From the IMG/VR virus record IMGVR_UViG_3300045988_172722, positions 1 to 51,360 of that record: DNA of 51,360 nucleotides; one strand, 5' to 3'. This DNA comes from a virus. The number at the start of each line of letters is the position of its first letter. Within the stretch, counting starts at the first letter, position 1. Made by a program: the position numbers and the translations under genes. The notes beneath the pieces were generated by a model, which was given only the letters and a program-made list of their open reading frames with translations, searched no databases and was not told the DNA's origin. Shown piece by piece: positions 1 through 51,360 of the stretch.

Positions 1-25
1 CGGTTACAAGTCAAAAATCGCAAAG
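1..25. repeat. 25-bp repeat unit CGGTTACAAGTCAAAAATCGCAAAG, the same unit as the tandem array at the 3' end of the window
   Basis: nt 1-22 are identical to nt 51339-51360. The unit also occurs head-to-tail at 51289-51313 and 51314-51338. This implies a circularly closed or terminally redundant genome. Confidence 0.9.
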
Positions 26-57
26 GCGCTCTTTTCAGGCATTCTCGCAAAGTGGTA

Positions 58-358
58 GAAACAATAGGAAACAATAGGAAACAATGATTGTTTATCACGT
101 AACTAATTGATTTTCAATAAGATAGACCACTTATAAACAATGTAAACAATAAAAATAAAAATCAAATAAAGAGATGTAATATAGTTGAATAATAGATTAT
201 ATAAATTATATAGACTCAAATCTATAAATCCGAATATGGTTTATAGAGGCTTTGTTTCTATTGTTTCTATTGTTTACTCATTGACTATCAATCAGTTATG
301 ATTCTCGCTATTGTTTCTCATTGAAAATCAATTAGTTATGAGACTATTCTCGCAAAGA
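58..358. promoter_or_regulatory. Iteron-like region A: direct GAAACAATAG repeats, an AT-rich core, the inverted copies, and ATTGA-N3-TCAAT palindromes
   Basis: Three 10-bp direct repeats lie at 58-67, 68-77 and 78-87 and run into the palindrome AAACAAT-G-ATTGTTT (79-93). AAACAAT occurs at 135-141 and 144-150. Reverse copies TATTGTTTC x3 lie at 250-277 and one more at 308-317. Palindromes lie at 106-118, 280-292 and 320-332. There is a ~40-bp tandem duplication (279-318 versus 319-358). The block 246-279 is nearly identical to 29328-29361. Confidence 0.8.
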
Positions 359-404
359 AAAAATTTTTATAGAAAAAAATAGCTGCGAGAATTTTTATAC
401 TCAT

Positions 405-423
405 ATATTTATTAGTATATTTG
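405..423 (+). promoter_or_regulatory. Bacteroidota-type promoter, -7 box TATATTTG (416-423) within TTATTAGTATATTTGCA
   Basis: It matches the TAnnTTTG -7 consensus of Bacteroidota sigma-A promoters. The same TTATTAGTATATT(T/C)GCA string recurs at 4313-4333. It lies 31 nt upstream of ATG 454. Confidence 0.6.
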
Positions 424-453
424 CACACAGAACAAATAATAAAACTAAAAAAT

Positions 454-1212
454 ATGATAAACATAGAAGGCATACAGGTAGATGTTGTAGGGAACCCAGA
501 TACCCTATCAACTGAATGGGCCATTTTTACAGTAGAATTTGAGTATGACAGCCGAATAATGGTATGCCATACTTTTAATTGGACTGTACGAAAAGAAATT
601 GTTAGGCTTATACATAAAATACTTAGTCCAAAAGTAGAAGGCTTAGATTTGAGGCAGTCTTTTGTAAATAGCCAATATATTACAATAGAAGTAAAAAGTC
701 ATTTTACAGGCAACTGTTCGGCTGTACTGGAAAATAAATATCAGCTGATAAAAGATAATGTTACATATTATCCATACGGCTATAATTTCTTATTGCTAGT
801 TAATAGTCGTATAGAAAAACCATACGCTTTTGCTATATATAATAAGTTGATAGATGATATAAGTACAGATGCTCTAAAACGAGTTGGACTTATAAAAACA
901 AAAGAACCAAAAGGACGAATGCCAAAACCTGTATATCAATACAGCAAAGAAACAGGGCTTTTTGTTGCTGAATATAATTCAGTAAAAGAAGCAGCTATTG
1001 AGCTAAATATAAGTGCAACAAGCATAAATATGTGTTGTAATGGCCATATAAAATCAGCAGCTGGATTTTTATGGTCTTATGAAAAAGTAGGTATAATCGA
1101 AGATATTCCATCAGACAAACGTAAAAAGTTAAAAGAAATGCCTAATATAACAGAAATAATTGACTCTATTAAAAAGAAGCAACAGAATTTTATAGCAGCT
1201 AATAAAAAATAA
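454..1212 (+). CDS. DNA-binding protein with a homing-endonuclease-type C-terminal HTH (NUMOD1/IENR1-like); N-terminal domain unknown
   Basis: The C-terminal KPVYQYSKETGLFVAEYNSVKEAAIELNISATSINMCCNGHIKSAAGFLWSYEK resembles the DNA-binding module at the C-termini of GIY-YIG/HNH homing endonucleases. I see no nuclease motif in the first ~190 aa. The ORF-track start at 421 is a TTG inside the -7 box, so ATG 454 is preferred. Confidence 0.55.
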   Translation: MINIEGIQVDVVGNPDTLSTEWAIFTVEFEYDSRIMVCHTFNWTVRKEIVRLIHKILSPKVEGLDLRQSFVNSQYITIEVKSHFTGNCSAVLENKYQLIKDNVTYYPYGYNFLLLVNSRIEKPYAFAIYNKLIDDISTDALKRVGLIKTKEPKGRMPKPVYQYSKETGLFVAEYNSVKEAAIELNISATSINMCCNGHIKSAAGFLWSYEKVGIIEDIPSDKRKKLKEMPNITEIIDSIKKKQQNFIAANKK

Positions 1213-1214
1213 CA

Positions 1215-2003
1215 ATGAAACAGAATAAAATAGAAGAGCAGCTTAGCTCTATACTCCCAACAAGGACCCAGGCTCCAAGCCTTAATCGTCCTTCTGCGTC
1301 AACAGCTCAATCTATAGCCAAAGAGGCTGCTGACATTAAAGCTAAAGCGGACGCAAAAGAGCTCGCGCGCATAAAATATATAGAGAAATGCCGCCTACAA
1401 CGCGAAAAAGCAAAGCTCGAAGAAAAACAGAGCCTTGCAGAAGAACTTGGATTGACGCAGGATGAAGCAGAGAACTTGTCAACCACAGTTCAAATTCAAA
1501 AAGTGGCAGAACAAAAAAAACGAGTTGAGGCGGTTGAAGCAATTGAGGCTCAAACTGTAACTCCACTTGACCCAGTTGAGTTTGCTCAAAGAGGTGGTAC
1601 ATATTCAGGCAAAACAACTCAGCTTCTTCAGCTCCAAGGAGCATCAAGACCTGAGATTGTTAAACTGCTCACTAGCCTTAATATAAACTTAAGTGTTCAG
1701 CTTACAAAGCAAGATACAGCTAATTTATTGGCGTGTTTATTGACTTGTAATGAAAGCCAGCTTCAGGCTCTTATGAATAACAAGAAAATACCAGTAGTAA
1801 TAAAAACTGTTATTAAACGCCTCATAGAGGATATGAAACTCGGCAATATAGAAACGGTTGAGAAGCTTTGGGACCGCATATTCGGTAAAGGAGCAATGCA
1901 GCTTAATCTTCCAGAGCAAGCACAACTACAAACAGGCATTCTTCCAAATGTGCCTATTTCCCGTGAAGCATACGTGATAATTCGCGAAAGTCTAATGAAG
2001 TAA
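1215..2003 (+). CDS. Putative terminase small subunit
   Basis: It lies just upstream of terL, separated only by an HNH ORF. The coiled-coil N-terminus and the C-terminal EKLWDRIFGKG resemble the DRxxGK end of small-terminase families. Confidence 0.5.
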   Translation: MKQNKIEEQLSSILPTRTQAPSLNRPSASTAQSIAKEAADIKAKADAKELARIKYIEKCRLQREKAKLEEKQSLAEELGLTQDEAENLSTTVQIQKVAEQKKRVEAVEAIEAQTVTPLDPVEFAQRGGTYSGKTTQLLQLQGASRPEIVKLLTSLNINLSVQLTKQDTANLLACLLTCNESQLQALMNNKKIPVVIKTVIKRLIEDMKLGNIETVEKLWDRIFGKGAMQLNLPEQAQLQTGILPNVPISREAYVIIRESLMK

Positions 2004-2011
2004 AATTAAAG

Positions 2012-2563
2012 GTGATAAAAAACATGGATAAACGAATAGAAAGAATGTTAGAAAGAGAAAAGGCTCTTTCGCATGAATACTTAACAAAAGTACTTGAGTA
2101 TGAGCCTGAATCTGGAGTATTTATCTGGAAAATAAGAGCTTCTCAAGCAGTAAAGCCTGGAGATATAGCAGGTTCTGTAAACAAAAATGGATATTTATTT
2201 ATAAAAGTAGGAAAATATATTTATAGAGCACATAGACTTGCATGGTTTTATTTTTATGGGCAATGGCCTCCTATTGAAAATTATCAAATAGACCACATAG
2301 ATGGTAATAGGCTTAATAATTCTATAAAAAACCTAAGATTAGCTTCAAATGCTAAAAACGCAAGAAATCATAAACTGTATAGTCATAATACCTCTGGAGT
2401 TTCTGGAGTACATTTTGCAGAAGCTAGTAATAAATGGAAAGCTACTATAAGATATAATGGCCGTAATATACATCTTGGATATTATGCTAGTTTTGAAGAC
2501 GCTGTAAATGCAAGAATAGTTGCAGAGAAAGAATTAGGATATACAACAGAAAAAGATATGTAA
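2012..2563 (+). CDS. HNH homing endonuclease with an AP2 DNA-binding domain
   Basis: HNH_3-like IDHIDGNRLNNSIKNLRL is followed by AP2-like SGVSGVHFAEASNKWKATIRYNGRNIHLGYYASFEDAVNAR. The start is GTG 2012, or alternatively ATG 2024. Confidence 0.85.
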   Translation: MIKNMDKRIERMLEREKALSHEYLTKVLEYEPESGVFIWKIRASQAVKPGDIAGSVNKNGYLFIKVGKYIYRAHRLAWFYFYGQWPPIENYQIDHIDGNRLNNSIKNLRLASNAKNARNHKLYSHNTSGVSGVHFAEASNKWKATIRYNGRNIHLGYYASFEDAVNARIVAEKELGYTTEKDM

Positions 2564-2581
2564 CCAAGCCATAATTAAGCT

Positions 2582-4165
2582 ATGCAAATAAAACAAAAAT
2601 CATTAAAAGAAATGCAACAGACGGCTCTAAATACTTCTAATGGTGGAACCGTAAATCCTAAAGAGCTCTTAAAGGTAGAACTGCTATCATCTTTTGAAAA
2701 ATATACGCGGGTAATGTTCAAAGCCCAGTACCATCGTTCTTTTATAGTTGCAGAGCACCATAAGAGAATGTTTGAGGCATTACAGAATGTAGTAGATGGC
2801 AAATGTAAGAGACTTATAATCAATATAGCACCCCGATATGGTAAAACCGAGCTTGTTATCAAATCATTTATAAGTTGGTGCTTTGCATTAAATCCAAAGT
2901 GCCGATTTTTGCATCTGTCTTATTCAGATATACTTGTGTATGATAATTCGGAGACAATACGAAATATCATGCAAGAAGAGCTTTATAAGGCACTTTTTCC
3001 AAGTTCGGCTCTTGCATCTGAGAAAGGGTCAGCTAAGAGATGGAAAACTAAAGCAGGTGGTGAGCTTTATGCAGTATCAACACAAGGTCAGGTAACAGGT
3101 TTTGGTGCAGGAAATGTTGATATTGACCCAGATATTGATAAAATGGATGGGGGCAATGATATTTTTGTGTTCGATGACCACACCAATGAAGTACTTGGTA
3201 TGTTAAGAGCTACAACTAATATCTTCCAAGGTGCAATTGTAATCGATGACCCGATTAAGCCTGAAGACGCCGAGTCCGATATCGTTCGTGAACGTATCAA
3301 CATGCGTTTTGAGAACACAATCCGTAACCGTACCAACTCGCGTAACACGCCAATTATAATTATCATGCAAAGGCTACATGAACATGATTTGTGTGGCTAT
3401 TTGCAAGATGTAGAACCTGATGAATGGACTGTACTTTCAATGCCTGTTATACAAACAAACCCTGAGACAGGTGAAGAACATGCCTTATGGCCGATGAAGC
3501 ACACACTTGAAGAACTCTATAAGATGCGCGAGATAAATCCGTTAGTGTTTGATACACAGTATATGCAAGACCCAACTCCAAAAGAGGGTCTTATGTATGA
3601 AGGGTTTAGAACTTATAGGCCAGAAGAGCTACCAACAGGCAATAAAGCACTTCAAAAATGGAATTATACTGATACTGCTGACACAGGAGCTGACTTTTTG
3701 TGTTCTATTTGCTTCATAAACACGCCAGAATACGCTTATGTGACAGATGTAATGTTTACAGATGCTCCTATGGAGGTAACGGAGCCAAAGCAAGCTGAAT
3801 TATTAGCACGAAACCAAACAGTTGACTGCTTAATAGAGTCAAATAATGGCGGCCGAGGCTACTCAAGAAATGTCAAAAAGATACTTCGAGTTGATTTACG
3901 TAACTTTAAGTGTGCTATCAGAACATTTACGCAAACAGAGAATAAGAAAACCCGCATTTATACAGCGTCAGCTCAAGTCCAAAATGATATTCTATTCCCA
4001 GAAGGCTGGGATAAGAAGTGGCCTAAGTTCTATAATGCACTTATATCATATCGCAAAGATAATAAGAAGAGAAACCAGCATGATGATGCTCCAGATTGCT
4101 TGACTGGCGTATGGGAGATGCATAGTAGGAAAGGTGGAAAACGAAAAATACACCAAAGAAACTAA
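2582..4165 (+). CDS. terL: Terminase large subunit
   Basis: Motifs present are Walker A-like INIAPRYGKTE, Walker B-like AIVIDDPIKPED, and the C-terminal nuclease motif HDDAPDCL. The 527-aa size and the position are typical. Confidence 0.85.
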   Translation: MQIKQKSLKEMQQTALNTSNGGTVNPKELLKVELLSSFEKYTRVMFKAQYHRSFIVAEHHKRMFEALQNVVDGKCKRLIINIAPRYGKTELVIKSFISWCFALNPKCRFLHLSYSDILVYDNSETIRNIMQEELYKALFPSSALASEKGSAKRWKTKAGGELYAVSTQGQVTGFGAGNVDIDPDIDKMDGGNDIFVFDDHTNEVLGMLRATTNIFQGAIVIDDPIKPEDAESDIVRERINMRFENTIRNRTNSRNTPIIIIMQRLHEHDLCGYLQDVEPDEWTVLSMPVIQTNPETGEEHALWPMKHTLEELYKMREINPLVFDTQYMQDPTPKEGLMYEGFRTYRPEELPTGNKALQKWNYTDTADTGADFLCSICFINTPEYAYVTDVMFTDAPMEVTEPKQAELLARNQTVDCLIESNNGGRGYSRNVKKILRVDLRNFKCAIRTFTQTENKKTRIYTASAQVQNDILFPEGWDKKWPKFYNALISYRKDNKKRNQHDDAPDCLTGVWEMHSRKGGKRKIHQRN

Positions 4166-4174
4166 GAAAATTAA

Positions 4175-4261
4175 ATTCTCGCATTATTCTCGCAATCTAT
4201 ATTCTCTTAAAAGTTTAGTCCTTATTATTTCTAAATCTTAGAGAAAATTGATTGCGAGAAT
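4175..4261. promoter_or_regulatory. ATTCTCGC motif cluster: two direct copies plus one inverted copy
   Basis: ATTCTCGC lies at 4175-4182 and 4186-4193, and GCGAGAAT at 4254-4261. The cluster sits in the terL/next-gene intergenic region, upstream of the promoter at 4313-4331. Confidence 0.6.
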
Positions 4262-4312
4262 GAGACAATAAAAATACTTAGTTAAAAATTGTCAAAAAGT
4301 ATACAGCTTTCA

Positions 4313-4331
4313 ATTTTTATTAGTATATTCG
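4313..4331 (+). promoter_or_regulatory. Promoter-like element TTATTAGTATATTCGCA (-7 box variant TATATTCG, 4324-4331)
   Basis: It is a near-copy of the element at 405-423. It sits in a 265-bp intergenic gap, ~100 nt upstream of ATG 4431. Confidence 0.5.
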
Positions 4332-4430
4332 CATTGTGAAGAAGTTTTATATTTCTAAACAAATACAGGTAATTCGATGCTAGTTAAGGGTAGCTGCTCG
4401 GTAGTATTAACATTAAAAACATAAAGAATA

Positions 4431-5081
4431 ATGGGATTAAATTGTGGATGCCCTGCCGCAGCACATCTTGCTGACCTTGAGATTAATGATTGCAAGGAAA
4501 GTATGGGGCAAATTCAAAAAGTTGCATTCCAGCGTATCTATAAGACTGCTGGAACGTTGAATGCTATTGATGACCCGACTAAGAAAGCATCGTGGAGTAC
4601 TTTGTTTTCTGCAGCCGATGGTACTAAGATGACAGTATCGCCTTATATCCAAGGACCTACTACAGAGCCGGGTGCAGCTCGGACATTCGGTAGCGGTAAT
4701 CAGGTATTGGGCGGTATTCCTATCACGATTGGTCGTGAAGCTACGACTTTCTCTGGTACTATCTATCAGGAAAATCAGAAAGTCATTGCTCAAATGAAGC
4801 AATATCAGTGCGAAAACATCGGTGTTTGGCTGATTGATGAAAATGGTAACATCGGCTGTTTGGTAGATGACCTTGATGATCCTACTAAGTACATGCCTAT
4901 TCCTATCTACAGTTTCTTTGTAGGTGATAAGTCACTTGGCGGATATGAAGAGCCTGACAGCAATGCAATCAGCTGGTCTTTTGTTCCTAACTGGAGTGAT
5001 AAATTCTACATTATCAAGCGTGAAACTTTGGACTTTAATCCTCTCACTGATTGGGTTAACGTAGCTTCCGCTGGAGCTTAA
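4431..5081 (+). CDS. Hypothetical virion protein (function unknown)
   Basis: This is a 216-aa ORF with a normal globular composition and its own promoter-like element, placed between terL and the portal candidate. No motif recognised. Confidence 0.6.
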   Translation: MGLNCGCPAAAHLADLEINDCKESMGQIQKVAFQRIYKTAGTLNAIDDPTKKASWSTLFSAADGTKMTVSPYIQGPTTEPGAARTFGSGNQVLGGIPITIGREATTFSGTIYQENQKVIAQMKQYQCENIGVWLIDENGNIGCLVDDLDDPTKYMPIPIYSFFVGDKSLGGYEEPDSNAISWSFVPNWSDKFYIIKRETLDFNPLTDWVNVASAGA

Positions 5082-5092
5082 AAACTTTCAAT

Positions 5093-5305
5093 ATGAGAAA
5101 GAAAAAAGAACAAATGGTAACGCTGGTTGTGCCTAAGCATAATATCAAGCAAGAGTTCGGTCTTCAGCACGCCGAACGATTGCTTGATATGGGCCCAGCC
5201 CTAAATGGCGGGTGGGAACTACCTCAAGACAGTAACTATCATTACGACGAAGAAAATGGGCTTAGAGTTAAATCAGATAAAGCAAATTCTGCAAAAACCG
5301 TCTAA
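5093..5305 (+). CDS. Small hypothetical protein
   Basis: This is a 70-aa ORF 11 nt after the previous stop. It overlaps the 5' end of the portal candidate ORF. Confidence 0.4.
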   Translation: MRKKKEQMVTLVVPKHNIKQEFGLQHAERLLDMGPALNGGWELPQDSNYHYDEENGLRVKSDKANSAKTV

Positions 5306-6989
5306 AAGACAGGTTATTCAGAAGGCTGTAAATATGCAGCGTCGTCTCCGTTTTCACACTGAGACGAATATCGCTGTATCTGATATTAACCAACCAACAA
5401 CTGTATTTTTAGATTGGGTAAGAAGATTGTTGCCAAAGGATAAATATAACATCTTTTTGCAGCTGTTCAAATTTCCATTGCCCACACCTGCTGTAGTTGA
5501 GGACGTCTATAGAGAGCTCGAAAGAGTTTTCTATAGCCGTAACTCATCTAGCTCATATCAATTCACAGACTCAGAACTTGCTGAAGATTGGTCTCAGTAT
5601 CGTAAGAGTAATCTTAATGAGCCCGAAGTATGGAAAACTACCGCTTGGAAACGAATGCAAGTATCTCCAAACAGTATACTTGTTGTTGACCTTCCGCTAG
5701 TACAAACTTCCACTCGACCTGAGCCATATTTCTATTGGCTTGAAATTGACTCTGTGATTGATTATGAGCTTTCTAAGCAAGATGAGAATTTGTTTAACTG
5801 GCTTATTTTTAATCAACCAGAGCATAGAATAGCAGTATTTGATGATACTAGTATTAGGATTTATCAGCTTAACGAAAAGAATGAAATTCAATCATTAGTT
5901 TCTGAGGCTCAGCATGATTTAGGATATTGCCCTGCAAGATTTTTTTGGTCAGCACAGTTAAATGAGAAAAATAAAGACCTTAAAAAGAATCCAATTACGA
6001 AAGAGCTTTCTAATTTGGATTGGTATTTGTTTTTCTCAATATCTAAACAGCATCTTGACCTTTATGCGCCATATCCTATTTACAGTGCCTATGAGGCTGA
6101 CTGTAATTTTGAGAATAGCGAAACTGGTGATTACTGCGATGGTGGCTTTTTGCGCAATGCTAAAGGAGAGTATAAGATACTTAATGATGGCACCGTGGAA
6201 AAATGCCCTTGCTGTAGTGAAAAAAGAATAGCTGGACCTGGTTCATTCTTAGAGGTACCTATACCTAATCAAACTGAGGGTGTAGTCGATATGCGTAATC
6301 CTGTTCAGATTACTACTATAGATAAAAATTCACTCGACTATAACGTTAACGAGTGTGCAAGGCTTAAAAATGAGATTGTTATTTCTGTAGTCGGTTCTGG
6401 AGGTACTGTAAGTGAAAAAGAAGCTATAAACGAAACACAAGTAACTGCTAATTTTGAAAGTAAGACTTCAGTGCTAAATGCTCTTAAGACCAATTTTGAG
6501 TTAGCACAGAAGTTCATTGAAGATACTGTTTGCAAACTCAGATATGGAAATGCTTTTATATCATCTTCTGTAAATTGGGGTACAGAGTTTTACGTTTTCA
6601 CTGTAACAGAGCTTTACTCTAAGTATAAACAATCGAAGGATAATGGAGCATCCAACTCAGAACTAGATGCTATATCGCAACAAATTCTTGAGGTTGAGTA
6701 TCGCAATAATCCTTTAGTACTTCAGAGAATGCTGATTTTGAAACAGTTAGAGCCTTATCCACATAAAACCCTGGATGAAGTGTTAAAACTGTATGAAAAA
6801 AAGTTAATAGATGAAAAATTGGTAAAACTTAAAATAAATTTTAGTACTTTAGTCGATAAATTTGAACGTGAAAACATTAACATAATTGAGTTTGCTTCAA
6901 ATAAATCGTTAAGAGAAAAAATTGATATAATAACAAATAAACTTTTAGAGTATGTTACAGAAAATGACACTACAGGAACTGCAGAATAG
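5256..6989 (+). CDS. Putative portal protein
   Basis: The call rests on size (~578 aa) and position downstream of terL and upstream of scaffold and capsid. No signature motif recognised. The start is uncertain (5205, 5256 or 5334). Confidence 0.5.
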   Translation: MGLELNQIKQILQKPSKRQVIQKAVNMQRRLRFHTETNIAVSDINQPTTVFLDWVRRLLPKDKYNIFLQLFKFPLPTPAVVEDVYRELERVFYSRNSSSSYQFTDSELAEDWSQYRKSNLNEPEVWKTTAWKRMQVSPNSILVVDLPLVQTSTRPEPYFYWLEIDSVIDYELSKQDENLFNWLIFNQPEHRIAVFDDTSIRIYQLNEKNEIQSLVSEAQHDLGYCPARFFWSAQLNEKNKDLKKNPITKELSNLDWYLFFSISKQHLDLYAPYPIYSAYEADCNFENSETGDYCDGGFLRNAKGEYKILNDGTVEKCPCCSEKRIAGPGSFLEVPIPNQTEGVVDMRNPVQITTIDKNSLDYNVNECARLKNEIVISVVGSGGTVSEKEAINETQVTANFESKTSVLNALKTNFELAQKFIEDTVCKLRYGNAFISSSVNWGTEFYVFTVTELYSKYKQSKDNGASNSELDAISQQILEVEYRNNPLVLQRMLILKQLEPYPHKTLDEVLKLYEKKLIDEKLVKLKINFSTLVDKFERENINIIEFASNKSLREKIDIITNKLLEYVTENDTTGTAE

Positions 6990-7407
6990 TACTGTTGACG
7001 CACTTAAGCAGGCTCATACTGCAGCAAAAGCCCATCAAGCTGGCCTCCAGAAGCTTAAATCAAGCAAAGATAAGAAGTGGACAGAAGCAATGCAAGAAGA
7101 CCTTGATGCTACAGCTCTTTATATTGTAGATATTGAGGATGTTCTCGAAGAAAAAACTTCATCTACCGTCAGTAGTGAATATGAGCCAAAAGCTGGTACT
7201 GAAAAGCTTGTACATCTGTCGATTGTAAAAGGCCGCCGCTTTAATCCTATGACAGGGAAAGAAGAAAGCAAACCGTGTACTCAGTTATTTACATTTGCTG
7301 AGTGGCAACTTTTCAAAAAGAATTTCAAAGGTCTTGGCTATTCTATAATGAAAGTACTGCATGACCCATACGGAGAGGCAAAAGATTTTGTTGCAAAAGA
7401 AAATTAA
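6952..7407 (+). CDS. Hypothetical head-module protein
   Basis: This is a 151-aa ORF between the portal and scaffold candidates. Confidence 0.5.
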   Translation: MLQKMTLQELQNSTVDALKQAHTAAKAHQAGLQKLKSSKDKKWTEAMQEDLDATALYIVDIEDVLEEKTSSTVSSEYEPKAGTEKLVHLSIVKGRRFNPMTGKEESKPCTQLFTFAEWQLFKKNFKGLGYSIMKVLHDPYGEAKDFVAKEN

Positions 7408-7427
7408 AAACTTAAAATATCAAAGCT

Positions 7428-8372
7428 ATGTTAACAATTGAGATGCTACGACAAAATTCAGCATTAGCTGGTCTCTCCGATGCTCAGCTTACAGCAATCG
7501 CTGAAATGTCAAGAAATGATGAAAATACAGTAATCGGTACTAAAATTGGTGCTTTGCATGGGCAATACGATACTGATATTTTCAATGTCACTGGAGTAAA
7601 AAAGAGAGATGGTGAAAAAAGCTATGATTATGCTAAGCGCGTACTTGGTGAATATAAAACAAAAGCTGAGTCCGTAAAAACAGTACAAGCAGAGCTCGAT
7701 GCAGCCAATGCTAAAGTAACTGAGTTGCAGACAAAGCTTGAGAAAAATGCAGGAAATGAGGAGTTTACTCAGCAGCTTAAAGATGCTAAAGCACAAGTTA
7801 CTCAGCTTCAATCTAAGCTCAAAACTGAGCAAGATAATTACAAAACAAAAGAAGCTGAATTTAACAAACAGCTGAAAAATGTACATGTAGATTATGCTTT
7901 TCAAGCTGCTACTGCAGGGCTTAAGTTCAAAGCTGGTATTACTGAGTCTATTCAGAAAACATTGCTTAATGCAGCAAAAGCTGAAATTTTGGCAAAAGGT
8001 ACACCTGATTTTGTAGAAGATGGTCAGGGAGGTAAGAAACTTGTTATTCGAGGAGCTGATGGAAATATCCTTAATAACCCGAAAAACAACCTTAATCCTT
8101 ATACTATTTCTGAACTTGTTATGGAAACGTCTTTGAAAGATGCAATCGACACAGGTCGTAAACAAACAGGCGGTGGTACAGGAGGTTTTCAGGGACAAGG
8201 CAGCCAAGGAGGAACACTTGATTTGACCGGAGTAAGGACTCAGCTCGAAGCAGACAAAGTAATTGAAGCTCATCTTCTTGCAAATGGCTTAACTCGTGAC
8301 TCTGCAGAGTTTGGAGAAAAGCTTACAGAAATAAGAAACGAAAACAATGTGGTAACTTTGCCAATAAGATAA
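7428..8372 (+). CDS. Putative head scaffolding protein
   Basis: The sequence is rich in K/E/Q/A with long predicted coiled coil (for example AELDAANAKVTELQTKLEKN and AQVTQLQSKLKTEQDNYKTKEAEF). It lies immediately upstream of the capsid gene. Confidence 0.5.
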   Translation: MLTIEMLRQNSALAGLSDAQLTAIAEMSRNDENTVIGTKIGALHGQYDTDIFNVTGVKKRDGEKSYDYAKRVLGEYKTKAESVKTVQAELDAANAKVTELQTKLEKNAGNEEFTQQLKDAKAQVTQLQSKLKTEQDNYKTKEAEFNKQLKNVHVDYAFQAATAGLKFKAGITESIQKTLLNAAKAEILAKGTPDFVEDGQGGKKLVIRGADGNILNNPKNNLNPYTISELVMETSLKDAIDTGRKQTGGGTGGFQGQGSQGGTLDLTGVRTQLEADKVIEAHLLANGLTRDSAEFGEKLTEIRNENNVVTLPIR

Positions 8373-8475
8373 AAAGGCACATCCTAAAAAGAAGAGAAAT
8401 TAAAAAAATGCTATTAGGCGTAAAAGGGTAATGCACCATATAGCAAAATGTTTAACAGATTAAAAACTAAAAATT

Positions 8476-9567
8476 ATGAGCTTAGTATTAACTCGTATTC
8501 AGAACACTCTTGCTAATTCCAGATTGGATAAGTATGAGTATCGTGCAAGTAGGTACGGCGCGCTCGATGCTTTTATGGTGCAGTCGAATGACCCTACAGG
8601 TATTTTAACCCCTGAGTTGAAAGAGAAGGCTCGCACTTCTATCGGCACTACTCTTCAAACTCCAGTAATTGACTATGATGCAGATATTACTATTGGTAAT
8701 ACTCGCTCTTTGACAATTGCTGATAGCGAAAACACTTCTCGGTTTGTTGACATTACGTTTGCTACCTATTCGTGGGGCTTTACTATTGCACCGGCAATGT
8801 ACATGAACAACGAAATTGGTATTCAGCGTGACTTTGACACTAAGTTGATGAAGTATGCATACGCTGTCGCAAAGAAACTTGACGAAGCTGCTTTGGCTGT
8901 TTTGGCTGCAGATAAAACTCAGGTTCTTAAGAACAAGCTGTTGTATGATTTCTCAACTAATGCATTGAATGCAAAGTGGACAGAGCGTGAGAACGTATTT
9001 GGTGACCTTGAGGTACTCATGGGAGCAAATGACTTCTATGGCCAGTTGCATATCATCGGTGACCCTGGAGTTGAAAGTATCATGCGCAAGTTGCAGCAGC
9101 ATGGCTTGTACAATGACGTAAACAAGCAGAATGAGTTTGGCAACAAGATTATTCACTTGACGAATAACCTTGCAGCAGCTAGTGGTAAATACGCACAGGG
9201 TTATGCTGTAAATGCAGGTTCGCTTGGAATGTTATTGCGCTATGAGCGCGATTGCTTGCTTGGAACTGTTTCAGGTGACGGTCATGAATGGGGTATTGCT
9301 ACTTATCCCGTGATTAACATGCCTGTTGGTACATATTTCTATGACTCTGTGGGAGACTATAGCGCTATTGCAGGAGCTGCTACTGCTGATATGACACGTA
9401 CTCGCAAGGAACATTACGGATTTGCAGTCGATGTGGCATTTATCACTGCTTATAACAGCGATAGAGCTACTTTGCCTAGTCCTATTCTTGCATTTAATGT
9501 TGCTAGTGAAGGTGCTGTATATGCAACGCCTGTTGATGTTGTTAAAACAGTAGCAGCCGGTGCCTAA
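8476..9567 (+). CDS. Putative major capsid protein
   Basis: The ORF is 363 aa and follows the scaffold-like gene. Codon usage is noticeably more GC-rich and biased than in its neighbours. A strong hairpin terminator follows directly. Confidence 0.6.
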   Translation: MSLVLTRIQNTLANSRLDKYEYRASRYGALDAFMVQSNDPTGILTPELKEKARTSIGTTLQTPVIDYDADITIGNTRSLTIADSENTSRFVDITFATYSWGFTIAPAMYMNNEIGIQRDFDTKLMKYAYAVAKKLDEAALAVLAADKTQVLKNKLLYDFSTNALNAKWTERENVFGDLEVLMGANDFYGQLHIIGDPGVESIMRKLQQHGLYNDVNKQNEFGNKIIHLTNNLAAASGKYAQGYAVNAGSLGMLLRYERDCLLGTVSGDGHEWGIATYPVINMPVGTYFYDSVGDYSAIAGAATADMTRTRKEHYGFAVDVAFITAYNSDRATLPSPILAFNVASEGAVYATPVDVVKTVAAGA

Positions 9568-9644
9568 AGGTCATTCAATAGTGATTTTAACAGCGATTTC
9601 GCTATTGGATAAATAGCAAATCTTTGAGTTGTTATTAGCTTTGG

Positions 9645-9688
9645 CAGGAGGCGCTGAGGAAAAATACCTTAGTGACCTCCTGTTTTTC
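9645..9688 (+). terminator. Rho-independent terminator after the capsid gene
   Basis: The stem CAGGAGG (9645-9651) / CCTCCTG (9676-9682) has additional inner pairing and is followed by TTTTT (9683-9687). Confidence 0.7.
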
Positions 9689-9705
9689 ATTAAAATATAT
9701 AAATT

Positions 9706-11529
9706 ATGGTTAGAGCTATAGATATACAAGAAAAATTACTCCATTTAATAGGATGGGAGCAAAATTATGACACATCAGACTTAAAAATATCTGATGCTTT
9801 AACTGTGAGCGAAAGTGGTTTATATTTTCAGCAAATTCATCCGCTGCTGACCTTGCAGAATATGGCATGTATAGCTCCTGACTTTAAGAATATAGAGTTT
9901 CCTGAATACGAGGATAAAGAGTATTCTAAGGGAAATATAGTAAGCTATAATGGTAAGCTCTATAAGCTTATACAGGATAGTAATAAAACTATATATCAAG
10001 GTGACGAAATAAAAAATTATCTAGTAGCCGAGGGACAAGACCCGCAATGGCAGGACCAAGAGAAAACAGGTGTAACTGAATTTTCAGGAACTACACGCCG
10101 TACTGATACGTCTTATGCTTTTAATGTATATATAGTACCTGAGCTTGAGCAAAATAGTGAATTTAGTCTTAAAGCATTTATTGCAGAGCGTAGTAATAAG
10201 GGCAAAATAAAAAGTGTTAGCCTTTACATGAATATGGTAGGCGTAAGTATATCGTCTGAAATTGAAAATTATGCTCGTATGGTATTTACGTGGGGTCCTT
10301 TTGAATCAGATGATATACTAATTTCAGGCGCTAAAGGCACAATACATGTAGTATTGAAATGCGATAATGAAGTTCCAGAGCAAATTTCAGAAGAATTGCT
10401 CATAAATATACATGGCATAAAGCCCGTAGCAAATACTGAGTCTTATCAAATAGTTTTTCGTATGAATGACTTTATAGCAGAAGTCATAAATGAAGAAAAT
10501 ACAAATACCTTTATAGCTCCAGACAATAGTGAATATTGGGTTGAAACCAATCCATTTTCTGAGTGGCTTGAAAGCAAAACAAAAGCTAGTATTCAAAAAG
10601 CTATTTCGCGGTATTGCAATGAAAAAATCGCGCAAGGCACACATAAGACTTTGTGTGAAAATAGAACACTATTTGATGGGACTGGTCGTTTAGTAGATGT
10701 TGTAAAGAATAAGAAAAATCTAGTTGGCTTTGAGATTGTACCTGTAAGAGCAAAAGGTGTAACTACGAAAATCAACAAGATAGGTTTACAATTTACAGAA
10801 CCTGGAGAATATACTTTATATCTTATGCATTCTAGCATGGATGCACCAGTCAAGATAATAAAGCTTAATAAAATACGTAAAAACAGTATAGAGTGGTTTT
10901 CACTTAACGATATATATCTACCATACCAAAGTGACCATAATGATGCAGGCGGTAGTTGGTATTTGTGTTATTTTCAATCTGAATTACCAGAAGGTAGTCA
11001 AGCTATAAGAAAGGACAAAGATTGGTCTAAAGAGCCATGTGGCTCATGTTCACGCAAAGAGTTATTAGCTTGGCAGGCTTGGTCTAAGTATATAGAAGTG
11101 CATCCATTTTTTGTCAATGAGGAATTGATTGAAATAGAAGAAGAGCCACATTTGTGGGATGTTGAAAACAATCAATATACCTATGATAACAACTATGGCT
11201 TAAATCTTGAAATAACAATAAGCTGCGATATTACAGACTTCATAATTGAGCAGCGAATGCTGTTTCAGGATATTATAGCAAAGCAAGTAGCGGTAGATAT
11301 GCTCCGTGAATTTGCCTATAATGCTAATGTTCGTACAAATAGGCATTCAATAAATGCTTCTAGACTTGATATTCTATATGAAGTCGATGGTGACTCTTCA
11401 TCTATGAAAAAATCAGGCCTTAGCTATCAACTCGATATGACATTTAAGGCAATTAAGCTTAGTACTGAAGGAATAGACAGAGTTTGTCTTCCTTGTAAAA
11501 ATAATGGCATAAAATATAGAACTGTATAA
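9706..11529 (+). CDS. Hypothetical large structural protein
   Basis: This is a 607-aa ORF in the morphogenesis block. No motif recognised. Confidence 0.6.
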   Translation: MVRAIDIQEKLLHLIGWEQNYDTSDLKISDALTVSESGLYFQQIHPLLTLQNMACIAPDFKNIEFPEYEDKEYSKGNIVSYNGKLYKLIQDSNKTIYQGDEIKNYLVAEGQDPQWQDQEKTGVTEFSGTTRRTDTSYAFNVYIVPELEQNSEFSLKAFIAERSNKGKIKSVSLYMNMVGVSISSEIENYARMVFTWGPFESDDILISGAKGTIHVVLKCDNEVPEQISEELLINIHGIKPVANTESYQIVFRMNDFIAEVINEENTNTFIAPDNSEYWVETNPFSEWLESKTKASIQKAISRYCNEKIAQGTHKTLCENRTLFDGTGRLVDVVKNKKNLVGFEIVPVRAKGVTTKINKIGLQFTEPGEYTLYLMHSSMDAPVKIIKLNKIRKNSIEWFSLNDIYLPYQSDHNDAGGSWYLCYFQSELPEGSQAIRKDKDWSKEPCGSCSRKELLAWQAWSKYIEVHPFFVNEELIEIEEEPHLWDVENNQYTYDNNYGLNLEITISCDITDFIIEQRMLFQDIIAKQVAVDMLREFAYNANVRTNRHSINASRLDILYEVDGDSSSMKKSGLSYQLDMTFKAIKLSTEGIDRVCLPCKNNGIKYRTV

Positions 11530-11530
11530 T

Positions 11531-11998
11531 ATGGCTGTAAAAAGATATAACGCGACACTTCGTAACCTTGAATACAGATTAAGAGCATTCAAAGACAATT
11601 TGCCTATGTATCTTGAAGATATTATTCGTGATAAAGAAGATGTGATAGTATCTGCAATAGCAGATGACCAGCTATATCGTAGAGGTATTAACGGTCGAAG
11701 TGAAAAGATTATGAGCTATATGCCTTATACAACTAAGACAATACAGAATAAAAAGAGAAAAGGACAGCCAACTACTAGAGTTACTTTAAGAGATACTGGA
11801 GCTTTTCACAAATCTATGTTTGTAGTGTTTGACTCAGAAGGATTTTATGTAACAGCTAGTGATGAAAAAACAGAAAAGTTAGTAAAGAAATACGGTGAAG
11901 AGATATTCAGATTGACTGATAAAAACTTCACAAGAATAGTTCGTTCTCACATAAGAAAAGAGCTTGTTAAACGATTAAAAAGAGCTATAAGACAATGA
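11531..11998 (+). CDS. Putative head-tail joining / virion morphogenesis protein
   Basis: The ORF is 155 aa and tightly packed. The segment VTLRDTGAFHKSM resembles the TGxL/F..S motif of tail-completion/morphogenesis proteins (weak). Confidence 0.4.
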   Translation: MAVKRYNATLRNLEYRLRAFKDNLPMYLEDIIRDKEDVIVSAIADDQLYRRGINGRSEKIMSYMPYTTKTIQNKKRKGQPTTRVTLRDTGAFHKSMFVVFDSEGFYVTASDEKTEKLVKKYGEEIFRLTDKNFTRIVRSHIRKELVKRLKRAIRQ

Positions 11999-12630
11999 AA
12001 GAAAATTCTGTACAAATAAGATATAAAGATAATCCTGTACTACTTGATAAAGTATTACAGGATATGCAGACAACTCTTTTAGTTAAGCTGCCGTGGCTTA
12101 ATTATGCTTTTGGTAGAGCTTATAAACTTGTAGAAAATAGGCCAGATGGCGCTAAGTTTATATATCCCGCAGCTTATAATGGCAATGGAGAATATGTATC
12201 TCTTTTACCTAATGATAATTTTGGTAACTTTTCATGGTTTGATATTTATGACCCGCAAAAAATCACTCAGGTTGTACAATCTTTACCTCAATATACTTTT
12301 AGCGGTGCTATCGTTTTTTGGTATGACCTTAGCAGCATTTACGAAGATGAAATGGTACTTCATACAGAAGAGGTTAAAGATGAAATAATACGGGTACTGA
12401 CAACGCCAGGAGTTATTACAACGACTGGTAAGCTTACTATCGATAATATATATGAACGTTTTGAAAATATATATAAAGGGTACTCTATAGAAAAGATTTA
12501 CAATAATTATGATTATTCTGGACAAAACATACAAGATATTGATAAGCAATTCTTTATGTACCCTTATGCAGGAATTAGAATTGAGTTCACTTTAACAACT
12601 AGAGAATTATGTCAACGGTATATTTTATAA
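11995..12630 (+). CDS. Hypothetical tail-module protein (possible tail tube)
   Basis: The ORF is 211 aa and overlaps the previous stop (ATGA). The assignment is by position only. Confidence 0.4.
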   Translation: MKENSVQIRYKDNPVLLDKVLQDMQTTLLVKLPWLNYAFGRAYKLVENRPDGAKFIYPAAYNGNGEYVSLLPNDNFGNFSWFDIYDPQKITQVVQSLPQYTFSGAIVFWYDLSSIYEDEMVLHTEEVKDEIIRVLTTPGVITTTGKLTIDNIYERFENIYKGYSIEKIYNNYDYSGQNIQDIDKQFFMYPYAGIRIEFTLTTRELCQRYIL

Positions 12631-12881
12631 CATTGCTTTCGGCTTTAATATATATAGCCTTAGCAGCAGCATTTGTTATATTGCTGATTGGAAAATTGGG
12701 CATAAGAGATAGTATAATTGCCAAAGCTCCTAAGCTGGTTTCTCAATTATTCGATTGTGATTTTTGCTTAAGTTTTTGGATGTCGCTTATTCTCGCTGTC
12801 ATTCTCGCTATTTTCTTTAATGAGTTTAGTATTTTATTTATTCCGATAATATCAACTCCTATAACGCGAATTTTGATATGA
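12609..12881 (+). CDS. Small membrane protein
   Basis: The 90-aa product has at least two hydrophobic helices (LLSALIYIALAAAFVILLIG and FWMSLILAVILAIFF). It contains two in-frame ATTCTCGC copies. Confidence 0.5.
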   Translation: MSTVYFITLLSALIYIALAAAFVILLIGKLGIRDSIIAKAPKLVSQLFDCDFCLSFWMSLILAVILAIFFNEFSILFIPIISTPITRILI

Positions 12882-13648
12882 AAAGCCTACTTATAAATAA
12901 AAAAATTGTACGAGTTTATGATAGCATAGATGAAATGCCTATTGTAAATTTTCAAAAATACAATAAATATCTGCTTATTGACTCAGGTATTGGGTCAGAT
13001 GTAGATGATATTGACGCCCATATAATAAAGATAGCAAAGTACATAAAATCAAATAATAATAAAAAGGCTTTGCAAGAACTACAAAATATGCGACAAAATA
13101 TCTACATGGTAAATAGTGAAATATCTCCAAAGTATTTAGCTTTTGCTGCTCTTATACACAGCGTGGATGGAAAAGAAGTTAACGATTTGTCAGACGATGG
13201 ACTTAAAAAATTACTTCAGGACCTTAAAGAGGTTAAGCATTCTAAAGTCATAGATTTTCTTTTGTGGCTTAAAAAAAAAGTCACAAGCGAACTAGAAATA
13301 TACTTTCCGGGTGATTTTATAAATCCGAAGGAAAAAGAAGCTTATGACAAGCTTAAAGCTAGAACACTTCTTGTATTGGACTCAGTTATAAATGATACTG
13401 ATAACTCAGAACAAATTGAGGCTATAGATATAATGATGCTTAATATGCATACGCCAAAAACATATATAGGAAATGAGTCTGTTGAGGTTAAATATGATAA
13501 GCAATTTGAAAGTACTTGTTTAATTATAGCTCAAAAAACAAATATGGATGCTAGAAAAATGACAGTACTTCAGTTTTACAACGCTATAGATAATATCAAG
13601 ACTCAGGCAGAAGCAGAGGCTAAAAGACATAAAAACCATAAAAAGTAA
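12878..13648 (+). CDS. Hypothetical protein (possible tail assembly chaperone by position)
   Basis: This is a 256-aa ORF immediately upstream of the tape measure gene. Confidence 0.4.
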   Translation: MKSLLINKKIVRVYDSIDEMPIVNFQKYNKYLLIDSGIGSDVDDIDAHIIKIAKYIKSNNNKKALQELQNMRQNIYMVNSEISPKYLAFAALIHSVDGKEVNDLSDDGLKKLLQDLKEVKHSKVIDFLLWLKKKVTSELEIYFPGDFINPKEKEAYDKLKARTLLVLDSVINDTDNSEQIEAIDIMMLNMHTPKTYIGNESVEVKYDKQFESTCLIIAQKTNMDARKMTVLQFYNAIDNIKTQAEAEAKRHKNHKK

Positions 13649-13653
13649 AAGAT

Positions 13654-16600
13654 ATGGCCGAAGACGATAAAATAAAATATAGTGACATAATTCAACCAGA
13701 TGACTCATTAGAAAAGCTTGTAAAGCAACTCGAAGACATCAACAAGAGTTATGAAACTATGACAAATGCTATAAGAGCGGGTGCAGATAGAGTTGTGCAT
13801 GCTCTTAAGTCTGTTAGTGGAGCTACTAGCGATGGCCGTAAAAGTATAGATGAAGCAACAGCTTCAACATCTAGACTTGAACGAGCGCAGAAAGAGCTTA
13901 AATTAGCTTTATCAGATACTGGTAAACAGATAGCATGGCTTAAAGCGCAAACATCAGATGCAAATAGAACTACTGTAGAACAGCAGCGCTATTTGCAACA
14001 AGCTGTATCTTCTTATGACAGGCTTAAATCTGATTTGAAAGAGGCTGTATCATTATATAAGTCGCTTACTGATGCAGAAAGAGCAGATAGCCAAATGGGT
14101 CAACAGCTTCTTGGTGATATTATCAACCTTAAAAATCAAATTAAGGCTCTTGATGATACTATGAAGCCTCATATTCAGACTTTAACTGAGGTTGAAAAAG
14201 CTGAACAGAGGTTAGCATATTTACAATCAGATGAAGGCAAACGACTTACGGAATTAAAAAGAAAAATATCTGAGTTGACTTCTTCTAGAAGACAACAACA
14301 AGCTACTATTGACCCTATAGCTCAAGCGCAACAAAAATTAGCTTATGCTCAATCTGAAGAAAATCAGCAATTAAAGTTATATTCGACTCAGATAAAAGAA
14401 GCAAATAGAGTTGCTCAGCTTCAAGCGACAATAGCTGCTTCTGCTGAAGGGTCATATAATAGACTTTCAGCACAATACGAACTGAATAAAATAAAGCTTA
14501 ACCAAATGTCCGCTGCTCAAAGAGAAGCGGCAGATGGAGGCAAAAAGCTAGAAACTGAAACTAATGCTATTTATCAGCAGATGATAAAGTTGCAAGAAGC
14601 TACCGGCAACTATAGATTATCTGTAGGACACTACCAAAGAACATGGGATGGCTTAGGTATATCTATTTCTCAGGTAGTACGAGAACTTCCCGCAGCAGCA
14701 GTTTCACTTAATACATTCTTCTTAGGTATCTCAAACAACATTCCTGTGGTTGTTGATGAGATTAACCGTTTACGTGCACAAAATAAAGCTCTTCAAGCAG
14801 AAGGTAAAGCTACAGTAAATGTAACAAGGTCTATTATTAAAGCTCTATTTAGCTGGAATACCATATTAGTAGTATTGCTTACTGTATTATCGATGTTTGG
14901 CGGCCAAATCATTGAGTGGATTGGTAACTTGTTCAAAGGTAGAGCAGCTGTTATCTCTCTTAATGAAGCATTAGATAATATAGCAAAAGAATTAGAGGAG
15001 ACAAACGGCGGATATGGCAATAACATAGTATCATTAAAACAACTCCAGCAAGAATGGAAAAATCTTAAAACTACTGCTGAGAAAAATCAGTGGATAAAAG
15101 ATAATAAATCAGAATTTGATAAACTCGGCGTTGCTGTTAATGATGTAACAGATGCCGAAAATATCTTTGTAAATAATACAGAAGCTGTTATTGAAGCTCT
15201 TAGACTTAGAGCAAAAGCGGCAGCTGCTCAAAAACTTGCAGCTGAACAGTATGAAAAAGCTTTAGTTGCAAGAAATAAAGCTGAAACAGAACAAGCCCAA
15301 GGTCCTTCAGGATGGGACAAATTTCAAAACTGGTTTATACAAAGTAGTTTAAGAGCTGGTGAAGGAGGCTATGTTCCTCAAGCTAATCTTAATTTAGCAG
15401 ACCAAGTGTCGGCTGAAGATTTTAAGCAACAGCGAATTAAGGATTTGAATAATGAGGCAGATGCGGCTGAGAAAACAGGCGATGCCTATTTTGATTTAGC
15501 AGCTGGATATGAAGCTGCGGCTAAGGCTGAGCTTAACGCCGCTGGAGTAGATGCAAATCATAAAAATGGGCATAAAGGAAGAAAGCCTCGTGACCTTACT
15601 AGCATTATTAACCAGAATGGAATAAGAATACAAAAGGAGTATGAAGAGAGCATAACAAAATTACGCAATGACGAGTATGCTAAAAGACGTAAAGCTGCTG
15701 CTGATGAGGTACAGAATGAGAATAATAAGCTCAGAGAAATGTTCCGTAAAAATGAAGAATATGTAAAGAATGTAGACGACAAATATAAAGAGCTTACAGA
15801 AGACCAGAAAAAGCAAATAACTCAACAACAAGAATGGATAATACACACTGTTGCTAATAACTTAAAAGCATTATCACTTGAATTCGAAAAAATACAAAGA
15901 GAACAAGCTGCTAATTCTCTTAAGCTTCAACGCGAAACTCAGACAGGAGCCGTTAGCCCAACTCCTATAGCCAAAAATGCTCCTAAGAATACAGAAACAA
16001 CTGTTACTACAAACGTAACTGTTACTCGAGATGCCTCTCAGATGGAAGCCTCATTGGTGGAAGAAAGAGAGCTAATGAGACAAAACCTTGAAGCTGAATA
16101 TAAGTTGGTATTAGATACTAATGCTAAATTATTAGCAGCTGGAGATGAGCATGCAAGGTCTGAAGAAGAAATACTTATTGAGCTTAATAGGAAAAAGCTT
16201 GATTTGTATGCTGATTATGATAAACAAATACTTGATGCTAGAGAGCGCGATATTGAAAATCAGCTTGAACTTGTAAAAAAAGGTTCAGAAGAAGAGTTGC
16301 AGTTATTATTACATCAAAATGAAGTACGTAGGCGATTAGCGTTAGCTGAAAATGCTGCTAAACCTGCTGCTGAGCAAGTAAGTAGCTCTGTGATAAATGC
16401 TCAGTTTAATAAGTCTGCAGCTCAAACAAAAGGCTCATTTGAGATGACAGGCTTTGATGAGCAGCAAGCTTTAGATGAAGCTATATTTAATGAAATAAAG
16501 CGAAGTGAGACAGAAACAACTCGATTTAAGCTTGAACAGGAAAAGGCTAGATGGGAAAAGCAGATAGCACTTGCTGAGTCCGGTGGACTTGATTGGAGCC

Positions 16601-17592
16601 AAGCTCAAATAGATGCAGCAAAATCTACTGTAAAAGGTATTGATAGAGAGTTGTCTGAACTTGATAATTTTATTTCTAATATAGGTAAAAAAGGTCTTGG
16701 TGGTAGTCTATTAGAGAAGCTTGGTTTTGATGATGACCAGATTGATGCATTAGGAGATGCTGTAAATATAGTTCTTGAACAACTTCAATCTATATTGGAT
16801 GCAGAGGTAGAACTTGCAGAACAAGCTGTAGAAGCAGCAGAAGAGCGAGTTGAAGCTGCACAAAAGGCCTATGATGCTGAAGTTGAAGCTCGTAATAATG
16901 GCTATGCTAATAATGTAGCAACTGCAAAAAAGGAACTTGAGCAAGAAAAGAAAAATCAACTTCAAAAACAGAAACAATTAGAAGCTGCTCAAAAGCGTCA
17001 AGCTGCACTACAATCAACTATGCAAAGCGTTTCATTGATTACTGCATCAGCTAATTTGTGGAGTGCATTTTCTTCTGTGCCTATAATAGGACCAGCTCTA
17101 GCATTATCTGCTATAGCTATGATGTGGACTTCATTTGCAGCTGCTAAAATAAAAGCAAATCAAGTGACCACTAATGCAGCATCTGAAGAATACGGTGAAG
17201 GAGGTCTTGAATTTTTAGATGGCGGTTCTCATGCGTCAGGCAATGATATAGATCTTAAAACAAAAAACAAAAAAGGCAAAAATATGAAAGCAGAAGGTGG
17301 TGAAGCACTTGCTATAATAAATAAGCGTAATACTAGAAAATATAAAAAAATATTGCCAGATGTTATAGAAAGTTTTAATAAAGGAGTATTTGAAAATAAA
17401 TATCTTAACGCATTTGCTAACTCTGATAAACTTAATATAGAATTCAATTCTAATAGTGCTAATATAGATTTATCTAAAATTGAAAATGATGTTATGCATA
17501 TAAGAAAGCAAAATGAAGTTAAATATTATGTATTAAAAGATGGCACTACTATAATGCAATATAGAAATGTTAAACGTATAATAAAAAATTAA
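13654..17592 (+). CDS. Tail tape measure protein
   Basis: The 1312-aa product has very long A/E/K/Q-rich coiled-coil regions and hydrophobic segments (ILVVLLTVLSMFGGQII and VPIIGPALALSAIAMMWTSFAAA). Its position upstream of the distal tail genes is canonical. Confidence 0.85.
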   Translation: MAEDDKIKYSDIIQPDDSLEKLVKQLEDINKSYETMTNAIRAGADRVVHALKSVSGATSDGRKSIDEATASTSRLERAQKELKLALSDTGKQIAWLKAQTSDANRTTVEQQRYLQQAVSSYDRLKSDLKEAVSLYKSLTDAERADSQMGQQLLGDIINLKNQIKALDDTMKPHIQTLTEVEKAEQRLAYLQSDEGKRLTELKRKISELTSSRRQQQATIDPIAQAQQKLAYAQSEENQQLKLYSTQIKEANRVAQLQATIAASAEGSYNRLSAQYELNKIKLNQMSAAQREAADGGKKLETETNAIYQQMIKLQEATGNYRLSVGHYQRTWDGLGISISQVVRELPAAAVSLNTFFLGISNNIPVVVDEINRLRAQNKALQAEGKATVNVTRSIIKALFSWNTILVVLLTVLSMFGGQIIEWIGNLFKGRAAVISLNEALDNIAKELEETNGGYGNNIVSLKQLQQEWKNLKTTAEKNQWIKDNKSEFDKLGVAVNDVTDAENIFVNNTEAVIEALRLRAKAAAAQKLAAEQYEKALVARNKAETEQAQGPSGWDKFQNWFIQSSLRAGEGGYVPQANLNLADQVSAEDFKQQRIKDLNNEADAAEKTGDAYFDLAAGYEAAAKAELNAAGVDANHKNGHKGRKPRDLTSIINQNGIRIQKEYEESITKLRNDEYAKRRKAAADEVQNENNKLREMFRKNEEYVKNVDDKYKELTEDQKKQITQQQEWIIHTVANNLKALSLEFEKIQREQAANSLKLQRETQTGAVSPTPIAKNAPKNTETTVTTNVTVTRDASQMEASLVEERELMRQNLEAEYKLVLDTNAKLLAAGDEHARSEEEILIELNRKKLDLYADYDKQILDARERDIENQLELVKKGSEEELQLLLHQNEVRRRLALAENAAKPAAEQVSSSVINAQFNKSAAQTKGSFEMTGFDEQQALDEAIFNEIKRSETETTRFKLEQEKARWEKQIALAESGGLDWSQAQIDAAKSTVKGIDRELSELDNFISNIGKKGLGGSLLEKLGFDDDQIDALGDAVNIVLEQLQSILDAEVELAEQAVEAAEERVEAAQKAYDAEVEARNNGYANNVATAKKELEQEKKNQLQKQKQLEAAQKRQAALQSTMQSVSLITASANLWSAFSSVPIIGPALALSAIAMMWTSFAAAKIKANQVTTNAASEEYGEGGLEFLDGGSHASGNDIDLKTKNKKGKNMKAEGGEALAIINKRNTRKYKKILPDVIESFNKGVFENKYLNAFANSDKLNIEFNSNSANIDLSKIENDVMHIRKQNEVKYYVLKDGTTIMQYRNVKRIIKN

Positions 17593-17596
17593 ATAT

Positions 17597-20119
17597 ATGA
17601 TACCTCCTAAATATAAATATTATGTAGGAAAAGCCGTTTTATTTGGCATGAGAGAAAATACTAATATAGATAATTCTAATGGCCAAGAAATATCTAGCGC
17701 TGGTTATTGTGCATCTTATTCTATTTATGTGAATTCATTAACTATTTATATAAATACACGCCCCATTGATTTTTCTAATATAGATACTAATAGAATATAT
17801 ATCCACTGCTATAATGGTTCTATATATTTAGGATATATATATACTACAGGAAGTGAAATTGTTATGTTGAAAGATAATACTACAAGTATAAGACTTTCTT
17901 TCAAAGCAGATAATATTGATATATATTCAAAAATAAACAATAATATTAATGCCGTTTATATTATAAGTAATATTAATCCTCACTATAAGCAGCTTAATAA
18001 AAAATATTCTAAAGAAAGTAGCCAAGAATTTTTTAGAGTATCACTCGATGGAAAAATAGTTTTGTATGGTAATGACTATGAGATAATTAAAAATTCAGAT
18101 TTGGATGATAGTTTTATATTTATAATTAATAAATATAGTATAAATGCATGGGCTGAATATTATAAAGGAGAATTTACAAAAGTAGATTGCAAGTTTGATT
18201 ATGATAAAAAGTCATGTGAGCTTAAAACTACTGTATTAGATGATTATAATAAAGTAATGAGTGGGTATGAAAATACTTATGATATTATTAAATTAGCACC
18301 TGCTATTACTAAAATCAATATATATAAACGGTCATTGATTCAAGTATATGTTCAAGGATCAAATTCTATAACTAATTTTTTTGGTGGTACTTATTGGGAA
18401 GGTAATGTAAATAGGGTAATAGATGATTATAATGCATTAAGAGGTGATTATCATTTTTCATACATTAAATCCGGTAATGAATTTGAAATTAAAGGGTCAT
18501 CACTCCAAGGAGTAAATGGAGTATATGCAGGAAACAATGGAAGTTGGCAATGCTGGAATGGATTTTCTGCGTATGCACAAAAAATAGGAATAAGTGGAAC
18601 AACCGGCAAAATAATAGTAAAAAGAAATTCTGATAATAAAGATCTTTATCAAACTGATATTATAAATATAAATTTTTATGCAGACGATGTATTTTTTACA
18701 TCCCACGTAGATATAAATATGACCGCTATTGAAGGAAATGGTATTGTTTCTGATACATGCATAATGAGTAACGTATTTGCATATAGAATATTTCAGCGTC
18801 TTTTATGCGACATAGATACAGTTACAGATTCACAAGGTGTAAAAAATACATACAATTTACCACAAAATGATTTCGTTGCAGATAATAGAAATTATAAAAA
18901 ATGTATAGGCTTAAGAGGTGGATTATTCTTTTGTACATCAAGAACTGTAGAAGAACCAACAAAATATGGTTTGAATGATTATGGCCGATATTTTACAAAT
19001 AAGTTTTTACCTTTGAGTTCTGGTCTAGGTAGGCCTTTGCCTATAAGTAGAAATTCATGGGCAAATGCATCACTATGGTATATATATGATGATTTAACAT
19101 ACGCATATTTTGAAGAACAACTAAGAAAACAATATGTTTTAAAAGATAGTTATTCTATAGCTTCTGTTATAAGCGTATTACTTAAAAAAATAAATCCAAT
19201 ATTAACGCATGAAGCAACACCAGAATATAGTCGTTTTTTATATGATAGTTCTGTTCCAATATATGGCATGAGTAGATTTTATGTATTTATAACGCAAAAA
19301 ACAAATATACTTAAAGGTAATTATGATCAAGCAGCTCAAAAAGCAGAAACATCGTTGAAGAATATAATGGAAATGTTGCGCGATTGTTTCAGATGTTATT
19401 GGTACATAGAAGATAATAAATTTAAAATAGAACATATAAGTTTTTTCATGAATGGCAAAAGTTATTCTGAGCAGACGAGTTTTCAATTAGATTTTACAAA
19501 AGCAACAGATCAATTTAATAAAAAATTAGTGCAATATTTCCAATCTGCTGTAGAATATATAAAAGATGATCTTAATCAAAGATATGAATTTAGCTGGATG
19601 GATGATGTTACAGAATTATTCGGTAATGTTTCTATAGATGTAAAGTCTAATTATATACAAAAAGATAAAAATGAAGAAATATCTATAAATCAATTTTCAT
19701 CAGATGTAGATTATATGATATTTAATCCATCTAACTTTTCAGAAGATGGTTTTGCACTTTTATGTCCTGTTAAAAATGATTCAATATATGAATTACCCGT
19801 AATTACTACTAGTTTAATAGATGAAAATGGAGATAGTTATAGTGCTATAGCTCAAAATTGGTATGCGTCATGGGCTTATCTAGTTAATTTTTACATGTAT
19901 GATATGCCAGCACGTAATATAGAATGTAGTATTTTAAGTGATTTATATGTAATAGACATAAAAAAATGTATGAAGCATACTATAGAAATCCCAATAGAAG
20001 AAGATTTGGATGAATATGAACTTATTAAAACCAATATAGGAAATGGTAAAATAGATGAATTTTCAGTAAATATAGATACTAGGCTTGCAAAAATTAATTT
20101 ACTCTATAAGCCACGATAA
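17597..20119 (+). CDS. Putative distal tail / baseplate protein
   Basis: This is an 840-aa ORF directly after the tape measure gene. It is very AT-rich and rich in N/I/Y. Confidence 0.5.
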   Translation: MIPPKYKYYVGKAVLFGMRENTNIDNSNGQEISSAGYCASYSIYVNSLTIYINTRPIDFSNIDTNRIYIHCYNGSIYLGYIYTTGSEIVMLKDNTTSIRLSFKADNIDIYSKINNNINAVYIISNINPHYKQLNKKYSKESSQEFFRVSLDGKIVLYGNDYEIIKNSDLDDSFIFIINKYSINAWAEYYKGEFTKVDCKFDYDKKSCELKTTVLDDYNKVMSGYENTYDIIKLAPAITKINIYKRSLIQVYVQGSNSITNFFGGTYWEGNVNRVIDDYNALRGDYHFSYIKSGNEFEIKGSSLQGVNGVYAGNNGSWQCWNGFSAYAQKIGISGTTGKIIVKRNSDNKDLYQTDIININFYADDVFFTSHVDINMTAIEGNGIVSDTCIMSNVFAYRIFQRLLCDIDTVTDSQGVKNTYNLPQNDFVADNRNYKKCIGLRGGLFFCTSRTVEEPTKYGLNDYGRYFTNKFLPLSSGLGRPLPISRNSWANASLWYIYDDLTYAYFEEQLRKQYVLKDSYSIASVISVLLKKINPILTHEATPEYSRFLYDSSVPIYGMSRFYVFITQKTNILKGNYDQAAQKAETSLKNIMEMLRDCFRCYWYIEDNKFKIEHISFFMNGKSYSEQTSFQLDFTKATDQFNKKLVQYFQSAVEYIKDDLNQRYEFSWMDDVTELFGNVSIDVKSNYIQKDKNEEISINQFSSDVDYMIFNPSNFSEDGFALLCPVKNDSIYELPVITTSLIDENGDSYSAIAQNWYASWAYLVNFYMYDMPARNIECSILSDLYVIDIKKCMKHTIEIPIEEDLDEYELIKTNIGNGKIDEFSVNIDTRLAKINLLYKPR

Positions 20120-20164
20120 ATTAAGTATTAAATTTTATTAAGAAATTTTCTCTTTACAGAAATT

Positions 20165-20178
20165 TTTTATTATATTCG
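20165..20178 (+). promoter_or_regulatory. Possible promoter -7 box TATATTCG (20171-20178)
   Basis: It has the same TATATTCGCA core as the element at 4324-4333. It ends only 4 nt before ATG 20183, which would imply a leaderless or very short-leader mRNA, so it may be a chance match. Confidence 0.25.
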
Positions 20179-20182
20179 CAAT

Positions 20183-21037
20183 ATGAAGTTAGTAAATAAT
20201 AACATATCGCCATTGCCGTTTTACGATAATCTTGCTTTGCAAAATCATCGTAAAGATTATGCATACGGCCAAGTTTACCCGCTTATAACCTATAAGAATA
20301 TGTTATTGCCATTTCAAGTAGTTCTTGCAAGTGGAACATCAGTAAACTGGGTTAGATTATATGACTTTAATACTGGTAAATACGCAGATATTACTACTAA
20401 TATGAAAGAAAATGGCTTAGCTATTAAGTCATATACTGGCTTCAAGCTTCTTAAATATCCTGGAACTCTTCCAGTAATTGGAATAAAGCATGAAGGTCGA
20501 TACTATCTAGCAATATATATATCTGGTCTTGGAACTATATACTCAGATGTATTCACAGTCTGTAATAAGGCGGATGATTATCTTCTTATTGAGTATTACA
20601 ACTCATATAACTTTGAGCTTAAAAACGGCATAGTAGATTTTTCTGATAATTTTAAATTTAGGTGCTATCTTAATACACAAATAGGTAAACCTGAATATGA
20701 CTTTGAAGAAGAAGCGACCGATAGAATGGGTTATACATTCATCGAAAGCCAAGTAAGTAAGAAGATATATAAGTTTACATTCTTAGCCCCAGAATATCTA
20801 TGCGATGCTCTTAGGATTGTAAGACTTTGCGAAAGTAAGCAAATTACCAGTAAGCTACAAACCTATGATTTGACTACATTTAATATGGAGCCAGATTGGG
20901 AAGACCAAGGGGATTTGGCTTCTGTTGAATGTGAATTTGAGACAGATACAGTTATAGCTAATATAGGAGGTTATACTCCAGAATTGGCCGGTGGGGACTT
21001 TAACGAAAATTTCAATAACGATTTTGATATAGAATAA
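20183..21037 (+). CDS. Hypothetical tail protein
   Basis: This is a 284-aa ORF between the distal tail protein and the tail fibre. Confidence 0.5.
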   Translation: MKLVNNNISPLPFYDNLALQNHRKDYAYGQVYPLITYKNMLLPFQVVLASGTSVNWVRLYDFNTGKYADITTNMKENGLAIKSYTGFKLLKYPGTLPVIGIKHEGRYYLAIYISGLGTIYSDVFTVCNKADDYLLIEYYNSYNFELKNGIVDFSDNFKFRCYLNTQIGKPEYDFEEEATDRMGYTFIESQVSKKIYKFTFLAPEYLCDALRIVRLCESKQITSKLQTYDLTTFNMEPDWEDQGDLASVECEFETDTVIANIGGYTPELAGGDFNENFNNDFDIE

Positions 21038-21039
21038 TT

Positions 21040-23787
21040 ATGGCAAATTGGGCAGTATTAAAAGCAGCAATAGCTGACGTTATAAAAACAAATGACAACC
21101 AGGAGATTACTGGTGCTGCGTTGCAAAGTACTTTGCTTGCAATGATTAATAGTTTGGGAAGTAATTACCAATTTGTAGGCATTGCGGAAACAAATACAAA
21201 CCCAGGGACACCGGACCAAAATGTTTTTTATTTGGCGGGAGAGGGGACATATATAAATTTTTCAAATTTAACGATTGATATAGGTCAAATAGGTGTTTTA
21301 AAATGGGACGGTTCTTGGAGTAAACAAGTTTTGGAAGTTGGTTCCGGTGGCGGTAATATGATTTTAGATTGGAACACAGATATTGCAACTACAAGAAAGC
21401 AAGTTTTAGCAAAATACAGAAAGCCCGGAATACAGATAAGCTATAAAGAACCTCAAGAAGGGTGGATAAATGAACAATACATAGGGACATTGATAACTGA
21501 TGTTGAATGGGTTAAAAATAATAATTGGAAACAAATTCCTAATCAAAAAAGTTTATTAGAAATAGATAAAAAAATATTAAGGTTAGAATTTGTATCAAGT
21601 CAAAACCTTTTAATATTAAACGGCGGTAATTTAGCACCATCTAATGATGAAAATTTGTTTTTATACATATATAGAATTGTTAGTGATGGGAATGTTAACA
21701 GTTCTTTGGTATTAAGCAATTTAATATCTGATATTAATGTTTCTTATGGAGCTTTCTGTTCCTATGCAATATACAACAGTGAAAATATAAACCGCGGTTC
21801 TTTAATATCTATTGGGGAGAGAATAAACAACGGAGCAACTTATATATCGGATAATGACATTATAGAAATTGATAAAACGGCAAAAATATTATGCGTCGCT
21901 GGCACTATAGATGGCCCATTAGTATCATTATTTAATAAAAATAGTTTAGAAAGTTTGCAGGGATTAAATGAAAAATATAGTGATAATATTTTAAAATCAA
22001 AAGTTTTGAAAATAATAGATAAAACTAAATTTTTTAACACCTATTTAAAAAATGACAGTTTTATCGCCCCGGATAAATATACATTAAGTGCTATTATATC
22101 AACATCAGCGTTATCAGGAGGGGAAATTTTTTCAATAGGCAATATATCAATTAGTAGGGTTAATTATTTGCCATCATTAAATGTAACAATTGCTGATAAT
22201 TCTGAATTAATAGAAATACCAGCATATATGCACTATTATAAATTAGATGTTTCTTTTAATGGAAACGATGCAAAATTAAAAATTTACATTAATGGAGTTT
22301 TAAAGAAAGAGATTGACACTTCGGAATTTTCAGTCGATCCAAACAATTTAAATATTTTTAAAACTGAAAATAACATAGGAATAAATGTTGTAAGGATGTA
22401 TAATGTATGTTTGTCGGATGATGAAATATTTAATGATGATTTATATAATTTAACTTCTTTGCCAACATTATTTTGGCTTTGTGTTTCAGATATAGATGTG
22501 AATAAAAGAAATGCTTTGGGTGGATATTTTTCATTTGGTGGAAGTAGCAGCCAAACATTAAAAGAAATAGATTTGACAAATAGTTATGAAATTCAATTCA
22601 ATTCTCTTTTTAATTGGAAAAGCGATATACCGGAATTTACAACTAATGATAGAAATTTTCTAAGAATTATATCCGGTCAAATACCTATTTGTGGATTTAA
22701 GAGAGTATATATTGATTCAAAATTAACACACCCATCTTCTACTACAGGTATTTACATGGAATTCACGTTGTTAAATAGAGAAGTAGTAAAAATAGAAGAT
22801 GATTTATCAGCAAAATGGGTAGATGTACCAAAAAATTCCGTATCTGTTAAAGTAGCTATAAACTATAACGGTGGATTGTTTTTAGGAGAAGCCGAAAGTA
22901 TAAGTGATTTTAATGAAAAAAACAAAATTTCAAATTTAGTTTATAATAATTTTATAACAAATTTCGGCTACAAATCTTGTCTTATACTCGGAGACTCTTG
23001 GAGTGATAGTGTAGCAGGTTTAAAACCTTGGGTTTCTATTCTTTCGTCTATTCTTAATATAGAAAATTCAAACATTTGTTGTGTCGCAAAATCGGGAAGA
23101 CAATGCAAGTCAGTGCAAGGAAGTCAATATACTGGTCATCCGTTAACAGGAGGACAAACGGGTTATGTTGCTATAAATGGGACAGAGAATTGCGATTTGC
23201 AAAATCAAGTATTGTTGGTTAAGAGATTGTATGAAGGAGATAAACAAGAAAGTGAAAGTATTATTTTCAACGAGGATTTACAACCCGATGTTTGTATAAT
23301 AGCTATTGGAACAAATGATGCTGTTGATGAAAATAATTCATATGAATTTATTGAAAATCAAATAATGACAAATCAGTCAACGTCTGTTGGTTATGTTCCT
23401 AAGCCATTAGACGAAGTTGATTGTACAAATTTCGCAGGAGCTATTTATTTTGCAGCGCAAACGCTTTATGACTTGTTCCCTAAAACATTAGTTGTATATT
23501 GTTTGCCTCCACAGACTAATTTAAACAATAAAGATCAAAGAGATAAGGGGTTGCAAATAGAACGTGTATGTAACAGGCTTGGAATACCAACTATTAATTG
23601 GTATTCAGGATGTGGATTTACAACTTTAACGTGTCCAATTATAAACCAAGATGGCAATTATAAAGTAAGAGGCGATGGAGATATGAGTTCAGATGGTCTG
23701 CATCCGTCAACGCAAGGTTATTATAAATTAGGTAATTATACAGCAAAAAAAATAATGAGTATTAACCCTTTTAGCGGTATTAAGTAA
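21040..23787 (+). CDS. Tail fibre / receptor-binding protein with a C-terminal SGNH (GDSL) hydrolase domain
   Basis: The N-terminal MANWAVLKAAIADVIKTNDNQEITGAALQSTLL...VFYLAGEGTYINF resembles conserved tail-fibre N-termini of Bacteroidota phages (from memory). A central lectin/LamG-like stretch is present (KLKIYINGVLKKEID...VRMYNVCLSDDEI). The C-terminal SGNH blocks are LILGDSWSD (block I), IAIGTNDA (block III) and SDGLHPS (DxxH, block V). Confidence 0.75.
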   Translation: MANWAVLKAAIADVIKTNDNQEITGAALQSTLLAMINSLGSNYQFVGIAETNTNPGTPDQNVFYLAGEGTYINFSNLTIDIGQIGVLKWDGSWSKQVLEVGSGGGNMILDWNTDIATTRKQVLAKYRKPGIQISYKEPQEGWINEQYIGTLITDVEWVKNNNWKQIPNQKSLLEIDKKILRLEFVSSQNLLILNGGNLAPSNDENLFLYIYRIVSDGNVNSSLVLSNLISDINVSYGAFCSYAIYNSENINRGSLISIGERINNGATYISDNDIIEIDKTAKILCVAGTIDGPLVSLFNKNSLESLQGLNEKYSDNILKSKVLKIIDKTKFFNTYLKNDSFIAPDKYTLSAIISTSALSGGEIFSIGNISISRVNYLPSLNVTIADNSELIEIPAYMHYYKLDVSFNGNDAKLKIYINGVLKKEIDTSEFSVDPNNLNIFKTENNIGINVVRMYNVCLSDDEIFNDDLYNLTSLPTLFWLCVSDIDVNKRNALGGYFSFGGSSSQTLKEIDLTNSYEIQFNSLFNWKSDIPEFTTNDRNFLRIISGQIPICGFKRVYIDSKLTHPSSTTGIYMEFTLLNREVVKIEDDLSAKWVDVPKNSVSVKVAINYNGGLFLGEAESISDFNEKNKISNLVYNNFITNFGYKSCLILGDSWSDSVAGLKPWVSILSSILNIENSNICCVAKSGRQCKSVQGSQYTGHPLTGGQTGYVAINGTENCDLQNQVLLVKRLYEGDKQESESIIFNEDLQPDVCIIAIGTNDAVDENNSYEFIENQIMTNQSTSVGYVPKPLDEVDCTNFAGAIYFAAQTLYDLFPKTLVVYCLPPQTNLNNKDQRDKGLQIERVCNRLGIPTINWYSGCGFTTLTCPIINQDGNYKVRGDGDMSSDGLHPSTQGYYKLGNYTAKKIMSINPFSGIK

Positions 23788-23959
23788 TGGAAAGAATTAT
23801 GAATTGGGAACAATGGCGTATAATCGCCATTTCCGCGATTAGTCCAATATTCGGGTATTTGACCCCCGACAAAAGGTTTTTGTTTATGCGTTAGTAGTAA
23901 TGTTTGCGTTCAATATATAGGCGGGAATGAGGGCGGACGGTGTGGCGATTGTGCGATGA
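23787..23959 (+). pseudogene. Decayed remnant of a small membrane (holin-like) gene
   Basis: ATG 23787 overlaps the fibre stop (TAATG) and gives MERIMNWEQWRIIAISAISPIFGYLTPDKRFLFMR before a TAG. Another frame continues as VFVYALVVMFAFNI-TAG-AGMRADGVAIVR-TGA. So there is one frameshift near an A4/T5 run plus an in-frame TAG where TGG (Trp) would fit. The region is more GC-rich than its flanks. Confidence 0.5.
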
Positions 23960-24194
23960 AATTTAAAAATAATTTCTGCTAGATTCACCTTTTTATAATT
24001 GACAATAACAAAATATAGCAGAGAGTTTGAAGATTCTTTATATTTACACAAAAATATATTTTCTGCGCAGGAGTATAGATAATTAACTTAAGTATTAACA
24101 ATTAAAAATTTCTAAAATTATAGGAAATTTTGATGTCGAAAAGACAATTGTAGTTCCGGACAGCGGAGGCGCTGGGAATAACTTCCTAGCAGGT

Positions 24195-25133
24195 ATGCTT
24201 GCATCTGCTTGTCAGTCTAAAGGCCTTGATGCCAATGCAGTAATGGCTTTGTGTGGAAACAGAAATGGTTCATTTGGAAATGGCTGGGATGGTATTATCG
24301 CTCTTATTGTCATTGCCGCAATCTTCGGAGGAAATGGCAATGGTTTGTTCGGCAGTAATAACAACAACAGCACAGAACGCCAGATGCTCATGGATGCAAT
24401 TCAGCGTAATGGTGTTGGTATTAGTCAGTTGGCAAGCACTTTGAATTGCTCTGTTGGTCAGATACAGGCCGCTATCCAGCAAGTTGCTAGCCAGATATGC
24501 AATGTAGGTAATCAGGTTGGTATGACCGGTCAGCAGATTATTAACTCAATTCAACAAGGTAATATGGCTCTTACTCAGCAAATCTGTAATTGCTGCTGCG
24601 ATATCAAAACAGGTATCAAGGACCAGACTATTGCATTGCAAGGAGAGCTTAACAGTGTTAATCGCAGCGTTGAACGCGGCTTTGCTGACATCGGCTATGC
24701 AACTCGTGACCAGACTTGCAATATTGAAAAAGCTATTCAGGCATCTACTGAGTCAATTCTTGCTGGTCAGCGTGCCGCTGAGATGCGTGAAATGCAGCGC
24801 GAAATTTCTGAACGTGACCGTCGAATCGCTGAACAGGCTGTTATCATCAATAATGCACAGCAGTCAGCTGCTTTTGCTCAAATGATTGGCCAGGCTGTAG
24901 CTCCTTTGAATGCCGGTATCAATTCTCTTAATACAGAGATTGCAGGCATTAAGTGTCACTTGCCAGAAACTAAGGTAATTCCTTGTGGAGATAATTATGT
25001 AAAAGTTAATACCGGCTTTAACATTCCTCTTCAAGTATCACCTGCCGCATACGGTGCATGTGGAGCGTTTGGTGGCTATGGCTATCCTTGGGGTTACGGA
25101 TATAACTGCGGTAATAATGGCGGTTGGGGTTAA
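24195..25133 (+). CDS. Gly/Cys/Gln-rich membrane-anchored coiled-coil protein (unknown function)
   Basis: The 312-aa product has a Gly/Asn-rich N-terminus, one hydrophobic helix (GIIALIVIAAIFGG), a long Q/I/N-rich helical region with 12 Cys including a CNCCC cluster, and the C-terminal GAFGGYGYPWGYGYNCGNNGGWG. The frame stays open 96 nt upstream, back to 24099. Confidence 0.7.
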   Translation: MLASACQSKGLDANAVMALCGNRNGSFGNGWDGIIALIVIAAIFGGNGNGLFGSNNNNSTERQMLMDAIQRNGVGISQLASTLNCSVGQIQAAIQQVASQICNVGNQVGMTGQQIINSIQQGNMALTQQICNCCCDIKTGIKDQTIALQGELNSVNRSVERGFADIGYATRDQTCNIEKAIQASTESILAGQRAAEMREMQREISERDRRIAEQAVIINNAQQSAAFAQMIGQAVAPLNAGINSLNTEIAGIKCHLPETKVIPCGDNYVKVNTGFNIPLQVSPAAYGACGAFGGYGYPWGYGYNCGNNGGWG

Positions 25134-25152
25134 TTAAAGAAAGGAGGCTATT

Positions 25153-25518
25153 ATGTCATATCCTATTAACCCTTACATACTCGCTAATAGCCAAGGTATT
25201 CCACGTCTTCAAGCAAATTCAGTAACAGTTAATACTTCAGATGTACGCTTTAGTTTTCAGAACCATAGATTTCTTAATGCTCCTTTTGTCGGATTGATAC
25301 TATTCAAATTGCCTTCTATTCCTACAGGAACAACAGCAACTTTGCCAGTAGTATTTGCAACAAATGGAAATAATCAAGCAGCTATCAACTATGAAACTGG
25401 AGCTCCTTTAACAGTAGCTGATGTTGCAAGAGCAGGTATATTCTTAGCTATTTACGACTCAGAAGATGGAACTCTGTATGTATTTCCAACAGCAGCGGCT
25501 ACAACCGCGACTACGTAA
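25153..25518 (+). CDS. Hypothetical protein
   Basis: This is a 121-aa ORF 19 nt after the previous stop, with an AGGAGG-like GAAAGGAGG just upstream. The composition looks beta-rich and the C-terminal tail is Ala/Thr-rich. Confidence 0.6.
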   Translation: MSYPINPYILANSQGIPRLQANSVTVNTSDVRFSFQNHRFLNAPFVGLILFKLPSIPTGTTATLPVVFATNGNNQAAINYETGAPLTVADVARAGIFLAIYDSEDGTLYVFPTAAATTATT

Positions 25519-25534
25519 TTAAAAATTAAAAATC

Positions 25535-26086
25535 ATGGCTTTTCAAAATCTAAGAACTGGCAGTACAGTTTATATCTTTCATAAAGATAATTCTCCTAAA
25601 TTGGAGATAGGACAGGTTATCGCCGAGCCTAAAATACGGCAGAAATATCCAATTCTAACTCCAGGACAACCTTATGCTGGCTTTATGCCTCAACAGCAAG
25701 AGCAAGTTGTAGATTTGTCCATTAAAATAGGAGACAAAGTTCAGCCCATCGAAGGTTTAACTCCTTCTACTGATATTCAGGATTGTGGCAATGGATTGTT
25801 TGTATCTTGTAATAGAGATGCTGTAAATGCAGAAATAGCAGCATATATGCATAATAGCGAAGTCGCTATAGCAGATGATGTTATCAATGCTCATAGGCAG
25901 ATTATCGAAAGCTGCAAGAACATAATGGTTGTGCTAAATCCTGAAATAGCAGAAAGGCAAAGACTTGAGAAGGAAAACAACGAGTTAAAAACACAGCTGA
26001 AAGAACTTCGTGAGTCACAATCTGAAATGAAAGGTATGATGGCCTCTTTATTAGAGCAATTGGGAAGCCCTGTAAAGAAAAGTTAA
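25535..26086 (+). CDS. Hypothetical protein with a C-terminal coiled coil
   Basis: The ORF is 183 aa. Its C-terminus reads ERQRLEKENNELKTQLKELRESQSEMKGMM. Confidence 0.6.
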   Translation: MAFQNLRTGSTVYIFHKDNSPKLEIGQVIAEPKIRQKYPILTPGQPYAGFMPQQQEQVVDLSIKIGDKVQPIEGLTPSTDIQDCGNGLFVSCNRDAVNAEIAAYMHNSEVAIADDVINAHRQIIESCKNIMVVLNPEIAERQRLEKENNELKTQLKELRESQSEMKGMMASLLEQLGSPVKKS

Positions 26087-26107
26087 ACGTGTAATTTTGT
26101 AGAAAAT

Positions 26108-26389
26108 ATGCCTACGATAATTAAAATCAAAGAGCGCCAGGCTGATAAGCTTTATGAATGTGCAGAAAAAGTGCATAGAGGCGCAAAGAAGCTCATGGAG
26201 TTTATCGAAGATGAAATTCTTGAGTCAGAAGAGTTTGATGAGCGCTACGGTGGTGGCGGTAATGGCGGTGGTACAGGTGGTTATCGCGACGAAGATGATG
26301 ACGACGATGAGGACTACAATGAGCGCCGAGGTGTACCTGGCACTGGTAGATATGGTCGTCGTAGATACGGTCGAGGACGCCGCTACTAA
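26108..26389 (+). CDS. Small low-complexity protein (Gly-rich, poly-Asp, Arg/Gly/Tyr tail)
   Basis: The 93-aa product contains YGGGGNGGGTGGYRDEDDDDDEDYNERRGVPGTGRYGRRRYGRGRRY. It is the last gene before a strong terminator. Confidence 0.55.
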   Translation: MPTIIKIKERQADKLYECAEKVHRGAKKLMEFIEDEILESEEFDERYGGGGNGGGTGGYRDEDDDDDEDYNERRGVPGTGRYGRRRYGRGRRY

Positions 26390-26404
26390 TAACTAATTTC
26401 AACT

Positions 26405-26438
26405 GAGGCCGTACTCATTAAGCACGGCCTCTTTTACT
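26405..26438 (+). terminator. Rho-independent terminator
   Basis: GAGGCCGT (26405-26412) pairs with ACGGCCTC (26424-26431) across an 11-nt loop and is followed by TTTTACTT. Confidence 0.8.
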
Positions 26439-26454
26439 TAAAAAACTTAATAAT

Positions 26455-26886
26455 ATGGCAACAAGAAAAAGATTACCACTTGATATGTATGATGACATAC
26501 CAACGGAAATGAGAAAATACCTTCGGTTTCATGGATGGCATTTTAACAAAAAGGCGTGCGATTTTGCAGTAAGTCTAATGCGCAAAAAGAATGCTTCTAC
26601 TGGTAAGACAGAGAAGATAGAGCCTCTTACAAAAGACCAAGTTGACTCTATGCTTGCGAAATATGGTGTGACTCTAGAAAATAGCGTAGACTACGACTAT
26701 GTGTATGTTGCTAACATGGGAAAAGCTGATTTGCTTAAAAGCAGTATTACCGATGAACAGCATTTAGCTTTATACGTAAAAGATGTAGTCGACGACGTAG
26801 ATGCAGGTGATGGAGAAATAATGCGTGAATGGGATGCTAAAATGACATCCAGAGGTATAGCTGTAGATTGGGAAGAAATTCTATGA
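26455..26886 (+). CDS. Conserved hypothetical phage protein
   Basis: This is a 143-aa ORF. The segment YDYVYVANMGKADLL...DWEEIL looks like a widely distributed phage protein family of unknown function (from memory only). Confidence 0.6.
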   Translation: MATRKRLPLDMYDDIPTEMRKYLRFHGWHFNKKACDFAVSLMRKKNASTGKTEKIEPLTKDQVDSMLAKYGVTLENSVDYDYVYVANMGKADLLKSSITDEQHLALYVKDVVDDVDAGDGEIMREWDAKMTSRGIAVDWEEIL

Positions 26887-27281
26887 TAGCCGGAAAATTC
26901 TATCTTGAAAACTATGCTAATTGGCACGTATCATATTTTATAATGACAGATGCCAATGATGCAGAAGAAATAATGGACGAATTATATAGCTTAAAATGTA
27001 GTAAACGATTTTTGAATAAAGCTAAAGAAATTTTATACTCAAATAGGCGTAATATAGGAATAGCTTACAGCAATCCTAAATATAAGTGTAGTGCTATAGT
27101 AGTATCAAAAACTACTGATATTTGGGAATTTTTCAATAGCTTTGCTCATGAAGTAGACCACATTGAAAAGCATATTGCTAAAACATTGAATTTCAGTCCT
27201 TATAGCGAAAGTGCCAGTTATCTAGTTGGTGAAATTATAAGAAACATGTTTTATAATATAACAAGGAAAATGCTATGCTAG
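26883..27281 (+). CDS. Small protein with an HExxH motif (possible minimal zincin)
   Basis: The ATG overlaps the previous stop (ATGA). It contains FAHEVDHIEKH. The ORF-track start at 26868 is less likely. Confidence 0.5.
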   Translation: MIAGKFYLENYANWHVSYFIMTDANDAEEIMDELYSLKCSKRFLNKAKEILYSNRRNIGIAYSNPKYKCSAIVVSKTTDIWEFFNSFAHEVDHIEKHIAKTLNFSPYSESASYLVGEIIRNMFYNITRKMLC

Positions 27282-27760
27282 AACTGATTGAAGCGAAAGA
27301 CCTAGAAGCCCTTATGTTTTTTATAACTGTTAGAGTAGTAATAATAGTTATATGCTGGATTTTCTCTACTGTAGCATGTATCGTTGATTTTTGGAGTGGC
27401 ACGTTGACAGCAAAGATTTTAGGCGAAAAGCTTATGTCTCATGGCTTTAGACATACTGTTGTAAAAATAGGCGATTATGCTAGAGTTCTCATGTTTGCGT
27501 TTATGGTAGATGCTTTAGGAAGCTTGCTATCATTTTATATACTGCCATTTGCAACTATGTTTTGTGCTTTAGCAATACTTTGTATAGAAGGCAAATCTGT
27601 ATTAGAAAATAGCAAAAGAAGAAAAGCACATGCCGGAGATGTTCCGGATATGATTAAACAAATTATTCAAGCAGTTACTACAGAACAAGGTCATGAAGTC
27701 TTTAATAGTATTGTTGAACAAATAACAGTAAATAAAAAAAATGATACTCACAAAAATTAA
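27275..27760 (+). CDS. Putative holin
   Basis: The 161-aa product has about three hydrophobic helices (FFITVRVVIIVICWIFSTVACIV, VLMFAFMVDALGSLLSFYILPF, MFCALAILCIEG) and a charged C-terminus. It lies upstream of the endolysin. Confidence 0.65.
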   Translation: MLELIEAKDLEALMFFITVRVVIIVICWIFSTVACIVDFWSGTLTAKILGEKLMSHGFRHTVVKIGDYARVLMFAFMVDALGSLLSFYILPFATMFCALAILCIEGKSVLENSKRRKAHAGDVPDMIKQIIQAVTTEQGHEVFNSIVEQITVNKKNDTHKN

Positions 27761-28256
27761 AGTAAATGTAGTTCGTAATGAAAACGAATACATAAAATTA
27801 GTAAATGAAGACTACAGGAAAAAATATTCTTATGAAGAAAGTAAGCCTTCTCTTCCCTGGCTTGTAATTTTATTCGATAAAGTTCCTGGAGACGACTTAA
27901 CAAGTGAATGTATAATGGAAATGAAGCCAACTGCTGATTTTTCAGGAATTTCTACAGCTCCCAATGGAGAATGGCAAAAAGGTTCATCTAATAGTCAGCT
28001 TAAATTGAATCTTGATAAAATTCAAAATTCTTTAATGCTAGAGCTTAAAAAAGATTGTGGTTTTGATAATTTGGCAAATAACTTAGAGGTTGTAATAAAA
28101 GATAATAATGGCAGAGAATTTAAAGATGCACTTAACATAATAGATTTCAGCCAAAAAGAGACAATTCTGAGAAATATAGAAGAAAAATGTTTCCAGCAAG
28201 GTGAAAACTATACTGCAGAACTTATATATGAACTTATTCAACAAAGAAAAATATGA
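27741..28256 (+). CDS. Hypothetical protein within the lysis cassette
   Basis: This is a 171-aa ORF between the holin and the endolysin, overlapping both neighbours. Confidence 0.55.
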   Translation: MILTKIKVNVVRNENEYIKLVNEDYRKKYSYEESKPSLPWLVILFDKVPGDDLTSECIMEMKPTADFSGISTAPNGEWQKGSSNSQLKLNLDKIQNSLMLELKKDCGFDNLANNLEVVIKDNNGREFKDALNIIDFSQKETILRNIEEKCFQQGENYTAELIYELIQQRKI

Positions 28257-28666
28257 GAAAAATCAATAAGCTTATAGTGCATTGCTCAGCAACGCCTGAA
28301 GGTAAAGACGTTAAAACTGAAACTATCAGGGATTGGCATGTTAATGATAATCACTGGAAGGATATTGGTTACCACTATGTAATTGAACTTGATGGCTCTG
28401 TTCATAAAGGCAGAAGTGAAAATGTAATAGGAGCGCATTGTTCAGGTCAAAATGCCAATTCAATTGGTGTTTGTTATGTTGGTGGTGTTGCTAAAGATGG
28501 TAAAACTCCTAAAGATACGCGTACTGATGCTCAAAAGCAATCTTTGTTCAAACTGCTCAAAGAGCTTAAGGCAAAATATCCAAATGCCACTATACACGGG
28601 CATAGAGAATTTGCAGCAAAGGCTTGTCCAAGTTTCGATGCTAAATATGAATATAGAGACATCTGA
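28253..28666 (+). CDS. Endolysin, N-acetylmuramoyl-L-alanine amidase (Amidase_2 / T7 lysozyme / PGRP fold)
   Basis: Motifs present are LIVHCSATPEG, GYHYVIELDGSVHKGR, IGVCYVGG and IHGHREFAAKACPSFD. The Zn ligands His/His/Cys are spaced as in T7 lysozyme. Confidence 0.9.
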   Translation: MRKINKLIVHCSATPEGKDVKTETIRDWHVNDNHWKDIGYHYVIELDGSVHKGRSENVIGAHCSGQNANSIGVCYVGGVAKDGKTPKDTRTDAQKQSLFKLLKELKAKYPNATIHGHREFAAKACPSFDAKYEYRDI

Positions 28667-28677
28667 ACAAATAAAAG

Positions 28678-28712
28678 CCATTCTCGCATATAAGAAATTA
28701 TTACGAGAATGG
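28678..28712. promoter_or_regulatory. Inverted repeat CCATTCTCG-N17-CGAGAATGG
   Basis: There are perfect 9-bp arms at 28678-28686 and 28704-28712, directly after the endolysin stop. They contain the ATTCTCG core motif. Confidence 0.6.
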
Positions 28713-28756
28713 TTTTTATATAATAGATTAAGTAACAATAATAAAACTCAAAGACT

Positions 28757-29149
28757 ATGCGAGAATATGCGAGAATAATTATAATAGCAATTGTAGCTTT
28801 ATGTCTTAGTGCATGCAAAAGTATAAAGTATGTACCAGTTGAAACTGTTAAAGTAGATACTACATATATTTCGCAAACCAAAATTGATAGCATATATCAT
28901 AGAGACTCTATATATGTAGAGCACAAAGGTGATACAGTATATTTGAGCAAATATAAGTATCTGTATAAATATATAGAAAAACATGACACTCTTTGGCGTG
29001 AAAAAATCGATACAATTCAAGTTACATATCCTGTAGAAGCTCAACTTACTAAATGGCAAAAGATAAAAATTAATATGGGCGAATACCTAATAGCTGCCAT
29101 AGTTTTAATAACTATATGGCTGTGCGTAAAATACTTCATAAAGCGGTAA
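28757..29149 (+). CDS. Unimolecular spanin candidate (N-terminal lipoprotein signal plus C-terminal TM helix)
   Basis: The lipobox is in IIIAIVALCLSAC|K (L-S-A-C). The C-terminal hydrophobic helix is YLIAAIVLITIWLCVKYF. It is the last gene of the lysis cassette. Confidence 0.65.
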   Translation: MREYARIIIIAIVALCLSACKSIKYVPVETVKVDTTYISQTKIDSIYHRDSIYVEHKGDTVYLSKYKYLYKYIEKHDTLWREKIDTIQVTYPVEAQLTKWQKIKINMGEYLIAAIVLITIWLCVKYFIKR

Positions 29150-29154
29150 ACGAT

Positions 29155-29361
29155 GTAAACAATAGAAACAATTTATTGTTTATGCTCTAAAGTATTCAAA
29201 ATCAATCACTTAGATATGCTGTAAACAATGGAAACAATAGAAATATAAATCTTTTATATTATGCTAATCTAGATATTGATTAACTATAGAGTTAATCGGA
29301 ATTTAAAAAATTAGGTTAGAAATATACGAGGCTTTGTTTCTATTGTTTCCATTGTTTACAG
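29155..29361. promoter_or_regulatory. Iteron-like region B, paralogous to region A
   Basis: GTAAACAATAGAAACAAT runs into the palindrome AAACAAT-TT-ATTGTTT (29166-29181). GTAAACAATGGAAACAATAGAAAT lies at 29221-29244. After an AT-rich core comes GAGGCTTTGTTTCTATTGTTTCCATTGTTTAC (29328-29359), nearly identical to 247-278. Confidence 0.8.
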
Positions 29362-29458
29362 CCTTATTTATATAGAATTGCAGCGCCAAAAATGCAAAAT
29401 TGCTGTTTTAATATTTTTAACAAGAAAATTCTCAAAAAATATAGGAAAAATTTTTTTC

Positions 29459-29500
29459 TTTCGAGAATAGTTTGTATATTTGCATATCGAAAATAATGAA
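29459..29500 (+). promoter_or_regulatory. Early-type promoter cassette, copy 1 of 3 (-7 box TATATTTG at 29475-29482)
   Basis: CGAGAATAGTTTGTATATTTGCATATCGAAAATAATGAAG is nearly identical to the reverse complements of 48889-48934 and 50710-50756. It lies 70 nt upstream of ATG 29552. Confidence 0.7.
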
Positions 29501-29551
29501 GATATGGCGATAGCCAAATTATAAAATAAGATACTAAAATTCAACAGAAAT

Positions 29552-29965
29552 ATGGAACAGTTTAACATTAACAGCGTAATTGAGCATTATAAGCTGAACA
29601 CAGAAGATTTAGCAAAGGTGCTATTTCCTACTGTTAAATATCCAAAACAAGCCTTTGACCGAGTATTAAAAGGCGAAACGGATTTGGATATTAAACAGAT
29701 AGAAACATTAGCCTCTCATATAGGCGTGTTAGTAACTGACCTGTTTTTAGCAGGTATTTGGAAAGCTTCATCAGAAGACGGTTGCCTTACAATGCTGAAA
29801 GGCGATTATAAAGTCAAGCTGAATTATAAAGGCGTGTTCGTGTCTATATATAAAAATAACAAATTGATTGAGCAGAAAATTTCCAACGTACCAGATATGA
29901 CAATGCAAGAGTTTATGAACTATATTGATAACTTTATTAAAAATTACGAAAATGGAAGCAATTAA
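29552..29965 (+). CDS. Putative HTH DNA-binding regulator (first gene of the early plus-strand unit)
   Basis: The N-terminal LNTEDLAKVLFPTVKYPKQAFDRVLKGETDLDIKQIETLASHIGVLVTDLF has an XRE/Cro-like helix-turn-helix layout. Confidence 0.5.
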   Translation: MEQFNINSVIEHYKLNTEDLAKVLFPTVKYPKQAFDRVLKGETDLDIKQIETLASHIGVLVTDLFLAGIWKASSEDGCLTMLKGDYKVKLNYKGVFVSIYKNNKLIEQKISNVPDMTMQEFMNYIDNFIKNYENGSN

Positions 29966-30374
29966 AATTTCCGTAGAGGTTAGCGTAAACCTGTCAGAAA
30001 ATACGCAGAACTTCATCAAGTCATTGTTTGGTAATGTGGCTACTTCTGTTGCTGCTCCAGCTCAGAAACCCGCTCCTGTAGCACCTGCTAAACCGGCTCA
30101 GCCAGCGTCCGCTCCGGCCCCAAAGCCTCAAGCTCCAGCTGCAGCATCTGCTCAAACAAAACCTGCTGCTACTCCTGCTCCTGGAGCACCTGCTGCTCAG
30201 GCTGCTTCTTCTGCCTCTAAGAGCATAGAAGATGTGCGCGCAATGCTTGCAAAGAAGGTGAATGAGCACCGCGATGTAATCAAGCAGAAACTCAATGAAC
30301 TTGGCGCTCCGAGTGTAACAAAGCTTGACCCGACCAAGTATGACGAAATGTTTAACTTCTTAGAGTCACTGTAA
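29952..30374 (+). CDS. Hypothetical protein with a long Ala/Pro-rich linker
   Basis: The start is ATG 29952 (MEAIKISVEV). It contains APAQKPAPVAPAKPAQPASAPAPKPQAPAAASAQTKPAATPAPGAPAAQA followed by a small helical C-terminal domain. Confidence 0.6.
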   Translation: MEAIKISVEVSVNLSENTQNFIKSLFGNVATSVAAPAQKPAPVAPAKPAQPASAPAPKPQAPAAASAQTKPAATPAPGAPAAQAASSASKSIEDVRAMLAKKVNEHRDVIKQKLNELGAPSVTKLDPTKYDEMFNFLESL

Positions 30375-30533
30375 TAGCAAATCAAAAGAAGCTGCAACAA
30401 GCAGCAATCAAGTTCCGTAAACAAAATCCTACGTTGCATGCAACATACTCAGTTTTACTTTCAGCTATGGCTAGATTTATTACAAAGTCTGGAGCCCCTG
30501 AAGTAACAGTAGGATATAAAAATAGAGAGTATT

Positions 30534-31751
30534 ATGCGTATGCAAACAACTAGCACTAAGTTACAGAAACATAGCCAGAGGAGTCATGCACTCCTCTCGG
30601 CTTCTGGAGCTGGAAGATGGCTTAATTGTACTCCATCTGCAAAGCTCGAAGATGAATATGGAGAAAAGAAAAGCTCCGTATATGCGCAAGAAGGCACGTT
30701 GGCTCATGAACTTTCAGAGCTTTATATTAGGCGTGATACTTTATTTGATATTAGTGAGCAAGACTTTGACCAGTGCCTTGAAGAGATAATGGCAAATGAG
30801 CTGTTTAATGAGGAAATGCTTGATGTAGTTCCAACTTATACAGATTATTGTGCAGCCCAATTAGCAGAAGCTAAGACAGCTAATCCTTTGGCCGTAATGG
30901 AAATTGAGCAGAAACTCGATTTGACAGACTTTATACCAGAGAGCTTTGGAACGGCTGACTGTGTTATTATCAATGACAACCTCATGGAAGTTATTGATTT
31001 GAAATACGGAAAAGGAGTTCCAGTATATGCTGAATGGAATAAACAACTTATGCTTTATGGCCTTGGAGCATTACAGAAATATGATACTATGTATGATATA
31101 TCTGAGGTACGATTGACAATTGTACAGCCGCGTATCAACAATATATCTTCATGGCAAATATCTGTAGAAGAGCTTCGTAAATGGGCTGAAGAGGAACTTA
31201 AGCCAAAAGCACAACTTGCATTTAATGGTGAAGGTGAGCTTAATGCTGGAGATTGGTGCAGATTTTGTGCTGTTCGCAATCAATGTAGAAAGTTATATGA
31301 GCAACAGCTTGAAATAGCTCAGCATGAGTTTGCAGAACCAGCACTTCTTACAGATGATGAGATTGCTGATATTGTTCGCCGTACTCCTAAGCTTATAGAG
31401 TGGGCTAATTCTATTGCAGAATATGCACAGAAAAAAGCTATAGAAGAAAATAAGCAATGGCCAGGTCTTAAGCTTGTTGAAGGCATAAGTAGACGCAAAT
31501 GGATTGATGAAGACCAAGCCTCAAATGCAATCTTTGCTCGTTGCCCTGAGCTATCAGAAGATGAGATTTTCAGCATGAAGCTAAAGCCAATTACTTCTAT
31601 TGAGAAGATAGTAGGCAAAAAACGCTTTGAAGAAATTCTATCTGATGTGGTTGTAAAACCTCAAGGCAAACCTACTCTCGTATCGCTTGAAGACAAGAGA
31701 CCAGCAATGGGTTATAATCAAGCACAACTAGACTTCGCAGAAGAAGCGTAA
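30534..31751 (+). CDS. PD-(D/E)XK nuclease of the DUF2800 / Cas4-like family
   Basis: The N-terminus is HALLSASGAGRWLNCTPS. The nuclease core is TADCVIINDNLMEVIDLKYGKG. The C-terminal Cys cluster is WCRFCAVRNQC. Confidence 0.8.
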   Translation: MRMQTTSTKLQKHSQRSHALLSASGAGRWLNCTPSAKLEDEYGEKKSSVYAQEGTLAHELSELYIRRDTLFDISEQDFDQCLEEIMANELFNEEMLDVVPTYTDYCAAQLAEAKTANPLAVMEIEQKLDLTDFIPESFGTADCVIINDNLMEVIDLKYGKGVPVYAEWNKQLMLYGLGALQKYDTMYDISEVRLTIVQPRINNISSWQISVEELRKWAEEELKPKAQLAFNGEGELNAGDWCRFCAVRNQCRKLYEQQLEIAQHEFAEPALLTDDEIADIVRRTPKLIEWANSIAEYAQKKAIEENKQWPGLKLVEGISRRKWIDEDQASNAIFARCPELSEDEIFSMKLKPITSIEKIVGKKRFEEILSDVVVKPQGKPTLVSLEDKRPAMGYNQAQLDFAEEA

Positions 31752-31784
31752 CAACTCAAGTATAACAATTAAAATTAAGTAAAA

Positions 31785-32333
31785 ATGGAAAATTCAACAA
31801 AAGTTGTAACTGGCAAAGTAAGATTTTGCTACGTGAACGTGTTCGAGCCCACGGCTATGAACGAGGGTGATACCCCTAAGTACAATATCTGCATTCTTAT
31901 CCCGAAGGATGATGCAAAGACCCTCGACAAGATTAACAAAGCTATAGAGGCAGCTAAGCAGGCAGGTAAAGCCAAGCTTGCAGACAAGAATGGCAAAATA
32001 CCCTCAAACCTCAAATTGCCTCTGCGTGATGGCGATGATGAGCGTGGTGATGACCCCGCATTTGAAGGCATGTATTTTATCAACGCTAATAGCCAGCGCA
32101 AGCCAAGCATCGTGGACAAAGAGCTTAATCCTATTATGGAAAAAGAAGAGTTTTATAGTGGTTGCTATGGTCGTGCATCAATTAACTTCTATGCCTTTAA
32201 TGTATCATCAAAAGGTATTGCAGCTGGACTGAATAATCTTCAGAAACTCGAAGATGGCGAGATGTTGGCCGGTGGCTCTACCGCTGAAGAGGACTTTGGT
32301 GGTGAGAACGAATGGGATGATGAGCTGATGTAA
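31785..32333 (+). CDS. Phage ssDNA-binding protein (DUF2815 family)
   Basis: It starts VVTGKVRFCYVNVFEP and has an acidic C-terminal tail (EEDFGGENEWDDELM). It follows the DUF2800 nuclease, as in the conserved polA-type replication module. Confidence 0.7.
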   Translation: MENSTKVVTGKVRFCYVNVFEPTAMNEGDTPKYNICILIPKDDAKTLDKINKAIEAAKQAGKAKLADKNGKIPSNLKLPLRDGDDERGDDPAFEGMYFINANSQRKPSIVDKELNPIMEKEEFYSGCYGRASINFYAFNVSSKGIAAGLNNLQKLEDGEMLAGGSTAEEDFGGENEWDDELM

Positions 32334-32361
32334 TTTCCTTTCTGCATCAAAATTTCCCTAA

Positions 32362-32442
32362 AGTATAGTAGTTTAATGGTAAAACCATAGAGCGCCATTG
32401 ATTTGTGTGCCTATTATGCGGGTTCGAGTCCCGCCTATGCTC
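32362..32442 (+). tRNA. tRNA-like gene with a non-canonical, over-long anticodon arm (anticodon not assignable)
   Basis: The 7-bp acceptor stem AGTATAG/CTATGCT has one G-U pair. The D arm is GTTT-AATGGTA-AAAC. The T arm GCGGG-TTCGAGT-CCCGC is perfect. The anticodon region folds as ATAG-(A)-GCGC / GTGC-CTAT with an 11-nt loop CATTGATTTGT instead of a 5-bp stem and 7-nt loop. Total length is 81 nt without CCA. Confidence 0.55.
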
Positions 32443-32471
32443 CTAATTATATAATACTAAATTAAGAAATA

Positions 32472-34445
32472 ATGGTGAAAAATCTTTTTATAGACGTCGA
32501 AACATTCTCCTCAGTAGATATTAAAGAATCTGGCGCATACAAATATATAGAGTCGCCAGACTTTGAGATACTGATTATAGGATATGCATTAGATGATGAG
32601 CCAGTTAACATTGTTGATTTAGCTCAAGGCGAGGAAATGCCTGAGGAGTTTGAAGAAGCGTTACTTGACCCGAAGTGTATAAAAGTTGCTCATAACGCAG
32701 TATTTGAGCGGCTTAGTTTTAAGCGAATAGGTTATAATGTTCCAGCAGAGCAGTGGTATTGTACTTCAGTAAAAGCTGCGTATTGTGGCTTACCACTTTC
32801 ATTGGATGGAGTATCAAAAGCTCTTAATCTTACGGATAAGAAGCTTGATACTGGTAAAGCACTTATTAAGTACTTTTCATGCCCATGTAAAGCAACTCGA
32901 GTTAATGGAATGCGTACACGCAATTATCCAAAACATGCCCCTGAAAAGTGGGAAATGTATAAAGAGTATAATAAATATGATGTCTTGGCTGAGCGTGAGA
33001 TATTTCATAGATTAGAGTCTTATATCATTCCAAAGATTGAGCGAGAAATGTACGTGCTTGACCAGAATATCAATGATAGAGGTATTTTGGTAGATATGGA
33101 GTTAGCAGAGTCTGCTATCACAGTAGATAATACTTATACTTCTATATTAACTCAACATGCTCAGCAGTTAACAGGCCTTGAAAATCCAAATTCGCCTGTA
33201 CAAATTAGGCAATGGATAGAAAAGAAAACAGGTAATGCCATATTGTCACTTTCAAAAGAAACAATGCCTGATTTGCTTAAAGAGTTTGCGGACTATCCAG
33301 ACGTAATTGAGTTGCTCAATATACGCAAAAAACTATCAAAAACTTCAATTAAGAAGTATTATGCTATGCTCAATTGCGCTATGAAAGACCACAGAGTTAG
33401 AGGTACATTCCAATTCTATGGTGCAAATAGAACTGGTAGATGGGCAGGTAGATTATTACAGTTACAGAACTTATCAAAAAACCATATATCGCATATTGAA
33501 GTACCGCGTGAGTTAATCAGAGCCCGTGATTGGGAAACAGTTGAGATGATGTATGATGATGTCGCAGATATTCTTTCACAACTTGTAAGAACAGCGCTTA
33601 TACCTCCGCAGGGTATGAAATACGCCGTAGCAGACTTTTCGGCCATTGAGGCAAGAGTAATATCTTGGCTTGCAGATGAAAAATGGCGATTAGATGTATT
33701 CCACGGTGATGGCAAGATTTATGAAGCAACTGGCGAAAAGATGTTTGGAGTTCCAAAGTCTGAAATTAAAAAAGGCTCAGTACTTCGCGACAAATCGAAA
33801 ATATCTGAATTGGCGCTTGGCTATGAAGGAGGTCTTGGAGCCTTAAAGCGAATGGGAGGCGATAAAATGGGCCTTTCAGATACAGAAATGATGTCACTAG
33901 TGCGTAAATGGCGTATGGCTAATCCATCTATAGTAGATATGTGGAAAGAAATTGATGAAGCTTCTAAAGAAGCTGTACGTTACCATAGAGCTGTTAAATG
34001 CACAAGCAAAAATATCATATTTGATTGCGATGGTGAATTTATGACAATTGAATTGCCAGTAGGTAGAAAGCTATTTTACTACAAACCAGAATTCAAAGAT
34101 AAGTATATAGGACGTTCTACTATGCCTATTCGTAGTCTTTGCTACAAAGGGATTGACCAGACAACCAAACAATGGATAAGCATAGATACCTATGGTGGTA
34201 AGCTGACCGAGAATATAGTTCAAGCAGTATCAAGAGATTTATTAGGCGATGCTATGCTTAGAATGGAAAAAGCCGGATATGGAATCGTTGGTTCAATTCA
34301 TGACGAAGTTATAACGGAAGTTCCGGAAGAGAATGCTCAATTGTGGTATGATAATCTGGTAAAAATCATGTCAACACCTCCTTTGTGGGCGCAGGATTTA
34401 CCCCTTAACGCAGATGGAGGAGTTATGGATTTTTACCAAAAATGA
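32472..34445 (+). CDS. Family A DNA polymerase with a 3'-5' exonuclease domain
   Basis: Exonuclease motifs are FIDVETFS (Exo I) and HNAVFERL (Exo II). Polymerase motifs are A VADFSAIEARV, B RDKSKISELALGYEGG and C GSIHDEVI. Confidence 0.9.
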   Translation: MVKNLFIDVETFSSVDIKESGAYKYIESPDFEILIIGYALDDEPVNIVDLAQGEEMPEEFEEALLDPKCIKVAHNAVFERLSFKRIGYNVPAEQWYCTSVKAAYCGLPLSLDGVSKALNLTDKKLDTGKALIKYFSCPCKATRVNGMRTRNYPKHAPEKWEMYKEYNKYDVLAEREIFHRLESYIIPKIEREMYVLDQNINDRGILVDMELAESAITVDNTYTSILTQHAQQLTGLENPNSPVQIRQWIEKKTGNAILSLSKETMPDLLKEFADYPDVIELLNIRKKLSKTSIKKYYAMLNCAMKDHRVRGTFQFYGANRTGRWAGRLLQLQNLSKNHISHIEVPRELIRARDWETVEMMYDDVADILSQLVRTALIPPQGMKYAVADFSAIEARVISWLADEKWRLDVFHGDGKIYEATGEKMFGVPKSEIKKGSVLRDKSKISELALGYEGGLGALKRMGGDKMGLSDTEMMSLVRKWRMANPSIVDMWKEIDEASKEAVRYHRAVKCTSKNIIFDCDGEFMTIELPVGRKLFYYKPEFKDKYIGRSTMPIRSLCYKGIDQTTKQWISIDTYGGKLTENIVQAVSRDLLGDAMLRMEKAGYGIVGSIHDEVITEVPEENAQLWYDNLVKIMSTPPLWAQDLPLNADGGVMDFYQK

Positions 34446-34454
34446 TTATTATTT

Positions 34455-36857
34455 ATGCAAGTAGGTAAATTAGAATATGATGAAAATCTTAGCATAGCTA
34501 TTGGAATGAGCGTTTCAAGTAAGATATGGAAAAATACCAAAATTACTTGGAATGCTCTAGTACAAAAGCTATCTACTCCAGTGGTGACTGCTGAAACATA
34601 TAAGCAGTTCATGAATGCCACTAAGGAGGAGCAAAGCAAGATAAAAGATGTCGGCGGTTTTGTGGGAGGATTTCTCACAAATGGCAGACGTGATAAAACT
34701 AATGTTTTATATCGCCAACTCCTTACTTTGGATGTGGACTTTTCACATGAAAATTTTTGGTGGGATTTCACAGTGTTATTTGGATGCGCAGCAGTTATAC
34801 ACTCAACTCATAAGTCGAGTACCACAAAACCAAGGCATAGATTGATAATTCCACTAGATAGAGAAGTATCACAAGAGGAATATCAAGCTATAGCAAGAAA
34901 AGTCGCCGGGGACCTAAACATTGATTTGTTTGACCAATCGACTTTTGATGTGAATAGACTTATGTTCTGGCCGTCTGTATCTTCAGATGCAGAGTACTAT
35001 TTTGAATTTCAAGATGGACCATTTCTTGAGGCTGATTATATACTAAGCTTGTATAATGATTGGCATGATACAAGTGAATGGCCAACTGCTTCAAATAGTA
35101 CTGATACTATATTACAAGCAATTAAAAAGCAAGAAGACCCTGAAAACAAAAAAGGTATTATTGGTTTATTTTGTCGTACATATTCAATTCAAGAAGCTAT
35201 TGAAACTTTTTTATCAGATATTTATGAAAAAGCAGGAGAAGATAGATACACGTATATTAATGGCTCAACAGCTGCTGGACTCATTATATACGAAGATAAA
35301 TTTGCTTATTCGCATCATGGAACGGACCCAGCAGGAGGTAGGTTGTGCAACGCCTTTGACCTTGTGCGTATTCATAAGTTTGGCCATTTAGATACAGGCA
35401 AAGAGAAAGAAGACAAGGACAAAAAGAGCTTCAAGGCAATGGAAGAATTTGCATCTAAAGACCCATTGACTAAGAAGCACATTGCAGATGAGAAATTTGC
35501 AGAAGCTAAATTCGAATTTGCTGAAGAAGCTATTCAAGAAGCAGAAGAGCAAACAGATGATGATTGGATGTCTCAGCTTGTTGCAAATACTAAAGGAGAC
35601 TTCGAAAATTCAGCCAATAACTTAAATATAATAATACAAAATGACCAATTCATTAAAAATGCGTTTAAGCGCAATACGTTCGACAATAAAGTCTATATTA
35701 CGAGGTCTATGCCGTGGCGTAGCATATCTGCTCCTGAGCCCGTTCGTGATGTCGATTATTCTGGTGTTCGCAATTATATTGAGTGTGTATATGGTATTGT
35801 TGCAAGCCAGAAAGTTGATGATGCGATGGCACTCGAAATTGAAAAGAAAAAGTTTCATCCAATAGTAGAATATTTAAAAGAGCTTAGCTGGGATGGTATT
35901 AAGAGAATAGATACTTTGCTAATAGATTATTTTGGAGCAGATGATAACTTATACACTAGAGCTGCCATCAGAAAGTCTCTTTGCGCGGCCGTTGCCAGAG
36001 TGCTTGTGCCAGGTATGAAATTCGACACGGCACTTATATTGGTTGGTCCACAAGAAACATACAAAAGTACATTTATCAAAAAGCTCGGTAAAGAATGGTT
36101 TTCAGACACATTTACGACAGTACAAGGCAAGGAGTCATTTGAACAATTGCAAGGAGCGTGGATAATTGAAATGGCAGAGCTTTCAGGATTGAAAAAAGCA
36201 GAAGTTGAAACAATTAAGCATTTCATATCAAAACGTGAGGACCAGTTTAGACCAGCATACGGTAGAACAGTAGAAACTTATAAGCGTCAATGCGTGTTTT
36301 TCGGTACTACTAATAAAGATGATTTTTTGCGCGACCCTACAGGAAATAGACGCTTTTTGCCTATAGATGTTAGGCCAGAGTTTGTAAAGAAGTCGGTAGC
36401 TGATGACCTTATAGAATATGAAGTAGACCAAATATGGGCTGAGGCATATCAGTTATATATAGCAGGAGAACCTCTATATATGACAGGTGAAGAAGATAAG
36501 ATTGCTAAGATTGAGCAACATAAACACTCAGAGTCAGACGAGCGCAAAGGTATTATCGAAGAGTTTCTTAATAGAAAATATCCAGACAACTGGAGCGAAA
36601 TGGACTTTTATGACAGAAGAAGATGGCTTGAAGACCCATTATCGCAGAACGGAACAATTCAAAAGGACTTTGTATGTGTTGCAGAGATATGGTGCGAATG
36701 CCTCGGTAAAGATAAAACAGATATGGATAGATACAAAACACGTGAGATAAATGAAATTCTTAAGTCACTAAGTGATTGGGAATATATAAACTCAACAAAG
36801 AATTTCTCCATATACGGTAAACAAAAGTATTATAAACGTAAAGATAGCTTATTATGA
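34455..36857 (+). CDS. Primase-helicase (BT4734/VirE-N-like primase-polymerase domain plus VirE/D5-type P-loop NTPase)
   Basis: The N-terminal region reads LTLDVDFSHENF...STHKSSTTKPRHRLIIPL. Walker A is LILVGPQETYKSTF and Walker B-like is AWIIEMAELSG. The ORF is 800 aa. Confidence 0.8.
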   Translation: MQVGKLEYDENLSIAIGMSVSSKIWKNTKITWNALVQKLSTPVVTAETYKQFMNATKEEQSKIKDVGGFVGGFLTNGRRDKTNVLYRQLLTLDVDFSHENFWWDFTVLFGCAAVIHSTHKSSTTKPRHRLIIPLDREVSQEEYQAIARKVAGDLNIDLFDQSTFDVNRLMFWPSVSSDAEYYFEFQDGPFLEADYILSLYNDWHDTSEWPTASNSTDTILQAIKKQEDPENKKGIIGLFCRTYSIQEAIETFLSDIYEKAGEDRYTYINGSTAAGLIIYEDKFAYSHHGTDPAGGRLCNAFDLVRIHKFGHLDTGKEKEDKDKKSFKAMEEFASKDPLTKKHIADEKFAEAKFEFAEEAIQEAEEQTDDDWMSQLVANTKGDFENSANNLNIIIQNDQFIKNAFKRNTFDNKVYITRSMPWRSISAPEPVRDVDYSGVRNYIECVYGIVASQKVDDAMALEIEKKKFHPIVEYLKELSWDGIKRIDTLLIDYFGADDNLYTRAAIRKSLCAAVARVLVPGMKFDTALILVGPQETYKSTFIKKLGKEWFSDTFTTVQGKESFEQLQGAWIIEMAELSGLKKAEVETIKHFISKREDQFRPAYGRTVETYKRQCVFFGTTNKDDFLRDPTGNRRFLPIDVRPEFVKKSVADDLIEYEVDQIWAEAYQLYIAGEPLYMTGEEDKIAKIEQHKHSESDERKGIIEEFLNRKYPDNWSEMDFYDRRRWLEDPLSQNGTIQKDFVCVAEIWCECLGKDKTDMDRYKTREINEILKSLSDWEYINSTKNFSIYGKQKYYKRKDSLL

Positions 36858-36960
36858 TAGTAAATTTTTTCAAAGTTATATCTGGGGACCATAGAAATAA
36901 GACGCTACTTGTCTCTAGAAATATAGATACGCGTGAGTATAATGTTTTGCTAATACAGGT

Positions 36961-37260
36961 ATGAAGCAGATAGACAGCGAGAAACTAGTAGAACGGAGAT
37001 TAGTGGAGCTCGTCAAAATAAATAATGGCATGTGTATAAAGCTATTATGTGACCAGCTGATAGGTTTACCTGATAGGCTCTGTTTATTTCCTAACCATAA
37101 AATGGCATTTGTGGAAACTAAGACCACAGGTCAAAAGCCAAGACGCATACAAGCCTATATGCACAAAAAGCTTAGAGCTCTTGGCTTCAGAGTCGAAGTA
37201 ATTGACTCAGTTGAAGACGTGATAAATTTCGTAGAAGATATAATGCTAAATAAACAATGA
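36961..37260 (+). CDS. VRR-NUC domain nuclease
   Basis: The PD-(D/E)XK signature is GLPDRLCLFPNHKMAFVETKTTGQKPRRIQ. The 99-aa size is typical. Confidence 0.75.
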   Translation: MKQIDSEKLVERRLVELVKINNGMCIKLLCDQLIGLPDRLCLFPNHKMAFVETKTTGQKPRRIQAYMHKKLRALGFRVEVIDSVEDVINFVEDIMLNKQ

Positions 37261-37697
37261 GGGGCGAAAAGATACTATTAACTTGCGAAAAATGTGGAAA
37301 GCAGTTTATAAGGTATAAATGCTTAATAAAGCCAGGCATTACTCATTTCTTTTGCAGCAGAGCTTGTGCTAAAGAGCATTTAAGTACAAAAATGACTAAG
37401 ATGAATGAGGACTTAAATCCTACTAGAATGGATAACTTTGAAACAAGGTTAGCTGTTAGAGAAGGTCATCTTAGGAATAATACTGGAAAAGAGCATAGCT
37501 ATCCTAAGATATTTGGAACTCATGCACATAGAATACTAGCAGAAGAAATAATAGGAAGACCACTTAAGAAAGGTGAAGTAGTACATCATAAAGATGGTAA
37601 TCCTAGAAATAATTCTATTGATAACTTAGAAGTTTTAAGTTCACAAGCTGAGCACGCAAAACTTCATTGTAAAGATGAAAGGTTTTCAAAATGCTAA
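37257..37697 (+). CDS. HNH endonuclease with an N-terminal Cys-rich (zinc-finger-like) segment
   Basis: The motifs are CEKCGKQF...FCSRAC and VVHHKDGNPRNNSIDNLEVLSSQAEHAKLH. It is inserted between the VRR-NUC and SNF2 genes. Confidence 0.85.
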   Translation: MRGEKILLTCEKCGKQFIRYKCLIKPGITHFFCSRACAKEHLSTKMTKMNEDLNPTRMDNFETRLAVREGHLRNNTGKEHSYPKIFGTHAHRILAEEIIGRPLKKGEVVHHKDGNPRNNSIDNLEVLSSQAEHAKLHCKDERFSKC

Positions 37698-39121
37698 CAG
37701 AAAAAAACATGCATGGCTATCAGCGGGCAGCAGTAGAGTTTATAATTACTCATTCGTACTGTGGCGTATTTCTTGACCTTGGGCTTGGCAAAACGGTATC
37801 AACTCTTACTGCTATAAACTATTTGATGTTTGACTATCTGGAAATAAATTCAGTATTAGTCATAGCACCAAAAAGAGTCGCTGAGTCAGTTTGGCAAGAA
37901 GAAGCTGAAAAGTGGGACCACTTAAAACACTTGCGCTTTTCAAAAATCATTGGTACTCAGAAACAGCGAATACAAGCAATAACAGAAGTAAAAGCTGATG
38001 TCTATATTATATCAAGAGATAATGTCGCATGGCTATGTGCTATGTATGGCGGAGGCAAATTGCCATTTGATATGGTAGTAGTTGATGAGCTTAGCAGCTT
38101 TAAGTCTTATAAGTCTGAACGTTTTAAGGCTTTACGTGGAGCAAGGCCTTATCTTAAGCGTTTAGTTGGGCTAACTGGCACTCCAGCACCTAATGGGCTT
38201 ATTGACTTGTGGCCTCAAATATATCTTATGGATAGAGGCGAGCGCCTTGAAAAGACAATATCTAGATACAGAGAAAGATATTTCCGGCCAGGCCAAACTA
38301 ATGGGCATGTTGTCTATTCTTATAATCTTATGGATGACTCAGAGAAGCTTATTCATAAGAAAATAGAGGATATTTGCATAAGCATGAAAGCAGACGATTA
38401 TCTTGAAATGCCATTCAGGACAGATAACTATATAAAGCTTAGAATGCCTGATAACTTGAAAAAGCAATATGATAATTTTGAAAAAGAGAAAGTGCTCGAC
38501 TTAATTAAGCCAGAAAGCACGTATTTAGAAAATGCCGATAAATGGGTTGATAAACCTGTTGAAATTAATGTTGTTAACGCGGCGGCTCTTTCAAATAAAT
38601 TATTACAATTTGCTAATGGCGCAATATACGATGAAGAAAGAAACATATTTCCAATTCATGATATAAAGCTGGATGCTCTTAAGGAAATAATAGAGGATGC
38701 AAATGGCCAATCTGTATTAGTTGCATGGACTTATCAATTTGACCGTGATAGAATAATGAAGCATCTTAAAGCATATAAGCCAAGAGAGCTTAAAACCAAT
38801 AAAGATATTGAAGACTGGAATACAGGCAAAATACAAGTTATGCTTGCACATCCGGCATCAGCAGGCCATGGACTTAATCTTCAAGCAGGAGGCAGTATAA
38901 TAGTCTGGTTTGGACAAACATGGAGCTTAGAGTTGTATCAACAATTCAATGCTCGATTATATCGTCAAGGCCAACAAAATCACGTGGTAATTAACCATTT
39001 GATATTACAAGGCACTCATGATGAAGATGTTATTAGAGCACTTAAAGCAAAGGACAGAAAACAGAATGCTCTTATGGATAGTATTAAAGCAAAAATTGAC
39101 AAATATAAAAAATTCATGTGA
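37691..39121 (+). CDS. SNF2-family (superfamily 2) helicase
   Basis: Motifs are I LDLGLGKT, II VVVDELSSFK, III LTGTPAPN, V AGHGLNLQ and VI QQFNARLYRQGQ. Confidence 0.85.
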   Translation: MLTEKNMHGYQRAAVEFIITHSYCGVFLDLGLGKTVSTLTAINYLMFDYLEINSVLVIAPKRVAESVWQEEAEKWDHLKHLRFSKIIGTQKQRIQAITEVKADVYIISRDNVAWLCAMYGGGKLPFDMVVVDELSSFKSYKSERFKALRGARPYLKRLVGLTGTPAPNGLIDLWPQIYLMDRGERLEKTISRYRERYFRPGQTNGHVVYSYNLMDDSEKLIHKKIEDICISMKADDYLEMPFRTDNYIKLRMPDNLKKQYDNFEKEKVLDLIKPESTYLENADKWVDKPVEINVVNAAALSNKLLQFANGAIYDEERNIFPIHDIKLDALKEIIEDANGQSVLVAWTYQFDRDRIMKHLKAYKPRELKTNKDIEDWNTGKIQVMLAHPASAGHGLNLQAGGSIIVWFGQTWSLELYQQFNARLYRQGQQNHVVINHLILQGTHDEDVIRALKAKDRKQNALMDSIKAKIDKYKKFM

Positions 39122-39122
39122 T

Positions 39123-39341
39123 ATGTTTACAAAGCAAGAATGTAAAAAGCTTATAGCTAAAAAGCTTGAAGACAAGCAGATAATTTCTAGAAGAGAGTTA
39201 ATAAATACTGGTAGAAAGTATGTAGGCAGTAATTCAAAGTATTTTGCTTCTGTAGATGCCGTGGTCGATGCATCATTAAAAAAATTAGTGTCTGTAGGTG
39301 TTATAGCAAAAATAGAAAAAGGACAATATAAAAAAGCATAG
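39123..39341 (+). CDS. Small hypothetical protein
   Basis: ATG 39123 lies 1 nt after the helicase stop. The product is 72 aa. The longer ORF-track version (39018) overlaps the helicase and is unlikely. Confidence 0.5.
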   Translation: MFTKQECKKLIAKKLEDKQIISRRELINTGRKYVGSNSKYFASVDAVVDASLKKLVSVGVIAKIEKGQYKKA

Positions 39342-39343
39342 TA

Positions 39344-39685
39344 ATGGGAAGAAATGGTAAAGCAATTCCGGTTTTTTCTAGAATGATTAAGCTGGTGAAT
39401 GATAACATAGGAAATGTTATCAGCTCAGAAGAAATGCTATTAGGCAATGAGCCTGGTAGAAACTCAGTGACTGCTTACGTATACAAGTTTGTAAAGCTTG
39501 GATATATAGAAATGGCTACTGAAGGTAAAAAAGGTATACTTAGTAAAGAAACAACTTATAGAATTAAAAAAGCATTTCCAGACCATTATAATTCTGTAAT
39601 GCTGATGGATGAGCTAAGAGTATATAACGGGCTTATTCCTGAGAAACGAGATTTTGCAACCGCGCTAAATAGAGTAAAGGCATAA
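39344..39685 (+). CDS. Hypothetical protein
   Basis: This is a 113-aa ORF, tightly packed, and the last gene before a 240-bp intergenic region. Confidence 0.55.
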   Translation: MGRNGKAIPVFSRMIKLVNDNIGNVISSEEMLLGNEPGRNSVTAYVYKFVKLGYIEMATEGKKGILSKETTYRIKKAFPDHYNSVMLMDELRVYNGLIPEKRDFATALNRVKA

Positions 39686-39889
39686 AAGCAATAAAAAAAG
39701 TCAAGTAAGTGGAAGCTATTACAAAGATATGGTTTTCAACCAATAAAGCTAATAGCTGCTTTTAGATGTTCTTTTATTCAAGACTGTATAATAAAATATA
39801 TCAGTAGATATAAGAATGTATAATGCATGGTCAAGTTAAGAAGTGTTAAATATGTAATTTTTATGAGGAAAATTTTCTATTCTCGGAAA

Positions 39890-39903
39890 AAATTAGTATA
39901 TTC
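39890..39903 (+). promoter_or_regulatory. Promoter-like element AATTAGTATATTCACA (-7 variant TATATTCA)
   Basis: It shares the ATTAGTATATT core with the elements at 411-423 and 4319-4331. An ATTCTCGG variant precedes it at 39879-39886. It lies 26 nt upstream of ATG 39929. Confidence 0.4.
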
Positions 39904-39928
39904 ACATATCTAAAATAAGAATAGAAAA

Positions 39929-40177
39929 ATGGACAAGAAAAGAACATTTCAGCAAATAGCCAGAGACGTAAAGTCAACCTGGATGAATGTATACTTTGGA
40001 GCAGTGCCTTATCTTGAGGCATTATTAACGCTTGATACAACAGACCCAGAGGCTTTATATGGAATTGAGAAAGCTGGAGATATTGCAAGATACTTTTTAG
40101 CTAATGCTCAAACCTTTAGAGGAGCAGATGCAAGAAGATTAAAAGAAGAACTTAAAACTTTGATAAACAATGGCTAA
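39929..40177 (+). CDS. Small hypothetical protein
   Basis: This is an 82-aa ORF, first in the transcription unit. Confidence 0.55.
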   Translation: MDKKRTFQQIARDVKSTWMNVYFGAVPYLEALLTLDTTDPEALYGIEKAGDIARYFLANAQTFRGADARRLKEELKTLINNG

Positions 40178-40460
40178 TATTTTAGAACAAGCAAACAAAA
40201 TCGTAAATGAGCGCTCAGAAGAAAAAGAGCGTCAATATGGACCATTTCAAGCATCGATGGAAAGAGCAGCAGCTTTTTATAATCTGATGTCACCTAAAGA
40301 CCAGCAAATAACAACTGCTGGTATGTATAGAGCCATGATAGCTCTTAAGTTATCACGTGAAGCCTATGCGCACAAAGAGGATAATCTTCTTGATGCAGTA
40401 GCTTATATGGGCTCTATGAATGACTATCTGGAAGAGCATAAAGATATTTTCAATAAATAA
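40170..40460 (+). CDS. Small helical protein common in phage nucleotide-metabolism neighbourhoods (family not confidently named)
   Basis: The ORF is 96 aa. The motif NERSEEKERQYGPF...MIALKLSREAY...DNLLDAVAYMG matches, from memory, a recurring phage domain of unknown function. Confidence 0.55.
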   Translation: MANILEQANKIVNERSEEKERQYGPFQASMERAAAFYNLMSPKDQQITTAGMYRAMIALKLSREAYAHKEDNLLDAVAYMGSMNDYLEEHKDIFNK

Positions 40461-40472
40461 ACAGTTTTAACT

Positions 40473-41294
40473 ATGGTAAAAGTGTATAACACAACAGACC
40501 TCAGACCAGACCAAGCGTTTGAGAAGCACGTATTCCACAGAGACCAGTTTGCGCATTACTTGCGTTGGACACACATTCTCAAAGAAGCAAAAATTGGCGA
40601 GTCAATCGTAGACTTCGGCTGTGGAGCAGCTAATTTGCTTGAAGTATTGTATCGAAACAAGTTCAAGCAGAAAGAGTATATCGGCATTGATATTCGTGAA
40701 AAGACTATCAATGAAGCAGCTGAGAAGTATCAAGATGTGCTTTGGGCTCATTTCTATGTAGCTGACCTTGTGAAACATGATTTGGATTTCAGCAAATTTA
40801 ATGCTGATAAGGTTTGTGCATTTGAAGTGCTTGAGCATGTAGGCAAACAGAATGCAGATGCATTTTTAGAGAACTTTAAGGCTTGTGGTAATAACAATGC
40901 CACTTATTACCTTTCAACTCCTAACTATGACCCAGAAGTAGGAGCAGCAGGTAATCATACCTATGATTCTGGCGATGGTCGTGGAGTTGATGTACAAGAG
41001 TTTGACCACTGGGAGCTTGAAGCTATATTGTCTCAGCACTTTACTATCGTAAAGAAGTTTGGTACATTTGCTTCTATGAAGGACTACAAGCCTCTTATGA
41101 ATGATTGGCAGAAGAAGATGTTCGAGGCTCTTAAGAGTTATTATGACTCAAACCTCATTGCCAATATCATGGCTCCTATGTTTCCTGATGTGGCGCGCAA
41201 CACTCTTTGGGTATTGAAGCGTAAACCTGAAGACATAAAAGCACCTAAAGCTCCAGCAGAACAACCAACTCTATTTGATGACGATTTAATGTAA
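40473..41294 (+). CDS. Class I SAM-dependent methyltransferase (substrate unknown)
   Basis: Motif I is IVDFGCGAANLLE, post-I is YIGIDI, and ADKVCAFEVLEHV follows. There are no DPPY/NPPY or PCQ DNA-methyltransferase motifs. Confidence 0.75.
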   Translation: MVKVYNTTDLRPDQAFEKHVFHRDQFAHYLRWTHILKEAKIGESIVDFGCGAANLLEVLYRNKFKQKEYIGIDIREKTINEAAEKYQDVLWAHFYVADLVKHDLDFSKFNADKVCAFEVLEHVGKQNADAFLENFKACGNNNATYYLSTPNYDPEVGAAGNHTYDSGDGRGVDVQEFDHWELEAILSQHFTIVKKFGTFASMKDYKPLMNDWQKKMFEALKSYYDSNLIANIMAPMFPDVARNTLWVLKRKPEDIKAPKAPAEQPTLFDDDLM

Positions 41295-41300
41295 TAAGAT

Positions 41301-41744
41301 ATGAATATAAAAGAAGCTTTATTCAAACTTGATGATTTTTGCAATGCAAATAAAATCGAGTATACAGTAACAGGCACTGTTGCTTTAGATATACTCGGAG
41401 TTCCATCCAATCCGAATGACATAGATATAAAGGTGTTTCACCTAAAAGAAGAGCAGGAAGCGAAGTTAAAAGAGCTTCAATTCCTGTCAGGCTTTGACAA
41501 AGAGAATTATGAAGATAGTAAGTGTTATTCATTCATGATTGGTGGAACTAAGATAAACGCTCTTGTAGATAATATTGAGTTGTCTCAAGAAGTTACGTTG
41601 AGCATGCTTGATGAAACTTGTGCAAAACGGCGTTCTATATGTGTTCAACTAGTATTTCCTGCTCTTAAAGATAAGATGAAGCTGAAAAGACACAAAGATA
41701 AAACTTATATGTTGAATTTAATTGCTGATTTAGCACAGTTATGA
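41301..41744 (+). CDS. Minimal nucleotidyltransferase-fold protein (Pol-beta superfamily)
   Basis: YTVTGTVALDILGVPSNPNDIDIKVF fits the G[ST]...DxD pattern. The ORF is 147 aa. Confidence 0.55.
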   Translation: MNIKEALFKLDDFCNANKIEYTVTGTVALDILGVPSNPNDIDIKVFHLKEEQEAKLKELQFLSGFDKENYEDSKCYSFMIGGTKINALVDNIELSQEVTLSMLDETCAKRRSICVQLVFPALKDKMKLKRHKDKTYMLNLIADLAQL

Positions 41745-42121
41745 AAAGTTTGATTTCAGTAACTCCTCGAGAGTTTAAGCGTCATTTTGGCGAAGTAATG
41801 GAAATGTGCACAGATATGTGCATGACTACTAATCAGGAAATTGTTATTACAATTCCTGAAAAGAAGAATGGCCAAACTCATACAGAAATAGCCAAAGTTA
41901 CTCCTGTAAACGGTGGCATTAAGTATAACTACAACCATGAGCTTCTTAAAAAGTTTGACATCAATACTCAAAATCCTAAGCTTTCAAAGATTGCAGCTAT
42001 TATGGCTGATGCTCTCGAGCAAGAAAAAGTTTATACAGTAGTAAGTCCTGAAGCTGAGCACAAATTAGCCAGAGCTATGGAAACTGCGGCTAAAGAACTT
42101 GTTAAAACATTCGAATTATGA
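41741..42121 (+). CDS. Hypothetical protein
   Basis: This is a 126-aa ORF overlapping both neighbours by 4 nt (ATGA). Confidence 0.55.
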   Translation: MKSLISVTPREFKRHFGEVMEMCTDMCMTTNQEIVITIPEKKNGQTHTEIAKVTPVNGGIKYNYNHELLKKFDINTQNPKLSKIAAIMADALEQEKVYTVVSPEAEHKLARAMETAAKELVKTFEL

Positions 42122-42612
42122 AATTCTGCAAAGTAAGAAACGTAAAGTCTCCAGTTCGTGGAACTGGTAAAGCCGCTGGAATTGATTTCTTCGTTCCAAA
42201 TTTTGGTGGTAATAAAGGCTTTATAGTCAACCCAGGAACCGATGTTCTTATACCGTCTGGTATTAAGATGGAAATTCCTGAGGGTTATATGCTTATGGCA
42301 GCTGACAAATCAGGTGTAGTAACTTCTAAGTGGGCATGCCTTGGAGCTGGTAGAACACCAAAGGCAGAGGCATTTGAAAGTATTGTTATACTCGGTGCCA
42401 AGATTGTCGATGAAGACTACCAGGGAGAGATACATATCCATATTGTGAATGTCGGTAGAGCTAAAGTTCATATTAAGCCAGGTATAAAGATAGCGCAGTT
42501 TATTCTTGTGCCTGTGTCTTATGAAGGACTTGAAGAAGTACCTGAAGCAGAGCTTTTTAGTCGCTCTTCTGAAAGAGGCGATGGAGCTCTGGGTTCGACT
42601 GGAAGTTATTAA
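42118..42612 (+). CDS. dut: dUTPase-fold nucleotide pyrophosphatase
   Basis: The motifs are AAGIDFFVP (1), ADKSG (2), IVDEDYQGEI (3), KIAQFILV (4) and ERGDGALGSTG (5). There is an insertion of roughly 25 aa (TSKWACLGAGRTPKAEAFESIVILGA) between motifs 2 and 3. Confidence 0.85.
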   Translation: MKFCKVRNVKSPVRGTGKAAGIDFFVPNFGGNKGFIVNPGTDVLIPSGIKMEIPEGYMLMAADKSGVVTSKWACLGAGRTPKAEAFESIVILGAKIVDEDYQGEIHIHIVNVGRAKVHIKPGIKIAQFILVPVSYEGLEEVPEAELFSRSSERGDGALGSTGSY

Positions 42613-42632
42613 ATAGGATTGATTTACACATT

Positions 42633-42717
42633 ATTCTCGCGCGTAATACCGTATGCAAAGTATGAAACAAAAGAAATATATTCAGAAAAACGCATAGGCT
42701 CTAGAGCGCGCGAGAAT
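42633..42717. promoter_or_regulatory. Inverted repeat ATTCTCGCGCG ... CGCGCGAGAAT
   Basis: Perfect 11-bp arms lie at 42633-42643 and 42707-42717, flanking 63 bp. It sits in the 121-bp gap after dut and before the GTG-start ORF at 42734. Confidence 0.65.
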
Positions 42718-42733
42718 ATATAAATCTTAAGCA

Positions 42734-43189
42734 GTGAAAAAGAAAGCAGTAGAAATACCAGAGATTATTTATACAGACCAGTTTCTCAGATTTGTGGCAG
42801 TTTATGCTAATAAATTTAGAGCAACAAAAGGTTTTGGAAGATGGTTGGCTGAGTATAGGCGAATGGATGAGCAAGGTATGTTTAAGCCTGAGAAGTTAAG
42901 AGAATTATATATCAAAATACTGGATGGTTCAAATACCTTATCATACATATACTGGGAAGCTGTTCATTGTATATGTGTACAAGCACTCGATGCAGCTAAA
43001 GCGTTTGCTTTAACCAATTCATTTGAAATTAGAGTAATAACTGGTGAAATTGCTTTTAATGACGGTGATGAAGAGCTCAAAGATTTATCTATGGAAGAAG
43101 CATTAGCTATATGCAAAGCCATGAACGATGAAGCTGAAGAGCTTTTGTTTAGAGTTTACAACAGCAATACAAATAAACTTGTTAAGTAA
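42734..43189 (+). CDS. Hypothetical protein
   Basis: This is a 151-aa ORF with a GTG start. Confidence 0.5.
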   Translation: MKKKAVEIPEIIYTDQFLRFVAVYANKFRATKGFGRWLAEYRRMDEQGMFKPEKLRELYIKILDGSNTLSYIYWEAVHCICVQALDAAKAFALTNSFEIRVITGEIAFNDGDEELKDLSMEEALAICKAMNDEAEELLFRVYNSNTNKLVK

Positions 43190-43190
43190 T

Positions 43191-43352
43191 ATGGCGACAT
43201 TAGTTGAAGATATTTTTACAGTATATAGTCCTGCTGATTTAGAAGCCGAGATGTGCCGATATAATTGCAAAACTAAAGAAGAACTTGATGAACTTCTTTG
43301 GCATGATTATGGTGTAACTCTAGTGTTAAACTTTGAATATGAAGAAGCATGA
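43191..43352 (+). CDS. Small hypothetical protein
   Basis: ATG 43191 lies 1 nt after the previous stop. The product is 53 aa and overlaps the next gene by 4 nt. Confidence 0.45.
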   Translation: MATLVEDIFTVYSPADLEAEMCRYNCKTKEELDELLWHDYGVTLVLNFEYEEA

Positions 43353-44035
43353 ATATAGCATATAAGAATGCAACTGAGGCTTTTGAGGACCTATATGCTT
43401 TTATTATGGGCCAAGGAATAGATACTAACGTTGGAACAAAGGCCGTTTACAATGTTGGCTTTTATTTACGTAATCCTCAGCAGCGTATTATAACAACAGA
43501 ATGGCGCAAATTCAGCGAACGATATGCTGAGCGTGAATATGCCTGGTATATGTCAGGCGATAGGAGTGTAGCAGAAATTAAAAAGTTTGCTCCTATGTGG
43601 GATAAAATGCATGGAGGCGATAACATAGTCAATTCAAATTATGGTTGGCAATGGACGCGCAATAAGCAATTAGCCAAGTGCATTGAACAGCTCAGAGAAA
43701 ATAAAGATACTCGCCAAGCTTGGTTTACAATCTTTGATGGCAAAGAGAAGGATGACTATAAATATGACACTCCCTGCACTTTGTCTGTAGGTTTTGATAT
43801 TAAGCCGGGCATCGAAACTCTTGATATGTGCGTAACTATGCGAAGCAATGATTTGGTTTACGGTTTTTGCAATGACCAGTATTGCTGGACTAAGCTTCAA
43901 CAGTTAGTAGCCGATGAACTTGGTTTGCCTATAGGTACATATTACCACTTTGCTCATGACCTCCATATATATGAAAGGCATTGGGGCATGAAAGAAAATT
44001 TTTATAAAGAACGACTTAAAAAACTGGAAGAATGA
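43349..44035 (+). CDS. Thymidylate-synthase-fold pyrimidine hydroxymethylase (T4 gp42-like, probably dCMP-specific)
   Basis: The motif order is EYAWYMSGD, VNSNYGWQW, NKDTRQAW, catalytic Cys in DTPCTLSVGF, MRSNDLVYGFCNDQYCW, LHIYERHW. At 228 aa it is too short for ThyA and lacks the PPCH and LGxPFN motifs. It closely parallels my recollection of T4 gp42 (MRSNDVVFGFRNDYAWQ ... LHVYSRHF). Confidence 0.7.
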   Translation: MNIAYKNATEAFEDLYAFIMGQGIDTNVGTKAVYNVGFYLRNPQQRIITTEWRKFSERYAEREYAWYMSGDRSVAEIKKFAPMWDKMHGGDNIVNSNYGWQWTRNKQLAKCIEQLRENKDTRQAWFTIFDGKEKDDYKYDTPCTLSVGFDIKPGIETLDMCVTMRSNDLVYGFCNDQYCWTKLQQLVADELGLPIGTYYHFAHDLHIYERHWGMKENFYKERLKKLEE

Positions 44036-44400
44036 AAGTAGCAGACTTAAAGGTGATTGATGTGATACAAATGCCTCAGTTTGAAAAGCACATTGAGGCT
44101 TGTATAAAAGAGCTATATTTAACTCGTACGAAAATAATGAATGAGCATCCAGGTGTTCAATTCAAAAGAGGTCCTATCGATAGACTTCAGGAAAAGAAAG
44201 TGTTTGGGCCTAAAGCTCTTGCAGTTCTCTATGCTAAAGTAGTTGATAAAACTATAGATATAAATGAATATCCTTCTGTGCTTAGAACTTTTATCAAAGG
44301 AATAGGTGATGAAGCTTTTCATAGAACCTATGTTGAACTAAAACAAGCTGAAGAAGAGCAAGAAGATAAACAACAAGTAGTAAGATATAAAGAAAGATAA
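44032..44400 (+). CDS. Hypothetical protein
   Basis: This is a 122-aa ORF overlapping the hydroxymethylase stop (ATGA). Confidence 0.55.
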   Translation: MKVADLKVIDVIQMPQFEKHIEACIKELYLTRTKIMNEHPGVQFKRGPIDRLQEKKVFGPKALAVLYAKVVDKTIDINEYPSVLRTFIKGIGDEAFHRTYVELKQAEEEQEDKQQVVRYKER

Positions 44401-44405
44401 CTGAT

Positions 44406-44591
44406 ATGAAAAAGATAGCTAAATTCGTATGGAAATGTGTAGGATGGATTTATTTTCCTATATACATATTGTTTTGGATACTGCATAAAGTAGCAAGATT
44501 GGTGTTAGCAATTTCCTATTTTGGAATGCTTGAAAAGACAGTTGGCAAAGATATAATTAAGCATTTGTTTATCTGGCATGGAAAACATTGA
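44406..44591 (+). CDS. Small membrane protein
   Basis: The 61-aa product has hydrophobic segments VGWIYFPIYILFWIL and LVLAISYFGML. Confidence 0.45.
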   Translation: MKKIAKFVWKCVGWIYFPIYILFWILHKVARLVLAISYFGMLEKTVGKDIIKHLFIWHGKH

Positions 44592-45438
44592 AGAAAGATA
44601 TGGTGACTTAACAGATAAGGAATATCTTGAGTTTCTCAGCGAAATAAAAGGTGATGATGAAGAAATTGAGGAAGCTCAAAACGAAGCTATTGAAAAGATA
44701 GAACTTGAAGAAGAGCATACCGAATTATCTGAGTCAGAAGAAAATGCAATGATAGAGGCTTACTATGGAGATGATGCTTGGCGAAAATTCGGTAAGTATT
44801 TCTTCAGTAAGCCTGCTATCATTGAAGCCTATAAAAAAGCACAGAGAACCCGAGAGGCGAAGCGTAGAAAGCTTAAAGAAGATAGAATTGCCATACAGCG
44901 AATGGCTTTTAATCAGGATTATTTACGACTTAGCGACCCTGTAGGAAATGATAATCTTAAGTTGCTTATAACTCTACTTACTGCTGAACATACTAGAATG
45001 GTAGAAAAATATGCAACTTACATAAATAAAAGATTAGCAACTCTTATCAACCCATTAATACCAAGAAGGATTAGGATTTGTAAGATGATATATCCCGAGT
45101 CAATGAAAGAATGCCCTGGTTTTTTATATAAAGCAAGTGAGGAATATGGCGAAGGACAAACATTCTGGGCAATGCCTGATATACCTTATTATTTCAAGCA
45201 GAATACGGAACAAGCAGAGCTGCAAAAGTCAATAAAATATGCAAATTATCTTATAAACATAGATAAGGCTGTCGCGTCTTATAATACGCATAATAAGGTA
45301 AGAGCAGAAAAAGAATTAAAATACGCCTCTATGGTAGTTCGTAAAGGTGTATATTCTTATTTTGACTTGCTTAGGTTAAATCCATTTTGGTTTGAAATAC
45401 TGTTTAATGACTTAAAAAATAAAATTGACAATTTATGA
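44578..45438 (+). CDS. Hypothetical protein with an acidic N-terminus, translationally coupled to the response regulator
   Basis: The ORF is 286 aa. Its stop overlaps the next ATG (ATGA at 45435-45438). No kinase motifs are present. Confidence 0.6.
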   Translation: MENIEERYGDLTDKEYLEFLSEIKGDDEEIEEAQNEAIEKIELEEEHTELSESEENAMIEAYYGDDAWRKFGKYFFSKPAIIEAYKKAQRTREAKRRKLKEDRIAIQRMAFNQDYLRLSDPVGNDNLKLLITLLTAEHTRMVEKYATYINKRLATLINPLIPRRIRICKMIYPESMKECPGFLYKASEEYGEGQTFWAMPDIPYYFKQNTEQAELQKSIKYANYLINIDKAVASYNTHNKVRAEKELKYASMVVRKGVYSYFDLLRLNPFWFEILFNDLKNKIDNL

Positions 45439-46145
45439 AAACTTCTAAAGATGCTATATCGCAACCGAAAATTCTTGTTTATCAAGATGAAGACTGTAGC
45501 ATAATGGTTGATTACCTTATATTCTACGGTTTTGATGTTATAACTTCAAACAAAGAAGATATAATACCAAAGATAAAAGATGGCGGCTATGATTTATGCA
45601 TTTTAAGCCATTATAAATCTATAGATATAGGTAACTTATCTTTGTTGAAAATTCTGCGCAAAGCAGATAAGTCTACACCTGTTATCATGGTTTCTGATTT
45701 GTCAAAATATCAATTCATAATTGAAGCTTATGATGAAGGAGCAGATGACTACGTAGTTAGACCATATAATCTTGAAATACTTGTGCGCAAAATAAATATA
45801 GCTCTTAAAAGGTGCGGCATAAAAACAAGAACAATTCAAAATGCTTATCAATTAGGCAATTACAGATTTGATGTTCTCAACGATACGCTTGCTATAGATA
45901 ATACTGAAATAAAGCTCCCTGCTAAAGAAACTCAATTGCTTGCTTTGCTTTGTGCGTATGAGGGCGAAGTATTGCAAACAAGCGTAATAATGCAAAGACT
46001 ATGGCGAGGAGAAAATAATTATTGGAATAAACGCAGCTTAGATGTAAATATATGCCACTTACGAAATTATCTTAAAATGGATGAGAGAATATCGATTGTA
46101 ACTAAGCGAGCTTTAGGTTATTCTCTCGTTATACGGGAAGAATAA
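45435..46145 (+). CDS. OmpR/PhoB-family response regulator with a degenerate (phosphorylation-incompetent) receiver domain
   Basis: The receiver reads KILVYQDED ... YDLCILSHYKS ... PVIMVSD ... GADDYVVRPY. The winged-helix output reads LPAKETQLLALLCAYEGEVLQTSVIMQRLW...SLDVNICHLRNYL...TKRALGYSLV. Ser replaces the phospho-acceptor Asp (ILS versus LLD) and Arg replaces the conserved Lys (VRPY versus TKPF). Confidence 0.8.
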   Translation: MKTSKDAISQPKILVYQDEDCSIMVDYLIFYGFDVITSNKEDIIPKIKDGGYDLCILSHYKSIDIGNLSLLKILRKADKSTPVIMVSDLSKYQFIIEAYDEGADDYVVRPYNLEILVRKINIALKRCGIKTRTIQNAYQLGNYRFDVLNDTLAIDNTEIKLPAKETQLLALLCAYEGEVLQTSVIMQRLWRGENNYWNKRSLDVNICHLRNYLKMDERISIVTKRALGYSLVIREE

Positions 46146-46201
46146 AAAATAGTGGGAAATTACTTAATATATTCTCCCGCTATATTTCTCTTGTTAGGCT
46201 A

Positions 46202-46678
46202 TTAGCTATTTTTCTTCTTAAAATGCTTCAGAAAATACAGGCTCATTTTTCCTGCCTCAAATTCCTGATCTTGATTTCCTGTATGAAAGCACTTATGCCC
46301 GAATTTGTTAGTATAAACCTTAAAATCACCTTGCAATTCTCTTGCTCCTGTTTGTAGATTATACCACCATACTCTAATAGTATTGGCGTCAAGCCATTTT
46401 ATTTGCTGTCGAATATATTTTGTAAGCTCTTGATATTCATCGAAGTCCATATCATCTTCAACGTACGGAACAAAGATGCATTCAATAAGGTCTGAGTCTT
46501 CAACAGCTTTCCAATTCTCTTCTACATAGAAGCCATGAGGAAACATTGCAAGTATTTCTTGCGCTTCCTCAAGATTTTCTTCATCGAGCGGTTCTTCTTC
46601 CTCAAGCAAATAGAAAAATGCGTCATTGGAAATTTGCATTTCCTGCTTTTGACTGTAATCAAGTCTAAATTGGCTCAT
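46202..46678 (-). CDS. Hypothetical protein with a very acidic N-terminal half
   Basis: The ORF is 158 aa and contains LLEEEEPLDEENLEEAQE and VEDDMDFDEYQE. It is the last gene of the minus-strand block and is convergent with the response regulator gene. Confidence 0.6.
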   Translation of the reverse strand: MSQFRLDYSQKQEMQISNDAFFYLLEEEEPLDEENLEEAQEILAMFPHGFYVEENWKAVEDSDLIECIFVPYVEDDMDFDEYQELTKYIRQQIKWLDANTIRVWWYNLQTGARELQGDFKVYTNKFGHKCFHTGNQDQEFEAGKMSLYFLKHFKKKNS

Positions 46679-46839
46679 CTATTCTCCTGCTCAATTGTTT
46701 CACGATACTGCCTTTCAATTTCTGCCATTCTATCCATAGCTTCTTTAGATGGAACTAGCTGTGCAACATGCACAGATTGCTCTTGAGAACTATTCTCTTG
46801 CTGTACCTCTCGGGTATTCTCTTGTTCGATATTTTCCAT
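46675..46839 (-). CDS. Small hypothetical protein (54 aa, below the ORF-track cutoff)
   Basis: Manual translation gives MENIEQENTREVQQENSSQEQSVHVAQLVPSKEAMDRMAEIERQYRETIEQENR. The TGA stop overlaps the ATG of the downstream gene (ATGA). Confidence 0.5.
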   Translation of the reverse strand: MENIEQENTREVQQENSSQEQSVHVAQLVPSKEAMDRMAEIERQYRETIEQENR

Positions 46840-46850
46840 ATTGCTTTATA

Positions 46851-47057
46851 TTAAAATTGTTCAACATTTCTCCTGTTATTCTCCTGTCCAATTGTGGCAG
46901 ATATTCTCTCGGCCAATTTTACCACTAGTGCAGGACTCCGATGTGGGCATCCAGTGTATAAGCCGTTATGCATACGTCCAACACAGTTTGAGCCTGAGTG
47001 CTCAAACTGCCTAACCCATAGGACCAAGCTGCAATCGACTACTCTAGTATGTAACAT
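46851..47057 (-). CDS. Possible small Cys/His-rich protein; alternatively a structured non-coding RNA region
   Basis: The 68-aa ORF ends 11 nt before the next start, which is operon-like packing. However, the DNA is locally GC-rich and contains a perfect 10-bp hairpin CAGTTTGAGC-CTGAGT-GCTCAAACTG (46985-47010). Confidence 0.3.
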   Translation of the reverse strand: MLHTRVVDCSLVLWVRQFEHSGSNCVGRMHNGLYTGCPHRSPALVVKLAERISATIGQENNRRNVEQF

Positions 47058-47280
47058 TTTTTAACAGTTTTATATTTATTCTTTTATAAGCTAAAGTACT
47101 AAATTATCTTGATATAGAATACTGTTTTAACACTTTAACATGAAAATTTTTTATCTGATTTATTGTGGCTTTGCCTATAAAAGTGGAGACGTAATAAGCC
47201 CTAAAATTCATTCGAGAATATCATTTTTTCGCGTTTTCGCGTCATTTCTTTTCGAAGATAATAATTTATATATCTCTCAA

Positions 47281-47456
47281 ATTTGAACGCGATAGAGGTC
47301 ATCTCTTGAGCCCTGCTTTTTACCAATAATTTTATGGCAGTTAACAATTGCAGTATGTAGCACCAAAGTATAACGGCATCAAGCCTAAATAATAGATTTG
47401 AGCCATATAAAATTCATATCTAGGAGCTCCATAGATGACCTCTATCGCGTTCAAAT
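47281..47456. repeat. 176-bp element bounded by perfect 24-bp inverted repeats
   Basis: ATTTGAACGCGATAGAGGTCATCT (47281-47304) is the exact reverse complement of 47433-47456, with a 128-bp spacer. A degenerate third copy GAACGCGAAAGAGGCACG lies at 47501-47518. Two ACGCGAAAA-type half sites in inverse orientation lie at ~47228-47246. Confidence 0.85.
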
Positions 47457-47559
47457 CATTTATATGTATTAAGTATAAGGCTTAATATAAAAGTATCCTA
47501 GAACGCGAAAGAGGCACGTTTCTGGATGTTTACACTTTTTAACAAATATAGCAGAAATG

Positions 47560-47599
47560 GCAATAAAATAAAAGCGGCAGAGCTTAAATGCCGTGCCGC
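47560..47599 (-). terminator. Rho-independent terminator for the 47672-48820 gene
   Basis: The stem is GCGGCA (47574-47579) / TGCCGC (47594-47599). On the minus strand it is followed by TTTTATTTTATT. It lies about 70 nt downstream of the stop. Confidence 0.55.
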
Positions 47600-47671
47600 A
47601 ATTATGCATATAGATAAAAAGAGAGAACCGCCTCATGCGAGACGGTCCTCATTGACTGATCGGCTGTGTGG

Positions 47672-48820
47672 TTATGCAAGCGGGTCAGTCTCTTCAGTTG
47701 CCTCAGCGGGAGCTTCGGCTGTCTTTTCTGCTGGAGCCTCGGCAAGACTAGCACCCTGGCCTGCGAGCCATTCGTCCAGCTCCTTGCGAGCATCCTCAAG
47801 CTGCTGCTTTTTAGCTTCCAGCTCTTCAGTTGCTTTCTGCAACTTCTCTTCAGCTTTCTTCAGAGCTTCTTCGCATTTTACGAAACGGTCTTGAGGAGTA
47901 AGCGGCGTGCGAGTAGCAGCGGCCTCACGACGCTCGCAGTATTTCTTGTTGAGCTCTTCGCCTTCAGCGTCAAATTCTTCTGCAATTTCGAGGTCTGCGG
48001 TAATAACCTTATGCATGGTTTTGGTTGCCAGCGGGTTACCCTCAATTGGAGCAGGAACTGAAATGCGGTAAAGAAGTCGCTGAGCGCGCTTGTCGGGCAC
48101 GATAGCCACGATACGGCCTTCGTTGTACTCGATTTTCTCTTCGCCAGTCTCCGGGTCAGTCACGCGATACTTTTCAAATTTAACCGCTTTGCCGACGTTA
48201 CCGATAACTTCATTTACTGCAGTAGCAATTGCTTCTGGTGTCCATTCAACTTTTTCAGCAGCAGGGTCTTTTGCCTTACGACTACCGCAAGCTTTCTTCT
48301 CAACCTCAACGACTTCGTCAAAGATACGAACAAGATTGCTGTCATGTACCTTAACAATGCGGCGTCCATCGTCAGTCTTGATTGCGTAAAGTACCTTATT
48401 GCTGCGCTTCTCCTCAATCACTCCGGCAATATAGCCGTCAACCCATTCTGCAGTGTTGAAAGGAACTGCCTGACAGCGGTGGTTGATGTTTTTCTTCAGC
48501 TCTTCAGCCAGAGTGTGACGCTCTTCGTCCGTCATTTTCGGCTTCTTTTCCTGAGTTGCCTTACTGCCATTATAAAGCGGATTGAGTCCGCCATTCTCTT
48601 CAGCCGCTTTGATGGCTGCTTCTTCTTCGGGAGTGAGCGGAGTTTCCTCTGCTGCAGGTGCTTCAGCGGGTGCTTCGGCTGTTTCTTCAGCCTTAGGTGC
48701 CTGAGCCTGTTCACGAGCTGCAAGTACAGCCTCGATAGCCTTCTTGTCTTCGTCACTTGCTGTTGCCATGAGGGCGTTCAGCTTCTTGGTTGTCATCTGA
48801 GCAAATTTCTTTGTTGTCAT
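47672..48820 (-). CDS. Hypothetical protein with Ala/Glu/Pro-rich termini and two internal beta-rich repeats
   Basis: The ORF is 382 aa and clearly more GC-rich than the rest of the genome. The N-terminal KAEETAEAPAEAPAAEE mirrors the C-terminal AEKTAEAPAEATEE. A C-terminal coiled coil is present (KKAEEKLQKATEELEAKKQQLEDARKELDE). Confidence 0.75.
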   Translation of the reverse strand: MTTKKFAQMTTKKLNALMATASDEDKKAIEAVLAAREQAQAPKAEETAEAPAEAPAAEETPLTPEEEAAIKAAEENGGLNPLYNGSKATQEKKPKMTDEERHTLAEELKKNINHRCQAVPFNTAEWVDGYIAGVIEEKRSNKVLYAIKTDDGRRIVKVHDSNLVRIFDEVVEVEKKACGSRKAKDPAAEKVEWTPEAIATAVNEVIGNVGKAVKFEKYRVTDPETGEEKIEYNEGRIVAIVPDKRAQRLLYRISVPAPIEGNPLATKTMHKVITADLEIAEEFDAEGEELNKKYCERREAAATRTPLTPQDRFVKCEEALKKAEEKLQKATEELEAKKQQLEDARKELDEWLAGQGASLAEAPAEKTAEAPAEATEETDPLA

Positions 48821-48888
48821 AATTCTGTAAATTTTAAGTTGTTATTAAAACGTTATTTTGTTATTTTAGAATCTGACTTACATCATAT

Positions 48889-48934
48889 CTTCGTTATTTT
48901 CTATATGCAAATATACAAACTATTTTCGAACTAG
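48889..48934 (-). promoter_or_regulatory. Early-type promoter cassette, copy 2 of 3 (-7 box TATATTTG = complement of 48908-48915)
   Basis: The reverse complement CGAAAATAGTTTGTATATTTGCATATAGAAAATAACGAAG differs from copy 1 (29459-29500) at about 3 positions. Confidence 0.7.
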
Positions 48935-48993
48935 AAAAATTATTTGGAAATTTTTTATCTGATTATGTGTTAAAAAATATCAACTGTAATTCT

Positions 48994-49254
48994 TTATTTC
49001 TTAAACGGCCCCAAGAGTCCTAACGTACTTATATTATACCCTTCTTTGCCAAAGAATTTAAGTGCCATATTTGCCAATTTCGTGGTACCTAAGGCATCCG
49101 AAGACGCTACTATGATAGCCACATAACCCTTTTCGTTGGATACGATAGCGCAATCCGAAATGGCTTCTACGAAGTCCTCCATACTGTTCAAGTTCTCTAA
49201 AGTTGCCTCAACTTGAAGGCGATAGGCTGTTACAAATATTTCTGTCTTTTTCAC
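48994..49254 (-). CDS. Hypothetical protein
   Basis: This is an 86-aa ORF with a GTG start that overlaps the stop of the upstream small ORF (GTGA). Confidence 0.55.
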   Translation of the reverse strand: MKKTEIFVTAYRLQVEATLENLNSMEDFVEAISDCAIVSNEKGYVAIIVASSDALGTTKLANMALKFFGKEGYNISTLGLLGPFKK

Positions 49255-49412
49255 GCTTTTGCAGTTTTAATCGATTTGATAACTTCAACACTGAAAACTC
49301 CATGCCAGAAAGCAAATCTGACTATTATCTTTTCAGCTTGTTTTTCTACTGCAATCGTCGGACTTAGGAACAAAGTTTCTGATTTTGCCGTGATAAAATT
49401 TACTGTTACCAT
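49251..49412 (-). CDS. Small hypothetical protein (53 aa, below the ORF-track cutoff)
   Basis: Manual translation gives MVTVNFITAKSETLFLSPTIAVEKQAEKIIVRFAFWHGVFSVEVIKSIKTAKA. The stop overlaps the next start. Confidence 0.45.
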   Translation of the reverse strand: MVTVNFITAKSETLFLSPTIAVEKQAEKIIVRFAFWHGVFSVEVIKSIKTAKA

Positions 49413-49473
49413 AACTTTTAATTTTTAGAATTGTTATTGAATTTGTGCCGCTGTAGTTAAAAAATGTTGGTTA

Positions 49474-49710
49474 TTATTTTACGCCCATTTTTGCAGCATA
49501 TTCGTCAATCTGTTCTCTTGTAAGCCATTCCGGCTTGATTGGCAGCAAATCGTAAAGCTCTCGCATTTTATCGATTTGCTTTTGTTCGTCGCGAGCCCAA
49601 AGGCAATGATTTGCATCACGGCCACCATAACCAAGGTAGTACTTACAATCGCAACTAAGACGGCCAAGCAGCATATACTCAAATCTAAAGTCTTTCTGTG
49701 CCATAATCAT
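49474..49710 (-). CDS. Small protein resembling a stand-alone domain of the large polyvalent proteins of conjugative elements and phages (family name uncertain)
   Basis: FEYMLLGRLSCDCKYYLGYGGRDANHCLWARDEQKQIDKMRELYDLLPIKPEWLTREQIDEYAAKM matches, from memory, a recurrent module (xxLLxRLxxDCxYYLGxG...LWA...QIxKMxELYxxLPxKPEWLT). Confidence 0.6.
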   Translation of the reverse strand: MIMAQKDFRFEYMLLGRLSCDCKYYLGYGGRDANHCLWARDEQKQIDKMRELYDLLPIKPEWLTREQIDEYAAKMGVK

Positions 49711-49752
49711 TACGTATAAAGTTGGTTAAATAAAGTCTCTTGCTGAACATTG

Positions 49753-50136
49753 TTATTCCGGTATTACTGTTATTGTCCATTCAAAGCCTATTGTTCTCTC
49801 AAGACGCTCTTGCTCATGCTCCGCTGACTTCTGGCTCTTGCAGATAGTCGGGCAGTAGCCTTTGCGGTATCTCTTGGGCTGCACTTTCCACGTTCTAAGG
49901 TCTGTGCTCTCCTGTAGCATCTGGTGGATATGCTCCGCCCAGAAGCTTCGAGTTGCGCAGTCATCAACACTCTTGCCAGTGCTCTGGAGAACAACGTTCT
50001 CTCGGTCTGTGCTGTCAATCTCGGCACGGTCACCATATCGGTCATAAGTTACCTGGCAACCCAGTTCCGCGGCCTTGTCAATTAAGGCTTTCCACTGTTT
50101 GTCGGAATATTCATTCCGGTAATAAGTCTTTTTCAT
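49753..50136 (-). CDS. Hypothetical protein
   Basis: This is a 127-aa GC-rich ORF. Confidence 0.6.
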   Translation of the reverse strand: MKKTYYRNEYSDKQWKALIDKAAELGCQVTYDRYGDRAEIDSTDRENVVLQSTGKSVDDCATRSFWAEHIHQMLQESTDLRTWKVQPKRYRKGYCPTICKSQKSAEHEQERLERTIGFEWTITVIPE

Positions 50137-50165
50137 ATCAATACTGTTTTATCGTTATACATTAG

Positions 50166-50220
50166 TGCCCTCCAGCAGAGTCGAACTGCTGCCTCCTGTT
50201 GGGAGCTCTCCCGAGAGGGC
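50166..50220 (-). other. 55-nt tRNA-like minihelix (acceptor stem plus T arm, no anticodon arm)
   Basis: The minus strand reads GCCCTCT-CGGGAGAGCTCCCAACAGGAGGC-AGCAG-TTCGACT-CTGCT-GGAGGGC-A. The 7-bp acceptor pairing has one G-U pair. The T arm is canonical with a TTCGACT loop. The internal part is far too short for D and anticodon arms. Confidence 0.5.
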
Positions 50221-50221
50221 T

Positions 50222-50245
50222 AAATATCCGCATTAGCGGATATTT
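50222..50245 (-). terminator. Perfect 10-bp hairpin overlapping the stop of the 50233-50589 gene
   Basis: The sequence is AAATATCCGC-ATTA-GCGGATATTT. No clear U-tract follows on the minus strand, so a terminator function is uncertain. Confidence 0.35.
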
Positions 50246-50589
50246 ATGCCGTTTTCGTCCACGGTAATTACCTCGATAAGCATTGCGGCTCCGTCGATGA
50301 GCTGCTCCTCGGTGATTTTCTTGCCGTCCTCTTCGCGCTCTGTTACCACCTTCTTCGGTTTATTTTCCTTGTAGATACAGTACGTGTGAGCGTAATATTC
50401 ACCGAGTGTGCCCCGTTTTTCGGCGTCTTTGATACACTCTATAATATTTTTCTCAGCATAGTAGTGGCATTCGCTGGCAAACAGTCTCTCGCCGGATACG
50501 GCGCAGTTGTCAATTCGGATTTCTCCCGCTGCGATTTGGTCACTGTCCAGAACTGTCAGGACAAAACGATAATTTCTGTTTACTTTCAT
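50233..50589 (-). CDS. Hypothetical protein
   Basis: This is a 118-aa GC-rich ORF and the first gene downstream of promoter cassette copy 3. Confidence 0.6.
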   Translation of the reverse strand: MKVNRNYRFVLTVLDSDQIAAGEIRIDNCAVSGERLFASECHYYAEKNIIECIKDAEKRGTLGEYYAHTYCIYKENKPKKVVTEREEDGKKITEEQLIDGAAMLIEVITVDENGINIR

Positions 50590-50709
50590 TGCTGTAATGT
50601 TTTACTGTTATTACTTATTTTACCTATACAAATATACTAATTATATTTGAACCGGAAAAACTTTGAGCGACTTTTTGTGTTAAATTTTGTTTGTAACTTC
50701 GAGTTGTAT

Positions 50710-50756
50710 CGTTCGTTATTTCCGATATGCAAATATACAAATAATTTCCGAACTAG
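50710..50756 (-). promoter_or_regulatory. Early-type promoter cassette, copy 3 of 3 (-7 box TATATTTG = complement of 50730-50737)
   Basis: The reverse complement is CGGAAATTATTTGTATATTTGCATATCGGAAATAACGAACG. The upstream CTAGTTCG(A/G)AAA is shared with copy 2. Confidence 0.7.
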
Positions 50757-50965
50757 AAAAATTCTGGATAAAAAATTTCAGGTAAATTGCATGGGTGCTA
50801 AACTTTTTACATAGGAAAATTTTCATGTTAAATTTGTGTTAACTGCCTGGTTGTTTTAACACTTTTTAATGGGTTGGCAACAGGTAGCTAGTACCATATA
50901 AAAATTCTTCAGGTATGGCACTTTTGCTATGTTATATTGTGTTAAATGTTTGTTAAACTTTGTTG

Positions 50966-51240
50966 CTCTCTACCAAACTGGCACTAAGCCGGTTTTCAGG
51001 CAGAGAGCATTGTGGCACCTAGCACTCAGGCACAATGCCTCGCATCCATAGACGCGCTCAGACCACATATCAGCCTGTCAGGCATATATCTATATATCCA
51101 GTCAATTCGAACACGATAAAGCACGCGAGAGGAGACGAGGCACGGAGGCATATTTGTTAACGGTTGTAAAAATTTACATACTGGCGGTTTAGGCCCCTGG
51201 CTGTGCGGCACCGGGCCCCCTTATATATTCTGGTACTCAT
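50966..51240. other. GC-rich structured non-coding region (candidate packaging site or ncRNA)
   Basis: Back-to-back hairpins are present: CTCTCT...AGAGAG (50966-51007, with inner AAACTGGC/GCCGGTTT pairing) and CATTGTG...CACAATG (51008-51037). A GGCCC...GGGCC hairpin lies at 51192-51217. The only ORF here (51026-51211, minus) has an implausible composition. Confidence 0.5.
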
Positions 51241-51288
51241 CCAAATATCCAGAAAAATTTTGAGAGTTCAGTTTCTATTCTCGCAAAG

Positions 51289-51360
51289 CGGTTACAAGTC
51301 AAAAATCGCAAAGCGGTTACAAGTCAAAAATCGCAAAGCGGTTACAAGTCAAAAATCGCA
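51289..51360. repeat. Tandem array of the 25-bp unit CGGTTACAAGTCAAAAATCGCAAAG (2 full copies plus a 22-nt partial copy that overlaps the window start)
   Basis: The units are 51289-51313, 51314-51338 and 51339-51360. The array is preceded by ATTCTCGCAAAG (51277-51288), whose TCGCAAAG tail is also the end of each unit. Confidence 0.9.

Follow-up and report, generated by a model that had tools for sequence, protein, structure and literature searches.

Regions A (58-358) and B (29148-29357) of the phage genome IMGVR_UViG_3300045988_172722, analyzed here over its full length of 51,360 bp (the window), are paralogous elements best read as twin iteron replication origins of the SaPI/P4 type, putatively recognized by the winged-helix tail of the primase-helicase of the phage. 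The probability assigned to this reading, which draws on sequence comparisons, a structural model and analogy with known systems, is roughly two in three. The reading is favoured because the layout of the two regions matches that of the experimentally defined SaPI origin, because a homolog of the SaPI initiator-helicase is among the phage proteins, and because the DNA-reading domain of this helicase co-varies with the type of iteron. The A/B element as such is real and strongly conserved, from phages of gut Bacteroides to a marine Croceibacter phage. Two origins in one phage are unusual, and it is from the comparisons presented below that we infer binding, melting and firing, as well as how A and B may divide the labour.

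The genome is that of a complete phage and was assembled as a circle, as indicated by the identity of the first and the last 22 nt of the window. On the circle, region A consequently prolongs a non-coding stretch of 1.2 kb; the 22-nt terminal identity is contained in a tandem repeat of 25 bp. Among cultured phages, the nearest relatives are six that infect Bacteroides fragilis (BF486P2 and kin), which exhibit about 70% nucleotide identity to the window in coding regions only. A late block of genes, oriented rightward from 454 to 29149, encodes a NUMOD1 protein, an HNH endonuclease and the large terminase, and continues with ORFs whose homologs in phage P2559Y are the portal, head, tail and amidase genes. 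The early block, also rightward (29552 to 46145), harbours genes for a PD-(D/E)XK exonuclease, a gp2.5-like SSB, PolA and an 800-aa primase-helicase, and includes VRR-NUC, a second HNH, SNF2 helicase, methyltransferase and dUTPase genes, as well as genes for a thymidylate-synthase-like enzyme and an OmpR-type regulator (45435-46145). A short block is oriented leftward (46202 to 50589). The replication module is made up by the exonuclease, the gp2.5-like SSB, PolA, the VapE primase-helicase and the SNF2 helicase; neither a DnaB-type helicase nor a loader was found in it. Regions A and B occupy the two borders between operons on the circle (late to early, early to late), and are separated by 29 kb and 22 kb around the circle. 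Promoters feature the Bacteroidota-type -7 box TAnnTTTG. The -7 box of the early promoter resides within a 50-104-nt block also found at the leftward promoters 48906, 50627 and 50728. The components of the two regions, with the promoters next to them, are the following (no strand is given for elements that are not oriented).

51281-51360, plus strand: 25-bp tandem repeat, 3.2 copies, directly upstream of region A and running on into 1-25
58-93, plus strand: region A, outer-left iteron array, three copies of GAAACAATAG at 10-bp spacing (TRF) and an inverted copy at 87-93
100-118: region A, palindrome ATTGATTTTCAAT at 106-118, with a flank matching the IHF consensus WATCAANNNNTTR (100-112, minus strand)
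135-150, plus strand: region A, inner-left iteron pair (AAACAATGTAAACAAT)
151-250: region A, AT-rich core, candidate DNA-unwinding element, 82% A+T
251-275, minus strand: region A, right iteron array, three reverse copies at 9-bp spacing, inside the 246-277 block
267-348: region A, 40-bp tandem duplication, 2.1 copies
416-423, plus strand: -7 promoter box (TATATTTG) of the late/packaging operon
29148-29181, plus strand: region B, outer-left array AAACGAT, AAACAAT, AAACAAT (29148-29172) at 9-bp spacing and an inverted copy at 29175-29181
29194-29212: region B, degenerate palindrome ATTCAAAATCAAT (29194-29206) and an IHF-consensus match at 29200-29212
29223-29238, plus strand: region B, inner-left iteron pair
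29239-29332: region B, AT-rich core, 80% A+T
29333-29357, minus strand: region B, right iteron array, three reverse copies, inside the 29328-29359 block
29475-29482, plus strand: -7 box of the early promoter

Both regions are assembled on the same plan, three forward (G/T)AAACAAT units with an inverted copy being followed by a ATTGAnnnTCAAT-type palindrome, two forward units, a core of 90-100 bp (80-82% A+T) and three reverse units. A preliminary description had attributed to A and B this shared architecture, an AT-rich core between convergent iterons, a nearly identical block enclosing the reverse copies, and a promoter downstream of each region, and to A alone three palindromes and a tandem duplication. 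All these parts are present where they had been placed, both promoters having a Bacteroidota-type -7 box, and the alignment of A with B that had been proposed as a check is collinear. Identity between the 32-nt blocks of the right arms (246-277 and 29328-29359) reaches 97%. The three outer-left units of region A lie at 58-85, and the array ends as AAACAAT-G-ATTGTTT; the corresponding array of region B starts at the codon that terminates the last late gene. The right array of B is 100% complementary to the inner-left pair of the same region over 26 nt.

The palindrome at 106-118 has a conserved position in relatives. Region A differs from region B in having two more palindromes and the 40-bp tandem duplication, each unit of which carries one reverse iteron (269-275, 310-316), a ATTGAnnnTCAAT palindrome (280-292, 320-332), an IHF-consensus match (286-298, 326-338) and ATTCTCGC. 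The 25-bp tandem repeat upstream of A carries a TCGCAAAG/ATTCTCGC motif, and may be part of the origin. No match to Rfam families was found in A or B upon searching the entire window. Terminator scan and RNA folding of the right flank of B revealed no convincing terminator in this genome; relatives have a hairpin at this place. Within one genome, A and B are more alike than either is to the orthologous copies found elsewhere. The right arm of A in the window is the same as the right arm of its own B, while ATTGTTC variants occupy A in the close relative L119. The two copies thus evolve in concert.

The distribution of the arrays was monitored in two sets of relatives chosen blind to the repeats, one through the SSB gene (n=70), the other through the large terminase gene TerL (n=37). 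Convergent arrays were detected at the B position, upstream of the first early gene, in 65 of the 70 relatives selected by SSB, and arrays at the A position in 25 of the 37 selected by TerL; B is the better conserved copy, and the weaker conservation of A counts against the twin-origin reading. Some relatives feature partly different repeats at A (for example, AGTGAAA in L121), and relatives L179-L191 have no arrays at this position. More than 117 IMG/VR contigs carry the right-arm motif TTGTTTCYATTGTTTAC; roughly half of them are relatives of the window and have it at the same place. Ten diverged B regions, from genomes whose first early gene is down to 47% identical, were aligned and yield a clear footprint. 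Pairwise identity is 0.89 in the iteron columns, 0.44 in the AT core and 0.57 in the remaining columns. The AT core retains its composition (75-86% A+T) in every one of the ten genomes and its length (78-98 nt) in nine, the remaining one scoring 56 nt. The search for the repeats in relatives, which the preliminary description had advised, hence favours function over free drift.

The element reaches far beyond the Bacteroides phages. Croceibacter phage P2559Y, which has a marine host of the Flavobacteriia and proteins 22-65% identical to those of the window, carries both regions, one upstream of the terminase genes, the other upstream of the first early gene. These contain GTAAACAAT units like those of the window, and their two AT cores are nearly identical to one another. 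Two copies of the layout were found also in L295, an unrelated metagenomic lineage. The element was not found described in the literature on P2559Y, on BF486P2, or on iterons and origins in Bacteroides or Flavobacterium phages.

AAACAAT occurs 38 times in the genome (21.3 copies expected), a number reached in none of 100 shuffles. Sixteen of the 38 copies fall in about 0.5 kb, the Poisson probability of the clusters being 9e-15 for A and 1e-11 for B, and an unbiased scan of all 7-mers ranked AAACAAT first among the locally clustered 7-mers of the genome. Nearest-neighbour duplex stability, calculated over 90-bp windows, places the core of A in the lowest 0.12% and the core of B in the lowest 0.45% of the genome. 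The ten least stable 90-bp windows of the 51-kb genome all start at 122-140, in region A. Both the minimum found in the A core and the low stability of the B core count for the origin reading. GC skew and cumulative skew track gene orientation, show no inflection at A or B, and are uninformative for the location of an origin.

It is very improbable that A and B are instead packaging (pac/cos), partition or host-factor sites, that is, sites for the small terminase subunit, a centromere, or an origin depending on DnaA or another host protein. Region A is located upstream of the HNH and large-terminase genes, and many metagenomic contigs break near it, as one might see at a packaging site; yet a second identical site 29 kb off would split the genome in two, and the copy adjoining the replication genes is the better conserved B. 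Neither ParA/ParB nor an integrase or a repressor was detected among the genes of the genome, which argues against partition. A host factor may be suggested by the IHF-consensus matches, 4 of the 11 found genome-wide residing in A and B, though the consensus is that of E. coli and may not be that of the host. DnaA boxes (TTATCCACA, at most one mismatch) number 11 in the genome versus 16 expected, and the lack of any of them in either region speaks against DnaA. Dependence on a host factor is also at odds with the situation found in BF486P2, which infects B. fragilis, yet has both iterons and helicase C-terminal domain replaced, pointing to a reader encoded by the phage.

The best candidate for such a reader is the primase-helicase of the early block.

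34455-36857, plus strand: primase-helicase, 800 aa, candidate initiator (PHROG, Pfam, phmmer)
36615-36857, plus strand: coding region of the predicted C-terminal winged-helix domain, residues 721-800

The protein features an N-terminal primase (PHROG), a VapE/SF3 helicase core and a predicted winged helix at the C-terminus. Residues 369-753 match SaPI1 Rep (PDB 7PDS chain A) with a phmmer E value of 2e-74, no chain besides those of 7PDS being returned from PDB by this search, and the Pfam VapE-like domain is recognized with an E value of 6e-83. Residues 641-800 were modelled by AlphaFold2 from a 53-sequence alignment (pLDDT 85). The model consists of two helices, a recognition helix and a beta-hairpin wing, the predicted recognition helix spanning residues 759-771 (RYKTREINEILKS) and the predicted wing residues 775-795. 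When the model was searched with Foldseek, the 7PDS chains were the sole significant matches (E 4e-6, probability 1.0), and were followed by non-significant matches to winged-helix DNA-binding domains.

SaPI Reps act as self-loading initiator-helicases, recognizing iterons via a C-terminal winged helix, and in SaPI origins 6-12 iterons surround a central AT-rich region, with two or more on each side, in opposite orientations (PMC9371898). The resemblance to the phage system extends to both partners. The phage protein is a homologous SF3/VapE-type initiator-helicase (SaPI Rep/PriRep, PDB 7PDS and 7OLA), fused to a primase as in PriRep5 and ending in a winged helix, here predicted; the iterons lie in opposed orientations on both sides of an AT-rich core, region A counting five forward, one inverted and three reverse units. 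Differences are also evident. SaPIs are satellites, whereas the window is a complete, virulent-type Bacteroidota phage; the iteron core is 5-6 nt long in SaPIs, 7 nt within a 9-bp unit here; and the phage regions have in addition a conserved palindrome with an IHF-consensus match. The SaPI origin is found directly 3' of the helicase gene, while the phage has two paralogous copies at operon boundaries. The gap of about 100 bp 3' of the phage helicase gene (36858-36960) contains no iteron array, B ends 5.1 kb upstream of the gene, and A is reached about 14.6 kb past the gene when the circle is followed downstream. That neither copy adjoins the helicase gene, as it would in a SaPI, counts against the twin-origin reading.

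A comparable arrangement was found in Staphylococcus phage vB_SpsS_QT1 (NC_048192), where CGT[CG]CCTT iterons in both orientations flank a 78-nt AT-rich spacer. QT1 and the window share a homologous VapE-type helicase, the same order of the genes that follow it (VRR-NUC, then SNF2 helicase) and iterons of both orientations around AT-rich DNA. QT1 differs in having a single copy, located as in SaPIs directly 3' of the helicase gene, and in the unrelated sequence of the iterons. The QT1 repeats are annotated merely as repeat_region. Iterons set around an AT-rich spacer and linked to the helicase thus look like a habit of the family, and count for the origin reading.

The iteron type changes along with the helicase C-terminus. 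In the majority of shared proteins, BF486P2 resembles the window more than P2559Y does, yet it has no AAACAAT arrays. Accordingly, once the C-terminus is set aside, the helicase of the window is 69% identical to that of BF486P2 versus 57% to that of P2559Y; over the last 80 residues the ranking flips, identity being 64-80% with P2559Y versus 42-49% with BF486P2; values of 75-80% versus 42-45% were also obtained for the C-terminal domain. Seven of the 13 recognition-helix residues of BF486P2 are unlike those of the window, versus two of 13 in P2559Y. Upon scanning the 22 proteins common to the window, P2559Y and BF486P2 genome-wide, window by window, the helicase C-terminal domain gave the strongest reversal (+0.47, 9 windows), and the sole one in an early protein. 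Nearly all of the 34 distinct C-terminal domains from the loci fetched keep RY[KNL]T[RK][ED]IN...[ST]T[KRA]NF..YGKQKYY. These motifs of the recognition helix and wing are kept at every locus seen to carry an AAACAA array, and the clear outliers, BF486P2 and L284, are without arrays.

BF486P2 has two paralogous non-coding blocks at the same two positions, made up by other repeats and located at 6780-7010 and 30390-30800 of its record, a finding which fits a switch of specificity rather than the loss of the element. Candidate replacement iterons in this phage, CRTTTTRC, are modestly enriched (21 copies versus 11.8 expected). No close relatives of BF486P2 came up when its helicase and exonuclease were used as queries against IMG/VR, and the covariation consequently rests on one clade plus the weaker case of L284. 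It amounts to essentially one evolutionary switch as judged from these sequences, and mosaicism unrelated to the iterons could account for it as well.

The preliminary description had left undecided whether A and B are an origin or operator arrays. Both regions lie exactly at major promoters, and a transcriptional role would give the same positional pattern. It is nonetheless quite unlikely that they are operators only, that is, sites through which a phage transcription factor controls the early (29475) and late (416) promoters, or insulates the operons, with no role in replication. The location of both regions directly upstream of the two main rightward promoters recurs in P2559Y; solitary reverse iterons are found nearer to the promoters (310-316 in the window, 118 and 180 in P2559Y); and the phage encodes candidate DNA-binding proteins, such as the OmpR-type regulator (45435-46145) and the NUMOD1 protein (454-1212). 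The main arrays, however, stop upstream of the -7 boxes, at a distance of 139 bp in A and 118 bp in B from the last reverse iteron, and neither overlap nor abut the core promoter. The AT core keeps length and composition but not sequence, which is typical of an unwinding element and needless for an operator.

No regulator is common to all the iteron-bearing phages, moreover, and the three proteins which had been proposed as binders do not follow the repeats. The NUMOD1 protein is just 28-45% identical among relatives that keep the iterons, the product of 29552-29965, which has no Pfam match, is 50% identical to its counterpart in the iteron-less BF486P2 and 22% in the iteron-bearing P2559Y, and the OmpR-type response regulator is missing in both P2559Y and BF486P2; like the latter, the NUMOD1 protein has no P2559Y homolog. 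The strongest signal tracking the iterons, and the only one in an early protein, comes from the replication helicase. Of the two roles first envisaged, the origin is therefore the one that gains, by the SaPI-like layout, the helicase homolog and the covariation, while the operator loses ground for want of a candidate regulator and for the distance from the promoters. As a secondary role, operator arrays may still be accommodated.

The twin-origin reading finds parallels in other phages. P4 alpha combines primase, helicase and a C-terminal origin-binding domain in one polypeptide. Replication of P4 needs ori plus crr, two separate cis regions containing the same iterons, which are 4.5 kb apart and unlike in layout. 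With P4, the phage has in common two cis regions with the same iterons and the order primase-helicase-winged helix (the latter predicted). The phage copies differ in being collinear paralogs, and in lying 29 kb and 22 kb apart around the circle.

Phage SPP1 provides a precedent for two origins. Its oriL and oriR are similarly organised, with repeats and an AT-rich unwinding element, and both are bound by gp38; oriR was proposed to stall forks, triggering concatemer synthesis (PMC6316719). Both phages have two origin-like regions per genome, one in the early and one in the late region, served by one initiator (gp38 in SPP1, the primase-helicase as proposed here), and both encode exonuclease, annealing protein, SSB and resolvase. 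Unlike the window, SPP1 relies on gp38, a loader and a DnaB-type helicase, unrelated to the proteins found here, has direct repeats only, and carries oriL inside gene 38.

Under the twin-origin reading, the primase-helicase would act as a self-loading SF3 initiator-helicase, the C-terminal winged helix recognizing 9-bp units (G/T)NAAACAAT, which point towards one another from the two sides of an easily melted core (about 90-100 bp). Helicase hexamers would assemble on both iteron arms, then open the AT-rich core, where the fused primase would prime synthesis; PolA, the gp2.5-like SSB and the SNF2 helicase of the phage would take over from there. Lying between the outer and inner left arrays, the ATTGAnnnTCAAT/WATCAANNNNTTR element probably serves as a site for bending or as an architectural site. 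As to the roles of the two copies, both may fire, or one may fire while the other enhances initiation, as for ori and crr in P4, or stalls forks, as proposed for oriL and oriR in SPP1.

That the helicase binds the repeats in both regions, but only one copy fires, the other being a looping enhancer like crr or a fork barrier triggering the passage from theta to concatemer replication, as proposed for oriR, is unlikely. The much better conservation of B than A (65/70 versus 25/37 relatives) and the additional modules of A could be explained in this way, and the PD-(D/E)XK exonuclease, the gp2.5-like annealing SSB and the VRR-NUC nuclease are analogous to the SPP1 set for fork restart. Against a single active origin, the complete layout (left arms, core, right arm) is kept in both copies, and the core of A, being the most easily melted DNA of the genome, argues that A can open. 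A wider formulation is doubtful. According to it, the twin helicase-bound regions would go beyond redundant origins and set the boundaries, in a conserved manner, throughout a large family of Bacteroidota phages, one region firing and the other, loaded with the same initiator, working as programmed fork barrier or looping partner. The second copy would trigger the switch from circle to concatemer and couple replication to the change from early to late transcription, and gene conversion would keep the copies alike.

For essentially all Bacteroidota phages, among them the abundant Bacteroides siphoviruses of the human gut to which this genome is related, no origin of replication is known to have been mapped. 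The twin-origin reading of A and B yields a concrete candidate origin-initiator pair, a 9-bp iteron and an 80-residue predicted winged helix with named recognition residues, which holds from gut to ocean and for which the BF486P2 clade would serve as a natural specificity-swap control. It would extend the paradigm of the SaPI self-loading helicase from satellites of Gram-positive bacteria to complete phages of another phylum, and would provide, after SPP1, a second system for studying what two origins are for. The element could seed phage-derived replicons for Bacteroides genetics, and could mark this phage family in viromes.

ATTCTCGC is a second motif besides the AAACAAT iteron, and is found 15 times in the window (at 41, 301, 346, 385 on the minus strand, 4175, 4186, 4254 minus, 12789, 12801, 28680, 28759 minus, 28769 minus, 42633, 42710 minus and 51277). 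The copies mostly form inverted pairs in intergenic gaps, enclosing 30-70 bp; in RNA, the pair at 301 and 385 can fold into a long stem with a T-run after it (z -2). The motif also occurs in the metagenomic relatives L119, L122 and L127, and may correspond to terminators, attenuators or sites for another regulator. It is present as well inside a 25-bp tandem repeat lying immediately upstream of region A.

51281-51360 plus 1-25, 25-bp tandem repeat (unit TCGCAAAGCGGTTACAAGTCAAAAA) at the assembly junction
50980-51225, GC-rich stretch with GGCA repeats, part of a 1.2-kb non-coding stretch that lies upstream of the terminase block

The tandem repeat differs in unit and copy number among relatives, at least 5 copies being found in L127, and one in L119. 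The ends of about 17 of 80 related contigs fall within about 200 bp of the junction; this points to a break in assembly or to a physical end of the genome. A conserved GC hairpin, AGGCCCCTGGCTGTGCGGCACCGGGCCCC, closes the GGCA-repeat stretch at about 51190-51220, and CTTATATAT comes after it; similar elements were found in L119, L122, a further relative (L121), and the Bacteroides fragilis phage BF486P2. With an HNH gene adjoining the terminase gene, this stretch is a candidate cos site.

Repeat blocks were also found in other phages. In Staphylococcus phage QT1 (L303, NC_048192), 3040-3335 holds about 12 copies of CGT[CG]CCTT, in both orientations, arranged around an AT-rich spacer of 78 nt; the array lies directly 3' of the VapE-type helicase gene. 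The array, annotated solely as repeat_region, has the look of a SaPI-type origin that went unrecognised in this phage. BF486P2 (L001) has a pair of its own: two non-coding blocks, paralogous to each other, located at the places that regions A and B occupy in the window.

BF486P2 6780-7010, first block
BF486P2 30390-30800, second block

Both share the CCTATAATATAGG palindrome, AAAAGTTTCTAAGGAAAATAGTGAAAAC and ATTGnnnnTCAAT, and contain CRTTTTRC repeats (21 vs. 11.8 expected).

Early promoters share a block of 50-104 nt around the -7 box, 80-90% identical.

29434-29537, plus strand, early-promoter block
48853-48956, minus strand, early-promoter block
50712-50763, minus strand, early-promoter block
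50611-50662, minus strand, early-promoter block
45435-46145, plus strand, OmpR-family response regulator gene (receiver and winged-helix output domains), the last early gene

The block is missing at the late promoter at 416, which suggests that early promoters are a separate class with their own regulator site. The response regulator, an unusual cargo in a phage, is absent from BF486P2 and from P2559Y, a Croceibacter phage sharing the iterons.

Two other loci were noted.

32362-32442, plus strand, putative tRNA between the SSB and PolA genes (Rfam, 43.5 bits; gathering score 29)
43349-44035, plus strand, thymidylate-synthase-family gene

ARAGORN found no tRNA in the entire window.

The iteron GTAAACAA(T) (e.g. 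29155-29163 and 29221-29229) equals the forkhead/FOXO DNA consensus, and forkhead winged-helix-DNA complexes are among the non-significant Foldseek matches (E 0.2-0.8) of the modelled helicase C-terminal domain; the likeness is probably a coincidence. The BF486P2 homolog of the thymidylate-synthase-family gene is annotated as deoxycytidylate 5-hydroxymethyltransferase, and the DNA of the window phage may thus carry modified cytosines. If so, the modification would affect the reading of the one C:G pair that an iteron contains.

Follow-up and report, generated by a model that had tools for sequence, protein, structure and literature searches.

By analogy, the stoperator system of cluster A mycobacteriophages is the closest known concept to the set of ATTCTCGC sites described here. 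Stoperators are 13-mers that are bound by a monomeric HTH immunity repressor (L5 gp71-type) in temperate phages, and their orientation follows transcription (PMC9283540). More than a dozen near-identical copies are present per genome, at promoters and in short intergenic spaces, and one phage-encoded DNA-binding protein acts on both transcription initiation and elongation (PMC9283540). Like stoperators, ATTCTCGC is asymmetric and forms a set of 15 near-identical sites, 11 of which lie in the non-coding 9.3% of the window (the whole stretch of DNA analysed, a complete IMG/VR virus record of 51,360 bp). Unlike stoperators, the sites do not obey an orientation rule, with 10 forward and 5 reverse copies under one direction of transcription; the word is shorter, at 8 (about 10) nt, and its inverted pairs build RNA hairpins, whereas stoperators are not hairpin stems. 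The candidate reader also differs, being an OmpR-type protein in a phage in which no lysogeny genes were seen.

Sites of the OmpR/PhoB family have a half-site periodicity that matches the spacing of tandem ATTCTCGC copies, which lie about one helical turn (10–12 bp) apart. The direct repeat of ~10–11 bp that characterizes these operators is found among the ATTCTCGC copies, besides many single sites and inverted pairs; a cluster A site adjoins the -33/-35 position of a promoter, and a candidate cognate winged-helix protein is encoded together with the sites. Unlike OmpR/PhoB sites, ATTCTCGC is also found far from promoters and within hairpin-coding DNA, its inverted copies are 77–79 bp apart and do not make up a dimer-sized palindrome, and the setting is a virulent-looking phage. 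For HP1043/HsrA, an atypical orphan regulator of Helicobacter pylori, head-to-head binding has been proposed (PMC8345958). The phage regulator resembles HP1043/HsrA in its degenerate receiver domain and, judged from its sequence, is a candidate for phosphorylation-independent action.

The RNase III hairpins of phage T7 are long, imperfect hairpins between cistrons; after processing, the upstream message ends in a stable 3' hairpin. Several ATTCTCGC sites are likewise part of long, imperfect, intercistronic hairpins in long operons that share sequence within the genome, and those of clusters B and E fold into 76–87-nt structures, with double-stranded RNA of at least about two helical turns. The T7 sites differ from ATTCTCGC in that they are not found as unpaired tandems or arrays, and their shared sequence lies around an internal loop and not at the stem foot. 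The DNA uptake sequences of Neisseria and Haemophilus, REP/REPIN elements and Correia units belong to bacterial chromosomes, where they are linked to transformation or to mobilization by a RAYT/transposase. ATTCTCGC is similar in being an exact, over-represented word with inverted pairs behind genes that double as terminator or RNA-stability hairpin, but neither a transformation function nor a RAYT/transposase is evident in the phage. A literature search returned no mention of ATTCTCGC in the sense of a boundary signal, or of a Bacteroides-phage response regulator.

The window represents a Bacteroides-type phage, with ~72% identity over terminase and portal to BF486P2, BF494P1 and BF503P1, which are phages of Bacteroides fragilis isolated from sewage. 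Its genes are arranged in four blocks (Table 1), of which the replication and nucleotide-metabolism block encodes an exonuclease, a gp2.5-like SSB, DNA polymerase, primase-helicase, an SNF2 helicase, a methyltransferase, dUTPase and a thymidylate-synthase-like enzyme. No RNA polymerase gene was seen in the window, and no repressor or integrase family was found among ~40 proteins scanned, a set that lay outside the structural genes. Host-type -7 boxes (TAnnTTTG) with extended similarity split the promoters into two groups, the early-promoter cassette in three copies and two promoters without it. Clusters A and B lie directly upstream of the two promoters that lack the early cassette, and no recognizable promoter adjoins clusters C, D or E. 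A generic promoter/terminator scan gave chance-level counts, and its loop limit of 3–8 nt misses the ATTCTCGC hairpins. An Rfam scan of the window returned nothing at the hairpins; its sole match was a tRNA-like call at 32362–32442, which scored 43.5 bits yet was not reported by ARAGORN.

Table 1. Positions of the ATTCTCGC clusters, associated hairpins, promoters and gene blocks in the window
Feature	Position	Strand	Remarks
Packaging block	454-4165		
Structural and lysis block	4431-29149		
T7-like replication and nucleotide-metabolism block	29552-46145		
Leftward block	46202-50589		Small genes without assigned function
Early-promoter cassette, three near-identical copies	29459-29500; 48889-48934; 50710-50756	+; -; -	…TTCGAAAATAGTTTGTATATTTGCATAT…; boxes 29475 (+), 48915 (-), 50737 (-)
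Two non-early promoters	416 and 4324		TTATTAGTATATT[T/C]GCA
Cluster A, exact copies	51277, 41, 301, 346; 385	+; -	
First forward copy of A	51277..51284	+	ATTCTCGCAAAG; abuts 25-bp tandem array crossing the record junction
Second forward copy of A	41..48	+	ATTCTCGCAAAG; other side of the array; unpaired
Third forward copy of A	301..308	+	ATTCTCGCTATTG; adjoins AAACAAT-type iterons
Cluster A hairpin	346..398	+	Arms 346-353 (+) and 385-392 (-), then TTTTTAT
Cluster B, exact copies	4175, 4186; 4254	+; -	
Cluster B element, 87 nt	4175..4261	+	Begins 10 nt past the terminase large-subunit stop codon
-7 box of the structural-gene promoter	4324..4331	+	TATATTCG (TATATTTG in most relatives); 62 bp downstream of the B right arm
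Cluster C, exact copies	12789, 12801	+	
Cluster C tandem pair	12789..12808	+	12 bp apart; in 90-aa membrane-protein gene 12609-12881 (ILAVILA)
Cluster D copies	28680; 28759, 28769	+; -	7/8 reverse copy at 28703
D hairpin 1, intrinsic terminator	28678..28717	+	Begins 12 nt past the amidase stop codon
D tandem pair	28759..28776	-	GCGAGAAT-NN-GCGAGAAT; 10 bp apart; 79 and 89 bp from 28680
Cluster E, exact copies	42633; 42710	+; -	
Cluster E hairpin, 85 nt	42632..42718	+	Begins ~20 nt past the dUTPase stop codon; no U-run
OmpR/PhoB-type regulator, 236 aa	45435..46145	+	Candidate reader; last gene of the rightward early/middle operon

The dinucleotide-preserving shuffles contained a mean of 1.27 copies of ATTCTCGC (maximum 5), and 0 of 100 reached the 15 copies observed. 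Under a third-order Markov model ATTCTCGC was the top 8-mer of the window (expected 1.04, z 13.6). An earlier inspection of the letters alone (the sequence-only reading) had estimated about one copy by chance and proposed an exact k-mer count against such backgrounds, which confirmed the over-representation; all 15 exact copies that it had listed were recovered with the same coordinates and strands. One-mismatch variants were not enriched (47 matches including the 15 exact ones, versus 38 expected), and the signal is therefore the exact word. Flanking positions add little, with Y on the 5' side and A, G or T, never C, on the 3' side (95 copies, six genomes). The non-coding placement had a binomial P of 4e-9. 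Four of the 15 copies are inside genes, namely the cluster C pair and the cluster D tandem; the sequence-only reading had counted 13 intergenic or edge copies, of which 11 are indeed non-coding and two (28759 and 28769) fall in the first codons of ORF 28757–29149.

Other details of that reading needed revision. Among the 7-mer variants it had noted, the one at 28703–28710 is real and forms the right arm of a terminator hairpin, and those at 39879 and 47212 found no support. The variant at 29461 was rejected as a ATTCTCGC site, being part of the three-copy early-promoter cassette (TTCGAGAATAGTTTG versus TTCGAAAATAGTTTG). The suggestion that copies precede TAnnTTTG boxes holds at cluster A (21–23 bp) and cluster B (61–64 bp) and fails elsewhere. 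What had been taken for a terminal repeat is a 22-nt overlap within a 25-bp tandem array, the window being the whole virus record, so the copy at 51277 and those at 41–392 belong to one region.

We observed ATTCTCGC in two settings. About half of the copies form the outer helix of + strand RNA hairpins, and the rest are unpaired, in both orientations. Counted from the stop codon of the gene before them (terminase, amidase or dUTPase), hairpins with a ATTCTCGC foot begin after 10–21 nt. Inverted pairs are the usual arrangement, in a region that is transcribed one way. The hairpin stems, the presence of one canonical intrinsic terminator and a 77–79 bp spacing between inverted copies had all been absent from the sequence-only reading.

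Conservation was examined in five full relatives, which share 77–85% identity over the alignable 75–84% of the genome. Each contained 14–18 copies of ATTCTCGC versus 0–2 of the reversed word, in the same five clusters and with the same internal spacings, and across 80 loci around the regulator gene 349 copies were found in 1.35 Mb, versus 2 of the reversed control word. The positional conservation that the sequence-only reading had put forward as a check was thus seen in all relatives examined. In every genome examined (six full), the tandem copies of cluster B were spaced by 11 bp, those of D by 10 bp and those of C by 12 bp. Forward and reverse copies were separated by 79 bp in B and by 77 bp in E; in D, with its tandem of reverse copies, the distances were 79 and 89 bp, and the 79-bp partners there were not predicted to pair with each other in RNA. 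Either B, D and E derive from one ~87-bp ancestral unit, or the spacing is selected at the DNA level. ATTCTCGC is a genuine signal at cassette boundaries, sequence-specific and under selection. An invertible switch was considered and rejected; inversion of the spacer between inverted copies was not seen for B or E, and only a 15-nt loop in cluster D was flipped.

Cluster A occupies the control region. The copy at 51277 is in the same place in 5/5 full relatives, and region A as a whole carries 3–6 forward copies, mostly ATTCTCGCAAA, flanking repeat units of 25 or 51 bp; in relative G003 there are five forward copies and zero reverse, and in G004 and G005 the tandem spacing in this cluster is 12 bp. 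The hairpin of cluster A ends 23 nt (393–415) upstream of the -7 box TATATTTG (416–423) of the packaging-operon promoter. Its fold is weak (z -1.8) and is not conserved as a hairpin: before the 416-type promoter, relatives have a hairpin, a single reverse copy (G002), or one or two forward copies. The word is therefore kept at this place and the pairing is not.

Other features of the control region were noted alongside. A stretch of ~700 bp (50590–51276) is G+C-rich, hairpin-dense and without a credible ORF, and runs into the first ATTCTCGC copy and the array; from a TATATTTG box at 50642 (+), transcription of a non-coding RNA could run rightward across this stretch. A second repeated word, in the form of GAAACAATAG-type iterons with 26–34-nt inverted blocks, is found at 56–85, 255–277, 308–318 and 29138–29367, marking two regions, each with a major promoter downstream of it. 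BF503P1 has two analogous iteron regions built from a different repeat (GAAAATAGTGAAAACAG).

Cluster B consists of two forward copies 11 bp apart (4175 and 4186) and a reverse copy (4254). In the window, 22-nt arms (4186–4207 and 4240–4261) close a hairpin of -29 kcal/mol (z -5.85), with no U-run after it. Across 32 distinct variants the element was a constant 87 nt and both copy 1 and the right arm were invariant, while the interior of 57 ± 1 nt belonged to one of six sequence families, no fewer than four of which are unrelated. Folded representatives of all six families gave long hairpins closed by motif arms (z -3.5 to -6.3), in which the left arm is copy 1 or copy 2 depending on the variant; alternation of U-A with U.G was seen among the variants. 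The distance from the right arm to the -7 box was 61–64 bp in nearly all distinct spacer sequences, which comprise three sequence families.

The hairpin of cluster E has an outer 10-bp helix (TATTCTCGCG/CGCGAGAATA) in which 10/11 outer pairs never varied among 47 distinct variants, whereas in the two main inner helices every one of the 9 pairs had changed on both sides. The consensus fold of these variants has 22 pairs, 10 of them with changes on both sides, and 99.6% of cells are paired. None of 500 shuffles (0/500) reached the observed covariation score, and slid controls collapsed; in the window the hairpin has a z of -5.3. One pair alternates between U-A and U.G, with 19 sequences each, which fits an RNA of the + strand. 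A degenerate copy (ATTT[T/A]CAC, 5–6 of 8 matches) lies 11 bp upstream of hairpin E (42621–42632); this arrangement mirrors the tandem of B and suggests that B and E may be paralogues.

In relatives, extra genes have been inserted ahead of hairpin B, on its terL side (examples are the small ORFs of G001–G003 and, in G005, an HNH-like ORF), and before or after hairpin E (G002 and G001), and at both boundaries the hairpin always stands behind the last gene. These boundaries are therefore hot spots for gene gain.

Cluster D opens with a hairpin that has the features of an intrinsic terminator (z -6.7), in the window CCATTCTCG-N17-CGAGAATGG followed by TTTTTAT (UUUUUAU in RNA), with an A-run upstream. 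Its arms are the forward copy at 28680 and the 7/8 reverse copy at 28703–28710, which is exact in relatives, where the structure is CCATTCTCGCA-N13-TGCGAGAATGG followed by TTTTTAT, again with an upstream A-run. The cluster A hairpin shows the features of a terminator weakly (z -1.8, UUUUUAU), and B and E, without a U-run, do not show them. The tandem pair of D overlaps the start and first codons of a lipoprotein (spanin-like) gene, in two reading frames, and is unpaired in the predicted RNA folds of three genomes. In a second copy of the module in G001 the tandem pair is kept, though non-coding (outside any long ORF).

Some further observations concern this locus. In G001 the module of terminator and tandem reverse pair is present twice, flanking the lipoprotein gene (L123:335–431; L125, near 50641–50727 of the record). 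The 15-nt loop of the amidase terminator (28689–28703) occurs in both orientations, ATATAAGAAATTATT versus AATAATTTCTTATGT (L011, L092, L123), a small hairpin-loop inversion between inverted motif copies. The product of 28757–29149 resembles a unimolecular spanin in having a lipoprotein signal (…LSAC) as well as a membrane helix at its C terminus; its gene follows a strong terminator, and no separate promoter for it is visible.

Cluster C is a coding pair with no inverted ATTCTCGC partner nearby. It encodes ILA twice, both times with the rare Leu codon CTC (7% of Leu codons), and among 58 distinct alleles the motif codons were changed in 5/232 cells versus ~22% for flanking codons.

The BF503P1 clade offers a comparison in which the word is missing: one ATTCTCGC copy in 50 kb is chance level. 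BF503P1 has hairpins at the B and E positions despite lacking the motif, and they share ~28 nt, TTTCTTTTATyCTGGAAGAGCTTTTA, a sequence that occurs only these two times in the genome; the stem sequence that they have in common is CTGGAAGAGCTTTT. The shared ~28 nt make up the left arm and the sequence upstream of it (hairpins at 4190–4300 and 42512–42600), and the right arms differ (G.U wobbles on the + strand). These hairpins exist without the regulator; the boundary hairpins and the sharing of left arms are therefore older than, and independent of, the ATTCTCGC system. In the clade of the window, ATTCTCGC seems to have been laid over pre-existing hairpins and then to have spread to further places. 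The top 8-mer of BF503P1, AACAGTAG, was tried as a counterpart motif and rejected, since it is scattered in coding DNA without a boundary signal.

The candidate reader of ATTCTCGC is the sole recognizable transcription factor of the phage. It combines a receiver domain with a winged helix (Response_reg 1e-7; Trans_reg_C 7e-15), its best solved relative is RegX3, and Ser stands in place of the phospho-acceptor Asp (Gly in one clade). All 41 of the 41 relatives with a completeness of at least 90% carry the gene, and the recognition-helix segment NKRSLDV.IC.LRN is nearly invariant among proteins whose overall identity falls to 54%. It was not found in the motif-less BF503P1 clade, where the neighbouring genes gave no match to any regulator family. 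A large protein search for distant homologues returned only members of the same phage family, at 61% identity or more, and GenBank phages contained no close homologue, the matches being below ~30% identity and mostly bacterial contamination. Two other candidate readers were rejected: a NUMOD1 protein (454–1212) is only 27–58% identical among genomes with an invariant motif, and both HNH endonuclease genes are missing from relatives.

At a confidence somewhat short of even, we propose that ATTCTCGC may be a double-stranded DNA operator half-site of a phosphorylation-independent OmpR/PhoB-type regulator, superimposed on older terminator or processing hairpins. The proposal draws on the observed enrichment, positional conservation, RNA structure with a frozen base, conserved unpaired copies, fixed spacings and co-occurrence with the regulator; from these we infer recognition at the DNA level, the identity of the reading protein and the direction of its effect. 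The regulator would be produced from the end of the early/middle operon and would occupy tandem pairs (10–12 bp, head-to-tail) and inverted pairs 77–79 bp apart. At the sites upstream of promoters 416 and 4324 it may tune transcription of the packaging and structural genes, and at cassette ends it could reinforce or gate the hairpins by serving as an insulator or roadblock. The older hairpins would close the cassettes, as a terminator after the lysis amidase and as long hairpins without a U-run after terL and dut. The idea of the sequence-only reading that a specific factor recognizes the word at transcription-unit boundaries thus receives partial and indirect support, from the invariant outer helix against covarying inner helices, the conserved unpaired copies and a word common to the relatives; that factor could be an activator, a repressor or a roadblock.

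Several observations argue for an operator. The outer pairs of E, and copy 1 and the right arm of B, are frozen beyond the needs of pairing. Unpaired copies are found both forward (the A arrays and C) and reverse (the D tandem and the single copy of G002), and such copies are hard to reconcile with a reader of single-stranded RNA, which would need two words, and easy for a reader of double-stranded DNA, for which they are one. The D tandem is kept in two frames and where it is non-coding, and the C pair resists synonymous change; inverted copies are an equal 79 bp apart in B and D although the partners in D are unpaired; clusters A and B precede the two promoters without the early cassette; and the regulator co-occurs with the motif, both being absent from the BF503P1 clade. 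Against an operator, this co-occurrence amounts essentially to two clades and hence one evolutionary event. Transcription-factor operators are usually degenerate, but one-mismatch variants of ATTCTCGC are not enriched. At four places the sites fall precisely on the foot of an RNA stem, which an operator leaves unexplained, and clusters C, D and E have no recognizable promoter nearby. The B and E hairpins of BF503P1 share CTGGAAGAGCTTTT in the absence of a regulator, so the sharing of stems has a cause that does not require one.

We consider it possible, if doubtful, that ATTCTCGC is read in RNA, as the sequence-specific foot of hairpins that end or process polycistronic transcripts. The hairpins might then serve as terminators, as 3'-end protection or as RNase III-type cut sites, with a host or phage RNA-binding factor as reader, and unpaired copies might be spare arms or decoys, for instance on a non-coding RNA from ~50650 across the G+C-rich stretch into the array. 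Such a role agrees with the covariation and U.G wobbles on the + strand in E, the U-A/U.G alternation in B, the long hairpin formed by every folded B spacer family (z -3.5 to -6.3), the start of the hairpins 10–21 nt past stop codons, the U-runs of the D1 and A hairpins, constant hairpin lengths of 85 and 87 nt, and the equivalent hairpins of BF503P1, with a shared stem of their own and no regulator gene. It is hard to square with unpaired copies in both orientations, which in RNA are two different words, and with the A array of G003, where five forward copies have no reverse partner. Regular RNA helices of 10 bp are seldom read base by base, complementarity in trans between array copies and right arms stops at 8–9 nt, and the ~40 proteins scanned include no RNA-binding family. 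Operator and hairpin foot may also be combined: one 8-mer would work at two levels, and occupancy of the DNA arms by the regulator would gate the RNA hairpin, a protein-switched terminator or insulator in a module of ~87 bp with inverted ends, together with neighbouring promoters. All of the evidence for recognition in DNA and for a role in RNA applies here too, and the combination would further accommodate the inverted spacing of 79, 79 and 77 bp at three places with unrelated interiors, the replacement of B spacers in sequence with their length held at 57 ± 1 nt, and the duplication in G001 of terminator and tandem pair as a module. We nevertheless regard this double role as unlikely, since it requires two unproven steps, the literature search found no precedent, and B, D and E could simply have inherited their equal spacing from a single ancestral element.

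Much less probable in our judgement is a selfish origin, in which B, D and E are MITE/REP-like palindromic copies, the word is their terminal inverted repeat with no dedicated reader, and homogenizing recombination has kept it uniform. The units resemble one another in size, have inverted ends and lie in intergenic DNA just behind stop codons, E has a degenerate extra copy 11 bp upstream as B has an exact one, gene insertions in relatives cluster at the cassette boundaries, the B and E hairpins of BF503P1 have ~28 nt in common, and the D1 loop is flipped between genomes, all of which would fit a mobile element. However, an 8-mer that is identical in more than 80 genomes between flanks of 75–85% identity requires purifying selection. 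No target-site duplication is visible at the flanks of B or E, no transposase or RAYT family was found among the ~40 proteins scanned, and the units show no presence/absence polymorphism, being located identically in every relative examined; nor would a mobile element account for the A arrays, the C pair or the tandem spacing. Very improbable as well is a target for a host factor or for a nuclease or modification enzyme (restriction, nicking or methylation), as which the exact, CpG-containing 8-mer would qualify in a phage that encodes a pyrimidine hydroxymethylase and a methyltransferase. The motif is enriched and not avoided, clustered and not dispersed; the HNH genes of the window are absent from relatives that keep the motif, the methyltransferase has no matches to DNA-methyltransferase families, and no enzyme is tied to the tandem geometry of 10–12 bp or the inverted one of 79 bp. 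The sequence-only reading had pictured such a target as kept out of genes, a notion for which no support was found; four copies lie within genes, and two of these look positively selected there.

The operator that we tentatively favour can be put to experiment, as the ATTCTCGC work has defined the word exactly, placed it at five conserved positions with a fixed geometry and named a candidate protein, which together make a testable regulon. If termination occurs at the hairpins, transcripts would have 3' ends at ...GCGAGAAU(U)n. The word and its 79-bp spacing also provide a simple marker for cassette boundaries, where new genes insert in relatives. The phage family is common in human-gut viromes, with more than 100 contigs in one collection. 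If the operator reading is true, an operator set would have been described for the first time for a response-regulator homologue carried by a phage, and ATTCTCGC would exemplify operator sites built into RNA hairpins; if the word works at both levels, it would represent a protein-gated boundary element in a very abundant family of gut phages.

Follow-up and report, generated by a model that had tools for sequence, protein, structure and literature searches.

The 228-aa product of the open reading frame at 43349..44035 (+ strand, ATG start) is best explained, on sequence comparison, as a folate-dependent deoxycytidylate 5-hydroxymethylase of the thymidylate synthase (TS) fold, the functional equivalent of T4 gp42. 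We assign this reading a probability of about 0.82; both the product, predicted to be 5hmdCMP, and its incorporation into DNA are what we infer for it. The enzyme is a further member of an established class, and the existence of 61%-identical genes that already carry this name limits its novelty. Its partnership with a SAM-dependent methyltransferase is, in addition, a promising pointer to a cytosine derivative that has yet to be described.

The window, meaning the whole stretch of 51,360 nucleotides that was analysed, is essentially a complete genome (~51 kb) of a siphovirus that infects Bacteroidota of the human gut. The original prediction had named a virus of this kind, and the structural genes agree with it: all portal matches (75/75 records) came from phages with Bacteroidota hosts, the best being Bacteroides fragilis phages at 73%, a 1312-aa tape-measure protein is present, and no sheath match was found. 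The closest cultured genomes are those of B. fragilis phages BF486P2/P3, BF494P1 and BF503P1/P2/P4 (OP172667-72), whose TS-like protein and portal are 61% and 73% identical to those of the window, and which have in common with it the gene order PolA, primase-helicase, SNF2 helicase, a variable slot, dUTPase and TS-like gene. The TS-like gene sits within a replication and nucleotide-metabolism module. Its orthologs in the B. fragilis phages are already annotated as ‘deoxycytidylate 5-hydroxymethyltransferase’ in GenBank, and a literature search for BF486P2-type phages found no paper. Hundreds of gut-virome contigs of ~50 kb contain relatives, and megablast of the 36-51 kb portion of the window against cultured phages gave a single match, an unannotated faecal contig.

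Membership of the TS fold is clear. Pfam PF00303 (Thymidylat_synt) matches the protein with an E-value of 2.5e-23, far beyond chance, and alignment with reference enzymes and 201 relatives showed that the superfamily residues are all present, namely C146, the phosphate-binding R126/R166/S167, Y94 and E58 (E. coli ThyA numbering; E58 corresponds to E63 of the window protein, codon 43535-43537). The motifs that had first drawn attention to the open reading frame were each found in it exactly, and it is indeed shorter than ThyA and devoid of the characteristic ThyA strings, as had been claimed: it is 36 aa shorter than the E. coli enzyme, retains 23 residues after the H207 equivalent compared with 57 in ThyA, and reads ‘YDTPCT’ and ‘YGFCND’ in place of ‘LAPCH’ and ‘LGLPFN’. 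In a phmmer search of the PDB, the profile check of family placement that had been proposed came out on the side of the hydroxymethylases, with MilA CMP hydroxymethylase (2e-16) and T4 gp42 dCMP hydroxymethylase (9e-16) as the closest solved structures and the best genuine ThyA structure only at 1e-10 or weaker, 5-6 orders of magnitude behind. PHROGs and public sources name the family ‘thymidylate synthase’. Overall similarity by BLASTP was about the same for T4 gp42 (30%, 1e-19) and SPO1 gp29 (25%, 2e-18), so hydroxymethylcytosine (hmC) and hydroxymethyluracil (hmU) are inseparable on similarity, and the call of the base comes from residues 177 and 147 together with genomic context.

Five positions, 143/146/147/169/177 in E. 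coli ThyA numbering, were taken as diagnostic and calibrated, within the same alignments, against enzymes whose products are known. At these positions the window protein reads D/C/T/D/D, as does T4 gp42 (hm-dCMP), compared with L/C/H/D/N in ThyA, D/C/N/D/N in SPO1 gp29 (hm-dUMP) and E/C/T/N/D in RB69 gp48 (5-hydroxy-dCMP). The corresponding residues, all encoded on the + strand, are D140 (43766-43768; ThyA L143), the nucleophile C143 (43775-43777; ThyA C146), T144 (43778-43780; ThyA H147), D168 (43850-43852; ThyA D169) and D176 (43874-43876; ThyA N177). The Asp opposite ThyA Asn177 and T4 Asp179, on which the original prediction had turned, was recovered in three independent alignments, these being phmmer against PDB 1b49 (where T4 ‘RND’ faces ‘CND’), MAFFT with the reference enzymes, and BLASTP. 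D177, as expected for dCMP specificity, is found in 201/201 relatives; D143, the acidic residue equivalent to T4 Asp145 and lying three residues ahead of the catalytic Cys in ‘YDTPC’, is likewise found in 201/201, T147 in 200/201, and the folate-contacting D169 in all 201 (‘RSND’ as in T4, compared with ‘RSQN’ in RB69 gp48). Across these relatives E58, W80, Y94, R126, C146, R166, S167, D169, D177 and Y209 are invariant.

Published work gives these positions their meaning. An acidic residue at 143 denotes a hydroxymethyl rather than a methyl product, since it lets water reach the exocyclic methylene intermediate, and retention of D169 denotes folate chemistry, with D169N marking a flavin/O2 5-hydroxylase (PMC13326640). 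Positions 177 and 147 are the two most associated with cytosine-modified viral contigs, a non-His residue at 147 being the associated state, and N177D and D179N are cited as the classical specificity switches (PMC8670742). The earlier preference for hmC over hmU was right by residue 177, and the three further diagnostics (143, 169 and 147) agree with the prediction as a whole. Beyond the D143/C146/T147/D169/D177 pattern (D145/C148/D179 in T4 numbering), the protein resembles T4 gp42 (PDB 1B49/1B5E) in fold, in the E58/Y94/R126/R166 set, in its short C-terminus and in its context within a phage replication module.

The mechanism proposed here is taken from the established chemistry of the family and applied to what was observed directly, that is, the fold, the catalytic residues, the four diagnostic residues and their conservation in 201 relatives. 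Cys143 would attack C6 of dCMP while Asp176 reads and protonates the N3/N4 face of the cytosine, and the methylene of 5,10-methylene-tetrahydrofolate, its pterin held by Asp168, would be transferred to C5. In ThyA hydride transfer takes place with the C-terminal segment folded over the cofactor; with this lid missing and Asp140 in place of the water-excluding Leu143, the exocyclic methylene intermediate would be hydrated instead of reduced, giving 5-hydroxymethyl-dCMP. Host kinases would phosphorylate it, since no kinase encoded by the phage is recognisable. The family A DNA polymerase of the phage (32472..34445, +), which by inference would have to accept 5hmdCTP, would then use it so that 5hmC replaces at least part of the cytosine in virion DNA. 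The 5hmC would probably be derivatised further, with the SAM methyltransferase as the leading candidate for the decorating step in this virus.

Directly upstream of the TS-like gene, and overlapping its start, is a small open reading frame at 43191-43352 (+; 53 aa in the gene call of the source contig), preceded by one of 151 aa at 42734-43189 (+) that is kept in 62/62 close relatives; neither has a family match. Downstream, a conserved and co-directional block (44032..46145, +) encodes proteins of 122, 61 and 286 aa followed by a response-regulator-like protein (REC + Trans_reg_C; 45435-46145, +), and overlapping stop and start codons couple this block translationally to the TS-like gene. A trimeric dUTPase-family protein of 164 aa (42118..42612, +) adjoins the TS-like gene in most relatives. 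All five of its motifs are recognisable, with an insertion of ~17 aa separating motifs II and III, and it probably represents a true dUTPase. A role as a dCTPase is not supported: the product gave no BLASTP alignment to T4 gp56, which is of the dimeric-dUTPase/all-alpha type (PF08761) and hence of a different family from a trimeric dUTPase. The variable slot upstream also contains two open reading frames without a family match, of 147 aa (41301-41744, +) and 126 aa (41741-42121, +), lying between the methyltransferase and dUTPase genes. A 96-aa, all-alpha DUF6378 protein (40170..40460, +) accompanies the TS-like gene in most relatives that do not have a carbamoyltransferase. As a candidate for a cryptic MazG-like NTP pyrophosphatase or dCTPase it was rejected: phmmer and profile searches returned no PDB match, hhalign against a MazG/PRA-PH profile (AXL3-type clusters plus T4/RB69 gp56) gave a probability of 0.5%, and the best PDB match of its AF2 model (pLDDT 92) by Foldseek had an E-value of 1.5, so a MazG-like fold is not indicated. 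Its matches in BFVD were all DUF6378 proteins themselves and came from many groups of phages, mycobacteriophages among them.

The slot itself is occupied in the window by a class I SAM-dependent methyltransferase (40473..41294, +; 273 aa, SAM motif ‘VDFGCG’), whose family-invariant residues are E118/E121/H122 (‘FEVLEH’) and N161/H162. Members of this family lie just upstream of a D177-type TS homolog in 76/80 diverse viral contigs, and on the strength of this conserved linkage the enzyme may be the one that decorates the hydroxymethyl base. By profile its nearest characterised relatives are the HEN1/Hen1 RNA 3'-terminal ribose 2'-O-methyltransferases (best PDB matches 3HTX at 1.9e-11 and 3JWI/3JWG at 1e-10), and its ‘FEVLEH’ and ‘STPN’ align to ‘LEVIEH’ and ‘STPN’ of HEN1, the distal His falling outside the comparison. 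Of the four Mg2+ ligands involved in activating the acceptor hydroxyl, three are reported in the HEN1 structure paper to come from the E-x-x-E-H motif. A Foldseek search with the model of the methyltransferase ranked generic class I N-, C- and O-methyltransferases first (TM ~0.5), with Hen1 absent from the top 50. Unlike HEN1/Hen1, the window enzyme lacks dsRNA-binding domains and is not partnered by Pnkp or a ligase, and its genomic partner is a predicted dCMP hydroxymethylase, as opposed to the RNA-repair context of Hen1. We tentatively suggest, as a possibility that is less likely to be right than wrong, that it is a phage-specific, dedicated partner of D177-type dCMP hydroxymethylases, placed like the T4 glucosyltransferases, and that it methylates the 5-hydroxymethyl group on the nucleotide or on DNA to give 5-methoxymethylcytosine or another methylated 5hmC. 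In the literature searched we found no report of methoxymethyl-cytosine or -uracil or of Hen1 with 5hmC, and no such base described in natural DNA.

Related genomes fill the same position with other enzymes. Among 62 diverse relatives with enough flanking DNA for a census of neighbours, 28 carried the methyltransferase, 17 a carbamoyltransferase, 16 an HMUDK-like kinase (PF18723 HMUDK_hel, E 1.4e-48) and 4 homologs of the T4 alpha/beta-glucosyltransferases. The slot upstream of the dUTPase gene holds enzymes of the 5hmC-carbamoyltransferase type, the 5-hmdU-DNA-kinase type or the T4 glucosyltransferase type in relatives, and the SAM methyltransferase in the window. In BF486P2-like metagenomic contigs its occupants are a second TS paralog, a P-loop protein of the AAA_28 family and a carbamoyltransferase; in BF486P2 itself open reading frames of matching size lie there, and a second TS paralog is annotated. 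The window carries the SAM methyltransferase instead and only one TS gene, a tblastn self-search having found no second paralog. The carbamoyltransferases of the BF486P2-like contigs were likened by type to those of the MetaGPA study, which make 5-carbamoyloxymethylcytosine (Yang et al. 2021, PMC8670742). In that study experiments with a phage carbamoyltransferase, taken from a modified sewage contig that likewise encoded a TS homolog, showed conversion of 5hmdC, and not of 5hmdU or 5mdC, to 5-carbamoyloxymethyl-C, and carbamoyltransferase and TS homologs were found together solely in contigs enriched for modified cytosine (PMC8670742).

A second comparison comes from Stenotrophomonas phage AXL3, which belongs to an unrelated lineage and has a proteobacterial host. 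Its genes gp27-gp31 encode a dCMP deaminase, a TS homolog, a ‘thymidylate kinase’, an NTP pyrophosphohydrolase and a methyltransferase. The TS homolog reads D143/C146/T147/D169/D177, as in the window, and directly beside it is the methyltransferase, which is homologous to that of the window (26% identity, 93% coverage, the same invariant residues). AXL3 DNA resists 35/35 tested restriction enzymes with G/C in their sites (PMC7504290). AXL3 differs from the window in having the complete T4-like nucleotide set (MazG/PRA-PH-type NTP-PPase, kinase and deaminase).

The original prediction had also held that a dNMP kinase, a glucosyltransferase and a MazG-type dCTPase were absent, and that any downstream steps were carried out by unrecognised genes of the block. 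The absence was reproduced genome-wide: no dNMP kinase, glycosyltransferase or MazG-type dCTPase was found in ~70 open reading frames searched with PHROGs, Pfam, NCBIfam and a Walker-A scan, and no dCMP-supplying enzyme was recognisable in the genome. Just two Walker-A-like strings were present, one in a 262-aa open reading frame (1215-2003) with no kinase family match and the other a chance match inside the amidase. The second claim is borne out in part, by the conserved SAM methyltransferase partner; for the kinase and dCTPase no candidate emerged. Full replacement of cytosine in T4 needs gp1 and gp56. The window virus, a ~51 kb siphovirus of anaerobic Bacteroidota as opposed to a T-even myovirus, lacks the T4-style set for complete replacement (gp56 dCTPase, gp1 dNMP kinase and alpha/beta-glucosyltransferases), and with no recognisable dCTPase the replacement of cytosine may be incomplete. 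Furthermore, GATC sites number 11 in the genome compared with 106 expected, CATATG sites 1 compared with 16, and GATATC sites 2 compared with 22, and this strong avoidance implies that whatever modification exists gives no blanket protection.

These observations lend themselves to the reading that the dCMP hydroxymethylase is real, with 5hmC a minor or conditional base that replaces little or no cytosine and with a methyltransferase whose target lies elsewhere, for example in RNA or a small molecule. The lack of a kinase or dCTPase would fit this, the residual avoidance of restriction sites points to continuing exposure to restriction-modification, and Foldseek places the methyltransferase among generic class I enzymes only. 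We nevertheless regard this reading as unlikely, in view of the invariance of the TS-like catalytic sites across hundreds of phage genomes, the four kinds of neighbour gene in the clade, each with characterised homologs active on hydroxymethylated bases of DNA or dNTPs, and the methyltransferase linkage to D177 TS homologs described above. In addition, MetaGPA contigs with TS and carbamoyltransferase genes survived a selection that needs modified cytosines irrespective of sequence context (PMC8670742).

Two observations sit less well with the hmC pathway, namely the dUTPase neighbour, which supplies dUMP, and the 5-hmdU-named kinase family in some relatives, both of which suit uracil better than cytosine. 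The protein could on this basis be a dUMP hydroxymethylase of the SPO1 gp29 type that makes 5-hydroxymethyluracil, fed by the conserved dUTPase and, in 16/62 relatives, followed by the strong PF18723 protein as a 5-hmdU DNA kinase; the near-equal BLASTP scores to SPO1 gp29 and T4 gp42 are also compatible with it. SPO1 gp29 does have the TS fold, an acidic 143 and D169 of a hydroxymethylating folate-dependent enzyme. It differs, however, in its uracil-reading N177 and N147 and in a C-terminal extension of ~150 aa, whereas the window protein has D177 and the T147 of T4, and all 201 relatives carry Asp at 177 where SPO1 gp29 in the same alignment carries Asn. The clade also pairs with carbamoyltransferase-type and T4-type glucosyltransferase genes, and the characterised phage carbamoyltransferase is specific for 5hmC. 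Given these residues, and the role of N177D and D179N as specificity switches, a uracil substrate appears quite improbable.

A cytosine substrate could equally be methylated. Xanthomonas phage XP12 reportedly has a dCMP methyltransferase, and an enzyme of that kind would yield 5-methyl-dCMP and 5mC in DNA. Asp177 alone specifies just cytosine, and ThyA N177D mutants produce 5-methyl-dCMP (PMC8670742). Against this stand the hydroxymethylating signature of Asp143 in 201/201 relatives, a rule calibrated on ThyA, SPO1 gp29, T4 gp42 and RB69 gp48 with no natural dCMP methylase among them, the truncation of the segment that serves ThyA as its hydride-transfer lid, and the partner enzymes of relatives (carbamoyltransferase, glucosyltransferase and kinase), all of which need a hydroxyl acceptor. 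We consider methylation very doubtful. Scarcely credible is a 5-hydroxy-dCMP synthase that depends on flavin and O2, like RB69 gp48 and DLP3 gp80, with 5-hydroxycytosine (5hoC) as the handle for decoration. RB69 gp48 does have in common with the window protein an acidic 143, T147 and D177; a distant tblastn match (28%) was found to the TS homolog of Rhizobium phage RL38J1, which makes 5hoC (PMC13326640); and the second TS paralog of some relatives (L007 5336-6154) bears the D169N signature. The window protein does not have the N169 + D177 combination of that enzyme, D169 being invariant in its 201 relatives with no D169N, and the reaction needs molecular oxygen (PMC13326640), which would be implausible for phages of strictly anaerobic gut Bacteroidales. 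An ordinary ThyA supplying dTMP, which the ‘thymidylate synthase’ family label would suggest, is practically out of the question given the N177D, L143D and H147T differences, the missing ThyA C-terminus and scores far below all NCBIfam ThyA equivalog cutoffs (e.g., best 71 bits against a cutoff of 327).

If the assignment as a dCMP hydroxymethylase is true, hydroxymethylated cytosine, probably further decorated, is present in the DNA of an abundant group of siphoviruses of human-gut Bacteroidota. This would affect their sequencing, through bisulfite or enzymatic conversion, nanopore basecalling and tagmentation bias, as well as their cloning and engineering, because such bases affect the activity of Cas9 and restriction enzymes, and it would bear on which gut host defences matter, for example type IV restriction enzymes. 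The group offers a natural comparison in which one hydroxymethylase core is combined with interchangeable decorators, namely the methyltransferase, the carbamoyltransferase type, the HMUDK-like kinase and the glucosyltransferase. Both the B. fragilis relatives and Stenotrophomonas phage AXL3 can be cultured, so that the possible new DNA base could be tested for directly in either. Were the methylated-5hmC reading true, it would explain the resistance of AXL3 DNA at G/C-containing sites, and the chemistry would be widespread, extending over gut Bacteroidota phages and many environmental phage lineages.

The open reading frame at 43349-44035 (+) begins with ATG and encodes a 228-aa product in which all of the thymidylate synthase (TS)-fold motifs quoted in the original prediction were found. 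This window protein matched Pfam PF00303 (thymidylate synthase; E 2.5e-23) and PHROGs "thymidylate synthase" families (up to 5.7e-44), and missed all NCBIfam ThyA equivalog cutoffs by far, its best score being 71 bits versus a cutoff of 327. Sequence matches to solved structures were headed by the CMP 5-hydroxymethylase MilA (2.1e-16) and T4 deoxycytidylate hydroxymethylase (9.4e-16), with genuine ThyA reaching 1e-10 at best and mostly 1e-5 or weaker. Additionally, the C-terminus is mostly missing, with 23 residues following the H207 equivalent versus 57 in ThyA. Whole-sequence similarity was 30% identity to T4 gp42 (1e-19) and 25% to SPO1 gp29 (2e-18); cytosine- and uracil-specific hydroxymethylases are thus not told apart by overall similarity alone, and the single base-reading residue is therefore the right test.

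By the rules of Lee et al. (2026, PMC13326640), numbered as in E. coli ThyA, the nucleophile is C146 and N177D turns a dUMP enzyme into a dCMP enzyme; at 143, a bulky Leu keeps water out and gives a methyl product, whereas Asp or Glu typifies hydroxymethylating homologs. D169N characterises 5-hydroxy-dCMP synthases, a newly discovered flavin/O2-dependent type. Positions 177 and 147 were those most strongly associated with experimentally identified cytosine-modified viral contigs (Yang et al. 2021, PMC8670742). These rules were calibrated in our own alignments on enzymes with known product, using an E. coli ThyA reference whose numbering was self-validated, since C146, R166, Y94, R126, and H207 emerged as invariant columns. 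Positions 143/146/147/169/177 read L/C/H/D/N in ThyA, D/C/N/D/N in SPO1 gp29 (a dUMP hydroxymethylase), D/C/T/D/D in T4 gp42, and E/C/T/N/D in RB69 gp48 (a 5hodCMP synthase). The window protein carries D140, C143, T144, D168, and D176 (codon coordinates verified), a pattern identical to that of T4 gp42. The original prediction of a T4 gp42-like hydroxymethylase with a dCMP-type Asp at the Asn177 equivalent was correct, as the residues and the structure ranking agree. Across 201 clade members, including 120 database homologs and 80 viral loci, E58, W80, Y94, R126, C146, R166, S167, D169, D177, and Y209 were invariant, D143 was present in all 201, and T147 in 200. At the sequence level, the window protein is shown to have the TS fold, a complete catalytic set, and the signature residues that identify dCMP hydroxymethylases.

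Human gut metagenomes contain the exact protein on contigs of 51.4 kb, and the window is therefore essentially a complete phage genome. Its structural genes include terminase, portal, head proteins, and a 1312-aa tape-measure protein, and its lysis genes a holin and an amidase; no sheath match was found in the window. All 75 portal-matching cultured-phage records have Bacteroidota hosts, the nearest being the B. fragilis sewage phages BF503P1, BF486P2, and relatives (portal 73%, TS-like protein 61%), which together with the tape-measure protein supports assignment to a Bacteroidota siphovirus. The replication module comprises an exonuclease, a gp2.5-like SSB, a family A polymerase, a primase-helicase, endonuclease VII, an HNH endonuclease, and a SNF2-type helicase, followed by DUF6378, a SAM methyltransferase, two unknown ORFs, a dUTPase-family protein, two further unknown ORFs, the TS-like gene, three unknown ORFs, and a response-regulator-like protein. 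Most relatives also have the latter (45435-46145 (+); OmpR-type, REC plus Trans_reg_C, phrog_731) downstream of the TS-like gene. Inspected by eye, its receiver has "DLCILS" at the phospho-acceptor Asp position and Arg ("RP") for the conserved Lys. One possibility is a pseudo-receiver that needs no phosphorylation, serving the phage as a transcription factor. Elsewhere, HNH/NUMOD-type homing-endonuclease-like ORFs lie beside the terminase gene (2012-2563, phrog_99; 421-1212, weak NUMOD/HNH matches) and in the replication module (37257-37697, within 36961-37697). Two GC-rich islands (47600-48600 and 49600-50600; GC 0.46-0.52 versus a genome mean of 0.36) occupy a leftward-transcribed block of minus-strand genes, one of them containing a 382-aa Ala/Glu/Pro-rich acidic protein (47672-48820 (-)) without a family match.

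Relatives keep the arrangement of genes around the TS-like gene, except for a variable slot upstream of the dUTPase. We surveyed neighbours on 62 diverse viral contigs (among loci L173-L252) whose TS-like protein is 50-83% identical to that of the window. A PF18723 5-hmdU-DNA-kinase-like protein (E 1.4e-48) occurred in 16 of the 62, every time with the methyltransferase, and with dUTPase; the methyltransferase with or without dUTPase or dCMP deaminase was found in 12, and a carbamoyltransferase with AAA_28, a second TS paralog, and dUTPase in 14 (a partial carbamoyltransferase set in 3). Homologs of T4 alpha/beta-glucosyltransferases were present in 4, dCMP deaminase with or without dUTPase and nothing else in 3, and nothing recognisable in 10. 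For three of the four partner kinds, characterised homologs have a 5-hydroxymethyl group as their substrate. One such phage carbamoyltransferase converts 5hmdC to 5-carbamoyloxymethylcytosine and leaves 5hmdU and 5mdC unconverted, and contigs bearing both carbamoyltransferase and TS homologs occurred only among those surviving modified-cytosine selection (PMC8670742). Likening the carbamoyltransferases here to that enzyme by type, the neighbour context is strong indirect evidence that the clade enzyme makes 5hmC and that this reaches DNA. A full-length PF18723 "5-hmdU DNA kinase helical domain" protein also lies with D177 cytosine-type TS homologs at 4471-5472 (+) of relative locus L009; this points either to activity of the kinase family on 5hmC in DNA as well, or to additional 5hmU production in these phages by an unseen route. 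The second TS paralog of two carbamoyltransferase-type metagenomic contigs (L007/L008, 5336-6154 (+)) reads "RSSN...D", the D169N plus D177 signature published for O2/flavin-dependent 5-hydroxy-dCMP synthases, which is unexpected because the hosts are strict anaerobes; that of cultured BF486P2 (L001 9168-9929, BF486P2_00027) reads "RSSD...D".

The window has, in this variable slot, a class I SAM methyltransferase of 273 aa at 40473-41294 (+) (METHYLTRANSFERASE), a partner outside the coordinates of the original prediction. It is carried by all 62 close relatives with enough flanking DNA, which form one genus-level cluster and are not independent. Other lineages give independent evidence: distant homologs (26-31% identity, >90% coverage, invariant residues shared) are located in Stenotrophomonas phage AXL3 (L011 6962-7786, AXL3_31), Pseudoxanthomonas phage PW916, and freshwater viral genomes. 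The family is also represented at L012 6983-7879 and in loci L093-L172. AXL3 and the freshwater podovirus ct3Et533 share the order methyltransferase, NTP pyrophosphohydrolase, kinase, TS homolog, dCMP deaminase. A profile-seeded IMG/VR scan returned 80 diverse methyltransferase-bearing loci. In 76 of them, a full-length TS-like ORF with C146, T147, D169, and D177 follows the methyltransferase in the same orientation, no more than 3.5 kb from its start; of the 80, a PRA-PH/MazG-type NTP-PPase was present in 69, a kinase in 53, and a deaminase in 69. Such loci amount to the T4 nucleotide set with the methyltransferase where T4 has glucosyltransferases. AXL3 DNA reportedly resisted all 35 tested restriction enzymes with G/C in their sites, and TasI (AATT) and Tru1I (TTAA) alone cut it; the TS homolog was read there as an ordinary thymidylate synthase (PMC7504290). 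Among PDB profile matches, HEN1 (1.9e-11) and bacterial Hen1 (1e-10) ranked best and UbiG next, so that the nearest characterised relatives appear to be O-methyltransferases; Foldseek with a pLDDT-85 model gave generic class I matches only. The family-invariant "FEVLEH" aligned with "LEVIEH" of HEN1, where the motif supplies Mg2+ ligands activating the acceptor hydroxyl, and a "STPN" motif is also HEN1-like. Our incomplete coverage of the literature contained no description of a methyltransferase partner of dCMP hydroxymethylases or of a methoxymethyl pyrimidine in phage DNA.

The absence of a dNMP kinase, a glycosyltransferase, and a MazG-type dCTPase noted in the original prediction holds across all window ORFs (PHROGs, Pfam, NCBIfam, Walker-A scan). 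The protein at 42118-42612 belongs to the trimeric dUTPase family: its motifs can be recognised, it carries an insertion of ~17 aa, and it is unrelated to T4 gp56. DUF6378 (40170-40460 (+)) gave a confident all-alpha model (pLDDT 92) with no similar solved structure, and was tested and rejected as a cryptic all-alpha NTP pyrophosphatase; the domain is common among phages infecting Actinobacteria, Proteobacteria, or Bacteroidota, at times as part of a fusion with other domains, and co-occurs with the TS-like gene in most non-carbamoyltransferase relatives. As T4-type partners were not found, the nucleotide steps after hydroxymethylation must fall to host enzymes or unrecognised proteins, and replacement of C may be incomplete; this lack is the main weakness of the modified-DNA inference. 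By a maximal-order Markov estimate, the palindromes GATC (11 observed vs 106 expected), CATATG (1 vs 16), GATATC (2 vs 22), and GAATTC (5 vs 17) are avoided in the window, with CCGG, GCGC, GGCC, and CGCG near expectation; because strong site avoidance is retained, modification would be partial or not protective against every host restriction system.

A pathway to 5hmU instead of 5hmC would fit the conserved dUTPase and the HMUDK-like kinases of relatives; D177 and the nearly invariant T147 (200/201) speak against it, as do the 5hmC-type partners that occur in this clade. For a dCMP methylase forming 5mC, the unfavourable points are D143 (a rule calibrated without the XP12 enzyme), the short C-terminus, and partners needing a hydroxyl group. 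A 5-hydroxy-dCMP synthase is likewise disfavoured by the presence of D169 and by an O2 requirement in an anaerobic niche.

For the preferred dCMP hydroxymethylase, encoded in a phage replication and nucleotide-metabolism operon, the established chemistry of the family would have Cys143 add to C6 of dCMP, Asp176 pair with cytosine N3/N4, the methylene of CH2-THF pass to C5, and water reach the exocyclic methylene via the Asp140 side and the open C-terminus, yielding 5hmdCMP. From context, host kinases would then produce 5hmdCTP, phage PolA would incorporate it, and the methyltransferase would modify the base, O-methylation of the hydroxymethyl group being consistent with its relatives as the simplest fitting chemistry.

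The function itself was predictable from published rules, MetaGPA had tied similar genes to modified cytosine, and cultured relatives were annotated, the orthologous gene in B. fragilis phages already being labelled "deoxycytidylate 5-hydroxymethyltransferase" in GenBank. Our analysis adds the exclusion of the newly described 5hoC chemistry and a picture of gut Bacteroidota siphoviruses in which one hydroxymethylase core is combined with interchangeable decorating cassettes. Furthermore, it identifies a methyltransferase family that consistently accompanies D177 TS homologs in phages of unrelated lineages and, as a tentative prediction that we consider possible rather than probable, may mark an undescribed cytosine derivative.
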